Assembly (NCBI GenBank): GCA_026770705.1
Contig: JANJGN010000038.1
Span: forward strand, 6,386,001-6,450,000
DNA length: 64,000 nt
From: Isurus oxyrinchus
Lineage: Eukaryota
Direction of reading: 5' to 3'
Part shown: in pieces, positions 1-64,000 of the stretch
Layout: every line of letters starts with the position of its first letter
Position numbering within the stretch: position 1 is the stretch's first letter
Made by a program: the position numbers and the translations under genes
Notes under the pieces: model-generated
Database searches by the model: none
Seen by the model: only the letters and a program-made list of their open reading frames with translations
Told to the model about the DNA's origin: nothing

Positions 1-2345
1 TTCAGAGTCGGATTATGATTAATTGAGATTAAGCTGCAGAATGATTCCGATTCACATTCAGACGAATTCAGATTCAGGTTCAGTTTCATCCAGCTTCAAC
101 TTCGGAATGTTATAGATTCACATTGAGATTTTTTTTCATATTCTGATTCGGTTTGATTCATGTCCTGATGCATGATTCAGATTCTCATCAGAAGCATTTA
201 GATTCGTATTCAGAATGACTCAGCTTCACATTCAGATTATTGCAGATTCACATTCAGAATAATACAGGTTCACTTTCAGAATTATACAGATTCAGATTCA
301 GATTGATTCAGATTGTCATTATAAACGATTCCGTTTCATATTCAGGTTGATTCATATTCAGATTCAGACCCAAATTCACAATGATTAAGACTCCTATTCA
401 CAATAATTCTGATTCACATTCAGGATGATTCAGGTTCTCATAGGGTGTGATGCAGATTTTGATTCAGATTCAGATTCTGAATGATCTTGATTCAATTTCT
501 GAATGATTCATGTTCAGATTGAGATAGGCTCATATTAAGATTCTGGTTGAATCAAGTTAGAATTCACATTCATAATGATTTAGTTTCATATTCAGAATGA
601 TTCGGTTTCACTTTTAGAATGATTCAGAGTCAGGTTCAGATTGATCCGGATTTGGATTCAGAATTATTTCGATTCATATTTTGAATGGTTCAGATTCACT
701 TTCATAATGATTCAGAATCGGTTTATGATTAACTGAGATTCACCTATGGAATGATTCCGACTGACATGCAGATCGATCCCTATTCAGCTTTAGAATGATT
801 TAAATTCACATTAAGAATGATTGAGATTCATAAACGGAATACCTCTGCTTCAGAACAAGAATCAGTCAGATTGATGCAGAAATATCTTTGGCTTGTTGTA
901 GATTCGCATTGAGATTGCTTCATGTTAAGATACCGATTAATATATATTCAGGTACACAATGATTGAGATTCTGTTTCAGAAGAATTCAGATTCATATTCA
1001 GGATGGCTCAGATTCACTTTCAGATTAATTCTGATTCACATTCAGATTGATTCCCATTCACATTCAGAATGTTACATGTTCACATTCAGAATGATGCACA
1101 TTCATATTCAGAATGATACTGGTTACCTTGAAGAATGATGCAAGTTCCCACGGAGTTTGATTCAGATTTGGTCAGATTCACATTTTGAATGATTCAGATT
1201 CATATTTAAAGAGATTCATACTTGAAATTAGCACCATTCATGGATTTTCAATTAATTATGTGAACATTCAGAACGTGTTGGTCTCATAATAGGATTCAGG
1301 CTCCGGTTCACATTCAGAATGATTTATTATCGTATTCAGCATGACTCAAGTTCAAATTAAATCAGATTCACATTCAGAATGACTCAGATCCACATTCATA
1401 TTCATATTCAGAATGATATCAGATTCACATCCAGCAGGACACACCTTCTCATTAAGAATTGTACAGATTCACATGCAGAATCATTCGATTCCCATGTGGA
1501 ATGGTTCAGATTTGCATTCAGATTCAGTCACATTCTGAAACATTCAGATTCACCTTCAGAATAATTCAGATTTAAAACTTGTGCCATTGAGTTACATTCA
1601 GATTCACATTCAGAACGATCCTGATTCACATTATGATTCAGATTCACATTGAGATTGAAGCATATTATGGTTGAGGTTGAATCAGGCTTCCATTCATATT
1701 CACAATGATTTGGATTAATATTTAGAATGTTTCAGAATTATATTCAAATGTTTCAGATTCAGATTGAGGTTGATTCCATTTCTGGTTCCGAATGATTCGG
1801 ATTCACATTTTGAATGGTTACGATTCACGTTCAGAATGATTCAGTATCGGATTTTGATTAATTGAGATCAACCTACAGAATAATACCGATTCACATTCAG
1901 ATTAATTCACATTTGGATTAAGAGTGATTCAAATTCTCCTTCTGACTGTTGCTCATTCACATTGAGATTTTTTTCATGATTAGATTCGGATTGTTTCATG
2001 TCCTGATTCACAATGATTCAGTTTCCCATCAAAAGAATCTGGATTCATATTCAGAATGACTCACATTCACGTGCAGATTAATTCAGATTCACATTCACTT
2101 TGAATCAGATTCACATTTAGAATGAAATACAATCATATTCGCAATGATACTGATTCACATTCAGAATAACTCAGATTGAAATTGAGAAGGATTCCAATTT
2201 ATGTTGAGATTGACTCAATAGGATTCATTTTGCTTCAGTTTCGGATTCACATTCAAAATGAATTAGATTCATATTTAGAACGATTAAGATTAACATTTGG
2301 AATTATTCATGATCAGATTCAGATTGATTCAGATTCTCATTAAAA
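1..2345. repeat. Degenerate GATTCA-based satellite (about 22-bp unit like GATTCACATTCAGAATGATTCA), left part
   Basis: Continuous recurrence of gattca/cattca/gaatga hexamers; diverged higher-order blocks start at about 1, 711 and 1840. Confidence 0.9.
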
Positions 2346-3528
2346 TGCATGTGATAATGTGCTGCGTAAAAAGGTTATTGTACAATGTAGGATCTCATGG
2401 GATTTGGGGCTAATGTACTAGCATGGATTCAGGATTTGGTAACACACAGAAGGCAACGAGTCGGGTTGAAAGGGTCTTTTTCAGGTTGGAAAGATGTAAC
2501 TAGTGCATGCCACAAGGATAAGTCACAAATCGTTCATAATTTGCTATCTATATTAATGACTTGGAAGAGTGGGGAAAGTGTAATGTTTCCAAATTTACTG
2601 ATGAAACAAAAATAGGTGGGAGGGCAGGTTGTGGTGAGGACATAAGGAATGTTCTTGGGGATATAGATAGGTTGAGTGAGTGGGCAAAAAAATGGAAGTT
2701 GGTGTTTAATGTAGGAAATTGTGAGGCCATGCATGGCAGGAAAAATCAAATGGCAGACCTTTATTTAAATAGAGAGGAACTCCAAAAAAGTGATGCACAG
2801 AGGGATCTGGGTGTTCCTGTACATGGAAAACAAAATGTTAGCATGCCGGTGCAGCAAGAAATTATAACGGCAAATGGAATTTTGGGCTGTATTGTTAGGG
2901 GGTTGGAGTTCAAAAATAACAAATTCTTGTAACAACTGTAGAGGTTTTTGGTGAGGCCAAACCTGGTTTGTTGTGTACAGTTTTGGTACCCATATTTAAG
3001 AAATAATATACTGGCATCGGAGGCAGTTCAAATAGATTCACTAGGCTGATGGCTGGGATGAAGGGGTTGACTTATCAAGAACGGCTAAGCAGATTTGGAC
3101 TTTATTCATAAGATTATAGACGAATGAGGGGTGATCTTTTTGAAACGTACAAGATTCTGAGGGTGCTTCACAGGGTAGATGTTGAGAAGATGTTTCAACT
3201 GCTGGGGAGAACAAGAACTGGGGGCATAGTTACAGGATTAGGGGCACTCCTTTATAAATGAGATGAGAAGCAATTTCTTCTCTCAGAGGATAGTGAATGG
3301 CTCGAATTCTATATCCCAGACAGTTGTGGAGGTTAGATCACTGCAAGCTTCTAAAGAAGAGATAGATAGTCTTTTGAAATGTCAGGGAGTTGAGGGCTAC
3401 AAGGAGCTGGTACGATAAAGGTGGTGAGGAACGGGGCAGGTCAGCCATCTTCATATAAAATGGCGGGGCAGTCTTGAGGGCCGAATAGCCTACTTGTGTT
3501 CCTGTTTCTTATGTTCCCATGTTCTTAT
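2346..3528 (+). mobile_element. CR1 LINE 3' fragment (RT remnant and 3' tail) inserted in the satellite
   Basis: ORF remnants WIQD..RRQRV, SKFTDETKIGG (FADD region), RDLGV; tail ..cttatgttcccatgttcttatg. Confidence 0.9.
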
Positions 3529-4985
3529 GATTCTGTTTCATATTCATATTGATTATATTTTGAATGATTCAGATTTGTAGTGAGAATGATCCAGATTCAC
3601 CTTTGTAATAATTCAAATTCACATTCAAAATAACTGTGGCTCATGTTCAGAAATGATCACTTGGAGGTTCAGATTGATTCCGACTCATGTTCAGAATCTT
3701 GGAGCTTCTGATTTAGATTGAATCAGATTCTCATTCAAAATGTTTTATAATTATGTTCAGAACTATTCATATTCAAATTGCGATTGACTCAAAGTCACAA
3801 TCAGAATAATTCTGAGTTGAATTCATAATGATACAGATTCAGATTCATAATGTTTCAGGTTCACTCTCTGAGTGTTTAATGTTCACATTCATATTGATTG
3901 AGGTTCACGTTGAGAACTATTCAGATTCACATACAGAAAGATTCAATCTCAGAACGATTTCGATTCAACTTCAGAATGATTCATTGTTGGATTCAAATGG
4001 ATGCTGATTCTGATTGAGAAAGATTCAGATTCAGATTTATAATGACTCCAATTAATATTCAGATTGTTTCTATTCACATTCATTCCAATTCAGATTCACA
4101 TTCATAATGATTCATATTCACGCTCAGAATGATTCTGGTTCACAGCCAGAAAGAATCTTTTGAAGGTTGCGATTGATTTGGATTGATCTGAATTATTGAG
4201 CTTCTTTTTCAAATCCAGTTGTTAACATTCAGAAAGACTCAAAATTCACGTTCATAATGATTCTGATTCACCCTCTGAATGATCCAGGTTCACACTCATC
4301 TTGATTCAATATCACATTGAACAGTATATAGATTCGCATGCAGAACGTTTCACACTCAAAATAATTCAGAATTCATTTCATAATGATTCATTTCCTGATT
4401 AAGAATGATACTGATTAGGAATCAGAATGATTCTGATTCACGTTCAGAATAATTATGGGTCAGATTCTGATTTTTTCCGATTCACATTGAGAGCAGTTCA
4501 GATTCACATTCAGAATAATTCAGATTCAAAATCCGAAATATTCTGATTGACAAAGAGAATGATTCAAATTCGGATTCAGCTTGATTCAGATTCGCATTGG
4601 GAAACATTCAGATTCAAATTTAGCACCACCTAGTTAAGGATCGTAATTGATTCAAATGAACATTAAGAATGTGTGAGGTTCACATTCTGATTGATTCAGA
4701 TTCACATTCAGAATGATTTAGATTAATATTCAAGTTGATTACGTTTCAAATTGAGAAGTGTTCACATTCATATTCAGAATGATGCAGATTCCCATTCAGA
4801 GAAAAATATAATCAGATTGTTGCTGATTCATATTAAAGTATGTACATATTCTGATTTGGATCGTTTCAGAATCGGATTCAGGTTTATTCAAGTTCAGAAT
4901 GATTCAAGTTCAGATTGAGATTGATTCAGATTCTAATTCAGAACGATCCAGATTCTGTTTCAGAATGATTCAGATTCACAATTTT
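3529..4985. repeat. GATTCA-based satellite, right part
   Basis: Same hexamer-derived units resume directly after the LINE tail. Confidence 0.9.
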
Positions 4986-4989
4986 AAAT

Positions 4990-6130
4990 CATTCATGGGA
5001 CGTGGCCTTCTCTGGCCAGCATTTATTGCCCATGGCTTTTGCCTGTCGCTGGTGGTGAGCTGCCCAATTGCACCACTGATCTCCATGTGGTATAGGCGTA
5101 CCCACAGTGGTGAGGAACGGAGTTCCAGGATATTGGCCCAGCCACAGTGAAGGAACAGCCAAGTCAGGATGGTGAGTGACTTGGAGGGGAACTTCCAGTT
5201 GACAGTATTTCCATCTATCTGCCCTTCCAGATGGGTGTGGCCATGGTTTTGGAAGGTGCTATCGAAGGAGGCTTGGTGAATTCCTGCAGCGCTTCCTGTG
5301 GATGGTACACGATTCTTATACTGTGTGTCGGTGGTGGGGGGAGTGAGTGTTTGTGGACGTGGTGCCAATCAAATGGGTTTGTTTTTTTCCTGGATGGTGT
5401 CAAGCTCCTTCAGAATTATGTAAGCTGCACTTAGCCAGTAAATTGGGGATTATTCCATCACACTCCTTACTTGTGCCTTGTAGATGGTGGGCAGGCTTTG
5501 GGTAGTCAAGAGGTGACTTATACGTCACAGCATTCCTAGCCTCTGACCTTCTCTTGCTGCCACAGTCACCCAGGATATTGATTGTGGGGTTATCAGCGAT
5601 GAGTTGCCATTGAACAGGGGGCAGTGATTGGGTTCTCCCTTTTGGAGATGGTGAATACCTTACTTTTGTGTGGTGTGAATATTAATTGCCACTTCTCAGC
5701 CCAAGCCCGAACATTGTACGGGTCTTGCAGCATTTGGGCATAGACTGCTTCAGAATCTGAGGAATTGCAAATGTTGCTAAACATTGTGCAATCATAAATA
5801 AACGTCCCCATTTCTGACCTTATGATGAAGGAAGGTAATTGATGAAACAGCTGAGGATGGTTGGGGCGAGAATACTACCCTAAGGATCTCCTGCAGTGAT
5901 GTCTTGGAGCTGAGATGACGGACCTCCAGCATCCACAAGAACTTTCCTTTCTGCTAGGTATAACTTTAACCAACCGAGACTTTTCCCCTGATTCCTATTG
6001 ACTTCAGTTTTGCCAAGGCCGCTTGATGCCACACCTGGTCCAATGCTGCCTTGCTGTCAAGGGCAGTCACTGTCACTGTCACCTCAACACAGGAGTCCTT
6101 TGCCCATTGTTTGAACCAAGTCTGTAATGA
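4990..6130 (-). mobile_element. CR1/L2-group LINE 3' fragment (second LINE family)
   Basis: Remnant QDPYNVRAWAEKWQLIFTPHKSKVFTIS; same family and 3' end as copies at 41.7, 43.4, 50.2 and 55.1 kb. Confidence 0.8.
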
Positions 6131-7379
6131 ATATTTGTGGTCCAGCTATATCAATCCCTAAAATAAATAGAACTCCTGCACTAGGAAATTTCTCCACCAC
6201 TCCAACAATCACCTCTCTTGTTTTCAAATCGCCTTTTAAATTTAGATTTTTTTAATAACTAAATTGGCTTGAACGGCCATGAATTCCATGAACCAACGCA
6301 TTCTCTTTAGTAACTCCTCTGGACATCAGATGGCACTTTCACATAGCATTAATGTGTGCACAGGCCCTGTATCTCTTAGGGTCTTAATCGTCCTTCCTGC
6401 CTTGCTCGGAAAGCATGGATACACTTTCCCTTCGCATTTGAACTATTTAAGGGTCTCTGTAACTTGCCCTTGAGAACTTCCTTAGGCAGGTTGTGAAAAC
6501 ATCCCCACCTCTCTGACGAATACTGACTATTCCGTTTTCACCTTTGCAAGGGATATTGGCGTGCCCTGCATGTGTTCATCTTTAGAAGACTGGTATCGTT
6601 CAGCTTGCTCCTTGTTACTAATACTTTTATAATCAGTAGGTTTCTTTACCTCTGATTCTATTGCTGATCTTTTTCCTACACTCAACTATGTGTGTGAAGT
6701 ATCAAAATTATCGGATAAAACCGCGATTTCCCTGGAGCTTTTAATGGTATTTCATCTAAATATGTCTTGATGGTTATTGGAATAGTAGTCCTACATTATT
6801 CCATAATCATAATGTTTTTTAAATTGTCATAAGTCTTATCTAACTTCAAAGACATAAGATTTGGTTCCCGAAGAATTTATTTAATTTTCTTGAAAACTCT
6901 ACAAATGGTTGATTAGGTCTATTTCTTACAGACATAACCTTCAACTGATAAGCTTCAATGCCAATTTCATAAACATTTAGTGTTGCCATTTTAGCTTCCT
7001 CGAAGTCTGCACATGGTTCCTCTAATAAGCTCGTGTACAGAATCGTTGCTGTACCTGAAAAACACTTAGTAACATTATAGTCGAAGTATCTCTTGGCCAA
7101 TTCAATTTCATAGCTACCTTTTCAAATCAGGTGAAATATCTTTCAATTCCATCCTCCGTAAAATTAGGCACGAACTTAAGATTTCCTCAAAGAAATCAAA
7201 GTCACCACCTGAATCAACAACTCTCCTTTCCTCCTTTATTCTAAGTTTTACTTTAGACAATTCATACTGCCTGGCTTCTTTCTCTCTCTGAAACTCTATC
7301 TCTCTACTTCTCTCTTTCCTCAATTGCTACCTTCTGTCTCTATTGTTGAAGTTCGAGCTTTCTCATTTCTATTTATTAA

Positions 7380-7650
7380 GAACATAGCAACATAAGAAAT
7401 AGTAACAGGGGTAGATCATTCAGCCCCTCGAGCCTGCTCCGCCATTCAATAACTTTTTCTGGTGTTTCAAAATCCACATTTCCACATAACCCAGAAAGCC
7501 TTTGAGTCCCTTGCCTAACAAGAGCCTATCTATCTCTGCCGTAACAATATTCAATGACCCCGCCTTTAATACCTTATGAGGCAGAGAATACCAAAGTCAT
7601 ACAACACTCTTTGAAGAAACAATTCCCCTCATCTCTGTCCTAAAAGACCT
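7380..7650 (-). mobile_element. CR1-type 3' tail fragment nested in the Gypsy remnant
   Basis: aagaacatagcaacataagaaatag..cagcccctcgagcctgctccgccattcaat is the reverse of the CR1 3' end seen elsewhere in the window. Confidence 0.75.
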
Positions 7651-7699
7651 ATTGCAACGTTTCTCTTTTCCTCATTTTGCTCTTCTTCCTCGCTCCCCA

Positions 7700-8228
7700 T
7701 GCAAGCGTTTTTATTTCTATTTATTTTAACCCAGAAGTACAGCCAGGATCGGGAACTTCGCCGATTACATTGCCCGCAAATAAAACATTTTGCACTTCCG
7801 GGGTCCATATCCCTCTATTCCCACCCTCTTCATGTATTTGTCAATTCGCCTCTTAAACACTACTATCGTACCTGCTTCCACCACCTCCTCTGGCAGCGAA
7901 TTCCAGACACTCACTACACTCTGCATAAAAAACTTGCCCCGCACATCACCTTTATAGTTTCCTCCTCTCACCTTCAATCTATGTCCCCTAGTAACTGACT
8001 CTTCCACACTGGGAAAAAGCTTCTGACTATCTACTCTGTCCATGCCACTCATAATTTTGTAAACTTCTATCAAATCGCCCCTCAATCTCAGTCGCTCTAG
8101 TGAGAACAATCCGAGTTTCTCCAACCTCTCCTCATAGCTAATAACCTCCAGACCAGGCAGCATCCGGGGAAACCTCCTCTGCACCCTCTCCAACGCCTCC
8201 ATATCCTTCTGGTAATGTGGCGACGACT
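7700..8228 (-). mobile_element. CR1 LINE 3' end (ORF2 C-terminus open)
   Basis: ORF 7765-8235 LERVQRRFPRMLPGLE..SYEERLEKLGLFSLERLRLRGDLIEVYKIM..WNSLP. Confidence 0.9.
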
Positions 8229-8714
8229 CCTTCAATCTTTCCTCCCTATATTTTGTGCCGACATAATTGCTGGCACTTCTCGCATCTGATACAAAAGTTT
8301 TAATTGCAATATCACGAAATTTATCCTGACAGTACAGTGCAGCACGAAAGTGGAGTTACATTCTTGAAGGGGTCTTTAACGGGAAGAGACCTTATCATCT
8401 GCCAGCTCTGGGGGTCCGTGTCGACCACTGAGATCCCAGGCAACTGCCAGGAGAGGCGCTGGGAGTTATTATTGTGGCTCGTCAAAATCTCTAATAGTCT
8501 GAAACTATGAATTGCCCTATCGTGGCTTTCTATCTGAGGATCATTTTTATACAGCTAGGCTGTGGAGCTTTCCAATAGTGAGCCATTTTACAGTAATTCA
8601 CAGAGTGAGGCCGCCTCTCGAACCCAGCTGGACATAATACGTTGTAAAAATACGTTTTGGTCTGAACTTCTTGTTAGTTTATCTTTTGCGGTCTCTTTCT
8701 TCAATTATTTAAAT

Positions 8715-9750
8715 ATCACTCGCGGAGTATCACAGGGATCAGTATTTGTGCCCCAGCTATTCAGAATATATATCAATGATTTGGATGTGGAACCCAAATT
8801 AATATTTACAAGTTTGCTGACGACACGAAACTCGGTGGGAATGTTAGCGATGAGGAGATTATTAAAAGGCTTCAAGGAGACCTTGACAGGTTGGCTGAGT
8901 GGGAAAATAATTGCCATATGCAGTATAACGTCGATAACTGTGAAGTTATCCACTTTTGTAGGAAACACAGAACGGCAGGGAATTATTTAAATGGGAATAA
9001 CTCGGAAATATTAATGTACAAAGGGGTCTGGGTGTCCTTGTACACTAATCACTGAAAGCAAACATGCAAGTGCAACAAGCAATTAAGAAGGCAAATGGTA
9101 TGTTGGCCTTCATTGCGAGAGGGCGTGAGGACAAGAGCAAGGATGTCTTACTGCAGCTGTACAGGGCCTTGGTGATACTACACCTGGATAATTGTTTGTA
9201 GTTTTGGTCTCCTTACCTGGCAAAGGGTATACTTGCCATAGAGAGAGTGCAACGAACGTTCACCAGAGTGATTCCTGGGATGGCAGGATTGTCATATAAG
9301 GAGAGCTTGGTCCGAATAGGCCTGTACTCGTTGGAAATTAGAGGAATGAGAGGAAATCTCATAGAAACATATAAAGTTCTGACAGGGATGGATAGACGGG
9401 ATGCATGTATGATAGTTCCTCTGATTGGGAAGTCTAGAACAAGGGGTCAAAGTCTCAGGGTATGGGGTAGACAATTTAGAACTGAGAAGAGGAGAAACTT
9501 CTTCAATCAGAGGGTGGTGAACATATGGAATTCTCTGCCACAGAGAGCTGTGGAGCCCAGGTTTTTGAATATATATAAGAAGGTAAATGGTAGATCTCTG
9601 GGCTCTAAAGATGCTAAGGGGTATAGGGCCAGCGCAGGAGTGCAGCATTGAGATAGGGGATCAGCTGTGATCATATTGAATGGCGGAGCAGGCTCAACTG
9701 CCGCAATGACTTACTCCTGCTCCTCATTTCTATATTTCTCCATATTCCTA
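8715..9750 (+). mobile_element. CR1 LINE 3' fragment
   Basis: GVSQGSVFVPQLFRIYINDLD, QRTFTRVIPGM, RGNLIETYKVL, WNSLP; CR1 tail. Confidence 0.9.
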
Positions 9751-10104
9751 TCACCTTTAAAACGTTATTTATGCCATTTCCTTTCTCTGTGTGGCGTTCC
9801 CACGTTTGATACAAGGTGTTTGTGACTGGTTTTTGGTTCTCCATGTTTCAATGCATTATTTTATATTTATTAGGTATTTGCCCTTTCCTACTTTAAAACG
9901 AAACATAATTTATCATGTTAATCACAGGAGACGTTCCTGTCGCATAAAGGACAATTTCTAAACAGCATCAACTGCAAAGCAGGATATTTGACACAGAAAC
10001 CAGTGAAATGAATATCATTTTGTGTTTCAACCAATAGCGTTGCTGTTCCCAAGAATTGATAAAGACACTCTCTCTCACTCAATTTCTCTCACTCTCTCTT
10101 ACAG

Positions 10105-11014
10105 CTAACTTGGCAGTGACTATGATCCTGTCTCGAGGAAGATGCGGTCTCTCCAGGTGCATCAATTACTATTTAGTTTCTATGGCCGTGTCGGACCTCA
10201 TGGTCATTATCAATTCTGTGATATTAAACCGGATCACTGGTATTTATTTCTCGTTTAGTTTCTGGCCATCAGACCGCTCTGCAGTCTCCGTTCTATCTTC
10301 AACTATGCAGCCTTAGGCTGTTCAGCACTGTTAACGTTCGCTTTCACCTTTGATAGATTTGTGGCCATTTGTTGTCAAAAGTTGAAAATAAAATATTGCA
10401 CCGAGAAGGCGGCAGCGCTGGTTATCAGAACAGTCTGTGCAATCAGCTGTTTTATAACTTCCTTCTTGTATTTTATTTATGAAACTTCGCACACAATTCA
10501 CAATGTACCCTGGTTCTGCAGCATAAAAGGCATATTTTATACATCACCTTCTTGCGTGACATATGACTGGATTCTTCACATTTTTAACCCTTGTCTCCAG
10601 TCCATTCTGATTTTATTTCTCAATGCTCTGACTGTCAAGCACATTCTTGCGGTCAGTCGGGCCCGCAGGAGACTCCGAGCCCAGAGCAATGGAGAGAATC
10701 AGTGTGACCCAGAAATGGAGAAGAGGAGAACGTCCATTGTTTTACTCTTCACCATTTCAGGCAACTTCATCACATTATATTCGTTAACTTTTATAACCTT
10801 CCTCTACATCAGAATTGCGAGAGTTACTTATTTCTCTGGTTCCAATTTCAATGAATCAAATTTCATTCTGGAGGAAAGTGGATTTATCTTGAAACTTTTC
10901 AGTTCCTGCATCAATCCTTTTATTTATGACGGAAGCCAGAGTAAATTCAGAGAGGAGTTAATAAATAGGGTGAAATATCTACTCAGTTTAATTTTTAAGT
11001 TATTTAAATTATGA
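10105..11014 (+). pseudogene. Class A GPCR of GPR139/GPR142-like type, main exon, one frameshift
   Basis: Polypyrimidine tract and AG at 10103-10104; ANLAVTMILSRGRCGLSRC..YLVSMAVSDL; -1 frameshift near 10262; then TFAFTFDRFVAICC (DRY-equivalent) and CINPFIY (NPxxY), stop at 11012-11014; first exon not identified. Confidence 0.85.
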
Positions 11015-11539
11015 GAAAGGTAAATCCTACACGAATGGCACATAATAACTGATCTGTTTGTTCTCCAGCTCTATGTAACAACTGGCCTCTTTTCGCAGGT
11101 ACAAAGTCACTCTCTTCACAATTTTTGCCCCTTGTGTAATTTTTAAATTGTATAAGGAACTATCACCACATATTTCAGCTTTGCAGTGTGTTCTTGGTCA
11201 GTTTCTGGTTCTTTTACCAGTTGTGACCCAAACCTGGTTCATTCTCACAGCTCCACAGGCGCCGCACTATCACTAGAGTAATATGGGTGAGAGAGTCTGG
11301 CCTCTCATCTCTCATTGTATACGAATTCTAATTGTCAAATGAAGGAATCTCAATATCCCGCCTGAGTAGAGATTGGATCACGAGGGTAGAATACGCTCTG
11401 AAATTGGAATGCTTATTGTTCCATGCACTGTACCCCTTTTACTAAGCACCGACACGCACCCACACAGCTGTGTCACTGTCTTGTGTGCATACATTTAATA
11501 GGAATGTAACTAGTGGAAGGGATTAGTTAAGTCTCTCAG

Positions 11540-14500
11540 AGGGGAGTGCGAGAGGAAGACGCTGGGACAGGCATTCAGTAGAACCTACAGGTCAGTGTGA
11601 GAGGTGGACCCTGAGGCAGGCAGTCAGCAGAATCTTGAGGAGAGTGCGAAAGGAGGTTATTGTGACAAGCAGTCAGCAGCAGTTAAAGGAGAGTGTGAGA
11701 GGAAGACCCTGCGACAGGCAGTCTGCAACACCTAGAGGGGAATGTGAAAGGAGGACCTATTCCTTCCTGTCAGAGCCGAAGTGTGACATCAAAGGAAAAG
11801 AGGTATGTGATTGGTGGGAATTCCTTCAGTGTGTGGTTTGATTGGCCAAATATTTTAAATGTTACAAGAGCTGAAGAGTAAAGTTTAGAAATTTACTTTT
11901 AAAATAGTTAACATCCAAATTAATTAATTGAATAGAATAGGGTTGGCTGGGCAGTCGATGTGTTGCAGCTATAGTATGGGCGATTGGTGGTCGCTGGTAT
12001 GATGCCCGGTGACTGCATCTGTAATAAATGTTGGCTGCTCGAGGTACTTCAGCACAGAGTTGATGAGCAGGGGTCTGAGCTGCAGACACTGTGACACACC
12101 AGGGAGCGGGAGTTTTACCTCGATACTGTGCTTCAGGAGGCAGTCACACCTCTTAGATTAATTACTTAAAATTTGGACCGTGGTAAGAGACTGGAGGGCG
12201 TGGCTGCATACGGGGCAGGTTCAGGGATCCACAATCTAGCTCTGGAGGAGCTTCAGCCAATCCCTTGTCCAAGAGGTAAAAGGTTCTTGCTCCCACTGTG
12301 GACGTGGGCACAAACTGCATTGGGGATGAGCGAACAGACCCCACAACATCGTGGTACAGAACGCTTTTTAAGTGCAGTGAGGAAAGTGAAAACAGCTATT
12401 AATAGGAAATAGCATAGCTATAGGAATAGATACTGTTCTCTGCAGTAAAGACAGAACGCCCTGAAAGCTTGCTCTGCTGCCTCCCTGGTGCCAAGGTTAA
12501 GGACATCTCCTTTGGACTGAGGGGAACTTGGAGTGGAAGGCGAAGGATCCAGTTGTCGTGGTCTACGTAGGAACCAAAGATATAGGTCGCACTAAGATAG
12601 AGCTGCTGAGGGGCTACGAGCAGATCGGGGCTAAATTAAAAAGCAGCACCACAGAAGAAATAACATTCGGATCACTACCTGAGCCACGTGAAAATTAGCG
12701 TTGGACAAAAAAAGATTAGAGAGATAAGTGAGTGGCTCAAAGATTGGCGAGGGAGAAATGGTTTCCAATTGATTAGGGTATTGGCACCAGTACAGGTGAA
12801 GAAGAGACCTGTACCGTTGGGATGGGCTTCGTTTGAACCATATTGGGACCATTGCCCTGGAAAATCTTATAACTAGGTTTGTTGATGGGATATTAAATCA
12901 ATCATTATGAGGGATGGGGGTAGGGTATGGATCAATTGAAGGGAAGTTTAAAAATCAAAAATAAACGAAACAGCAGAGGTATAGAGCAGTGAAGAGGTGA
13001 ACGATGATCAAAGTGTAACAAGAAAGGGCAGAAAATATAAGCAGAAGAGTGCAGCAGAAATCAGAACCAGAATGGGCAGTAATGGTGAAAAGTCAAAGCA
13101 AAAGGCTCTTTAGCTGGATTCCTGCAGCATTTATAACAAGATAGCTGAGTTGAAAGCACAAACAGAAATAAATGAATATGACTTGATAGCTATTACAGAG
13201 ATGTGGTTGCAACCTGTCCAAGATTGGGAACCCAATATTCAAGGGACTTCGACTTTCTAAATAAGGAGAATTACAGAGTTATGAAGACGAGTTGTCTAAA
13301 GAGGGCTGGGAAAATAGGCTAAGGGGAAGGTCAGTGGATGAGCAGTGGCAAACATTAAAGCTCATATTTCATAACGTTCAACAAAGAATTATCCCTGGCA
13401 AAAAAAGGACTTGAGAAGGATGAACCACCCATGGTTAACAAAGGTGGTCGAAGAGAGCATCGAGTCAAAACCTAGGGCGTCCAAATTGGTGAAAACTACT
13501 GGTAGGTGAGGGGATTCGAATTTTTTTGGAAGCCAACAACAGATTGCTAAAAAGATAATGAAGAGAGAGACAATTGATTATGAAACTAATTTGGCAAGAA
13601 TTATAAAAACAAACAGCAAGAATTTCTACGGGTATGTAAATAGAAAGTTTCGCTTAAGTGAGAGTGGGACTCTTGGAGGATACGATTGAAGAGTTGATAA
13701 TGAGGAATACGGAAATCGCATGTAATTTAAATCAATATTTTGCTTCGGTCTTCATTGTGGAAGTCACGATAAACATCCAAAATATATCAGACAATCGAGG
13801 AGCTAATGGAAGGAATGATTCTGTAAGTCTCTATCAGGAAGGAAAACGCATTTGACAAACTAATGGGACTAAAGGCAAACAAGACGCCAGGACCTGATGG
13901 CCTGCATCCAAAGGTTTTAAAGGAAGCAGTTGCAGAAATACTGGAGGCATCGGTCGAAATATTCCAAAACTCACTGGATTCTGGGAGGGTCCCAGCGGTT
14001 TGGAAAACTGCTAATGTGATGCCCCTGTTCAAGAGGAGAGGAAAACAAAAAGCCAAATGCAATATGCCAGTCAGCCTGACATCTGTCGTTTAGAAAAGCT
14101 TGAGTCTATTATTAAGGAAGATATAGCAGAGCATTTAGAAAAGCTTAATGCAGTTAAACAGAGTTAACATGGTTTTGTGAAAGTGAAATCATGTTTGACA
14201 AATTTGAGAGAGTTCTTTGAGGATAAAGAAAGCAGGATTGATAAAAGGGAACCAGTAGATGTGCTGTATTTGGATTTCCAGAACGCATTCAATAAGGTGC
14301 CAAATAACGGGTTATTTCACAAGATAGGAGTCTATGATATTGGGAGGTAATATGTTAGCATGGATCGAGGATTGGTTAACACACAGAAGACAGAGAGTTG
14401 GGATTATTGGGTATTTTTACTGTTGGAAATATGTAACTAGTGGAGTGCCACAATGATCAGTCCTAGAGCCCCAAGTATTTACTTTCTATATTAATGATTC

Positions 14501-15447
14501 GGAGGAGGGGCAAGAGTGAATGTACCCAAATTTGTTGATGATACAAAAATAGTGTGAAGGCATGTTGTGATGAGGACAGACTGAATCTGCAAGGGGATTC
14601 TAGATAGGCTGACTGAATGGACAAAGACGTCACAGATGGAGTTTAATGTAGTAAAGTGCGAGGTCATGCGTCGGAAGGCAGACTATTGTTTAAATACAGA
14701 GAGACTCCAAAAAAGTGCAGCACAGAGAGAACTGGGTATTCTTGAGATTGAAACATAAGAAGTTAGCATGCAGATGCAGCAAATAATTAAAAAGGCACAT
14801 AGAATTTTGGCTGTATTTATCAGGGGTTGGAGTCCAAAATATAGGGAAGTCTTGTTACAACTAAACAGGGTGTTGGTGACGCCGCACCTTGAGTATTGTG
14901 CACAGTTTTGGCCCCCGTATTTAAGAAAGGATATACCGGCATTGGAAGCAGTTAAAAATAGATTCACTAGGGCGGTTCCTGGTATGGGTGGGTTGATTAT
15001 CTAGAACGGCTGAACACGTTAGGCCTTTATTAATCACAGTTTAGAAAAATGCGGGGTGATCTTATTGAAACGTGTACAATTCTGAGGGGGCTTGACAGGA
15101 TTGATGTTGAAAAGATATTTCCACCAGTGGGAAAATCTATAACTAGGGAACATAATTGCAGAATAAGTGGACACATATTAAAAACAGAGATGCAAAGGAA
15201 TTTCTTCTCTCAGAGGGAAGTGAATGTCTGTAATTCTTTAGCCAGAGTGTTATAGAGGCTAGATCACTGAAAGTATTTAAAGAGGAGGTAGATAGATTTT
15301 TGAAATATCGAGGAGTTGATGGCTATAAGGAGCTGGCACGAAAGAAGAGTTGAAGCCTGAACAGATCAGCCATGAACTTACTGAATGGCGGGTAAGGATT
15401 GAGGGGCCAAATGGCCTACTCCTGCTCATATTTCTTTTTTCCTTATG
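11540..15447 (+). mobile_element. Near-full-length degenerate CR1 LINE (5' repeats, ORF1 esterase-like, ORF2 EN-RT)
   Basis: ORF1 remnants LPGAKVKD and VVVYVGT near 12.5 kb; KTPGPDGLHPKVLKE, WKTANVMPLFK, PHLEYCAQFW; CR1 tail ending about 15447; many stops. Confidence 0.88.
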
Positions 15448-17410
15448 AGAAAGGCAAACAGCAGTGGGAAACCGGGGGATTGGGAAGGCTACAAAGACCA
15501 ACAGAGGACAACTAAAAAAGAAATAAGGAGAGAGAAGATTAAATATGAAGGTAAACTAGCCAATAATATAAAAAAAATTACAAAAGTTTTTTTAGATAAA
15601 AAAAAGGGTAAAAGAGAGGACAAAGTTGACATTGGGCTGCTGGAAAATGACGCTGGAGAAGTAGTAGGGAACAAAGAATTGGCGGAGGAACTGAATAAGT
15701 ACTTTGCGTCAGTATTCACGGTGGAAGACACAAGTAACATTCCCAAAGTTCAAGAGAGTCAGGGGGCAGAGGTGAGTATGGTGGCCATTACCAAGGTGAA
15801 GGTGCCAGGAAAGCTGAAAGGTCTGAAGGTGCATAAATCCCCTGGACCAGATGGATTACACCCCAGAGTTCTGAAGGAGATAGCTCAAGAGATAGTGGAG
15901 GCGGTGGTGGTGATCTTTCAGGAATCACTGTAGTCAGGGATGGTCCCAGAGGGCTGGAAAATCGATAATGTAACCCCCTGTTTAAGAAGGGAGTGAGGCA
16001 AAATATGGGAAATTACAGTTCGATTAGCCTGACCTCCGTCGTTGGAAAGATTTTAGAGTCCATTATTAAGGATGATATTTCAGAATACTTCGAATTGCAT
16101 GGTAAAATAGGACAAAGTCAGCAGGGTTTCATCAAAGGGAAGGCATACCTGACAAATATGTTAGAATTCTTTGAGGAGGTAACGAGTAGGTTAGACAAAG
16201 GAGAGCCAATGGATGTTATCTACTTGGACTTCCAGAAGGCCTTTGACAAGTTGCAGCACAGGAAGCTGTTCAGTAAGATAAGAGCCTATGATTTTGGCGG
16301 CAAGGTAGTAGGATGGATAGAAGATTGGCTGTCTGGCAGGAGACAGAGAGTGGGGATAAGGGGATCCTTCTCAGGATGGCTGGTGACTAGCAGAGTTCCG
16401 CAGGGGTCAGTGTTGGGACCACAACTTTTCACTTTATATATTAGTGATCTAGATGAGGGAACTGAGGGCATCCTGGCTAGGTTTGCAGATGATACAAAGA
16501 TAGGTGGAGGGACAGTAGTATTTAGGAGGAAGGGAGGCTGCAGAACGATTTGAACAGGTTAGGAGAATGGCCAAAGAAGTGGCAGATGGAATACAACGTG
16601 GGGAAGTGTGGGGTCATGCACTTTGGTAGGAAGAATAGAGGCATAGACTATTTTCTAAATGGGGAGAGAATTCAGAAATCTGGAGTGCAAAAGAACTTGG
16701 GAGTCCGAGTCCAGGATTTTCTTAAGGTTATCTTGCAGGTTGGTTCGGTAGTTGGAAAGGCAAATGCAATGTTGGCATTTATTTCGAGAGGACTAGAATA
16801 TAAAAGCAGGAATGTGCTGCTGAGGCTTCATAAGGCTCTGGTCAGACCACATTTAGTATATTGTGAGCAATGTTGGACCCGTATCTCAGGAAAGGATGTT
16901 CTGGTCCTGGAGAGGGTCCAGAGGAGGTTCAAGAGAACGATCACAGGAATGAAAGGCTTAACACATGAGGAACGATTCAGGACTCTGCGTCTATACTCGA
17001 TGGAGTTGATAAGGATGAGGGGGATCTGATTGAAACTTACAGAATACTAAAAGGCCTGGATAGAGTGGAAGTGGGGAAGATGTTTCCCTTAATAGGAGAG
17101 ACTAGGACCCAAGGGCTCAGCCTCAGAGTAAAGGGAAGACCTTTTAGAACAGAGATGAGGAGAAACTTCTTTAGCCAGCGACTGGTGAATCTATGGCATT
17201 CATTGCCACAGAAGGCTGTGGAAGCCAGGTATTGACTGTATTTAAGACCGAGATAGATAGGTTGTTGATTGGTAAGGGGATCAAAGGTTACAGGGAGAAG
17301 GCAGGAGAATGGGGTTGAGAAACTTATCGGCCATGATTGAATGGCGGAGCAGACTCGATGGGCCGAATGGCGGAATTTTTGCTCCTATGTCTTATGGTCT
17401 TATGGTTTTA
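15448..17410 (+). mobile_element. 5'-truncated CR1 LINE ORF2 (RT) directly abutting the previous copy
   Basis: [42 protein letters not shown]; tail cttatggtcttatgg. Confidence 0.92.
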
Positions 17411-18649
17411 AGGCAAAAGAACATTTAATTCACCTTCTACTCTGCTGATTAGTCTAACAGGACAGCATCGTCGGTGTTATCAAAGAAAATGAAATAAACT
17501 TCACTAATTTGCCTCTTCTGAAAGGGATATAAACAAGAAGCAACATCATAATAGAAAATATAAGTGTTACAATTCACTGTGTACAAAAATCCAATTTGTT
17601 TTCCGCCATTTTCCTACCTGCACGATGCAAAGATTGTGGAGTTGTTGACTCATCAATGCAATCAACCTCTATTAATTAGCCTATAAAAGAATCTGAACAA
17701 AGCGAGAAATGAGATTGTGGAGAGCTTTGAGAAGGGTTGGTTGAAATCATTGCTGCAGTACTAGTAGGGTCTAGCATAGTTTTACTTGCGTTCCACGAGC
17801 AGCATTCCGTTGATAAAAAGCAGCTGACAGGCCCATCACCTGAATGTGCTGGGTTGCTTTGGATGGACACTATCCTGAAGTCACACAAACCAACAGGCTG
17901 AGGTGCCTCAAGATTCCAGATTTGTACCATTCACTTCAGCAGAACCTTGGGCACATCACTTTGCAACTGATGGACAAGAGAGATGCAATTTTGGCGATAC
18001 ACTGGTGCTACTTAAAGATCCAAGTAGCTTAATTGCTGGTAGGCATTTCCCCCCGAAACTCTTCAGTATCTTTTGAAGGATTCTGAATTGTTTTTTAAGG
18101 GAAGTTGGTGATTTTGTGTGGATGTGTTGTACTTCATAAAGGTTGCATGAAATGGCAGGAGAACAATTAAGATTACAGCAAAACTGGTAGGACGTAACAG
18201 CGATAGAGGAGAGGGAAGGCTCTGTTCAATACTCTCTTACAAATTTGAATTTGACACCTCCGCTCTTTTCACTGATGGGAAGCAAGCTAAAGCATCGAGC
18301 CTACCGATGTGTCCTTACATTTGTGATTTCCTCCATAACAGCCCCTCCAGTTCCTTGACTTGGCGCTCTGCAACAGAAGGTGTATGGTTTGTTTTGGGGC
18401 AGCCCCCTGTTAGCAGAAACACCACACGTGTTGCCACTGCAAAAGAGCAGTGCTGAAAAACGCTAAACAGACAATTGAATATTGTTTGTTTTCCTTATTT
18501 CCCAGATATTCTAATGCGTGGAATAATTATAACCTCCTGTGAATTTCGTTCTTCCCTCATTACTTACGTCAAACTTATATTGTTTTATTCATTGTCGTAT
18601 GTTCTCATCCCTTAATAATCATGCGATACGTTTTGCCTTTTACCATGAT

Positions 18650-21000
18650 GACAGACTCAAAATATCTGTTCAACGCTTCCGCCATTTCCTTGCTTCCCAT
18701 TATTAATTCCCCAGGATCACCTTCCAAGCATCCAATGCTAATTTTGTTACTCTTTTTTTATATATATACATACATCTAATGCACACACATATGTATAATT
18801 TTCTCCTGAGCTTTCTCTCTCGCACTAATTTCTATCTCCTTATTGTTTCTTTTTAGTAGTTATTTGCTTGTTTATAAAGTCTACCTAACATTCTGATCTT
18901 TGCTGTAAATTTGTTTCAATGTGATACTAACTTTAACTTCTTAAGTTATCCACGAATGGTGCACGCTTCCCATTGAATATTTATTTCTCATTGGAATTCA
19001 TCTTTCCTGACAGTTGTGAAATATTTCCTTAAATATCTGTCACTAGGAGCTCTTTTACCCAGGTGTTATGAATTAATTGTGACTCATTGTGCATTACCAT
19101 GTCTGAAATAGCCGACTACCTGATTGGCACGAGAACATACTGAATTTAGATATTGAACACCATGAACTCATCTTCTTCGCTGCCTTGTTAATCTGATTGG
19201 TGGAACCTATATGAAGATTAAAATATCTGGCTTTCCATTGACTTTCTTTCAAGCCATATTTATTTTTCCTGTATACTCCGTACTATGATGTAAATACTTT
19301 TAGGGAACCTATAAACTACTCCCACAAGAGAATTCTGACATCTGCTGTTTCTTATCTCCTCCCAATCTGATTGTACATCTTGACCTTGTGAACAAAGGTC
19401 ATCGCTCACTACTGTACTAATGTTAACCTCAGTTATCCAAGCTATGCCGCCACCTATTTCTAGTTTCCCGCCATTCTGAAATTTGGAAGATGTTTGATTA
19501 GTCATTTAACATCTATGGTCAACTTGCAAAGACCTCTGTAAAGCGTCAATCAGGCCATGCATATTTATGTCTACTGATGTTATCAATTCATTAATTTTGT
19601 TCTGAATGCTGTGCACATTCAGATACACAGCTTAAAATCCTGCTTTTTGTTACCAATCTCGTAAACACTGGTTTATACACTCTATCACTTCCTGCCACAC
19701 TCTGGTTACCATTAAACATTTCACTGTCCTGCCCTATTTCCTTGTTCTTTATCCTTAATTCACCACATTTCCTCTCAAGTGATCACTGTACCCCTGACAC
19801 TCCCAACAACAGTCCCCAGCAACCACCCCCTCTCCCGACTCCCAGAATATTTAGCTTAAAGCCCTCTCCACCGCCCTAGGTATAGAACACGTCAGAACAC
19901 AGATCCCAGTATGACTCAGGTGAAAACCATCCCACATTCCCGCTTTCTACAGTACTGGCACCAGTAAGCCATGAAGTGCAACCGATTTCTCACACATCAC
20001 CCTTTGATCGATGCATTCCACTCCGTACTCAAATTTATCATGCGATAATTTGCGGCGCGGCTATCGCATTAATGCAGGGATTATTGCCTTTCTGGTCCTG
20101 CTTTTTAAAATTAGACCCTAGCTACCTATAATCCATAAGAAGCAGCTCTAACTTGGTCCGATCTATGGCCCTGGTATCTACAAGTTCTATGGAAACTTCA
20201 TATTCCATCTCCAACCCGGAACTCATGTCCTGACTTGCAACACCGGGCAGATGACAGAGCCTTCTGGACTGAAGCTCTCAGCTGCAGAAACCCGTGTCGA
20301 CCCCCTGGCTATACTGTCTCCTACCTGCTCTAGATTTCTGGTTAATACCCCACACCCCCATTTCAATGGCTTCCTGAACCTCGAATCCATGGCCAGATCA
20401 ATTATCAATGCTACAACCAACGATTTGGTTCACATGAGCTCCAAGTACCTAATACCGATTTGACCATTGCAAGGGCTCAGGCTGCTCCACTTCAAACTTC
20501 TCAATCTCCATATCTGACTTACTCACAGCCATTCCCTTCACTGTATGACAGCGGACCAAATCAGGAGACCCTAGCCAAAGCCATGTGTCTGCCATCTGGA
20601 ACAAAGTGCCCAGGTAACTTTCGCCGTTCCTGCAGCATCGCAGCATCCAAAGCCCAGGGTCGAGCTCACTAACTCTCAGATGAGTTACTTGAGCTACAGA
20701 CACTTACTGCATGTGTGGATGATATAGATATCCACCAGAACCTACATACTACAGTTGCAACACAACACCTCCCTTACTCTCCATATTATGATTTAATTAA
20801 TTAATCAATTAATTGATTTCTTTGTTACGTTTCAATCAATGCTTCTCGACCCGGTTCTGCTTATGTTTTATTCCTTTATCATTCAATTAATCTCATACTG
20901 AGACATCGTCATTAAACTTCCCCGTTTAAAAAATAGAGAAAGAGAAAATACTCACCAGACAATCACTTATCTTCTTGGCTATTGGATCACTCTTCGAGTT
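18650..21000 (-). mobile_element. Degenerate 5' part of a CR1 LINE (ORF1 and endonuclease)
   Basis: VGDSIARG (GDS esterase-like), GGGIAW..LVGVVYR (APE endonuclease remnant). Confidence 0.65.
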
Positions 21001-22379
21001 CTCCACAATGCTCTGAACTCACAGGCCCACCCGTTGAGATCTACAAACTCTCGTTGCTGTCTCCAGATATCTCTTTATTTCTGGTCTGCAGTTTGTTTCT
21101 TCTGCAGTTAATGGAGGCTGAGAGATGGTTCAAAAACTGGTGCCTCTTTGCTCCTCGGCATCTATTCCCACTGAAGCCAATTTCCCGACTGTTCACGCGG
21201 CTTACTTCACACTCCTGTGTAGTTTCCTCTCTGTGTGTCCCGCTTACTAAATTGAAGAGCCAACGGTGAACAGTTGACTGAAACGAAAGAGGCGGTGTGG
21301 ATACAGCGTCTTAACTGTAAAAGTGGGCTCAAATCAATTGGTTAAAGGATAAAAAGTTGCAATGATAACATGCTAAATGAAAGAGAAGGAGTTTGAGGAA
21401 GCAGAGAAAAAGGAAGAAAGGACTCGAGGTAGCAGAGTAATTGGATAGAAGGAGTGATGCACTAGTAGAAAGAGTGGAGAGACATTGTGGTAAATGGGAG
21501 AGCTACAATTGGGATGGGAATGTAAGTTGAAGTGGTGTATAGAGGCAGTGTGAAAATTGAATGAGGTATTCTGGATAATTGGAAGAGGTGCAGGAGGATG
21601 TGTCATTGGAACTATTTCACATAGGCATTGAAATTTGCTATTGATATGAAATTCGGAACGTTTCAAACAGAAGGTAGGAATGAAAGCTTGGAAGAGAAAT
21701 TGAGGCATGGGACATTGAAAATGCGAATCCTAAAACATAATACTCCCAACAGAGAGTAACAATATGAGGAATGCAGATGAAATGATTTCAAAGCGTGTGA
21801 TTACGGATGGTGAAGGCTACTAAAAGGGTACTTTGGTCTCTGAGTTTTACAAGGGTGTTGGGTAGAACCTGTATCCAAGGTGATGTGAATTCATGCATAA
21901 CATAGACAAAGCCGCAGATTGCCTACCGGGTGTTAATTGTGAACTTAGGTATACACTGCTGCACTACATTGATTGGATGGTTACTTGAGCACTTTTGAAG
22001 AGAGACTTACTGACACAATTGACTGCATATTACTGTTGCACGTCAATGGAAGGTTCTGCACGCTGTGTTCAGCTGTGTTTCAACTTCCAGAATCGCCATC
22101 AGCGCACACATAATAGCATGGTAACTGCAACCAGTTAGCGCCCAGGACGGGTTACAGAGCATCATCCTGCCAAATGACAGGTGAAGGGAGGCATGTCCGG
22201 TCTCTGAGGCTGCAGATCATGACTCAAAATAAAGTAAGGTCCAACACGCTGAAGGGCCCCTTGGCACGGAACAGTGTCAGGTAAATCATCAGATGGTCTC
22301 CCGAGTGCATCTTTTGTATCTGATGACGATTTGTGCATTTTCCAGTCTGGACAGATAAGCCAATTTAATTTATGGCTAA

Positions 22380-24020
22380 AGTAAAAGTTGAATACTGTGG
22401 ACGTTGGAAATCTGAAATTTAAAAACAAAATCAGAAAATACTTGAAAAAGCTCAGCAGGTCTGGCAGCATTTGCGGAGGTCGAATCAGAGAATGTTTTGA
22501 GATCCTGTGACTCTTCTTCAGACCTAAATAGCGGTAGAAATACGATGGGTTTTACACTGGTGAAGCGAAGGGGTGGAGCAAAGTAGAATCCAGAGATAGT
22601 GGGGATCACAAGAGAGATTTGACAAAGATGCCATGTACAGAAGCCAATGGTAGTGCTAAAGACTAAGGCCGGTGCCAATAGTGGTATAAATGTCAGATAG
22701 CAGAATGTGATAACAGCAGAACAAGGTTCCGTGCTATGTGGAAGCAAAACATAGGAACACGTTAGAGACGGCCCTCGTAAAAGGGCAGGGGGTGGGTGTG
22801 GTAAAAGTATCAAAATAGAGGGCAGAGTGCATGGTCTAAAGTTGTTGAACTCAATGTTAAATCCAGGAGCCTTTAAAATGCCTAATCAGAAGATAAGGCT
22901 TATAATTAGGTGCTTTACAGCCTTCTGGACTTAACACTAAGTTCATGGCTTCAGACCTGCATGTTGATTTCTTTCCCCAACCATATCCTCCCACAGGGCA
23001 AATCTGTAACTTGTTTTTTTGCTTTGCTTTCACAGACGCTGACCTGTCAGTAACACATTCTGCCATCTGACCTTTACATCAGCATTAACACCTACCTTAG
23101 ACTTTATCACTATCATTACCATTCTGTCTTAGGAACATAGTAACAGGAAAAGACCATTCAGCCCGTCGAGCCTGCTTCGCCATTCAATACGATCATGGTT
23201 GAACGAACAGTTCAATGGCTTTTACCCACACTATCTCCACAACACTTTATGTTATTAATGAGAAATCTGTCAATCTCTACCTTAAGCATATGGAATTGCT
23301 AAGGTTTCACGACCCGCTGGGGTAGAGAAATCCAAAGATTTACAACCCTCTGAACAAAGAAATTTTCCCTCATCTCGATCCTAAGTGGCATCCCCCTAAT
23401 TTCGAATTTGTGACCGTTGTTTCTACACTCAACAACCAGGGAAAAATCTTATCTGCATCAACCCTGTCTATACATTTAAGAATTTTGTAGGTTTCAATGA
23501 AATCACCTCTCTTTCTTCGAAACTCTAGAGAATACAAGCCCAGTTTCCTCAACCTCTCTTCATCAGACAGTTCCCCAAACCCAGGAGGAAGCCTGGCGAA
23601 TCTTCGTTGCACTCCCTCTATGGCAATAATACCCATCCTAAGGTAAGCGGACCAAAACTGCCCACAGCACTCTAGTTGCGGTCTAACCAAGCTTCTATAC
23701 AATTGAAGCAAGACTTCAATACTTCTGCACTCAAATTCTCTTAAGGTAAAGGCCGACATTCCATTAGCCTTCCTATCTGTTTGCTGCACCTGTATGTGTT
23801 GTGTGCATGGCATTTTGTCATTTCTCGTCTGAGCTCCCAGCTATCCCTGACCTTCTATTTTGCTCCACCTGCCCCGCCCCTCTCTTCCGCAGTGGAAACA
23901 CGCACATTTCTACCTCTCTTCACCTCTGAAGAAGAGTCATACGGACCCCAAATGTTAACACTGTTTCTCTCTTCACTGTTGCTACCAGACGTACAGAGAT
24001 TTTCCAGCTTTTTCAGTTCT
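22380..24020. mobile_element. Old Penelope-like element remnant: inverted pair of 3' ends, split by a CR1 insertion
   Basis: 22380-22900 resembles the Penelope 3' end on minus; from about 22905 a plus-strand copy runs to about 23130 and resumes about 23805-24020; degenerate CTGAAGA hammerhead-like cores near 22520 (-) and 23926 (+). Confidence 0.7.
23130..23800 (-). mobile_element. CR1 LINE 3' fragment
   Basis: ORF 23370-23813 LYRSLVRPQLECCGQFWS..RGDFIETYKIL. Confidence 0.88.
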
Positions 24021-24049
24021 CATATTAAATTCTGGCTAATCAGAAGAGC

Positions 24050-27000
24050 AGTTCTGCGAAGGGTCATGAAGACTCGAAACGTCAACTCTTTTCTTCTCCG
24101 CCGATGCTGCCAGACCTGCTGAGTTTTTCCAGGTAATTCTGTTTTTGTTTTGGATTTCCAGCATCCGCAGTTTTGTTTTGTCTTTATCTCTGTGTTTAAT
24201 TGACTGCCACTGCTCTTCAAGAAATGCCTACCTCCTTGAAGAAGTTCTGTTCCTCTCTGCGACAAGATTTCCGTATCTCTCTGTTGCCTTGTTCACCTTC
24301 TTTGCTTTCCATTTCCCTCCTAGTGTTTGACAAGGTGTTTACTAAAACCCGCTTTCACAGCCATATCTCCTTTCTCAGTGACTGCCTCCGTCTCCGACTT
24401 ACCCCACGTGGATTTCAACTGAAATTCCACCCCTCATCTTTCGAACCCACCCAGGATTACCGGTATCTCCGGGACATAAAACGTTTCTCAGACTGCTGTT
24501 CCCGTCACATTCTGAAATCCACACTCAGTGCCATGCGCCGCCATATGAACACACTCGACCGCTCCCTCCAGCAGCACCGCCGTACCCTTTCTCAAAGCTG
24601 CGCGTGCCCCCAGTTTCATTTTATCCTTCGGCTCATCCGACGCTTCAACAAGAAACTTTTTCTCTTTCTCTCAACTGCTAAGGAACGCAAGCTCCAACAA
24701 CTCATCGACACCAACACCCATCTAGGACCCTCCACCCCAGCCTGTCCCTCCGTCCCCACCCCATCTTCCAATCCCAGCCCCAGCCGTGTATTCACTATAC
24801 CCCCTGACCTTCCCCTCTCCGATGCTGAACGTTCAGTGCTCAGCAAAGGACTTAGTTTCATACCCTTACGCCCTCACCTCAATGAATTTCGGGCTCGGCA
24901 TGATACTGAACTCTTCTTTCGCCGTCTTCGTCTCCGGGCTCACTTCTTTGGGCAGGAGTCCTCTCCCAGTTCAACGGATCCTTTTACCCATCTCCAATAT
25001 TCTCCCTCCACCTGGACCCCTCCCTCTGGATTCTTACCTTCTCTTGATCTTTTCATTGAGAACTGTCGGCGCGACATTAGTCGTCTCAATTTCTCTGCTC
25101 CTCTCACCCATTCTAACCTGTCTCTCTCTGAACTTACTGCACTCCATTCTCTCAGGTCCAACCCTGACATTGTCATCAAACCCGCTGACAAGGGTGGTGC
25201 TGTTGTTGTCTGGCGCACTGACCTCTACCTCGCGGAGGCTGAGCGTCAACTCGCAGACACTTCCTCCTACCTCTCCCTGGACCATGACCCCACCACTGAA
25301 CATCAAGCCATTGTTTCCAGGACTGTCACTGACCTCATCTCCTCTGGGGATCTCCCTGATAGTCGCCCAACCTCGGACGGCCCGCTTCTATCTCCTACCT
25401 AAAATCCACAAACAGAACTGCCCCGGTAGACCGATCGTCTCAGCTTGCTCCTGCCCCACAGAACTCATTTCTCGTTATCTTGACTCCCTTCTCTCTCCCC
25501 TTGTCCAGTCCCTTCCCACCTACATCCGTGATTCCTCTGACACCTTACGTCACATCAACAATTTCCAGTTCCCTGGCTCCAACCGCTTCCTCTTCACCAT
25601 GGACGTCCAATCCCTCTACACCTCCATCCCCCACCAGGATGGTCTGAGGGCCCTTAGCTTCTTCCTCGAACAGAGGCCCGAACAATCCCCATCCACCACT
25701 ACTCTCCTCCGTCTGGCTGAACTTGTTCTCACGTTGAACAATTTCTCCTTCAACTCCTCTCACTTTCTCCAAATAAAAGGTGTGGCTATGGGTACCCGCA
25801 TGGGCCCCAGCTATGCCTGTCTCTTTATGGGATATGTGGAACATTCCTTGTTGCAGTCCTACCCCGGCCCCCTTCCACAACTTTTTCTCCAGTACATCGA
25901 TGATTACTTCGGTGCCGCTTCATGCTCTCGTCGGGACTTGGAAAAATTTATTAATTTTGCTTCCAATCTCCACCCCTCCATCATTTTCACGTGGTCCATC
26001 TCTGACACTTCCCTTCCCTTCCTTGACCTCTCTGTCTCAATCTCTGGTGATAGACTGTCCACTAATATCCATTACAAACCCACCGACTCCCACAGCTACC
26101 TCGACTACAGCTCCTCACACCCCGCTTCCTGTAAGGACTCCATCCCATTCTCCCAGTTCCTTCGCCTTCGTCGCATCTGTTCCGATGATGCTACCTTCAA
26201 AAACGGTTCCTCTGACATGTCCTCCTTCTTCCTTAACCGAGGTTTTCCACCGACGGTCGTTGACAGGGCCCTCAACCGTGTCCGGCCCATCTCCCGCGCA
26301 TCCACCCTCACGCCTTCTCCTCCCTCCCAGAAACATGATAGGGTCCCCCTTGTCCTCACTTATCACCCCACCAGCCTCCGCATTCAAAGGATCATCCTCC
26401 GCCATTTCCGCCAACTCCAGCATGATGCCACCACCAAACACATCTTCCCTTCACCCCCCTTATCGGCATTCCGTAGGGTTCGCTCCCTCCGGGACACCCT
26501 GGTCCACTCCTCCATCACCCCCTACTCCTCAACCCCCTCCTATGGCACCACCCCATGCCCACGCAAAAGATGTAACACCTGCCCCTTCACTTCCTCTCTC
26601 CTCACCGTCCAAGGGCCCAAACACTCCTTTCAAGTGAAGCAGCATTTCACTTGCATCTCCCCCAACTTAGTCTACTGCATTCGTTGCTCCCAATGTGGTC
26701 TCCTCTACATTGGAGAGACCAAACGTAAACTGGGCGACCGCTTTGCTGAACACCTGCGGTCTGTCCGCAAGAATGACCCAAACCTCCCTGTCGCTTGCCA
26801 TTTTAACACTCCACCCTGCTCTCTTGCCCACATGTCTGTCCTTGGCTTACTGCATTGTTCCAGTGAAGCCCAACGCAAACTGGAGGAACAACACCTCATC
26901 TTCCGACTAGGCACCTTACAGCCTTCCGGTCTGAATATTGAATTCAATAACTTTAGGTCGTGAGCTCCCTCCCCTATCCCCACCCCCTTTCTGTTTCCCC

Positions 27001-27525
27001 CTTTTTTTCCCCTTTTTTTCCCTATAAATTTTATAGATTTTTCTTTTCCCACCTATTTCCATTATTTTTAAATATTTTAAAATCTTTTATGCTCCCCCCA
27101 CCCCCACTAGAGCTGTACCTTGAGTGCCCTACCATCCATTCTTAATTAGCACATTCGTTTAGATAATATCACCAACTTTAACTTTAACACCTATGTGTTC
27201 TTTTGTCCCATTGTCACTGACATCTTTTGATGATCTGCTTCTATCACTGCTTGTTTGTCTACACAAGCACCTCTGTCTCTCTCTCTCTCTCTCCGCCCCC
27301 ACCCCCCCCCCCCCCACCCCCCCACACACACCTTAAACCAGCTTATATTTCAACTCTTTCCTGGACTCGAAATCAAGTTCTGTCGAAGGGTCATGAAGAC
27401 TCGAAACGTCAACTCTTTTCTTCTCCGCCGATGCTGCCAGACCTGCTGAGTTTTTCCAGGTAATTCTGTTTTTGTTTTGGATTTCCAGCATCCGCAGTTT
27501 TGTTTTGTTTTTATCTCTTTGTTTA
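24050..27525 (+). mobile_element. Near-complete Penelope-like retroelement (Neptune-like; RT + GIY-YIG endonuclease) with about 150-bp direct terminal repeats
   Basis: ATG 24224 to stop 26963; IKPADKGGAVV, MDVQSLYTSIP, GVAMGTRMGP, YIDD, CPRKRCNTC linker, VYCIRCSQCGLLYIGET; direct repeats 24050-24198 and 27376-27525; one frameshift at 25357/25358. Confidence 0.95.
27376..27414 (+). ncRNA. Minimal type-I hammerhead ribozyme motif in the Penelope terminal repeat
   Basis: agtt-CTGTCGA-a-gggtc/atgaa/gactc-GAAA-c-GTC-aact: stem I agtt/aact, stem II, palindromic ACGT at stem III; further copies 24050-24087, 34031-34069, 43015-43053, 48154-48192 (-), 61730-61768 (-). Confidence 0.7.
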
Positions 27526-27974
27526 CTTCTATGTTATATCAATTTTATTCCATGAGATAATTACAAGATGGATTTCCAATTCAGCATTGGAAATGCAGAG
27601 TTTCCCCTTAGTTTTGGTAAATTCACGGAGGTAGAATGACTTGCTTCAAGATTGTGTATCTCTAACTCTGAGGCAGTGAAGCGCAAAGTCTTCCCAATTG
27701 TCTGCATTGAAGAGGGAATAAGAAGTACATTCTAATCGAAGAGGCACAGGTCCTCAGAAAGACGAGGGGGGAAGGAGAGGAGGAGAGCGGCGTTGGGGGG
27801 CGGGGGCTGGTGGGGAACGTGGTGCTGCAGTTGGGCGGGGGGGAGCTCATGGAAGGGGAAAGGCTGCTCTGTTGCTTCTGTGCAGTGGTGCCCTCAAGAG
27901 ATTCGACACTTCGACCTAGCGATGTAGCGATGATTGAAATTTCCCTTATTATCCAAAACTCGCTCATTATTTTC

Positions 27975-28335
27975 ACAGAATCACAGAATAACACAATGCA
28001 GAACAGGTCCTTCGGTGCATAGAGTCTGCACCGACATGAGAAACACCTGAACTTAATCCCATTTTCCAGCACTTAGCCCACAGCCTTGAATGTTATGACG
28101 TGCCAAGTGCTCATCCATGTACTTTTTAAAGGCTGTCAGGCAACTTGCCTCCACCACCCTCCCAGATAGTGCATTCCAGATCGTCACCACACTCCAGGTA
28201 AAAAGGTTTTTCCACACAACCCCCACCCCTCCCCCCTAAACCTCCTGCCCTTCACCTTGAACTCATGTCCCCTCTGAGGGGAACCACTAATCCCTATCCA
28301 CCTTGTCGATGCCCCTCATAATCTTGTACACGTTT
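27975..28335 (-). mobile_element. CR1-type LINE 3' tail
   Basis: Reverse of ..tgcagactc..gaaggacctgttctgcattgtgttattctgtgattctgtga; WNAL-encoding remnant near 28170. Confidence 0.75.
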
Positions 28336-28762
28336 TGTTTGTATAATATAATGTCCAGAACAAAGAAAGGAAAATGTCGATGAAGGCTCCCCAGAATCAT
28401 TGGGCAACTTAGGGCAGAGATTCAGTTTCAATATAGGAATGCAAAGAATTCAGGTTACTTCAAGGGACGAGAAAGCATAAGTTTTATTCTGCTAAAGCTG
28501 CGAAATATTGAGGCTGGCAGTTTAATCGCTTTCTAATTACACATAATTTAAACAATCGAACCCCATTCGTTTGAAAAACTCACTTACAATTCACATGCAG
28601 AGGAAGAAACAATCATCGGCATCTTAAATATACAACAGGTTATTCTCACTTTGGTTATTGTTCGAGAAAATTAAAAAGCAATTCTAAAATGTATAATTCC
28701 TGCTGTTTACAATGTCACAAATATTTAGCCAGGAAATTAAAACTTCGTGCCGGTCAGATACA

Positions 28763-28768
28763 TTTATT
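28763..28768 (-). terminator. Polyadenylation signal AATAAA of the Ig-like gene
   Basis: tttatt on plus, about 78 nt downstream of the ancestral C-exon stop. Confidence 0.7.
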
Positions 28769-28845
28769 AAATCTGCCGAGATTACCGCCACGTTTCGCTT
28801 TGAAATTAAACTCAGGAGTTATTGGCTTGAACTAATAGCCGGTCT

Positions 28846-29166
28846 TTAGCGATTGCAGGTGTCCAAGCTGATGGATTTCTGAACGAGAGTGTCCTGAGAC
28901 TTGTATCGGAACAGACACGAGTAGTGATCCTTCGAGTTCCAAGAGCTGACAGGGACCCTCAGGTAGCTGCTGATGCTGTAGCTGTTGTCAGCCTCAAGAT
29001 TAGGTAGATTTGTGGACACTCCGCTCTGCGTCTCAATGCCCCGCGCTTTCCACGAAAGCTGGGTAGAAGCCCCGAATCAGACAGCTCAGCGACACTGTTT
29101 CAGCTGAAGTTACTTCCTGGCGCGAAGGCGGAAACAATTCCAGTGATGGCACCTGTAGTTGACGAT
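28846..29166 (-). CDS. Ig light-chain-like constant (C1-set) exon, frameshifted
   Basis: Acceptor ttgcag at 29172-29167; DRQLQVPSLELFPPSRQEVTSAETVSLSCLIRGFYPAF then, in the shifted frame, SWKARGIETQSGVSTNLPNLEADNSYSISSYLRVPVSSWNSKDHYSCLFRYKSQDTLVQKSISLDTCNR*; as written the frame stops at TGA 29035-29033. Confidence 0.9.
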
Positions 29167-29309
29167 CTGCAACAGATGGTACATAGCTGACATGGACTGT
29201 CACTGTAAGAGGCATTATTATTGTAGCTTAACGGTATGGTTATCATAGACCTTCGGAAAATACCGCACAGAATGAGGCGTCCATCAGTGCCTCTGCCGGC
29301 TTTTCAAAT

Positions 29310-29620
29310 AATTATTCATCTTGTCTCAGTCATGTACCCTTTTCCCTTAGCCCCGTAATAGCGTCCCAAATATACATCCCATTCCCGTTTGAAAGTTATT
29401 ATTGAATCTGTTTTCACCGTCCTTCCATCCGAGCCCTCCAGATCACAACAAACCGTTGCATAAAAAGAAAAATAAATCCCGCATGGCCGCTCTGGTTCTT
29501 CTTCCATTCGCTTTATATCTGTATTCCGTGAATACCGACTTTCCTGTCGCTATTGAAGTCCTTAATGGTTTGAATACCTGCATTAAGTTACCCCATAAAC
29601 GTCGCTGCTCTAAGGAAATA
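29310..29620 (-). mobile_element. Degenerate CR1-type 3' fragment in the J-C intron
   Basis: Remnant TVKTDSIITFKREWDVYL of the ORF2 C-terminus. Confidence 0.55.
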
Positions 29621-29998
29621 ACCCCAGGATTTACAGTCTGTCCACAGAACTCCCGTCCTGCTTCTCTGATGGGCTTAGTTATGGGCTTATTATCACACCA
29701 TTACAATTTCAGGAATTGAATTCAATTACGCTGGAGGCAAACAAGCTTCCGGATTGTTGTAATAACCAAGTGGCTCACAGGAAATGGACCAACGCCATTC
29801 CTACCAGCCTTGTCGACGTGACTCAGTCCAACACTGCGTAGGTAAATTTTGGTTCATTGAGGGCGAATAATAATAGGCCACCTTCGCTCTGTAGCCCACT
29901 ATGTTCAAAATTAAATTATTTCAAAATGCTACGACACCATTATTTACTATCACCGCGTAACATTTTCGCCAATATCTTTTAGTTTTCACAATAGTTTG

Positions 29999-30298
29999 AT
30001 GGAAAATTCCTCGAATTGCTTGGTGTGAACAACTTGCTAAATAAAAGGGGAATTTTCCATTTTCTGTTATATATTGGGGAACTCCCAAACAGATATTCCA
30101 AATATCTGCCAGCAGTACAAACAAGCAGAGTCATCGCCGCTGTCACATTTATTTGTTCTACAAAACGTATTCCACCCAATGTGCTTCTGATTCTGCTCCA
30201 CTCCAGCTGAAAGCGCAGCCGCTCGGTGTGTTGTAGATCAGTGCACACTAAGCCTTGTGCATTTTTGTAAAAATTGATTCGTGTAATATCCTCAGCTG
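29999..30298. promoter_or_regulatory. Candidate J-C intronic enhancer (three NF-kB-like sites, two E-boxes)
   Basis: GGAAAATTCC 30001-30010, GGGAATTTTCC 30048-30058, GGGAACTCCC 30077-30086 (fits GGGRNNYYCC), CAGCTG 30204-30209 and 30293-30298. Confidence 0.5.
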
Positions 30299-32739
30299 CT
30301 ACCTTTTATTCAGGAGGAGCGCCTTTATTTTTTTTGTAAACGTACCTACAGCCAGTGGCCAAAATGTGAATCATTAAAAGAAGCATTGCCTGTATTTATT
30401 TTCCCTGAAATTGATTACATTGTATTTCTCTATCGCGGAAAATTAGATAATTTCTAACTTAACTCTGACATTCAAACCGACAAATACAGCACTTTATTGT
30501 TGGAAAGATCGAAACCTTTGCACTAACCACATTAAAATTATCATGCGCTAACTTAAAAAAAAACTAACCAGAAGTGAGCTCTCCAGCGCAAGATCCAACT
30601 GATTGACCTACACTTCAGTATCAAAATGTCTTGCAATGATTTTGGCTATAAATTCGCCCCAGGCGGCGGAACAATACAGACGGCATTGATTCTACCGGCC
30701 TTTCTACACAGCGCCTGATATCCTTGTCCATGCAGTTAGTGGAGCTGAGTATCGGGAGCTGTTTGAATGATGGCCGACAATGACTATTTTCTAGCACTTA
30801 TCAGTAGCATCAAGAACAATTGAAAGAAAAATAAAATTACAGCAATATTATTAATGCTTTGAACTGTGGGGGAAGTATTTGCACGGGTCACTTTTTGAAT
30901 TAAAATAGGAAATGCACCCCAGAATATGTTCCCTGCTTTGCATTCAAAGACAAGTTGGGCATTCACTGGGCTTTGAATTGCCATGGATCGAAGAAAAAGG
31001 CAACTATAGCCCATCTATATCCCACCACCCTCCACTGAAATGAGAGCAATTCTTCCCCGTCGGAACAAAAAACAATCGGTGGCAATTTGAAACCTTTTTT
31101 TTTCGGAATCATTGTCATTTTCTGAAATTAATCCTATTGATGATGATGTTCATACGTGGAACATTGCACATTCTTATTTGAACGTTTCTTTGCCTCGGAG
31201 CTCCGCTCTAAACTAACGGTTTATGGTTTAAAATAAAATAATACATGGCAGCTCCAAATTAAATACATTTTTTTCTCAATGTTGTACTGTAGGAAATTTA
31301 AACCCACAACTTTCTGACTCAAACGCCAAAGTGCTACAACTAAACCATGGCTGACACAACAGAAATGATACCAAGAGGGAGTGTAACGGCCCTCTGTGTA
31401 AACATTAACATCATACTCAGTGTTCCATTCCATTAATATCACAATTAAATTATTTCATTCTTACCCTGTCCCACTGTCTTAACCTGCAACTTAAGGTGCA
31501 ATAACGTCTAGGTTTTTTTTAATAAATACTGATTGACACGAATGAGCTTTTCCAATGATCATGGCAGAGGTCTGCAGTTTCATTTAATATTTGCCAAGAA
31601 GGTCAATGTTCTCAAGCGCTTATACCAGAAAAATGGAGCCGAAATACAAGTTCAGAACAGAAGTAAAAAGTGAAATTTCAAATCTTATAACTTACTGACA
31701 ACTAATGTTTTTTTTTAAATTATGCTTCATGCTTAACATGTCTGGAAATTCAGACATTGAATTATACGGTTTGCCAATAAATTAAAGATCGGGTGATTTA
31801 ATATTTGGTAGCTGTACCTGTTCAGATTTAAAGATTCTATTGTTCTGATCAATTTCGGTTTATCCTACGGTATACGCTTTTAGTTATTCGAGCCAATGCA
31901 TTAATATGGAAGTGATGGAAAATACATTCATTGAAGGAATTGTGATTGTTGGTTATGCACCGTTCAGCCACAAAACAATAACTGCCCCCTCACGCCGCTG
32001 GCACTACGCCCCAGAGCAATAATGCATATGGCTATGTGAGCATAAATAGATGTAGAATTGATGAGTGGTGGTAATAAGATAGATTGCTCAGGCGTTGCGG
32101 AAATAAATATCCTGTAATAGCAAGTGTCACTCAATGTTAAAATATGGTCCAGTTTTAACCAGTTTCACACGGCAATACCAACTAGCTCCCAGAAATAACA
32201 AACATCGTCCAATAATAATGAATAGAGATTAGCACCATCAAACATCGCCTACTATTCACCATTGCCTTGGCAGTGGCGCAAATCAGGCCGTATCGGTGAG
32301 GCTGCTGGTTCAGTGCAGCCCCTGACATTTAGCTCCATTGGCTACAAGGCAACTGACTATTGGCCGCTGGGTAAAAGGCGCGGCCTATCTGATAAAGTCC
32401 GTTTCCGCCACCACCTAAGGCGATTTTTACCCCATGGAACCCAAAGAATTTCGGACTCTCTGTTTCGTATCCCGCAAAGTTGAGAATGCTCCTGCTTTCC
32501 TGACAATAATTTTTATTGGAGCAACGTTAACGCTTAGTCTCGTCTCAGCCGAACGATCACCGAGTTCACCTTTTTTCAACTAATAAAATACCAACTGCCG
32601 AGTATCTCAAGCACTAAAGGAAATATTGCCGTCGTGTCGGGCTTGTGACGTTTTTTCACAATGACTGTTGCAAAATTGTGTAATATTTTGCAATCTAAAA
32701 TCTTCCCTTAACACAAGCACGGCCTCAATATTTACTTAC

Positions 32740-33099
32740 CCACTACGTGTAACTCTGTACCTTTGCCAAAATACTGTCCAGAATCAAAAAGCGAGCAGTA
32801 GTAGACAGCCGAGTCCTTCAGCTCCACTTGATTGACAGTGAGGGAGAAACTTTTCTTTGCGTCGTCTCTAGAATGGGCGAAGCGGTCGGTGAACCCTGAG
32901 CCTCGGAGCAGGGCGCCTCTATCATTGGTGCTTTTATGGGTCAGGATCCAAACCGGTGTCTTCCATGGCCTCTGTTGGAACCAACGGAGCCATCTATCCC
33001 CGATATCTCTGTTCTTTACCCAGCAGCTTAAGGTGACGGACCCTCCTGAGACGGCAGAGGCAGTTTCAGCTTGGAGCAGTTCGGGAAGTGGACAGACAC
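32740..33099 (-). CDS. Pre-joined VJ exon (V-set Ig domain)
   Basis: Acceptor ttacag ending 33100, donor GTAAGT starting 32739; 360 nt open: VTLSC..WFQQRP..RGSGFTDRF..DSAVYYC-SLFDSGQY-FGKGTELHVV; no RSS between V and J. Confidence 0.93.
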
Positions 33100-33223
33100 C
33101 TGTAAGAATCAGAGTAAAAGTCATGAGTTCAGGCCTAAGGTAAAGGGTAAAGGCAGCACGCAACGTTTTGGGTCAATACACTTTTAAATCTTTACAGCAA
33201 AATCAGCTCCACGTTATACTCAC

Positions 33224-33269
33224 TGGAGAAACACGTTAGCAAGAGCAGCATCATATAAACTGTGTCCAT
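33224..33269 (-). CDS. Leader (signal peptide) exon
   Basis: ATG 33269-33267 in accATGG context; MDTVYMMLLLLTCFS; 46 nt followed by donor GTGAGT. Confidence 0.9.
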
Positions 33270-33354
33270 GGTTACACTGAGGCACGCGCAGTGATTGACA
33301 AGCTGGGCCTGAGATTCTTACTGTCAGTGCAAAGGCAAAAATTCGGTGCGACCC

Positions 33355-33416
33355 ATTTATATCCCAAACTAAGGATTCTTATTGGCTGTCGGCAACACGC
33401 CTTCAAAAATGCAAAT
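33355..33416 (-). promoter_or_regulatory. Ig light-chain-type promoter: octamer, CCAAT and TATA
   Basis: On minus: ATTTGCAT 33416-33409 (light-chain orientation), CCAAT 33385-33381, TATAAAT 33361-33355. Confidence 0.8.
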
Positions 33417-33556
33417 TCATTTGATGGGAAGAGAACTGGACAACAGACCGAAACCCGTGGACACTTGGAAATTAAAATTCATACCGATTGTGAAAATAGC
33501 AATTGCAGACTCCATGCGCCGAAGGACCTGTTCTGCATTGTGTTATTCTGTGATTC

Positions 33557-34133
33557 CAAACTGGAGGAACAACACCTCATCTTCCGACTAGGCACCTTAC
33601 AGCTTTCCGGTCTGAATATTGAATTCAACAACTTTAGGTCGTGAGCTCCCTCCCCCATCCCCACCCCCTTTCTGTTTCCCCCTTTTTCCTTTTTTTTCCC
33701 TATAAGTTATATAGATTTTTCTTTTCCCACCTATTTCCATTATTTTAAATATTTTAAAATCTTTTATGCTCCCCCCACCCCCACTAGAGCTGTACCTTGA
33801 GTGCCCTACCATCCATTCTTAATTAGCACATTCGTTTAGATAATATCACCAACTTTAACTTTAACACCTATGTGTTCTTTTGTACCATTGTCGCTGACAT
33901 CTTTTGATGATCTGCTTCTATCACTGCTTGTTTGTCTACACAACCACCTCTCTCTCTCTCTATCTCTCCGCCCCCCACACACACACCTTAAACCAGCTTA
34001 TATTTCAACTCTTTCTTGGACTCGAAATCAAGTTCTGTCGAAGGGTCATGAGGACTCGAAACGTCAACTCTTTTCTTCTCCGCCGATGCAGCCAGACCTG
34101 CTGAGTTTTTCCAGGTAATTCTGTTTTTGTTTT
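33557..34133 (+). mobile_element. 5'-truncated copy of the young Penelope element just upstream of the Ig promoter
   Basis: KLEEQHLIFRLGTLQ..NIEFNNFRS* plus 3' region nearly identical to 26876-27478. Confidence 0.93.
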
Positions 34134-35459
34134 CCCTTGTTACCTTTTTGTCTTTGCATTCAAAGTCAAGGCCCGTATGTGTCTTTTTTGCAGCCTTCTC
34201 AAATCCGCCTGCCAATTTCGGAAATTTGTTCGCACATACCCTCCAGTCTGTCCCTTCAAGGGATTACCTGGCTATTTGATTTGTTAATTTATTTAATTTG
34301 TATTAATTTAATTCCCTTTAATTTGCTTTATTGGCTAATTGTTCCAATCAAGAAAATATACCATCCTGCCTTAAAATAACCATTTACCACAACTACCTGC
34401 TTGCAGTCCCCCAACCAATATCCACGCTGCCATGGGATTCACTTTTGAAACAAATTAATTCTTAATTCTCAGTAACAGTGTTTGTAGAGATTGGATGACA
34501 ATGGAGAAAATCAATTCTGTCTCTCACTGAACGCTAAGAGGTGTAGAGTTGTTTGTAGAGGATTACTCCTGTTCTGTAATGTGCCAGATAGTACTTCTGC
34601 TTTAATGAAAGATATTGCGATAGCAAAACGACGTTTTCCCCAATATATTTGCAATAGAGAGTAGAGTTCTTCACTTCAGGCAGCGACTGAGGTGGATATT
34701 AATGCACCTTTCAATCCATTTTTAAACAAAGTAATATGAGGAGACTGAGCAGTACTCGGGGTCACTTTACTTTTCTCCAGGAGAGCGCGCACACGATGGG
34801 CCAAAAAAATTCCCTCCTTTTGTAAACGTGTTTGTTTATATCATTTGACCAATCGAATTACATTTCTTCCCCTGGACCTGATAGTTCGGTTAGTTTTGCA
34901 GATTAACGTGGTATTTACATTATTATTTGACAAACTACAACAAAAAAACAATCAAACTATATGTTTTTTTGCAAGTGTGGTTTGTCTGCCATCCCGATCA
35001 GTTGTAAAAGATATAAGTCAGTAAAATCAACTTGCTAACACTCTAGCTGCACTCAGGAAAGCTGCAAATACACAAACACGACAGATCTGCCTGGGCATGT
35101 GAGCTTACTGAGGCGGCAGCCGCATAACTGGTTCAGCGCTAAAAGCTGAGCTTGATGCTGACAGTGAATGAAAACTAACACATTATTGCGTTCATTTCTA
35201 ACACTCTGGGCAAAAAAACGACTCAGGTTATTTTCAGAAGTAATTCTTAGGGGCACTGCTGCTGTAAAAATAAAGCACAAGGAAATGGCCAACTTTCAAA
35301 TCATTTATGAAAAATTTCAAGTGGGAAGCATACATACTATTCACGTTCACTCAAAACCAAACAGGGTGATTCCAATTTCCACACCTAACTTTTACGAATA
35401 AAAGACATCTCGAGGAATACGACAAGCAAACACAAGACAGACTCTTAAAAGAGCAATGA

Positions 35460-37040
35460 ATGTTATTAACTTTACATGTAATAATCGGTTAATGCCCTTG
35501 GAATGTAAGGAATATGTCACAATGAATGATTATTATTCATTTCATCTGTGATACCTTACAACACTGAGATATTTCCCATTCAGTGTGAAGTACATCAGAA
35601 AAGATGATAATTTACTATTCGTTTGACGTGAGGGGTAATAAAGCGACAAGAAATTATTAGCTTCTTATAGTAATGGATTATTGTTCATTAATGTGAGGGG
35701 TGTTACAGATATATAACTAAATCATGTTATGTGAGCTGTACTCCAGCAATGGAATGTTGTTAAATAAAGTGTGCTATAATACAGAAATGGGTTATTATTC
35801 ACTTAATATGATGCACCTGAAACTAATGGACTAATGCTCAAGTACTTTGAGATATACAACAGCAATGCGTCAGTGTTCATTTAATTTGGAGGATATTTCA
35901 ATCGTAGAGTTTTGCTTGTTTAACGCAAGGGATATCAAATATATACATTACTTTTCATTTCATATGACATATATTACAAAAATTGATTATTTTCAGTTAT
36001 TATAAGGGATATTTGAGCAATAGATCAGTGTGCATTTAATATGCTGCATATTGAAGAAATGAAGTAATGTCCATTACATTTCAGGGATATTACAGTGATT
36101 GCTCCTTTGGAGTGAGTTTATTAAAGGAATAGATTATTCAGTTCAGGTAAGGGGTATCACAGCACTAGATTTTTGTTCGTTTCATGCATTGCAGCAATGA
36201 ATCAGGATTACTTTAAAGCCTTGTACATTATGGCAAGGAATTAGTATTCGTTTAATTTGGGGAATATTACAGGAGTGGATTATTGATCAATTAATGTAAG
36301 CTGCCTCGGAGCAATGGATTATTCATCATTTAAAATGAGTTATATTGCAGCAATGCATTATTGTTTTTAATGTGAGGGATACTACAACACTGGATTATTT
36401 TTCCTTTACTGTCTGATATGTGACAACAATTGATTAGTATTAATTGCATGTCAAGATTATGGCAGAAATGGATTATTGAATATTTGTCGTGAGTTATATT
36501 AAATATAAAGATTATTATTCATTGAATTGTGACTCTGCAGTAATGGCATGCATTTTCATTTAATATATGAGTATTGCAGCAGTGCAACATTGTTCCTCTA
36601 AAGTGAGACATATCAGAGCAATAGATTATTGTTCATTTCTTGTGAGTTACAGAGTTACAATGAATTACCGTTCATTTAATGTGATTGATATTACCTTTAT
36701 GGATTATTCTTTATTTAATTTGAGATATATTGTTGCTAGGAAGCATTATTAATGTAATGTGAAAAGTATGAAAAATGGATTATTGTTCAATTATTGCGAG
36801 TTATATTACAGAGATTGGAATTTGTTCATTTGAAACGTGATATAATTCACCAATGAATTATTTATCATTTAAAGTGAGGGATATAACATCAATGGGACAT
36901 TGCTTAATTGCTCTGAGGTATGTTAAATAATTGGATTTTTGGTCATTTAACGTGAATTTTATCAAGTGATGGAGTCTTGATATTTAATTTGAGGGCTATT
37001 ACAGGAATAGATTACTGTTGCTATCTATATGTATATGATA
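35460..37040. repeat. Degenerate AT-rich minisatellite, about 39-bp unit (approx. GCAATGGATTATTGTTCATTTAATGTGAGGTATATTACA)
   Basis: gcaatggatt at 36311 and gcaatgcatt at 36350; recurrent gattattgttcatttaatgtga. Confidence 0.8.
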
Positions 37041-38389
37041 CAGAGTGGGCTGTGGTGCCCTCTTGCAAACACTGAAATGATGTTCTTACTTTTAAGCCAT
37101 TTTTTGCTCCATTAAAAATTGAGACTCAGGATCAGATTGGATATTAAATAAATCTCATGGAGCACTGGATTACCCCTTCAGTCTACTTTTCCTCGTCGTT
37201 CACCTCCAGCAACGGCATCTCGTCCGTTATTACTGTAATTACCTAATTTCTCTTGTAAGTGTCCCCCTAAAACCTCCTCAGGAATTTCACCTTCAGGAAT
37301 GTTTTCACTTCTTTCTCCTAAGTCTATGAAATCCCCTCTTTAATGGACACCTTCCCCCATGAAAATTATTGTGGGAAATTTGAATCGATATGCTGATCGA
37401 GATAGCTGGATAAGATGAAGCTAATGGCCATGAATGAACGAACACGTTGCACTGATGACAGTGTAATACACTTTCTTCGCCAGCAGAGTGTGGCAATGTC
37501 CATAGTAAAACAGACAGCTCTGCTCCCTTCTGCTGTAATGTCCCTTATTCCTAAAACTTCCCGAGTCAGCAGGTCATTGATGTTTTGATGTGATCGGGCA
37601 CATGGGGAGTTTGGTTGTTTTTATTATGGGATATCATGATCTCCTGGAGTTCGCTTAGTTAACATCCAGCCCGGAAATTTCAGTTTCGGGGCTGGGAACA
37701 AACAAAGATATTTTATACCCCGAAGTCATGGTTCACCACCTATTAAAATTAATGATAAGTTCATGACCTGGCGATGTACAGTTTCCAGACAGATATAGTA
37801 GCTATTCATTCCCACCATCTTTATATGTTTCACGTTAAATTCAGCTTTGATTGCGCGGGGAGGGGGTGTGTTGGGGGATGGTTGGTTGGGGGGGGGGTCG
37901 TGGAGTGAGGGGGAGGCAGGCCGTGGGATATCAGGCGGTATTGAATGGGCCACCAGTTATCTAAAACCACCGCATTTCCTCTGTATGGAATTCCACAGGG
38001 TGGAAAATTGACCAGTGTATAATCGCCATCGATCGGGTAATGACGGATTCACCTCTACCGAAGTCGATTTTCAGCCTCAAAGCGCTGTTTGGACAAAAAG
38101 CAGAGAAAAGTGTCCTAAGTGTGGGGTTTCGTGCCCATAACATGAAGGTACAGATAACACGGGGGGACAGAAAAGCAGGTGGAATCATATCTGCAAAGAC
38201 AAAAGGTTGTGATGCAGAAAGACATCGAAATAATAATCTAGAAATCCCATTTGTGGAAATAATAAACTAAAATCGAAGACAGTAAATTACATTTTGCTTT
38301 CTCAATTTAAAGTTATTTTTAACCAGTTTAGAACAAATGGGATATGAACTCAATTGAAATATTCGATACAGGGATGTGACAATAAGTTA

Positions 38390-39050
38390 AAGGGCAGAGA
38401 GATAAAAGTAGAAATAGACAGAGAACTGGTGTACACTGAGCGTCAGCTAGATGGTTAAAGAGAGGATCAGAAACATAGATAGAGCTACCTAGCGAGGAAG
38501 AAAAGACAGAAATAGCAGTTTGGATGCAGAACGAGAGAAAGGGATGAAAATCAGTAGAGGGATTACTAACAGAAAGATAGAAAGGAAAGAGGACGAAAGC
38601 AGAGCTAGAGGCAAGGAGAGATAGAATACGAGAGATGGGAGAAAATATTGACAGAGTGAGAAACCGACCGCAAGACAGAGGTAAAGATAGTTAGCGAGAT
38701 AGATTGATTGATTGATANNNNNNNNNNNNNNNNNNNNNNNNNNNNNNNNNNNNNNNNNNNNNNNNNNNNNNNNNNNNNNNNNNNNNNNNNNNNNNNNNNN
38801 NNNNNNNNNNNNNNNNNNNNNNNNNNNNNNNNNNNNNNNNNNNNNNNNNNNNNNNNNNNNNNNNNNNNNNNNNNNNNNNNNNNNNNNNNNNNNNNNNNNN
38901 NNNNNNNNNNNNNNNNNNNNNNNNNNNNNNNNNNNNNNNNNNNNNNNNNGTGGCGGCAGATAGTGAGGCAGAGAGATAGACAGGAAATTGTGTTAGACTG
39001 TCGATGCAAGTAGAAGCAAAGAGGAACAAAAGACAGAGGGACCTAAAGAA
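38390..39050. other. GA-rich low-complexity tract containing a 232-nt assembly gap (N 38718-38949)
   Basis: Direct observation. Confidence 0.95.
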
Positions 39051-41669
39051 TGAGAACGGCGGGGTCCTTGTCATTTGCTGAGATCCGAAACAGTTCCGTT
39101 CATTTTCAATGCTACAAATCATCTTCATATTATTAATTCTGACATAAAATGACAGACGTACACTTCAGCACATAGCTTTCCAGGCCGGTGCTGCGTGCTG
39201 CCAGGTGCAGGCTGCAACCGGTACATAAAGCTCTGTGTATTGATTTACTGCAGGACACGCTGCCTGTGGTTTTGCACAGCAGCAGAAAAACAGGATGTTG
39301 GCTGAATAAAATTAGAAAGAAGGCAGCGCAGTTACGTTTTTAGCCTGAATTAATTCGCTGCCTCTGCTCCATCTCAAACCCAGAAAATATTGTTCACATT
39401 TATTTAATTGAAGATTATTTCGAATTTGAGAAATATAAACGGGCATTTAATTGTAAGGGTAGAAATAGATAACCGGGGATCTTAGACTGAAAAACATCCC
39501 TGGGAAATGATAAGGAGGTGATCAAAGGAGATTACAGAGAACAGCTCCAGCTGATCTCGCACTGTCACAGACCTAGTAACCCAATCACTTCACATTTAAC
39601 TCTAATTACCAATATTCTTTAATGTACATTGGGTTATCTCCCTTTAACATTTCTCAGGGTCGATAAGTACAATAACCCTTCTAAGCCTGTTTTGTGGTAG
39701 TCCACAAGGTTTTGCTAGGACGGTTCTACCTGGCAATCAGAAGTGAGTGAGTCCGATTCAAAGCCTAACTTCACAGAGTTCATACTGCCGATTATCCGGC
39801 TGCATTGCAACAAATGTCTTGAGTGACAAATAGTAATTAAGGAGAACCTGGTCGCCTTAGTAGTTTGTGCAGAAATGAAATATCCTACCGAACGATCTGC
39901 TGAAGAATAGAATGCTCCTTGTTTCCCAGGACCATCTGTCTGCTCCAAGCAGTGGCAGAACAGGTTTGTACGAGATGGCAGTATAGATATTAGTGACTGA
40001 GTGGAGGCTGGACAATGGCAGCGAGGGTTTGGATGATGGGTAAGAAACTAGGCGACTAAAGAGGAGCATGAAGAATTTGAGAGGGCTCTGGATTATGGCA
40101 GCGTGCAGTTCAGCGGAGACCCTGAGTATCAGACTTATTGTTGGAGGCTGAAAGGATTCTGAGTGATCAGCGCCTTGAAAGCAGTAACAATACCACAATG
40201 TTTAGAGTTAATATAATTGTAGAAGTTAGTGAAATAAAGTGTTCCTAGGAAGGGAAAATGGACCTTAGTTCGAGTTCTGGCTCTAGCTCATAGAGAAAAG
40301 AATACTAATCGGCCTGTGTGGCACGACAGAGATACTTCACTCATGAGGCTCCAGGTACGACGATAATTTGAGGAGATTCACTTTTGGGGGCGATATGTGA
40401 TAATAAATCGTATGAATGATGTTGGAAAACTGAGTGACTGGTAACAAAAAGGATTCCTAGTGTTACAAATGTGGGAGGCTTCATGGTGAAGGAGGTTGAT
40501 GTTGGAGGCTGGGGTTATTCATGATGAGCTCTCTGAGTAATGAGAAGGTGGGGCGGCCGAGGGGTGAGTTATCTGGGTGACGATGTTTGAGGTTAGCGAT
40601 CAGGGCTCTGGGTGATGGAAGTGCGGGAATACAATGGTGGGCGTTTTGGATGCTGGGAGTTCGGGATTAGTGATAGTGAGGATTCTGGATGTTGTGAGTG
40701 TGGAGTTACTGATAGTGACGATTATTGATGATTGGAGTGTGGGGTTAGTGATCCTGAAGGTTCTTGATGTTGGGAATGGGGTTAGTGATAATGAGGGCGC
40801 TGAATTTGGGAATAGGGTTAGTGATAGTGAGGACTTGAATTTTAGGAATGTGGGGTTAGTGATAGTGAGGATTCTGGATGCTGGGAATGTACGGTTAGTG
40901 ATAGTGAGGATTTTGAATGTTGGGAATGTTGGTTTAATGACAGTGAAGATTCTGGATATAGGGAATGCAGTTAGTGTTAGAGATGATTCTGGGTGATGGG
41001 ATTGCCGGGTTAGTAATAGTGAGGATGCTGGATATTGGGAAAGTAGGGCTAGTGATGCCGAGGGCTTTGATGTTGGGAGTGTGCGGTTAGTGATAGAGAG
41101 GGTTCTGGATGTTGGCAGCGTCGGGTTTGTGATAGTGAGGATTCTGCATGTGGGGAGTATGGTTTAGTGATAGTGAGGAGTGTGGATGTTGGGAGTCTTC
41201 GTTAGCGATCGTGAGGCATTCTGGGCATTGGGCATGCGGGGACAGTGATGGAGGGGATTCTAGAATTTGGCAGCGTGGGGTTATTGATTATGAGCATTCT
41301 GGATGTTGGGAATGTGGGGGTAATGATAGTGAGGGTCCTGCATGTGAGGAGGGTGGTTTAGTAACAGTGAGAATTCTGTATCTTGGGACTTTGTCAGTGA
41401 TAGTGAGGGTCCTGGATGTTGGGAATGTGGGATTAGGTATTTTGAGAATTCTGGATGTTGGAAGTGTGGTTTGCTGATAGTGAGGATTCCACATATTGGG
41501 AATGTGATGTTAGTGCTAGTGAGATTCTGAATTTTGGGAACGTGGAGTTAGTGATAGTGAGGACTCTGGAAGTTGGAAGACGGGTTAGCAAGAGACTGGA
41601 ATCTGGATGTTGGGATTGTTGGATTAGCGATAGGGAGGATTCTGGAAGTTGGGAAAGTGGGGTTAGTGT

Positions 41670-42640
41670 GTAATTTCAGAGGCCCAACCGTCTTAAGCAC
41701 TTTCATCAATGACCTTCTTTCTATCATAAGATCCGAAGTGAGAATGTTCACTTATGATTTTGCAATGTTCAGAGCCAAATCGCGACTCCTCGGGTACTGA
41801 AGCAGCACATGAACAATTGCAACTAGATCTGGACTGGGCTGACAAGTGGAAAGCAAACGTCGCACCACACAAATGCCAAGCAATGACTTTCTCTGACAAG
41901 AATGAATCTAACCATGCTGCTTGATATTCAACGGCATTATAATCGCTGAATTCCTCGCTCCAGCATCCTGGGGGTTAACATTGATCAGAAACTGAGCTGG
42001 AATTGACAGAGAACTACAGTGGCAACAAGAGCAGGCCAGGGGCTAGGAATCCTGCGACCAGTAACTCACCTCCTTGCTCCACAAAAGCCTGTCCACTATC
42101 TACAAACACAAGTCAGGAGTGTGATGGGATACTCTCCACTTGCCTGGTTGAGTGAAGCTCCAACAATACTTGAGAAGCTGGACCCGATCCAAGACAAAAC
42201 AGGCAACTTGACTGGCACAGCATCCAGAAACATTCAGTCCATCCACCACCGACTCACATTGACAGCACTGTGTACCATCTACAAGATGCACTGCAGGAAC
42301 TCAACAAGGCTCCTTCGACAGCAGCTTCCAAGCCCATGGCCGCTACCATACAGAAAGGCAAGCACAGCAGATATATGGGGATACCAGCACCTGGACATCC
42401 CAACTCAAGCCACTCACCATTCTGACTTGGAAAAATATATCGCCGTTCCTTAAATGTCTCTGGGTCAAAATCCTTGGAGTCCCTTGCTAACAGTTCTCCG
42501 GGTGTACCAAAATCACATGGACTGCAGCGGTTCAATGAGGCAGATCACCACCACCTTCTCAAGGGCAATTAGGGTTGGTTAATGAATGCAGGCCTAGTCA
42601 CCAATGACCAAATGCCATGAATGAATAATAATAAATAAAA
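41670..42640 (+). mobile_element. CR1/L2-group LINE 3' fragment within the minisatellite
   Basis: TFINDL, LGILRPVTHLL, QVRSVMGYSPLAW; tail atgaatgaataata. Confidence 0.85.
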
Positions 42641-42884
42641 ATAGTGACAGTGAGAATTGTGGATGTTGGGAATGATGTTAGTGATGGTGAGTATTCTGGA
42701 AGTTGGGAATGGGGCTAGTGATAGTGAGGTTTCAGAATGTTGGGAGTATGGTTTATTGATAGTGAGGATTCTGGATACTGGAAATGTGGTGTTAGTGATA
42801 GTGAGGCTTGCGGATATTGGCAATGAGATTCGTGAGAGTGAGGATTCTGTACATTGGAAATGAGGTTAATGAGAGTGAGGATGC

Positions 42885-43150
42885 ACTGCTTGTTTGTCCA
42901 CACAACCACACCCGCAACCCCTCCCCCACCCCTCTCTCTCTCTCTATCTCTCTGCCCCCCACACACACACCTTAAACAAGCTTATATTTCAACTCTTGCT
43001 TGGACTCCAACTCAAGTTCTGTTGAAGGGTCATGAGGACTCGAAACGTCAACTCTTTTCTTCTCCGCCGATGCTGCCAGACCTGCTGAGTTTTTCCAGGT
43101 AATTCTGCTTTTGTTTTGGATTTCCAGCATCTGCAGTTCTTTTGTTTTTA
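42885..43150 (+). mobile_element. Short Penelope terminal-repeat fragment with hammerhead motif
   Basis: Matches 27245-27510. Confidence 0.85.
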
Positions 43151-43429
43151 TTATTATAATGACAGTGAGGATTCTATATATTGGCAATAAGGTTAGTGAT
43201 ATTGAGGATTCTGACTTTTGGGAATGGGGCTAGTGATAGAGAGTTTTCAGAATGTTGGGAGTGTGGTTTATTGATAGTGAGATTTCTGGATACTGGGAAT
43301 GTGGCTTTAGTGATAGTGAGCATTCTGGATGTTGGGAATGTGGGGTTACTGATAGGGCGGATTCTGAATTTTGGGGATGTGTGGTTAGCATAAGGGAGGA
43401 ATCTGGAAGTTGGGAAAGCGGGGTTAGTG

Positions 43430-44380
43430 GAGAATTCCCGAGGCACAGCTCTTTCATCAATGAAGTTCCTTCCATCATAAGGTGAGAAGTGAGAATGCTC
43501 GCTTATGATTGTGCAATATTCAGAACCAAATCGCGACTCCTCAGGTACTGAAGCAGCCCTGAACAAATGCAACTAGATCTGGACTGGGCTGACAAGTAGC
43601 AAGCAACTTTCACACCGCACAGGTTCCAGGCAATCACTGTCTCTAACAAGAGATAATCTAAAGATGCCCTTTGACATTCTGCTTTACCATCACCCAATCC
43701 CCCACTATCGACAACCTGGGAGTTATCATTGACCAGAAACTGAACTGGAATTGACATAGAACTACAATGGCGATGAGAGCAGCTCTGGAGCTAGGAATCC
43801 TGTGGCGAATAACTCACCTCCTGACTCCACAAAAGCCTGTCCACCATCAACAAACACGTCAGGTGTGTGATGGGATACTTTTCACTTGCCCAGCTGAGTG
43901 AAACTCCAACAACAATTAAGAAGATCGGACTGATCCAAATCCAGGCCACTTGGTTAGTACAACATCCACAAGCATTCACTGCATTCCACCACCGATGCAC
44001 AGGCGCAGTATATCATCTACAAGATGCACTGCAGGAATTTACCAATGCTCATTCGACAGCAGCATCGAAACCCATGGCCGCTATCATCCAGAGGGACAAG
44101 GGCAGCAGGCACATGGGAACACCATCATCTGGAAGTTCCTGCTCAAGCCGTTCACTATTCTGACTTGGAATTATATCACCGTTCCTTCACTGTTGCTGGG
44201 TCAAAATCCTTGGACTCCCTCCCTAACAGCTCTGTGTGTGTACCTACACAACATGGACTGCAGCGGTTCAATGAGGCATTTCATCAACCACCTTCTCAAG
44301 CGTGATGCGGGATGGTTAATGAATGCTGGCCTAGACAGCGGCGCCCCAAATGACATGAATGAATATAACAAAACAAAAAA
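43430..44380 (+). mobile_element. Duplicate of the 41670-42640 LINE fragment
   Basis: Same 5' junction context (ctggaagttgggaaag.ggggttagtg..aatt) and shared motif ccaaatcgcgactcctc. Confidence 0.85.
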
Positions 44381-46309
44381 TATAGTGATATTGAGAATTC
44401 TGAATGCTGGTAATGGGGTTAGTGAGGGTGAGGATGCTGGATGCTGGGAATCGGTTTAGTGATAGAGAGGATGTTGGATGTTTGCAATGGAGTTAGTGAT
44501 AGTGAAGTTTCTAGATGTTGCAAACGTGGGTCTGTGACAGTGAGGATTCTGGATGTTGGAAATGGAGCTAGTGATCGTGAGGATCCTGAATGTTGGGAAT
44601 GTATTCAATGATAAGTGAGGAACCTAGATGCTGGGATTGTCGTTACTAATAGTGAGGATTTTGGATGTTTGGGTTGTGGGTCAGTGATAGTGAGTACTCT
44701 GGATGTTGGGAATGGAGTTACTGATAATGCAGATTCTGAATGTTGGGAATATATTCTATGATAAGTTAGGAGCCTAGATGCTGGGATTGTCGTTGTAGTA
44801 GTGAGGATTTTGGATGTTTGGGTTATGAGGTCTGTGATGATGTCGTTTCTGGTTTTGGGTTGTGTGCTCAGTGCTGATGAGGTCTCTGGATTTCAGGTTG
44901 TGGGATCAGTGATGGTGAGGTTTCTCGATTTTGCGAATACTGTGTTAGTGATAGTGAGAATGCTGTATTTTGGGAAGCACGTTCGTATTTTGAGGGTTCT
45001 GGATGTTGGAAATGTGGATTCAGTGCTAGTGGAGATTTGGATGTTGGGAATGGGGTTAGTGATAGTGAGGAACTTGGATGTTTCAATTGGAGTTTGTGAT
45101 TGTGAGGATTCTGGATGTTGAGAGTGTTGGGTTAGTGATAGTGAGAATTCTGAATGTTGGGAATGGTGTTCTTGACAGTGAGAATCCTGGAATGTGGATA
45201 TATGATAGTGAAGATTCCGGATTTTTGGAATGGGGTTCGTGACAATGAGAATTCTGGATGTTAGGAATATGGGGCTAATGATAGTGATGATTCGGGATGT
45301 AGCAAATTTCCTTCATAATGTTTAGAATTCCTGATGTTGGGAATAGAATTTTTCATTCTGAGGGCTCTGGATGTTGGGAATGGGGTCAGTGATAGTGACG
45401 ATTCTGAATGTTGGGAATGGGCTTAATGATAATGAGGAATCTGGATCTTGGGAAAGGTGTTAGTGATCATGAGGAATATCGAAGTTGTGAATGTGGTCAG
45501 CAATCGTGAAGAATCTAGAATGTTCGGAATGTTGGTAACATGGTTAATTACTGTGAGGATTCTAGATGTTGGGAATGGGGTTAGCAGTAGTGAGGATCCT
45601 GAAATTTGGGAATAGGTTTAGTGTAGTGCAGATTCCGGATTTTGAGAATGGTGTTAGTGATACTGAGGATTCTGGATGTTGGGAATTGTGTCAATGATAG
45701 TAGCGATTCTGGATGATTGGAATGGGTTAGTGTAAGTGAGGAATCTGGATGTTGTGAGTGGGGTTAATGATAAATGAGGAATCTGGATTTTGGGAACGAT
45801 GTTAATGAGAATGAAGAAGCTGGATGTTGTAAATGTGTTTAGTGATAATGAGGATTCTGAATGTTGGGAATAAGTTTAGTTCTAGTGCAGATTCCAGATT
45901 TTGAGGACGGTGTTAGTAATAGTGAGGAGTCTGGTTGTTGTGAATGGGATTAGTCATAGTGAGAATTCGGAATGTTGGTAACATGGTTAATTACTGTGAG
46001 GATTCTAGATGTTTGGAATGGAGTTAGTGATAGCGACGATTCTGAATGTTGAGAAAGTGGGGTCAATGAAATTTATGTTTCTGGATGTTGGGATTTTCAG
46101 GTTAATGATAGGTATGTGGGAATAATGGTAGTGTGGACTCTGGATGTTCGGGATGTGGGGTTAATGATAGTGAGGATTCTGAATGTTATGGATGTGGGGT
46201 TAATGATATTTATGGTCTGGATGTTGGATTTGTGGGGTTTTGATATTTACTGATCTGGATGTTGGGTTTTTCGGGTTAGTGATTGTTTTTATTCTGAATG
46301 CAGTGAATA

Positions 46310-47700
46310 CTAACGTTTCATCTGAACGAAATTCCTTCACCCTAAATAATTCTAATAAGTTTCATCAGCACCATCTCTAAGTTCTTGTCATTTGCCCTGA
46401 AGTATGGTGTCCAGAATTGGATGCAATACGACAGCGAAGGCCTACGCAATTGTTTCTGAATATTTTTCATAACTTCCTTGCTTCTGTTTTGTAATCCCTT
46501 ATTAAATAAAATAAAAGATCCTATAAGCTATTCATGTCTTTCCAATTGCCCAGTCCCGTTAAAGGATCTGTGTCTGTACACCATCTCTGTCTTTTGAACT
46601 CCTTAAATTTATCCTATTTAATTAATATTGCCTTTCTTCATTCGACCAACCAAAATGTGCCACTATATACGCTTAACTATATTAATTGTTACACGTTACA
46701 TGTTTGCTCACCTGACAAGTCAAAATCCGCATGAAGACTCTTACAATCCTCATGCTTTACCACATTTTTGAGTCAGTATGATTTGTTAACTTTCAAGTTA
46801 TTCCCTGAATGCCTAAGTCCAGCCTATTAATAGGCATCAAAATAGCAGTGGACCTGATACAGACCACTACAGATCAGCCGTTTATACTGCTGTCTAGTCT
46901 GAAAAAAATTAACTGCTCACCAGTACCCTGTTACCCAACCGTTTGGAAAGTTCTGTTTCCATGTTTCTTTAACATCATAAGTTTTTATTTTGATAATGTT
47001 TCACTTGTAAACAACGTTTGCAAGTTCATACAGACAACATGAACCAGATTGTCCTTATCAAAGCTTATTACGCCTTCACCAAAAGCACAGCATTCGAGTC
47101 AGTTAGACAGAATTCCATTTATTAGCCCAGACTTTTGTTTCAAATATAAATTATTTTTGTCCCGGACTATTGCCTTTAAACATTTTCTACACCAGCATTA
47201 GGATCTTTAGCCTGCAATTACTTTGTTCACCCGTCTCCCCTATATATAAACAGGGGTGTAACACTTGCAGTCCTGAAGCCATGCGGCACCATCCCCGTAG
47301 ACAAGGAGGATTGTCAGCTTCAGGTCAGAAACTCCACAGTGTCCTCCCCTACATCCTAGCTAACTCAAGGTGCCACTGATTTAGGTTGGTGGCTTTCCAG
47401 GGTTGGCGATGGACAATCTTGAAATACCTTCGCTTTCTCTATTTTTATCCAATGAAATGTTGCTTCCATCTTTATGTCTGCATTGGCAACATTTGCTACT
47501 CAAATAAAGATGCAAAGTAGACATTTATTGCTTGAGCTTTGTTTTCTGCCTCTACAAGAAGGTCTGAATCTTGACATAATGGGCCCAAACATCCTTTGAT
47601 GCCCTGCTGCTGACAGAAGGGGTTTGCTTCATTGTTATGTCAGCAGCAAATCTATTTTAATGATATATTTTCACTGCTCTAAACTATCCGCAACTCCAAT
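46310..47700 (-). mobile_element. Highly degenerate CR1-like LINE fragment
   Basis: Reverse-strand remnants resembling YCIQFW (46400-46430), the RT core and PGPD regions. Confidence 0.45.
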
Positions 47701-48056
47701 CCCCCCTTCCATCCCCACCAACTCCCTCTCACCCCCGCCACACTGCCCTGAAATTCATGTTTTCAGATTACCCCGACATTCTTTTTGATTCAGCTTGGTT
47801 TTCTATTGTGATATGAAAAGAACATTGTCAAAAACTGCCTTTTCCTCATTTCATTTTAACCTCTATATATCTACTTATTTACGAAACTCTGCCTTTGAAT
47901 TCCCTTGTTTTCCACCTCGTAAAAATGTGCCTCCAATTTCCCAGAATCATCTTCGCTTTGAAGTCCTCCAATTCCACAATTACCCTTTTGCTGCCAGTTT
48001 TTGTTTTCACTCCAACGTGCCAGGGTCAAATCCCCACTGAACTCACTAATGTTTAT

Positions 48057-48192
48057 AAAAACAAAGAGAACTGCGGATGCTGGAAATGTAAAACAAAAAC
48101 AGAATTACCTGGAAAAACTCAGCAGGTCTGGCAGCATCGGCGGAGAAGAAAAGAGTTGACGTTTCGAGTCCTCATGACCCTTCGACAGAACT
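48057..48192 (-). mobile_element. Solo about 135-bp Penelope terminal-repeat element with hammerhead motif and 12-bp flanking direct repeat
   Basis: Near-identical to 27376-27510; actaatgtttat at 48045-48056 and 48190-48201. Confidence 0.85.
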
Positions 48193-48379
48193 AATGTTTA
48201 TGTTTGTTTTGTGCTTTATTGAGTTTGTCCCCTTTCCATAACCTCTCTAAACTTGACATTTTGGTCATTCTTTCACAAAGCTTTACCCACTGAAATATGC
48301 TCCAGTTGCCTCACTTCATTCCCAGACACAGATCCAGCACTGTTTTCATACTGAATGAGCGAGGGAACAAAAACACTGA

Positions 48380-48590
48380 TTATGTGAAATGTGCCGCCAG
48401 GAAGTCTGGTGAAGGCAGGTTCAATAGACGTATTCAAGAGAATATTAGATGATTATTTGAATAGAAACAATGTGAAGGAGTACGGGGATGGCAGGGCAAT
48501 GACACTAGGTCATAATGCTCACTTGGAAAGCCAGCACGGAAACAATGGGCCGAATGGCCTCCTTCTGTGCCGTTAAAAGTCTGATTCTGT
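48380..48590 (+). mobile_element. CR1 3' tail fragment
   Basis: VKAGSIDVFKRILDDYL; atgggccgaatggcctccttctgtgc. Confidence 0.7.
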
Positions 48591-48759
48591 AAAGTCGTGC
48601 TTGCATTCAATTCAAAATATTACCTCTTCTCTTGGCCGGTAGTATAGATCATATCCCAGTCTAAATTAGGATAATTGAAGGTTCACATTATCAACACTGT
48701 ACTTTTTTCTTCTTTTTTAAAGTAATAACATACAGATATCCTCCTTTATCTAAGATACA

Positions 48760-48921
48760 CATAAATGCTGCGGATGCTGGAAATCTGAAACAAAAGCAGT
48801 AAATACTGGAAAAACTCTGCAGGTCTAGCAAAATCTGTGGAGAGAGAGAAGGAGTTAACGTTTCGAGTCCGTATGGCTCTTCTTCAGTGCTGCTGAGTTT
48901 TTCCAACATTTTCTGTTTATG
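48760..48921 (-). mobile_element. Older Penelope-derived short element with canonical hammerhead core and short inverted extension
   Basis: Minus: CTGAAGA-a-gagcc/atacg/gactc-GAAA-c-GTT at 48887-48856; plus-strand tgctgagtttttccaac immediately after. Confidence 0.7.
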
Positions 48922-50149
48922 CTCTTGTATCTCCTTGCAACAATTTGGTGGTCTGAAGTATACATCCTAGCACAGCAGTTCCTCTTTTGCTCCTTAACGT
49001 TAACCAAATGGAATCCATCTTTGAGCACGCAATGATATCATCCTCCACCGTCCCCATCCCCCCCCCCCCGCCCCCACAACCCGCCACCACTTCTCCCCGC
49101 CCCCCAGCGCTTTAACATTTCATTCGACCAACATTGCTTCTTTATTCCATTCCCCATCATTGCTGATACATAATGGAAATAACAATTCAGTTTTTAATCC
49201 AAGCCGGTATTGAATCAGTTCCCTGTTCCTTCCACCATAGCAGAACGCCACATGGCGATTTTGTCTGCAGTCAAACTCCATTCATCACTACGTGCACTTG
49301 CACACGTGCTCTGCCAAACATTTCAAAGTATCTCGGAATTTGCCTCCAGTCTGTTTCCTCCTGTTTCTCAACTATTCTTAACTCTGCTGCTATTTGCCTC
49401 TCCTGGTGTTATGTGCGCCATGTTTTTTCCTCTCATCCTGTAGCTCACCTATTATTTGAAAAGAAATAATACCTCAACTCAATGGCACTAGTCCTTTTCT
49501 TGAATCAATTCACCGACCGGCACTTATAACAATAATTACGCTGGAATCTGTTTGTGTTCATGGCGAGCAGCTGCGATTTTCCTAAAATAGATATATATGA
49601 GGCAACACAAATAAGCAGATGGCAGAAAACTCGCAGCAAAACAGGCCGGATATTTATGTAAATTAGCACAGAAATAGGGCCACAACAGAGAGCTTAGTGA
49701 CAAAAGAGTAACCAGAAATTCCCCACCAACCAAAACAGATTTATGATGATCAACGAATGCAAATATTACAACGAGGAACACAGATTGCTTCAGTATTTGT
49801 TGATTCAAAGATTTTCTTTCCCATTAGTAAAAATGAAAAAAAAATGCAGGATCCTACACGGTGATAAGAGCAAAGAGTCTTCTGCAAAGCATGCAGTTCG
49901 ACAAAACAAAAAAAAACTTTTTTCTGCAAAAACATACCATTTCCAACATTTCTACTTAAACTGTAAGCATATTTCTGTGAATGGCCCATTTTTAATTTTA
50001 CAAGAGGTAGCAAAAACTCTATTTACGCATTGATTTACTGTTTGTAGCATATAAATTATTTTTTAAACCCTGTGTTCTCCAGATTTAAAATATTACTGGG
50101 CCTACCAATTAATTATCTGTTTTTTGTTCCCTCTTCTATTCAACCATCT

Positions 50150-51082
50150 TCTGTTGGTACATCAATGACCTTCCTTTCATCCTCAGGTCAGAAGTGGAGA
50201 TATTCGCTGATTGCACAATGTTCAGCACCATTCGCCACTCCTCAGATACTGAAGCAGTCCATGACCAAATGCAGCAAGACCTGGACAATATCCAGACTTG
50301 GGCTGACATTTGGCAATTAACATCCCCACCACACAAGTGAGAGGCAATAACCATCTCCAACAACTGAGTATCTAACCATTGCCCTTTGACGTTCAATGCA
50401 TTGCCATCGCTGAAATCCCCAATGTCAAATACCTTGGGGTTACCTTTAACAAGAAACTGAATTGGGCAAGCCATATACAATGTGTGACTACGAGAGCAAG
50501 TCAGAGGGTATGAATCCTGCGGTGAGTAACTCACCTTCTGACTCCCCAAAGCCTGTTCACCACCTACAAGGTACAGGTTAGGAGTCTCCCCACTTGCTGG
50601 ATGAGTGCAGCTCCAACAATACTCACGAAGCTGGACACCGTCTAGGCCAAAAATGCCGCTTGATTTTCACTACATCCTCAAACATTTACTCTCTCCACCA
50701 CCAACGCAATGTGGCAGCAAAGTGTACCAGCTACAAGATGCTCTGCAGGAATTCACCAAGGCTCCTGAGACAAAACCTTCCAAACCCACGACCGCTACCA
50801 TCTATAAAACAAGGACAGCGGACACATTGGGACACCAGCAACTGGGAGTTGCCCTTCAAGCAACTCATCATCCTGACTTGGAAGTATATTGCTGCTCCTT
50901 CGTGTGGCTGGGTCAAAATCCTGGAATTCCCTCCCTCACAGTTCTCTGGGTGGACCTACATCCCATGGACTGCAACAATTCATGAAGGCAGCTCACCAGC
51001 ACATTGGCAAGGGCATTCAGCAATAGGCAATAAATTCTGGCCTAACCAGAGAGGCCCATACCTCGTGAATGAATAACAAAAA
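50150..51082 (+). mobile_element. CR1/L2-group LINE 3' fragment
   Basis: atcaatgacc..atattcgctgattgc (INDL/FAD region); tail gtgaatgaataacaaaa. Confidence 0.82.
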
Positions 51083-53309
51083 GCCTTCCTTTTCCTGCCT
51101 TTTACTCTTCAATTCAAGACAGTTATTCCTACTTCCCTTCCCCTCTCTGCCAGTCTTCAATTCAGCAATTCAATTCCCTTTCCCTCTCTTTCCATGATCC
51201 ATTTATGAATATAAGTCACTTTTCTCTCTTTCCCACTTCAATTGAACAAATTACCTTTTTTTTCTATTTCTAACTGTTTTACTTTTCTATTCCATTGATG
51301 AGAGTTAGATCTCTTTGTCATATCTCAGTCAGAACTTCCTTTCACAATCAGTTAACATGTTTGACCACACATCAACAGACTCGCACTCTTAGGCTCTCTG
51401 TCGACCCACCAATTGGTCTGGCTGAAACCAGTCAGCATGGCCTCCTATCAATGATTACCCTTATCACCCATCACAATGCCCCTGCAGGATTCTTTAAGCA
51501 GTTGCTCGCCCTTTCTCTTTTTGAAGTACCCCCTTTCCCGCATCTATTGCTATCCCTGGCCTTTGGTTAACACTTCTGTTGAAATTAGTTTGAGAACAAT
51601 TTAACCTGCCTCTTCCACTGAGATTTCAGCCCTTTGTTGCCGTTGAGAATTCTGATAGATTGTTCTCCCTAAAAGTTAACTAATTGGCCAGCACCAAAGT
51701 TGACCGTTTGTGGCAGGGACTTATTCTGAACTGATTTGTACTGTTTATTACGTAAAACATTTTTATTTTCAGCTTACACTTGCAGTAACATGGTGAAGTT
51801 TCATGTGCATCAGGCCTTTATACATATTGCCTTCTACATGCACTATTCAACCATGGACTGAAGAATATGGGGTATGTCACCCAGATGTGTACAGATTGTG
51901 GATCTAATTAATCGTGCTGCAAATGAATGCACACAGCACCTGATGATGCACAGTCTGGACCGTCAGAACTCCCGCACATAACATGGCGAAGGTGAAAAAT
52001 GCAGGTTGTAAGGAGACGTCGAAAATGGAAAAGCAATCATTTCATCATCAGAACCATTCACTGGCCACAGTTGCAAAATGCCAATGTAGGAAGATGTGTG
52101 GCTGAAAAGGATAGGTTTATGACAAAACATTTCAATCCAGTCATTTCGTCGGGTTAGCCCATCAGCTGAGGCAGGCCCGGTCTAACATTATAAAGCCTGG
52201 TTCAGAATGCTGGCTCAGATGTGGTGGCAATACAGAATAGCACTTGATCCTATCAGCCTTTCCACTAAAGGCTGTTCCACGTGTTAGAACACATATTCGA
52301 TGATGCAATGGGTGTAGATTGTGCTCAGGTGGAAGTTTCCCTTTTCTCGTTGAAAACGAAACAACGGGGTTTATGGAATCTGGAGCCGGAAGACAAATAG
52401 CTGAGGACCACGGCAGGCCTGGTGCCAATTCAGATGGTCGTGTGTTGGCAATGATGAGACACTTGTATAGATGGCGATGAGGAGCCTGCTTATTGACTAT
52501 CTGTCAAATGAGCATAATTTACATTATATAATATGGGAAATGGGGCTAAAACATATGATAGCAGATAATTCCACTTGAAGAGATTGCGTCAGCGTGTTCT
52601 AGTGAAATAGCGACCCCATGTGGCTATGAGTGATATAACTCGAACGTTGCACGAACATAACTGTATTGTTCTGGAATTTATTTTCCATAGCAACACAACA
52701 CTGTGAGACTAAATTGTAATGAAACAAGTTCCCAATGCATTCATTTCCAAGACTTTCCCCGTTTCTGTTCTGAGTCAGATGGAATTCAAACTGAGGACCC
52801 TAGGGAAGCTCATGCTTTGCTGTTGTGGAAAATTAATCGATAATTGTAAAATTCTTTACTTAGATAATCAATAATCCGAACTGCTAAAAATCAAATACCA
52901 CATCTTTAACTGTAAATTTGCCTGGTATAAGTCCCAGAAAGTATTTGAGAGTAGGTTATGGGGTTTAACTGCAATTCATCAACTAATTCATTCCGTTAAT
53001 GGAATTACCACTATTTCCATTAATGCCACAATCTCCCACTTCAGATTCCTGGAGCATTGGGATGATTTGGGAGAAAGAAAGACCTTCAAATGCCGATGGG
53101 CTGCAACTCAAAGGCTCCAAAATAAATATCCTGGTATGATTGTTCGCTGGTGTTTTTGGAAATGGTTTTAATTATCTTGGCCGGACGATGAGAATCTGAA
53201 CGTCCACTTGGATTGGATAGAAGCACAGCTTGAAATTTTAGGCAGATAATTAAAAGGCCCTAACGATAGACAGGGGAAGCAAAGATTTGAATTTAGGCAA
53301 CACGATCGA

Positions 53310-53960
53310 AAGAAATGGGAGCAGGAGTGGGCCATTTGCTCTCGAGCCTACTCGGCCATTTAACAAGATCATGGCTGACCTGATTGTGACATTAACTCTA
53401 CTTTCCCGCCTGCCGTCATAACCTGTGGCTCCCTTGTAGATCAAAATTCTGTCTCATTCAGCCTTGAACATATTCAATTACCCAACCCCCACCTCTCCCT
53501 GGGGAAAATAATTCCAAAGACTGACGACCATCTGAGAGAAGAATTTCGTTTTAGCCCCCGTCCTAAAAGGGTGAGCCCTTATTATTGTACAATGACAATA
53601 CTAAAATACTAAAAGGGAAAGGCAGGGTGGATGCAGGTCAGATGTTGGTCCACGCCGGGGAGTCTAGAACCAGGAACACAAGTTCAAAATAAGGTAGAAT
53701 CCACTTAGGACAGATGAGGGTTGCTTTTTTTTCCCAGAGGTTTGTGAATCTTTGGGATTCTCTAACCCATAGGGCTGTAGAAGCTTAGCCATTGAGTATG
53801 TTTAAAGTAGAGGTCGACATATCTCTAAATACCAATGACATAAAATGGATTTGGGAATAATGTGGGGAAAGGTATTGAAGTAGATGACCAGACACGATAG
53901 TATTGCGTGGCGGGGCAGGCTGGACATGAGCAATGGCTCACTCCCCCTCTTATGTTCCTG
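53310..53960. mobile_element. Two CR1 3'-tail fragments in opposite orientation (53310-53600 minus, 53610-53960 plus)
   Basis: Both match the CR1 tails at 7380-7650 and 9430-9740. Confidence 0.6.
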
Positions 53961-55059
53961 TGGATCCTCTCTCTCTCTCTGCTTCATGCCCTCTGACAAT
54001 CTCTTCCTCAACTGACTGATTATCATCCCAGGGATTTCTCTCCATCCCCTTCATCGTCACGTCAGAGATCCCTTCAGAGTCTCCAGGTTATGGGAAAAGC
54101 AACATATTTCTGTTCACATTCCAGGATCTTCCAAAATTATATCTCTGGTGCGCAGTCACTTTCCCACGAAGCAAACTAGAGTAAAGGCTCAAGGTCATTT
54201 GTTATTGAATATCATAACGTAAAGGGAGGGAATAATTAACAACCCTTCTGAAATCCTCAGACTTATATGCAGCAATTCGTGTTGGTGTCTTAACTCTTTC
54301 TCTGTCCCAATCTCCCCACCACCACCGCTCCCTACCACGTTACTGTTGAGGACGAGCTTCCTCCCTAATCAGCTTTCGTGCTTAACCACTGCCTCAGTTC
54401 TTTCCAGTTTCCCTGCCCTTTATAGCGTTGGACAGACTCACTACCATTGAGATGCCAAGGGCTCTCTCCCTCGGGGTCATAACCCTGAGTCAGGAGTCAC
54501 AGGCGGAACAAACTTCACCACTGGACAGAGGTTGGAACCGGCCATGATCCCTGCTCCTGTATCAATGCGGGTAACAACCAAGCACAGTGATGTGACATCA
54601 TCAATGCAGGGTCAATCAGCGATAGGCACGTCTGTGTGACGTCATAGTCCTGCCCATACCTGCCGTTTATTGTAAAGAGCAGTTCGATTGAAACTGACTT
54701 CAATTCTCATCAAAATCCTCATTCCTCAATCCTCATTCAATGTTAACACTCATTGGACCATGAAATGCAATGACTCTGCCAGTTTACTTTGTTTGTATCC
54801 TGTGTCTTAGCGCCTCAATTTGTATATAGTCCTTGTTCTTCATATACCATTGTATGCGGCGTAGCCTCATGACAGAAAGACATTTCCTGAAAGCTGCAGC
54901 TCTCACCAGTGGCACCGGTCAATTGGCAGCTCTGTAAGTTTAAGCAAAGATGGGGGACCTCAAATGGAATTATTTCATGGGAGATCTCAAATGGAAACTG
55001 CGACTGTAAATTAAAATATTGATGAATATGCCTGGGTTATCATCAGTAAAGTGTTGGAA

Positions 55060-56230
55060 GGGGTCATTAACAGTGCAAACAAAAGGCATTTATTTATCAA
55101 TAACCTGCTCCCTGAGGCTCAGTTTCAGTTCCGCCAGTGTCGCTCAGCTCATGATCTCATTACAGCCTGAGTTCAAATATGGCCAATACAGCTGAACTCC
55201 CGAGTTGATGTGAGATTGACTGCCCATGAGGTTAAGGCCGCATTTGACTGAGTGTTGCATCAAGCAGCCCAAGCAAAGCTTGAATCAATGGGATCTGGGG
55301 AAAAACACTTCACTGGTTGCAGTCATAACGAGCACAAAGGAAGAAGATTGTGGTTGTTTGACATCAATCATCTCAGTTCCAGGATATCACTGCAGGAGCT
55401 CGTCAGGATCCTGCCTTAGGCCCAACCATCTTCAGCTGCTCCATCAATGACCTTCCTTCCATCATAAGGTCAGAAGTGGAGATGTTTGCTGATGATTGCA
55501 CAACGCCCAGCATCATTCATGACTCCTCAGATACTAAAGCAGTCCATATCCAAATGCAGCAGGGCCTGGACAATATCCAGGCTTGGGCTGACAAGTGGTA
55601 AGGAACATTCACACCACGGAATTACCATCTCCAACAAGAAAAAATCTAACTATCGCTCCTTGACAATCCACCCACCCCACCCCACCCCACCTCCCACCAT
55701 CAATATCCTGGGGGTTACCGTTGGCCAGAAACTGAACCGGAGTAGGCATATAAATGCTGTGGCTACAAGGGCACGTCAGGCGCTAGGAATCCTACGGCAA
55801 GTAACTCACTTCCTGACTCCCTAAAGCTTGCCTACCATCTACAAGGCCCAAGTCAGGAATGTGACGGTGTACTCTCCCCTTGCCTGGATGAATGTGTAGC
55901 TCCAACAAGGCCCAGGAAGATAAACAATATGCAGGAAAAAGCAACTAGTATGATTGGCAACTCACCCACAAACGATAGATGGGGGTGCCACGGCCGGAGA
56001 GATCCCCTCCAATCTACTTACCATCCTAACTTGGAAATATATCACTGTTCCTTCACTGTCATTGGGTCAAATTCCTGGAACTCCCTCCGTAGCCACACAG
56101 TTGCCACATCACAGGAAGTGCAGCAGTTCAAGAAGGCTACTCACCACCACCCTCTCAAGGCCAATTAGGGATGGGCACTAAATGCTGGCCCAGCCAGCGA
56201 AGCCCACATCCCATAAATCAACAATAAAAC
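55060..56230 (+). mobile_element. CR1/L2-group LINE 3' fragment
   Basis: caggatcctgccttaggccca (QGS.LGP), tttgctgatgat (FADD), LGILRQVTHFL; family 3' tail. Confidence 0.85.
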
Positions 56231-56549
56231 CGATTATGGTGTTATTGTTTTGATCTTATTATTGCTGCAATTGATGCCCTTTGGCTACGGTTTCTATGTA
56301 ATATTGATTTTGAGATTAATTGGCTCTGTTTTTTTTTGAATGCCCAAGTCACAACCTTTTCAGTGAAACAGATGGACTTCACTTAAATAATTTCACAATG
56401 ATGAGGCTCGGCTGTTGGTTTCATCAGAATAAATTGTTGCGATATTACTAATTATCAAATAATGGAACCAAAAATGATTAAGTCTGTAAATTAAGGGTGA
56501 TTAATATTTTGTTATTGAAGGTTAGTCAGCATTTTGGGTCAAACATGGT

Positions 56550-56730
56550 TATGTGTGCTTTGTGTGTGTGTTACTGTGGGTGTGTGTGATTGTGTTGGTC
56601 TGCGTATTTGTGCGTCTATGTATGCGTGTATTTGTGTGAGTGTGTGTTTCTACATATGTATGTATGTGTCCATTTGTGTATGTATATGTGTGTGTTCGTG
56701 TGTTTGTATGTATTCGTGTGTGGTTGTGTG

Positions 56731-56769
<39 letters not shown>

Positions 56770-57085
56770 GTGTTTGTGTTTACTTGTACATATCTGTGCA
56801 TATGTGTGTGTCTGTATACATCTTTGTTTCTGTGCGTGCGTGTCTATGCGTATGTGTCCGTTTGTGTATGCAAGCATAGGTGTCCGTGTGTGTGCATGTG
56901 TGTTTGTGTTTGTGTGTGTTTATCCGTGAATGTGCTTCCGCGTGTGTGTGTGCACGTGTGCTATTGTGTACCTGCATATTTGTGAGCATACGTGTGTCTG
57001 TGTTTGTGTGTATAAGTGCATCTGTGTTTGTGTGACTGTGTGCTTTCGTGTGCACCTTTGTGTCTTTGTGTGCATGTGTTCATGT
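56550..57085. repeat. Degenerate (TG)n microsatellite tract
   Basis: Direct observation. Confidence 0.95.
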
Positions 57086-57759
57086 GATCCTCAGTTTGAT
57101 TTCCATCAGATCGATGTATCAATCAAGCCTATCAATCTGGAACAACGTGAGATACATACCAAGGAAAATCACCCTTAACAGTGTCCCGCAAACCCCTCCA
57201 GTTCAGATACGTAACTGAAGAAAGATGGAGTAAAGCTACCTTCACACTTTACATTGAAAGATTCCAAGTTCAGGCAGGTCACTGACAAAATGCACGGTTC
57301 TGGATGGATCAGGAGTCATTACGCCTGATAATGGGTAATAGATCAGCATTCACTTTGGAATAATGAGACATATTATTTAATTTCATTAAATTACTCTGGC
57401 CATTTATTTCACATGTTACCTTTATATTTCCTTGGTGTCACACTCATTTCTCAGATTGATGTGTTATTTGTCTCTTTTGTCCGATGAAAAGTGAATTCTT
57501 GTGCATTCTCCTCACGTCTTTCTTCTACCACTTGTCTCTAGACTGTAGCACAGCACAACATCGGACAGCCAATTCTTGTTAGTAGGTAATTTAAAAGAAA
57601 TGCGAAATAGCGTTGTCATTCCTCTTCATGATGCATTAGTATCTAAAATTAAGCCACATCACAGGGGCAGTTGGCAGAGTAAGAAGATAATTAACATAAT
57701 GATACGTACGAGGGGAATTACATGTATTATTTGTAGATATAGATGACATCAATAAATTT

Positions 57760-57768
57760 ATCAGTCTA

Positions 57769-57806
<38 letters not shown>

Positions 57807-57850
57807 CATTGATCGATCTATCGGACTTCTGTCTGTCCATCCATCCATCA
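57760..57850. repeat. Compound (TCTG)n/(TCTA)n/(TCCA)n microsatellite
   Basis: Direct observation. Confidence 0.85.
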
Positions 57851-59279
57851 ACTCTCGCTGCACTCTGATCCTGAAAGTTTCTCGACCTAAAATATTAACA
57901 CTGTTCGTATCCCCACAAACGCTGCCTGGACTATTGTTTCAAGATAATTGCGAATGTGTGTCCTGTTGAGCATTTCCGCATTTTGTTTTTAATTCATTTA
58001 CCTGCTGTGGCCACAGGATGGCGCACCAGCATCCCAATCTTGTTAAAACCCGCGGACCTGCCGGTTCAATGGCTTCACAGGTGACAGCTGGGATTTCAGG
58101 AAACACAACGGTGTCCTAAAATCTTGCACGGTGGCTTGTTTAGGGCAGGAAACTATTAATAAGTTTAAGTGTCACGTTATGGAAAAATGTGACATTAAAA
58201 TCTCGGGTAGATTGCATTGCATGGTCCAATCTGTTGTCCGTAAAAAGAATAAAACATCCTCAATCCAAAATGATTTTTTAACGTCTCATTAATAGACAGA
58301 CAGAAAATTGCTTCTAGCTTTCATGAGTGGATGTTATTATAAGCATTGACCACACCTTGAAATTTTCTATAAACAGCTTGGACGTCCAAATTCCTTCACC
58401 ATTACACAAGACTCAGTGTGATAACATTTCCGGCCAGGAAAGAAGCATTCTTGTCTTTCTGTGTGAAGGCAATACAAAGGAAGATAATATTTCTGTTCGA
58501 TTTCAAATAGGTAGCCTTACACGTGTGAAAAATACGCGATAAGCAATCCATTACAGAAACACACCACAGCAAACAACATGGAGGAACAGCCAAAATTTTA
58601 AATAGTGCAGGCTTGACGCACACCGGAACCTTTTTAATTTTCCCTTTAGGAATCATGTTCGAGAACGAGGTATTAGGAAAGTTGCAGAATTTGGTCCAAG
58701 AAATTGTATTACAACATTACAACGTGCTAGGCCATTCGGCAATTGTACCGAGTCCGGATCTTTGAAACAGCTGTCAAATTAGTCCCGATTCTTGCCTTTT
58801 TTCCCCATTACCCTGCAATTCTCCCGTTCAAGCAATTATACAATTCTCCATTGAAACTCGTGAGTTAAGAAAAAACGTTATGGACAGTTGTGCAGGAGCC
58901 TTTGCAGTTTCGATGCAATGTGCTTGACATTTGCTGGAGTTCCCCTACCCAAAAACACTGCAAGTTCAATTCGGGATTCTGAATCCGTCTTGAAAATTTA
59001 TTATTGTAGAACTGATTCCCAATCGAATTTGATCAATACTTATTCCGATCAAACAAGGCTTTGCTTTACTGAGTCGTTTCACATTAACTATGAAATCGGA
59101 CACTATCGGGCTGTATGAGTTGCGGAACGTTTTGCTATAGCTATAGAAAACTGGGTTATATTACATCGGTTCGATACACACAGTAGAAAAACTGAAAATC
59201 TTTATTATAAGCATAAACAGAGACAGCTCGAAATTGTAGCAATCAACAAAATTCTATGGATTTTGGAATGGCCCCAGCG

Positions 59280-60490
59280 TGTAGGAAAACCAGAAAAGTA
59301 GAAAGCAGGACGATAGCTCTGTTCGTCTAACATCTGTCACAGGGAAAATGCTTGAGACATTATTCAGGAGACAACATCAGGGCATACAGAAACTCATAAT
59401 ACAACCAGCCAAAGTCAAAAATGTTTTGTGAAAGGGCCATAAAGGTGCTTGACCAAAGTATTCAAGGTCCTTGAGGAGGTAAAAAGCAGGGTGTATAATG
59501 GAGAATGAACAGATACTGTGTATTTAGGTTTCCAAAAAGGCAGTCGAAAAGGTGCCACCGAAAGTCTTGCTAAGCAAGGTAGGAGATACTGAGGGTAACA
59601 CATTAAACTGGATACAGGACTGCTTACCTAACAGTAAGCAGAGAGCCCGCAAAATGGATCACTTTCGGGATGACAAACTAACTAAAGGAGTGCAACGGGT
59701 CTCAGTGCTGGGGTATGAACTCTTTATGATATGTATCAATGACCTGGAGGGAGGGACTGAGAATAGGGTGACTAAATTTGCTGATGACACAAAAATATCA
59801 GGGATAGCAAGTTGTGAGCAGCACAGCAAAAGCCTGTAAAAAGATATGCATAGTTAGTGGGCAGAAAAGTGACAGGCGGAGAATAATGTAGGAAATAGTG
59901 ATATTGACCACTTTGACAGGAACAAAGGAAAAGCAGATTAGGATATCAATGGAGAGTCTGCAGCAATCTGTGTTACAGAACGATATGGGTTTATTGTTAC
60001 ATGAATCACTAAAAGCTAGTTTGCAGATGCAGTAAGTATTTGGGAAGTTAAATGGAAAGTTGACATTTATTGGATAGGGAGTGAGCCGTATAATGAAGGC
60101 AATGTTTCAACAAATATACAGGCCCTTAGTGAGACTGCGTTTTGAGCATTGTGTGCAGTTTTGACCTCCTGACTTAAGGAGTGATATAATTACTTTGGAA
60201 GGAGTTGAGAGAAGGTTCACGAGGCTGATTCCTGAGGTCAAGTGTTTGCCAGATCAGAAAAGCTTGAGAAGGTTTGGCCTTTAAGCGTTAGAGTTTAGCA
60301 AAATGAAAGGTGACCTTATTGAAACATAAACGATTCTTTGAGGCTTTGGCCGGGTGCATCCAGGGAGGACGTTTCCCCTTATAATGGAGTCAAGGACTAG
60401 GGGGTGCATAGTTAAAATTGGGGTTTCCAATTTGAGATGAATATGAGGAGGTTCAGTAGACTTTTGAATTCTCTTCCTCGGGAAAAGAGA
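59280..60490 (+). mobile_element. Degenerate CR1 LINE ORF2 fragment abutting the truncated end of the second GPCR
   Basis: WIQDCL, ICINDL, TKFADDTKI. Confidence 0.85.
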
Positions 60491-60499
60491 GGCAGCTGG

Positions 60500-61249
60500 G
60501 GCATTGATTTGGAAATGGAACTGGTAAAACAGCTATTTCCTGTAATTTATGCAAACAGGAAATGCACAATATATGTCAACTCCTGCAGGAGAATACTGCC
60601 TGACATGGAGGAGAGTAGAAAAATAGACTTGCTGTGGCTGCCCATCTCTGGGTCAAACTGATTCTCTCCACTTCTGTAGGATCAGAGTCTGCTGCGGGAT
60701 CTACTTGCCAGGAGAATTTTTCTGACTGTCACAGTATCGAGCAGTAAAATCAGGAGGAAGAAGAGGCATGGAGTTAGAATACAATCCAGCCAGTCAAACA
60801 TTCTCCATGGAACTGAAATATAAAATGCCAATGTTATGCTCCAGAGACAGACTACATTATTAAAGATATACATAGGTTAATTTATGAAATAAAAAGTGAT
60901 GTTTATCAAAGAAACCAGCATCCAGACCATTGCTTAAATTACAGCTGCTGTTTTTTCAGTGCAGCATTTCATTTTCAACTCCAGGTGACAAATGGCTAGA
61001 AAGCGGTAAAAGGTGAAAGCGAAAGTTAACCAGAGGGAGCAGTCTCTGGAAGGGAAGCTTAGAGCAACAATAAGACGACAGGTGAGAGTGGTGGACATAA
61101 AACTGTCTGGAAAATAAACAGCCAGAAACAGCTTAATACCAGTGTATTGATAATCACAAGGAGATCTGTCACTGCCATGGATACCAGATACTTGGCATCT
61201 GGAGAGACCACATCGTCCTCGGAAAGGGTCATGATCGTGAGAAAGTTAG
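60500..61249 (-). pseudogene. Second GPR139/GPR142-like GPCR pseudogene (several frameshifts and stops, 3' end lost)
   Basis: Acceptor ctgccttacag ending 61250 after a CT-rich tract; ANFLTIMTL..GRCGLSRC..YLVSMAVTDL; FAFTFYRFLAIC; FDWLDCILTPCLFFLLILLLDTVTVRKILLASRSRSRL; GENQFDPEM; clearly paralogous to 10105-11014. Confidence 0.82.
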
Positions 61250-61665
61250 CTGTAAGGCAGAGAGAGAAAGAGAGAGAGTTGGAGAGAGAAGGACGGAATT
61301 AGTGCTGAAATTCCCAGCTACAACATCAGTTTGATGGTATGGCGGAATGATATGGAATATGGATCATCAATACTTGATTCAACGGTGGAACTGATAAGTT
61401 TACCAATGTAAAGATAGTACACTAGGCTACAGAGACAAGACACTTGCCCCCTGTAAAAGCCATTACCCAGACAAGCAACCACAGAGACATAGCTCGGCCA
61501 TCTTGAGGACACAAAGGGTTGAGTTCTGAGAGAATTCCTTTTAAAAGTTAAGAGAAAGGCACACTATACTATTAAGAAATTGTACTGGATCGTAAGTACT
61601 TAACTTCTTCAAATCAATATTTGTTCGAAAATCAAGATTGTTCAATAACATGGATTTAAAATTTT

Positions 61666-64000
61666 AAAACAAAAACAGAATTACCTGGAAAAACTCAGCA
61701 GGTCTGGCAGCATCGGCGGAGAAGAAAAGAGTTGACGTTTCGAGTCCTCATGACCCTTCGACAGAACTTGATTTCGAGTCCAAGAAAGAGTTGAAATATA
61801 AGCTGGTTTAAGGTGTGTGTGTGGGGCGGAGAGAGAGAGAGAGAGAGAGAGGTGGTTGTGTAGACAAACAAGCAGTGATAGAAGCAGATCATCAAAAGAT
61901 GTCAGCGACAATAGTACAAAAGAACACATAGGTGTTAAAGTTAAAGTTGGTGATATTATCTAAATGAATGTGCTAATTAAGAATGGATGGTAGGGCACTC
62001 AAGGTACAGCTCTAGTGGGGGTGGAGGGAGCATAAAAGATTTTAAAATATTTAAAAATAATGGAAATAGGTGGGAAAAGAAAAATCTATAAAATTTGTAG
62101 GGAAAAAAAAGGAAAAAGGGGGAAACAGAAAGGGGGTGGGGATGGGGGAGGGAGCTCACGACCTAAAGTTGTTGAACTCAATATTCAGACCGGAAGGCTG
62201 TAAGGTGCCTAGCGGAAGATGAGGTGTTGTTCCTCCAGTTTGCGTTGGGCTTCACTGGAACAATGCAGTAAGCCAAGGACAGACATGTGGGCAAGAGAGC
62301 AGGGTGGAGTGTTAAAATGGCAAGCGACAGGGAGGTTTGGGTCATTCTTGCGGACAGACTGCAGGTGTTCTGCAAAGCGGTCGCCCAGTTTACGTTTGGT
62401 CTCTCCAATGTAGAGGAGACCACATTGGGAGCAACGAATGCAGTAGACTAAGTTGGGGGAAATGCAAGTGAAATGCTGCTTCACTTGAAAGGAGTGTTTG
62501 GGCCCTTGGACGGTGAGGAGAGAGGAAGTGAAGGGGCAGGTGTTACATCTTTTGCGTGGGCATGGGGTGGTGCCATAGGAGGGGGCTGAGGAGTAGGGGG
62601 TGATGGAGGAGTGGACCAGGGTGTCCCAGAGGGAGCGATCCCTATGGAATGCCGATAAGGGGGGGTGAAGGGAAGATGTGTTTGGTGGTGGCATCATGCT
62701 GGAGTTGGCGGAAATGGCGGAGGATGATCCTTTGAATGCGGAGGCTGGTGGGGTGATAAGTGAGGACAAGGGGGACCCTATCATGTTTCTGGGAGGGAGG
62801 AGAAGGCGTGAGGGCGGATGCGCGGGAGATGGGCCGGACACGGTTGAGGGCCCTGTCAACGACTGTGGGTGGAAAACCTCGGTTAAGGAAGAAGGAGGAC
62901 ATGTCAGAGGAACCGTTTTTGAAGGTAGCATTATCGGAACAGATGCGACGAAGGCGAAGGAACTGGGAGAATGGGATGGAGTCCTTACAGGAAGCGGGGT
63001 GTGAGGAGCTGTAGTCGAGGTAGCTGTGGGAGTCGGTGGGTTTGTAATGGATATTGGTGGACAGTCTATCACCAGAGATTGAGACAGAGAGGTCAAGGAA
63101 GGGAAGGGAAGTGTCAGAGATGGACCACGTGAAAATGATGGAGGGGTGGAGATTGGAAGCAAAATTAATAAATTTTTCCAAGTCCCGACGAGAGCATGAA
63201 GCGGCACCGAAGTAATCATCGATGTACCGGAGAAAAAGTTGTGGAAGGGGGCCGGAGTAGGACTGCAACAAGGAATGTTCCACATACCCCATAAAGAGAC
63301 AGGCATAGCTGGGGCCCATGCGGGTACCCATAGCCACACCTTTTATTTGGAGAAAGTGAGAGGAGTTGAAGGAGAAATTGTTCAACGTGAGAACAAGTTC
63401 AGCCAGACGGAGGAGAGTAGTGGTGGATGGGGATTGTTCGGGCCTCTGTTCGAGGAAGAAGCTAAGGGCCCTCAGACCATCCTGGTGGGGGATGGAGGTG
63501 TAGAGGGATTGGACGTCCATCGTGAAGAGGAAGCGGTTGGAGCCAGGGAACTGGAAATTGTTGATGTGACGTAAGGTGTCAGAGGAATCATGGATGTAGG
63601 TGGGAAGGGACTGGACAAGGGGAGAGAGAAGGGAGTCAAGATAACGAGAAATGAGTTCTGTGGGACAGGAGCAAGCTGAGACGATCGGTCTACCGGGGCA
63701 GTTCTGTTTGTGGATTTTGGGTAGGAGATAGAAGCGGGCCATCCGAGGTTGGGCGACTATCAGGTTGGAAGCTGTGGGAGGGAGATCCCCAGAGGAGATG
63801 AGGTCAGTGACAGTCCTGGAAACAATGGCTTGATGTTCAGTGGTGGGGTCATGGTCCAGGGAGAGGTAGGAGGAAGTGTCTGCGAGTTGACGCTCAGCCT
63901 CCGCGAGGTAGAGGTCAGTGCGCCAGACAACAACAGCACCACCCTTGTCAGCGGGTTTGATGACAATGTCAGGGTTGAACCTGAGAGAATGGAGTGCAGT
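61666..64000 (-). mobile_element. Young Penelope-like element, second large copy (continues past the window end)
   Basis: Nearly identical to 25140-27478; RYIDD, GIY-YIG; +1 G near 62659-62665 and -1 nt near 62212. Confidence 0.95.

Follow-up and report, generated by a model that had tools for sequence, protein, structure and literature searches.

The joined gene in the window

The window, the whole 64-kb stretch of Isurus oxyrinchus DNA analysed here, holds one V and one C sequence only (85 Ig queries), and these belong to one gene on the minus strand, which also has a leader exon. The leader exon (33269-33224, 46 nt) ends in a GT donor and encodes a split leader in phase 1, its junction being seen in spliced contigs as a 124-nt skip. 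The following V-J exon is germline-joined (33099-32740, 360 nt, flanked by AG/GT), with an open frame and intact Cys/Trp/Cys and FGxG positions. A GT-AG intron of 3573 nt (29167..32739), in which no extra J, V or RSS was found, separates it from a C1-set exon (29166-28846); Pfam assigns the two domains of the window copy at E=1e-16 (V-set) and E=2e-9 (C1-set). The C exon is pseudogenised, as an 11-nt deletion at 29048/29049 shifts the frame and a premature stop follows at 29035-29033, and the window copy is therefore a pseudogene. Beyond it the 3' UTR region (28483..28768, minus strand) has AATAAA at 28768 and 28488. An Ig octamer, ATTTGCAT (33409..33416, minus strand), lies 140 nt upstream of the ATG, and a TATA-like box can be picked out by sequence at 33356..33361 (minus strand). 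The octamer is also present upstream of an intact copy of the gene (see below), a split sigma-2 gene (L065) and a lambda gene (L066), and none was found in the loci taken for sigma, kappa and the joined gene on contig C783.

The V-J junction, YYC-SLFDSGQY-FGKGTELHV, is a single open frame in which a 24-nt CDR3 (32794-32771, minus strand) lies between the Cys codon at 32797 and the Phe codon at 32770. A scan for RSS (heptamer with at most 1 mismatch, nonamer with at most 2, spacers of 11-13 or 22-24) gave no site in 28000-34500 and three poor ones across the whole window, and the same scan gave a perfect 12-spacer RSS in 5/5 split control loci. The sequence-only reading, that V and J are contiguous in genomic DNA with neither heptamer nor nonamer, is thus borne out, and a retrocopy is rejected, as that reading also held, because both introns are present. 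Its claim of a CDR3 fixed at 8 aa is right as to length, which is 24 nt in 11 of the 13 other V-J copies (two have a 1-nt insertion), but not quite as to sequence, since the intact copy has SLFDSGYY and the window copy SLFDSGQY. The joint is too diverged for P or N bases to be read, and a close split relative was not found.

Copies, transcripts and the germline join

The genome contains 14 V-J copies, 74-100% identical, all 14 joined and only one intact. Searching by J pattern and searching by junction DNA both lead to the same 14 places, where every J is fused to a V, and no V at 47%-74% identity occurs among the 150 scored of 947 candidates. The follow-up proposed with the sequence-only reading, a search for split relatives and intact paralogues, therefore yields no split relative in this assembly and one intact copy. 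This paralogue (L051, contig C326) has one L-VJ-C reading frame of 245 aa, with a single C1-set domain, the C-terminal Cys typical of light chains and no TM. That a working light-chain gene lies at the locus is supported in part: the germline-joined V-J-C cluster is there, but the window copy, with its frameshifted C exon, does not encode a whole chain. The 11-nt deletion is common to eight copies that form one clade (support 100/100); a single event produced it, and large segmental duplications later multiplied it. Such a duplicate spans positions 1..63572 of the window (no strand): most of the window aligns colinearly, at 95-99%, with the surroundings of the intact gene on C326, and the five stretches sampled do so with C38:13.67-13.73 Mb as well. 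The flanks of the copies have diverged to 90-100% identity. Comparison of the intact copy with that on C26 gives pN/pS of 0.54 (V-J) and 0.37 (C), although the C26 copy is broken.

The joined copies share contigs with 10 of the 11 IgNAR V segments found, and these contigs also bear IgM and NAR-TCR-like V genes. On C38 about 1.2 Mb separate the window copy from the nearest IgNAR V, and contigs C49 and C326, which carry joined copies, gave no IgNAR V match. Duplications in this IgNAR-bearing region likely carried the 13 broken V-J copies along as passengers. Co-amplification with a joined IgM (IgM1gj-like) is rejected, as the heavy-chain clusters examined on C38 are split IgNAR with five C exons.

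In runs X11 and X12, which are one sample of guessed RNA status, the contigs have low depth (6.5 and 12), lack both introns, which are spliced at GT-AG, and contain the 11 nt. At 21/21 listed sites they agree with the intact copy, and at 0/21 with the window-type copy. The transcript contig continues past the stop into the 3' UTR without a splice to a membrane exon, and its extent suggests a transcript end near the distal AATAAA. Spliced L-VJ-C transcripts, which had been proposed as a check, are thus found in one RNA-like sample, from the intact paralogue only.

The junction is also crossed by DNA contigs of two other species, organism B (one contig) and organism C (two contigs, no gaps), and organism C DNA carries the 11 nt missing from the window copy. 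As the join is continuous in this DNA it is germline, and not somatic, just as the sequence-only reading had supposed and had wished to see confirmed. A somatic rearrangement or an assembly error in the reference can be set aside almost entirely, given a join common to 14 copies with diverged flanks and to the DNA of two other species, and a deletion common to a clade of eight copies.

The join is probably old. A bamboo-shark protein, P0001, has 72% identity for V and 73% for C; its CDR3 is 8 aa long, and it has one C1-set domain, a terminal Cys and no TM. Its join is inferred from gene models, not from bamboo-shark DNA, and its J has LGNG, not FGxG. In a Mustelus model C is 81% identical, and the first half of V is absent from the model. 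Joining after the split from bamboo sharks is rejected (p=4e-5). Only two representatives of the lineage were found among 1.84 billion cluster representatives, so that it may be patchy or often lost.

Placement among light chains

The trees suggest that the gene forms a separate, deep branch within the sigma-2-like light chains. It groups with sigma-2-like chains in V trees (support 98/91 and 95/92) and in V+C trees (89/87 and 83/94), while C-only trees give no resolved placement and one V-only tree fails to recover a sigma-2 group. The clade of canonical sigma-2 (NS5/type I) excludes it in the V+C trees (97/95 and 100/99), and its identity to canonical sigma-2 is 37-48% in V and 37-45% in C. 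In a first V tree a long row, the C1 VJ, fell inside the lineage; it was removed, as were 11 further rows that were long or redundant. The C tree left out the C26 C exon and P0076, and the V tree left out TCR-alpha V. Membership of lambda is rejected by AU tests on V+C (p=0.0008), despite the automatic name 'lambda-1-like' of P0001, as are sistership to kappa (p=0.001) and to the split sigma-2 of this genome (p=0.016). Sistership to lambda+kappa (p=0.13-0.16), to canonical sigma-2 as a whole (p=0.15-0.24) and to sigma (p=0.065-0.096, absent from the best trees) is not rejected, nor, with V only, is a position outside all light chains (p=0.069). PDB searches returned generic antibody fragments only, and Atlas searches generic V-set/C1-set clusters.

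Germline-joined shark light chains are textbook knowledge. Sigma-2 (sigma-cart, type I, NS5) is reported as joined in skates, split in horn shark and mixed in nurse shark (PMC5192425, PMC4279169, PMC5985310), and our gene resembles it in its L-V-J-C cluster, long CDR2, octamer promoter, top identity and best tree position. It shares a D-S-G core in an 8-aa joined CDR3 with joined sigma-2 of dogfish and rays, but differs from canonical sigma-2 in lying outside its clade, in a CDR2 three residues longer in the joined V-J exon, in having no split member in this genome and in the better conservation of CDR1 and CDR2 than of frameworks. A nurse-shark germline-joined sigma-2 chain, from one of four NS5 loci, is reported to pair with IgM1gj in neonates (PMC4279169, PMC5192425); by description, not by sequence, it is likewise one light chain, joined in frame, whose binding site is predetermined. 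For nurse-shark kappa (NS4), germline joins are described as recent events; the split relatives reach 99% identity (Lee et al. 2000, PMC2193156). The joined NS4 genes too have no RSS left, keep the octamer and include pseudogenes (PMC2193156), whereas no close split relative occurs here and kappa membership is rejected. Joined sigma-2-like genes are also reported in coelacanth, gar and turtle, those of gar flanking IgH (PMC5985310), and the C783 gene is a conserved joined shark gene (P0003, P0006, P0025, P0029, P0055, P0068). All are joined, sigma-2-like and old like ours, but form separate branches with V identity of 30-44%; sistership to the coelacanth/lungfish genes (p=0.24) or to the C783 gene (p=0.52) is neither shown nor rejected. 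The literature searched, outside which key subscription papers fall, gave no description of this joined lineage and no 'NS5-16'. The new part is modest, and provisionally it is an old, always-joined and apparently undescribed sigma-2-like lineage.

Origin and possible role

We favour, with a probability of about 0.7, the view that the gene in the window is a frameshifted duplicate of a germline-joined light-chain gene, that the single intact paralogue is spliced and likely encodes a fixed light chain of a deep sigma-2-like branch, and that this branch was likely joined once in the germline of an ancestral shark. The join would be the work of RAG on a split 12/23 V-J cluster in a germ cell and would predate the divergence of this shark's lineage from that of the bamboo sharks. 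The octamer promoter would then drive B-cell transcription with no rearrangement required, and conserved VL interface positions, together with the C-terminal Cys, would let the chain pair with an IgM or IgW heavy chain. Selection may keep CDR1 and CDR2 nearly constant, so that the chain would recognise a ligand that is itself conserved, an idea also put forward for neonatal germline-joined antibodies. Between the intact copy and P0001 identity is 24/27 in CDR1+2 and 47/71 in the frameworks (Fisher p=0.025), a marginal difference from one species pair; with IMGT-like bounds CDR1+2 scores 16/17 (p=0.035) or 18/20 (p=0.054). Canonical sigma-2 has the opposite trend, frameworks being better kept than CDR1+2 in 9/9 comparisons. 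CDR3 sequence differs between the species (SLFDSGYY here, SIYANAMF in bamboo shark). The conservation of CDR1 and CDR2 lends some support to a fixed-specificity, innate-like chain, as the sequence-only reading had proposed. More tentative is the bolder proposal that sharks have a light-chain lineage, always joined and so far unrecognised, which is as deep as the named isotype branches and lies where IgNAR does in the antigen-receptor complex. Its CDR1 and CDR2 would be near constant across shark orders, with one working copy among dead duplicates, and it might serve as an innate-like antibody half or as a surrogate chain with a conserved ligand.

The gene could instead be an ordinary germline join of canonical sigma-2 that has drifted fast, has no special function and is mostly decaying. 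Thirteen of 14 copies are indeed broken, sistership to the whole of canonical sigma-2 survives the AU test, and joined sigma-2 genes with an 8-aa CDR3 are common in rays and dogfish. We nevertheless think this unlikely in view of the low identity to canonical sigma-2, the rejection of a join later than the bamboo-shark split, the persistence of an intact spliced copy with the pN/pS values above, and the better conservation of CDR1/2 than of frameworks. An invariant chain with a non-antibody job, be it testing or chaperoning new heavy chains as a surrogate light chain or serving as a partner of the IgNAR locus, would accord with the invariant, conserved CDR1/2, the single working copy and the contigs shared with IgNAR V segments, and the passages on cartilaginous fish in PMC9614664 and PMC5192425 describe no surrogate chain. 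This too is improbable, since the gene is a complete VJ-C without VpreB- or lambda5-like tails, IgNAR is reported to have no light chain, and IgNAR V segments are remote from the window copy or absent from the matches on C49 and C326.

A never-split relic of a pre-RAG VJ-C1 receptor (UrIg, UrIg2, PRARP-like), merely resembling a light chain, is a distinctly poor prospect. UrIg2 is reported to have many C domains and a TM and to be expressed in gill and liver (PMC12227049). A single VJ exon, a split leader and linkage to the IgH/TCR-alpha-delta region are points in common with UrIg and UrIg2, and contigs with IgNAR, IgM and NAR-TCR-like V genes match the region reported for UrIg2 (PMC12227049). 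The lack of a split relative in this assembly and the survival of a V-only position outside all light chains also favour such a relic. Against it, UrIg and UrIg2 have three or more C domains, and our gene has one that ends in Cys, an octamer promoter, no TM or membrane exon, and a light-chain position in the best trees. These place it among sigma and sigma-2 chains, whose members in this genome carry a 12-spacer RSS at the corresponding position, so that for a relic within that group one would have to assume that transposons inserted repeatedly at a single site; the CDR3 of our gene moreover retains the D-S-G core seen in dogfish and ray sigma-2 chains that are joined. Of the two origins named in the sequence-only reading, germline joining of a split ancestor long ago thus fits better, and 'never split' is disfavoured.

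Lee et al. 2000 (PMC2193156) raised the question whether any germline-joined light chain has a selected, fixed specificity. A joined chain of single copy, its CDR1/2 kept better than its frameworks, would test that question directly; the window copy, for its part, is a dead duplicate only. The gene also suggests that 'sigma-2' may hide several deep lineages, at least four being seen in sharks, which bears on the origin of light-chain isotypes and of the IgH-linked receptor complex. An unnamed UrIg-like V (C8) fell apart from our gene in the V tree.

The joined gene, its copies and their duplication

The window gene lies on the minus strand. Its exons are the leader (33269-33224, 46 nt), a V-J exon with a single open frame (33099-32740, 360 nt) and a C exon (29166-28846); the introns between them measure 124 and 3573 nt and are of GT-AG type. 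Upstream of the leader come an octamer and a TATA-like box, and Pfam assigns V-set and C1-set domains. YYC-SLFDSGQY-FGKGTELHV is read without interruption in one V-J frame, and no recombination signal (RSS) was found across 28000-34500 by a scan that detected a perfect 12-spacer RSS in 5/5 split loci. Exon map and scan agree with the sequence-only reading that V and J are contiguous in the germline, without RSS and with introns kept; the feature is real. That reading had also proposed a VJ-C antigen-receptor gene, which holds for the joined gene but not for the window copy, where an 11-nt deletion at 29048/29049 in the 727-nt spliced frame causes a frameshift and a stop at 29035. This copy is a pseudogene of an already known gene type, and was the sole window match to 85 Ig-domain queries, which found no further V or C.

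The search for split relatives and intact paralogues in the 4.98-Gb assembly (G000) gave 14 V-J copies and one 5' fragment; 14/14 copies are joined and 1/14 is intact. The same 14 places, all V-fused, were obtained from a J-segment pattern and from a junction DNA search. The intact copy, on contig C326, encodes 245 aa with a C-terminal Cys as last residue. The 11-nt deletion is common to eight copies forming one clade (both branch supports 100). In the pair on C49 the V acceptors are altered and another deletion, of 7 nt, is present; the C exon is missing from one C38 copy and one C26 copy, and a frameshift in V affects both copies on C26. The window is colinear with the C326 region (95-99% over about 60 kb), as it likewise is with sampled stretches at C38:13.67-13.73 Mb (95-99%), and is a segmental duplicate. 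As the deletion-bearing copies are one clade and the window is such a duplicate, the broken allele was multiplied after its death. Within that C38 region, L052 (G000:C38:13693900-13702900) matches the window at 100% across 4750 aligned columns of the gene, but its flanks are only about 98-99% identical and are rearranged, so that it reads as sequence duplicated or converted very recently and not as a simple duplication by the assembly.

The same duplicated segment contains a Rhodopsin-family GPCR fragment (window 10259-11014, plus strand; Pfam 7tm_1, E=3e-13), whose C326 counterpart appears interrupted. The window also holds Penelope-like retroelement copies (RT and GIY-YIG) at 24200-26963 (plus) and 62209-63574 (minus), one with a 745-aa open frame, a 22-bp satellite (37-4983), a 37-39-bp satellite (40647-46283) and, elsewhere, CR1/LINE fragments.

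Germline join and splicing

Junction and splicing were examined in four of 24 candidate sequencing runs. X11 and X12, from one Isurus oxyrinchus sample that the index guesses to be RNA, each gave one L-VJ-C contig in which both introns are skipped at the predicted sites and the 11 nt are present. At 21 differences taken from those listed these contigs match the intact copy at 21/21, the window-type copy at 0/21 and the next best copies at 14/21. The intact copy, not the window type, is spliced, given the guessed RNA status; the transcript contig continues beyond the stop and is not spliced to a membrane exon.

Unjoined V and J in germline reads would have indicated a somatic rearrangement captured by the assembly. 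That explanation, and an assembly artefact, are excluded by junction-crossing DNA contigs from two other species: one in organism B, with 15 extra nt over a stretch in which the intact copy has 11+1+3 extra, and two without gaps in organism C (93% and 88% alike), in which the 11 nt are present at full depth. The V-J join is germline.

Placement of the lineage and conservation of its CDRs

Close relatives are few. A V query gave one match among 285 candidates, the bamboo-shark protein P0001, modelled as an L-VJ-C chain of 245 aa whose CDR3 has 8 aa. P0001 as query gave one additional match among 125, from Mustelus: this model has a stretch of 8 aa resembling a CDR3, and its C domain is 81% identical to that of the intact copy. 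These two were the only close members among 1.84 billion cluster representatives, the others in the best 150 having at most 42% identity.

Other Ig genes of this genome are almost the same as named lamniform-shark proteins, which marks it as a shark. It has sigma-2 (C36), sigma (C12) and kappa (C16) genes in split form, joined lambda (C13) and a second joined sigma-2-like gene on C783; the labels follow resemblance to named proteins of skate (type I) and horn shark and, for sigma, kappa and lambda, features typical of these isotypes. V trees group the lineage with sigma-2-like chains (98/91 and 95/92), as more weakly do V+C trees (89/87 and 83/94), which set it apart as a separate deep branch, excluded from the canonical (NS5/type I) clade (97/95, 100/99); C-only trees give it no resolved position. 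On V+C, AU rejects membership of lambda or kappa, and also a position as sister of the local split sigma-2; a join postdating the split from bamboo sharks is rejected (p=4e-5). AU tests are compatible with sigma, lambda+kappa, canonical sigma-2, the C783 lineage or coelacanth/lungfish chains as the sister group, and with a position outside all light chains. By the tests run the lineage belongs to none of canonical sigma-2, lambda, kappa or UrIg.

The orders of this shark and of bamboo sharks diverged roughly 200 million years ago. When the intact copy is aligned with P0001, CDR1+2 are identical at 24/27 positions and frameworks at 47/71 (p=0.025, one species pair compared post hoc; p=0.035 or 0.054 with IMGT-like bounds), while the CDR3 sequence is not conserved. 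In split sigma-2 against nine other species the CDRs were less conserved than frameworks every time; in five comparisons of the C783 gene the two were alike. The CDR pattern would be a sign of a fixed binding site; that the lineage is held to a conserved ligand is possible, though less likely than not. The lineage probably works like other germline-joined light chains, and it seems to be old, always joined and sigma-2-like, with conserved CDR1/2 and a single working copy.

Germline-joined clusters are a regular feature of cartilaginous fish, including all lambda, skate sigma-2 and some nurse-shark kappa, and one joined nurse-shark sigma-2 pairs with neonatal IgM1gj (accessible parts of PMC4279169, PMC5192425, PMC3308330). 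Sigma-2 is also joined in coelacanth, gar and turtle (PMC5985310, in part, including supplementary figs 9-10), and the available text of Lee et al. 2000 (PMC2193156) makes a case for germ-cell RAG action and a possible specialised function. A literature search reaching few subscription immunology papers found no description of this lineage, nor do the accessible portions of PMC10751288, PMC9614664, PMC13433984, PMC11641339, PMC8692893 and PMC2192082 contain one.

Genomic setting and other joined genes

The C38 heavy-chain clusters examined are split IgNAR, and 10/11 IgNAR V matches lie on contigs that also bear the lineage (C38, C100, C42, C26); C26 additionally has IgM-type V and many NAR-TCR-like V matches, and C326 has no IgNAR V match. 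This setting matches the antigen-receptor complex of PMC12227049, the accessible part of which tabulates a single 'IgL sigmaprime' for great white and a single 'IgLsigma' for catshark, neither of which could be matched to the lineage.

The germline-joined, sigma-2-like C783 gene (L067: VJ 3921-4268, C 2095-2424; 9-aa CDR3) has orthologues in seven other shark proteins from five orders (P0003, P0005, P0006, P0025, P0029, P0055, P0068), P0213 being a possible outside relative. A catshark light-chain lineage whose CDR3 varies falls, with weak support, beside sigma-2-like chains of caecilian and turtle (P0070, P0071 and P0186 in this set). The caecilian chain takes the range of sigma-2-like genes into amphibians; the matches in this genome included no counterpart. 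Joined VJ exons in tandem, whose V is sigma-2-like and whose CDR3 is very short (C2:2.25-3.61 Mb, L082 and L083; C507/C558), and for which no C exon was seen, resemble Pristiophorus P0033. C8:68.00-68.03 Mb (L099-L101) holds two putative genes of UrIg-like layout, each a joined VJ exon with the J motif WCGCG followed by several C1 exons. The eleven IgNAR V segments (70-100% identity) lie on C38 (five), C42, C100, C26 and C126, and the three examined are all split; two fully germline-joined VDJ heavy-chain exons with identical CDR3-J lie at C26:27178390 and 24432821 (L089, L090).
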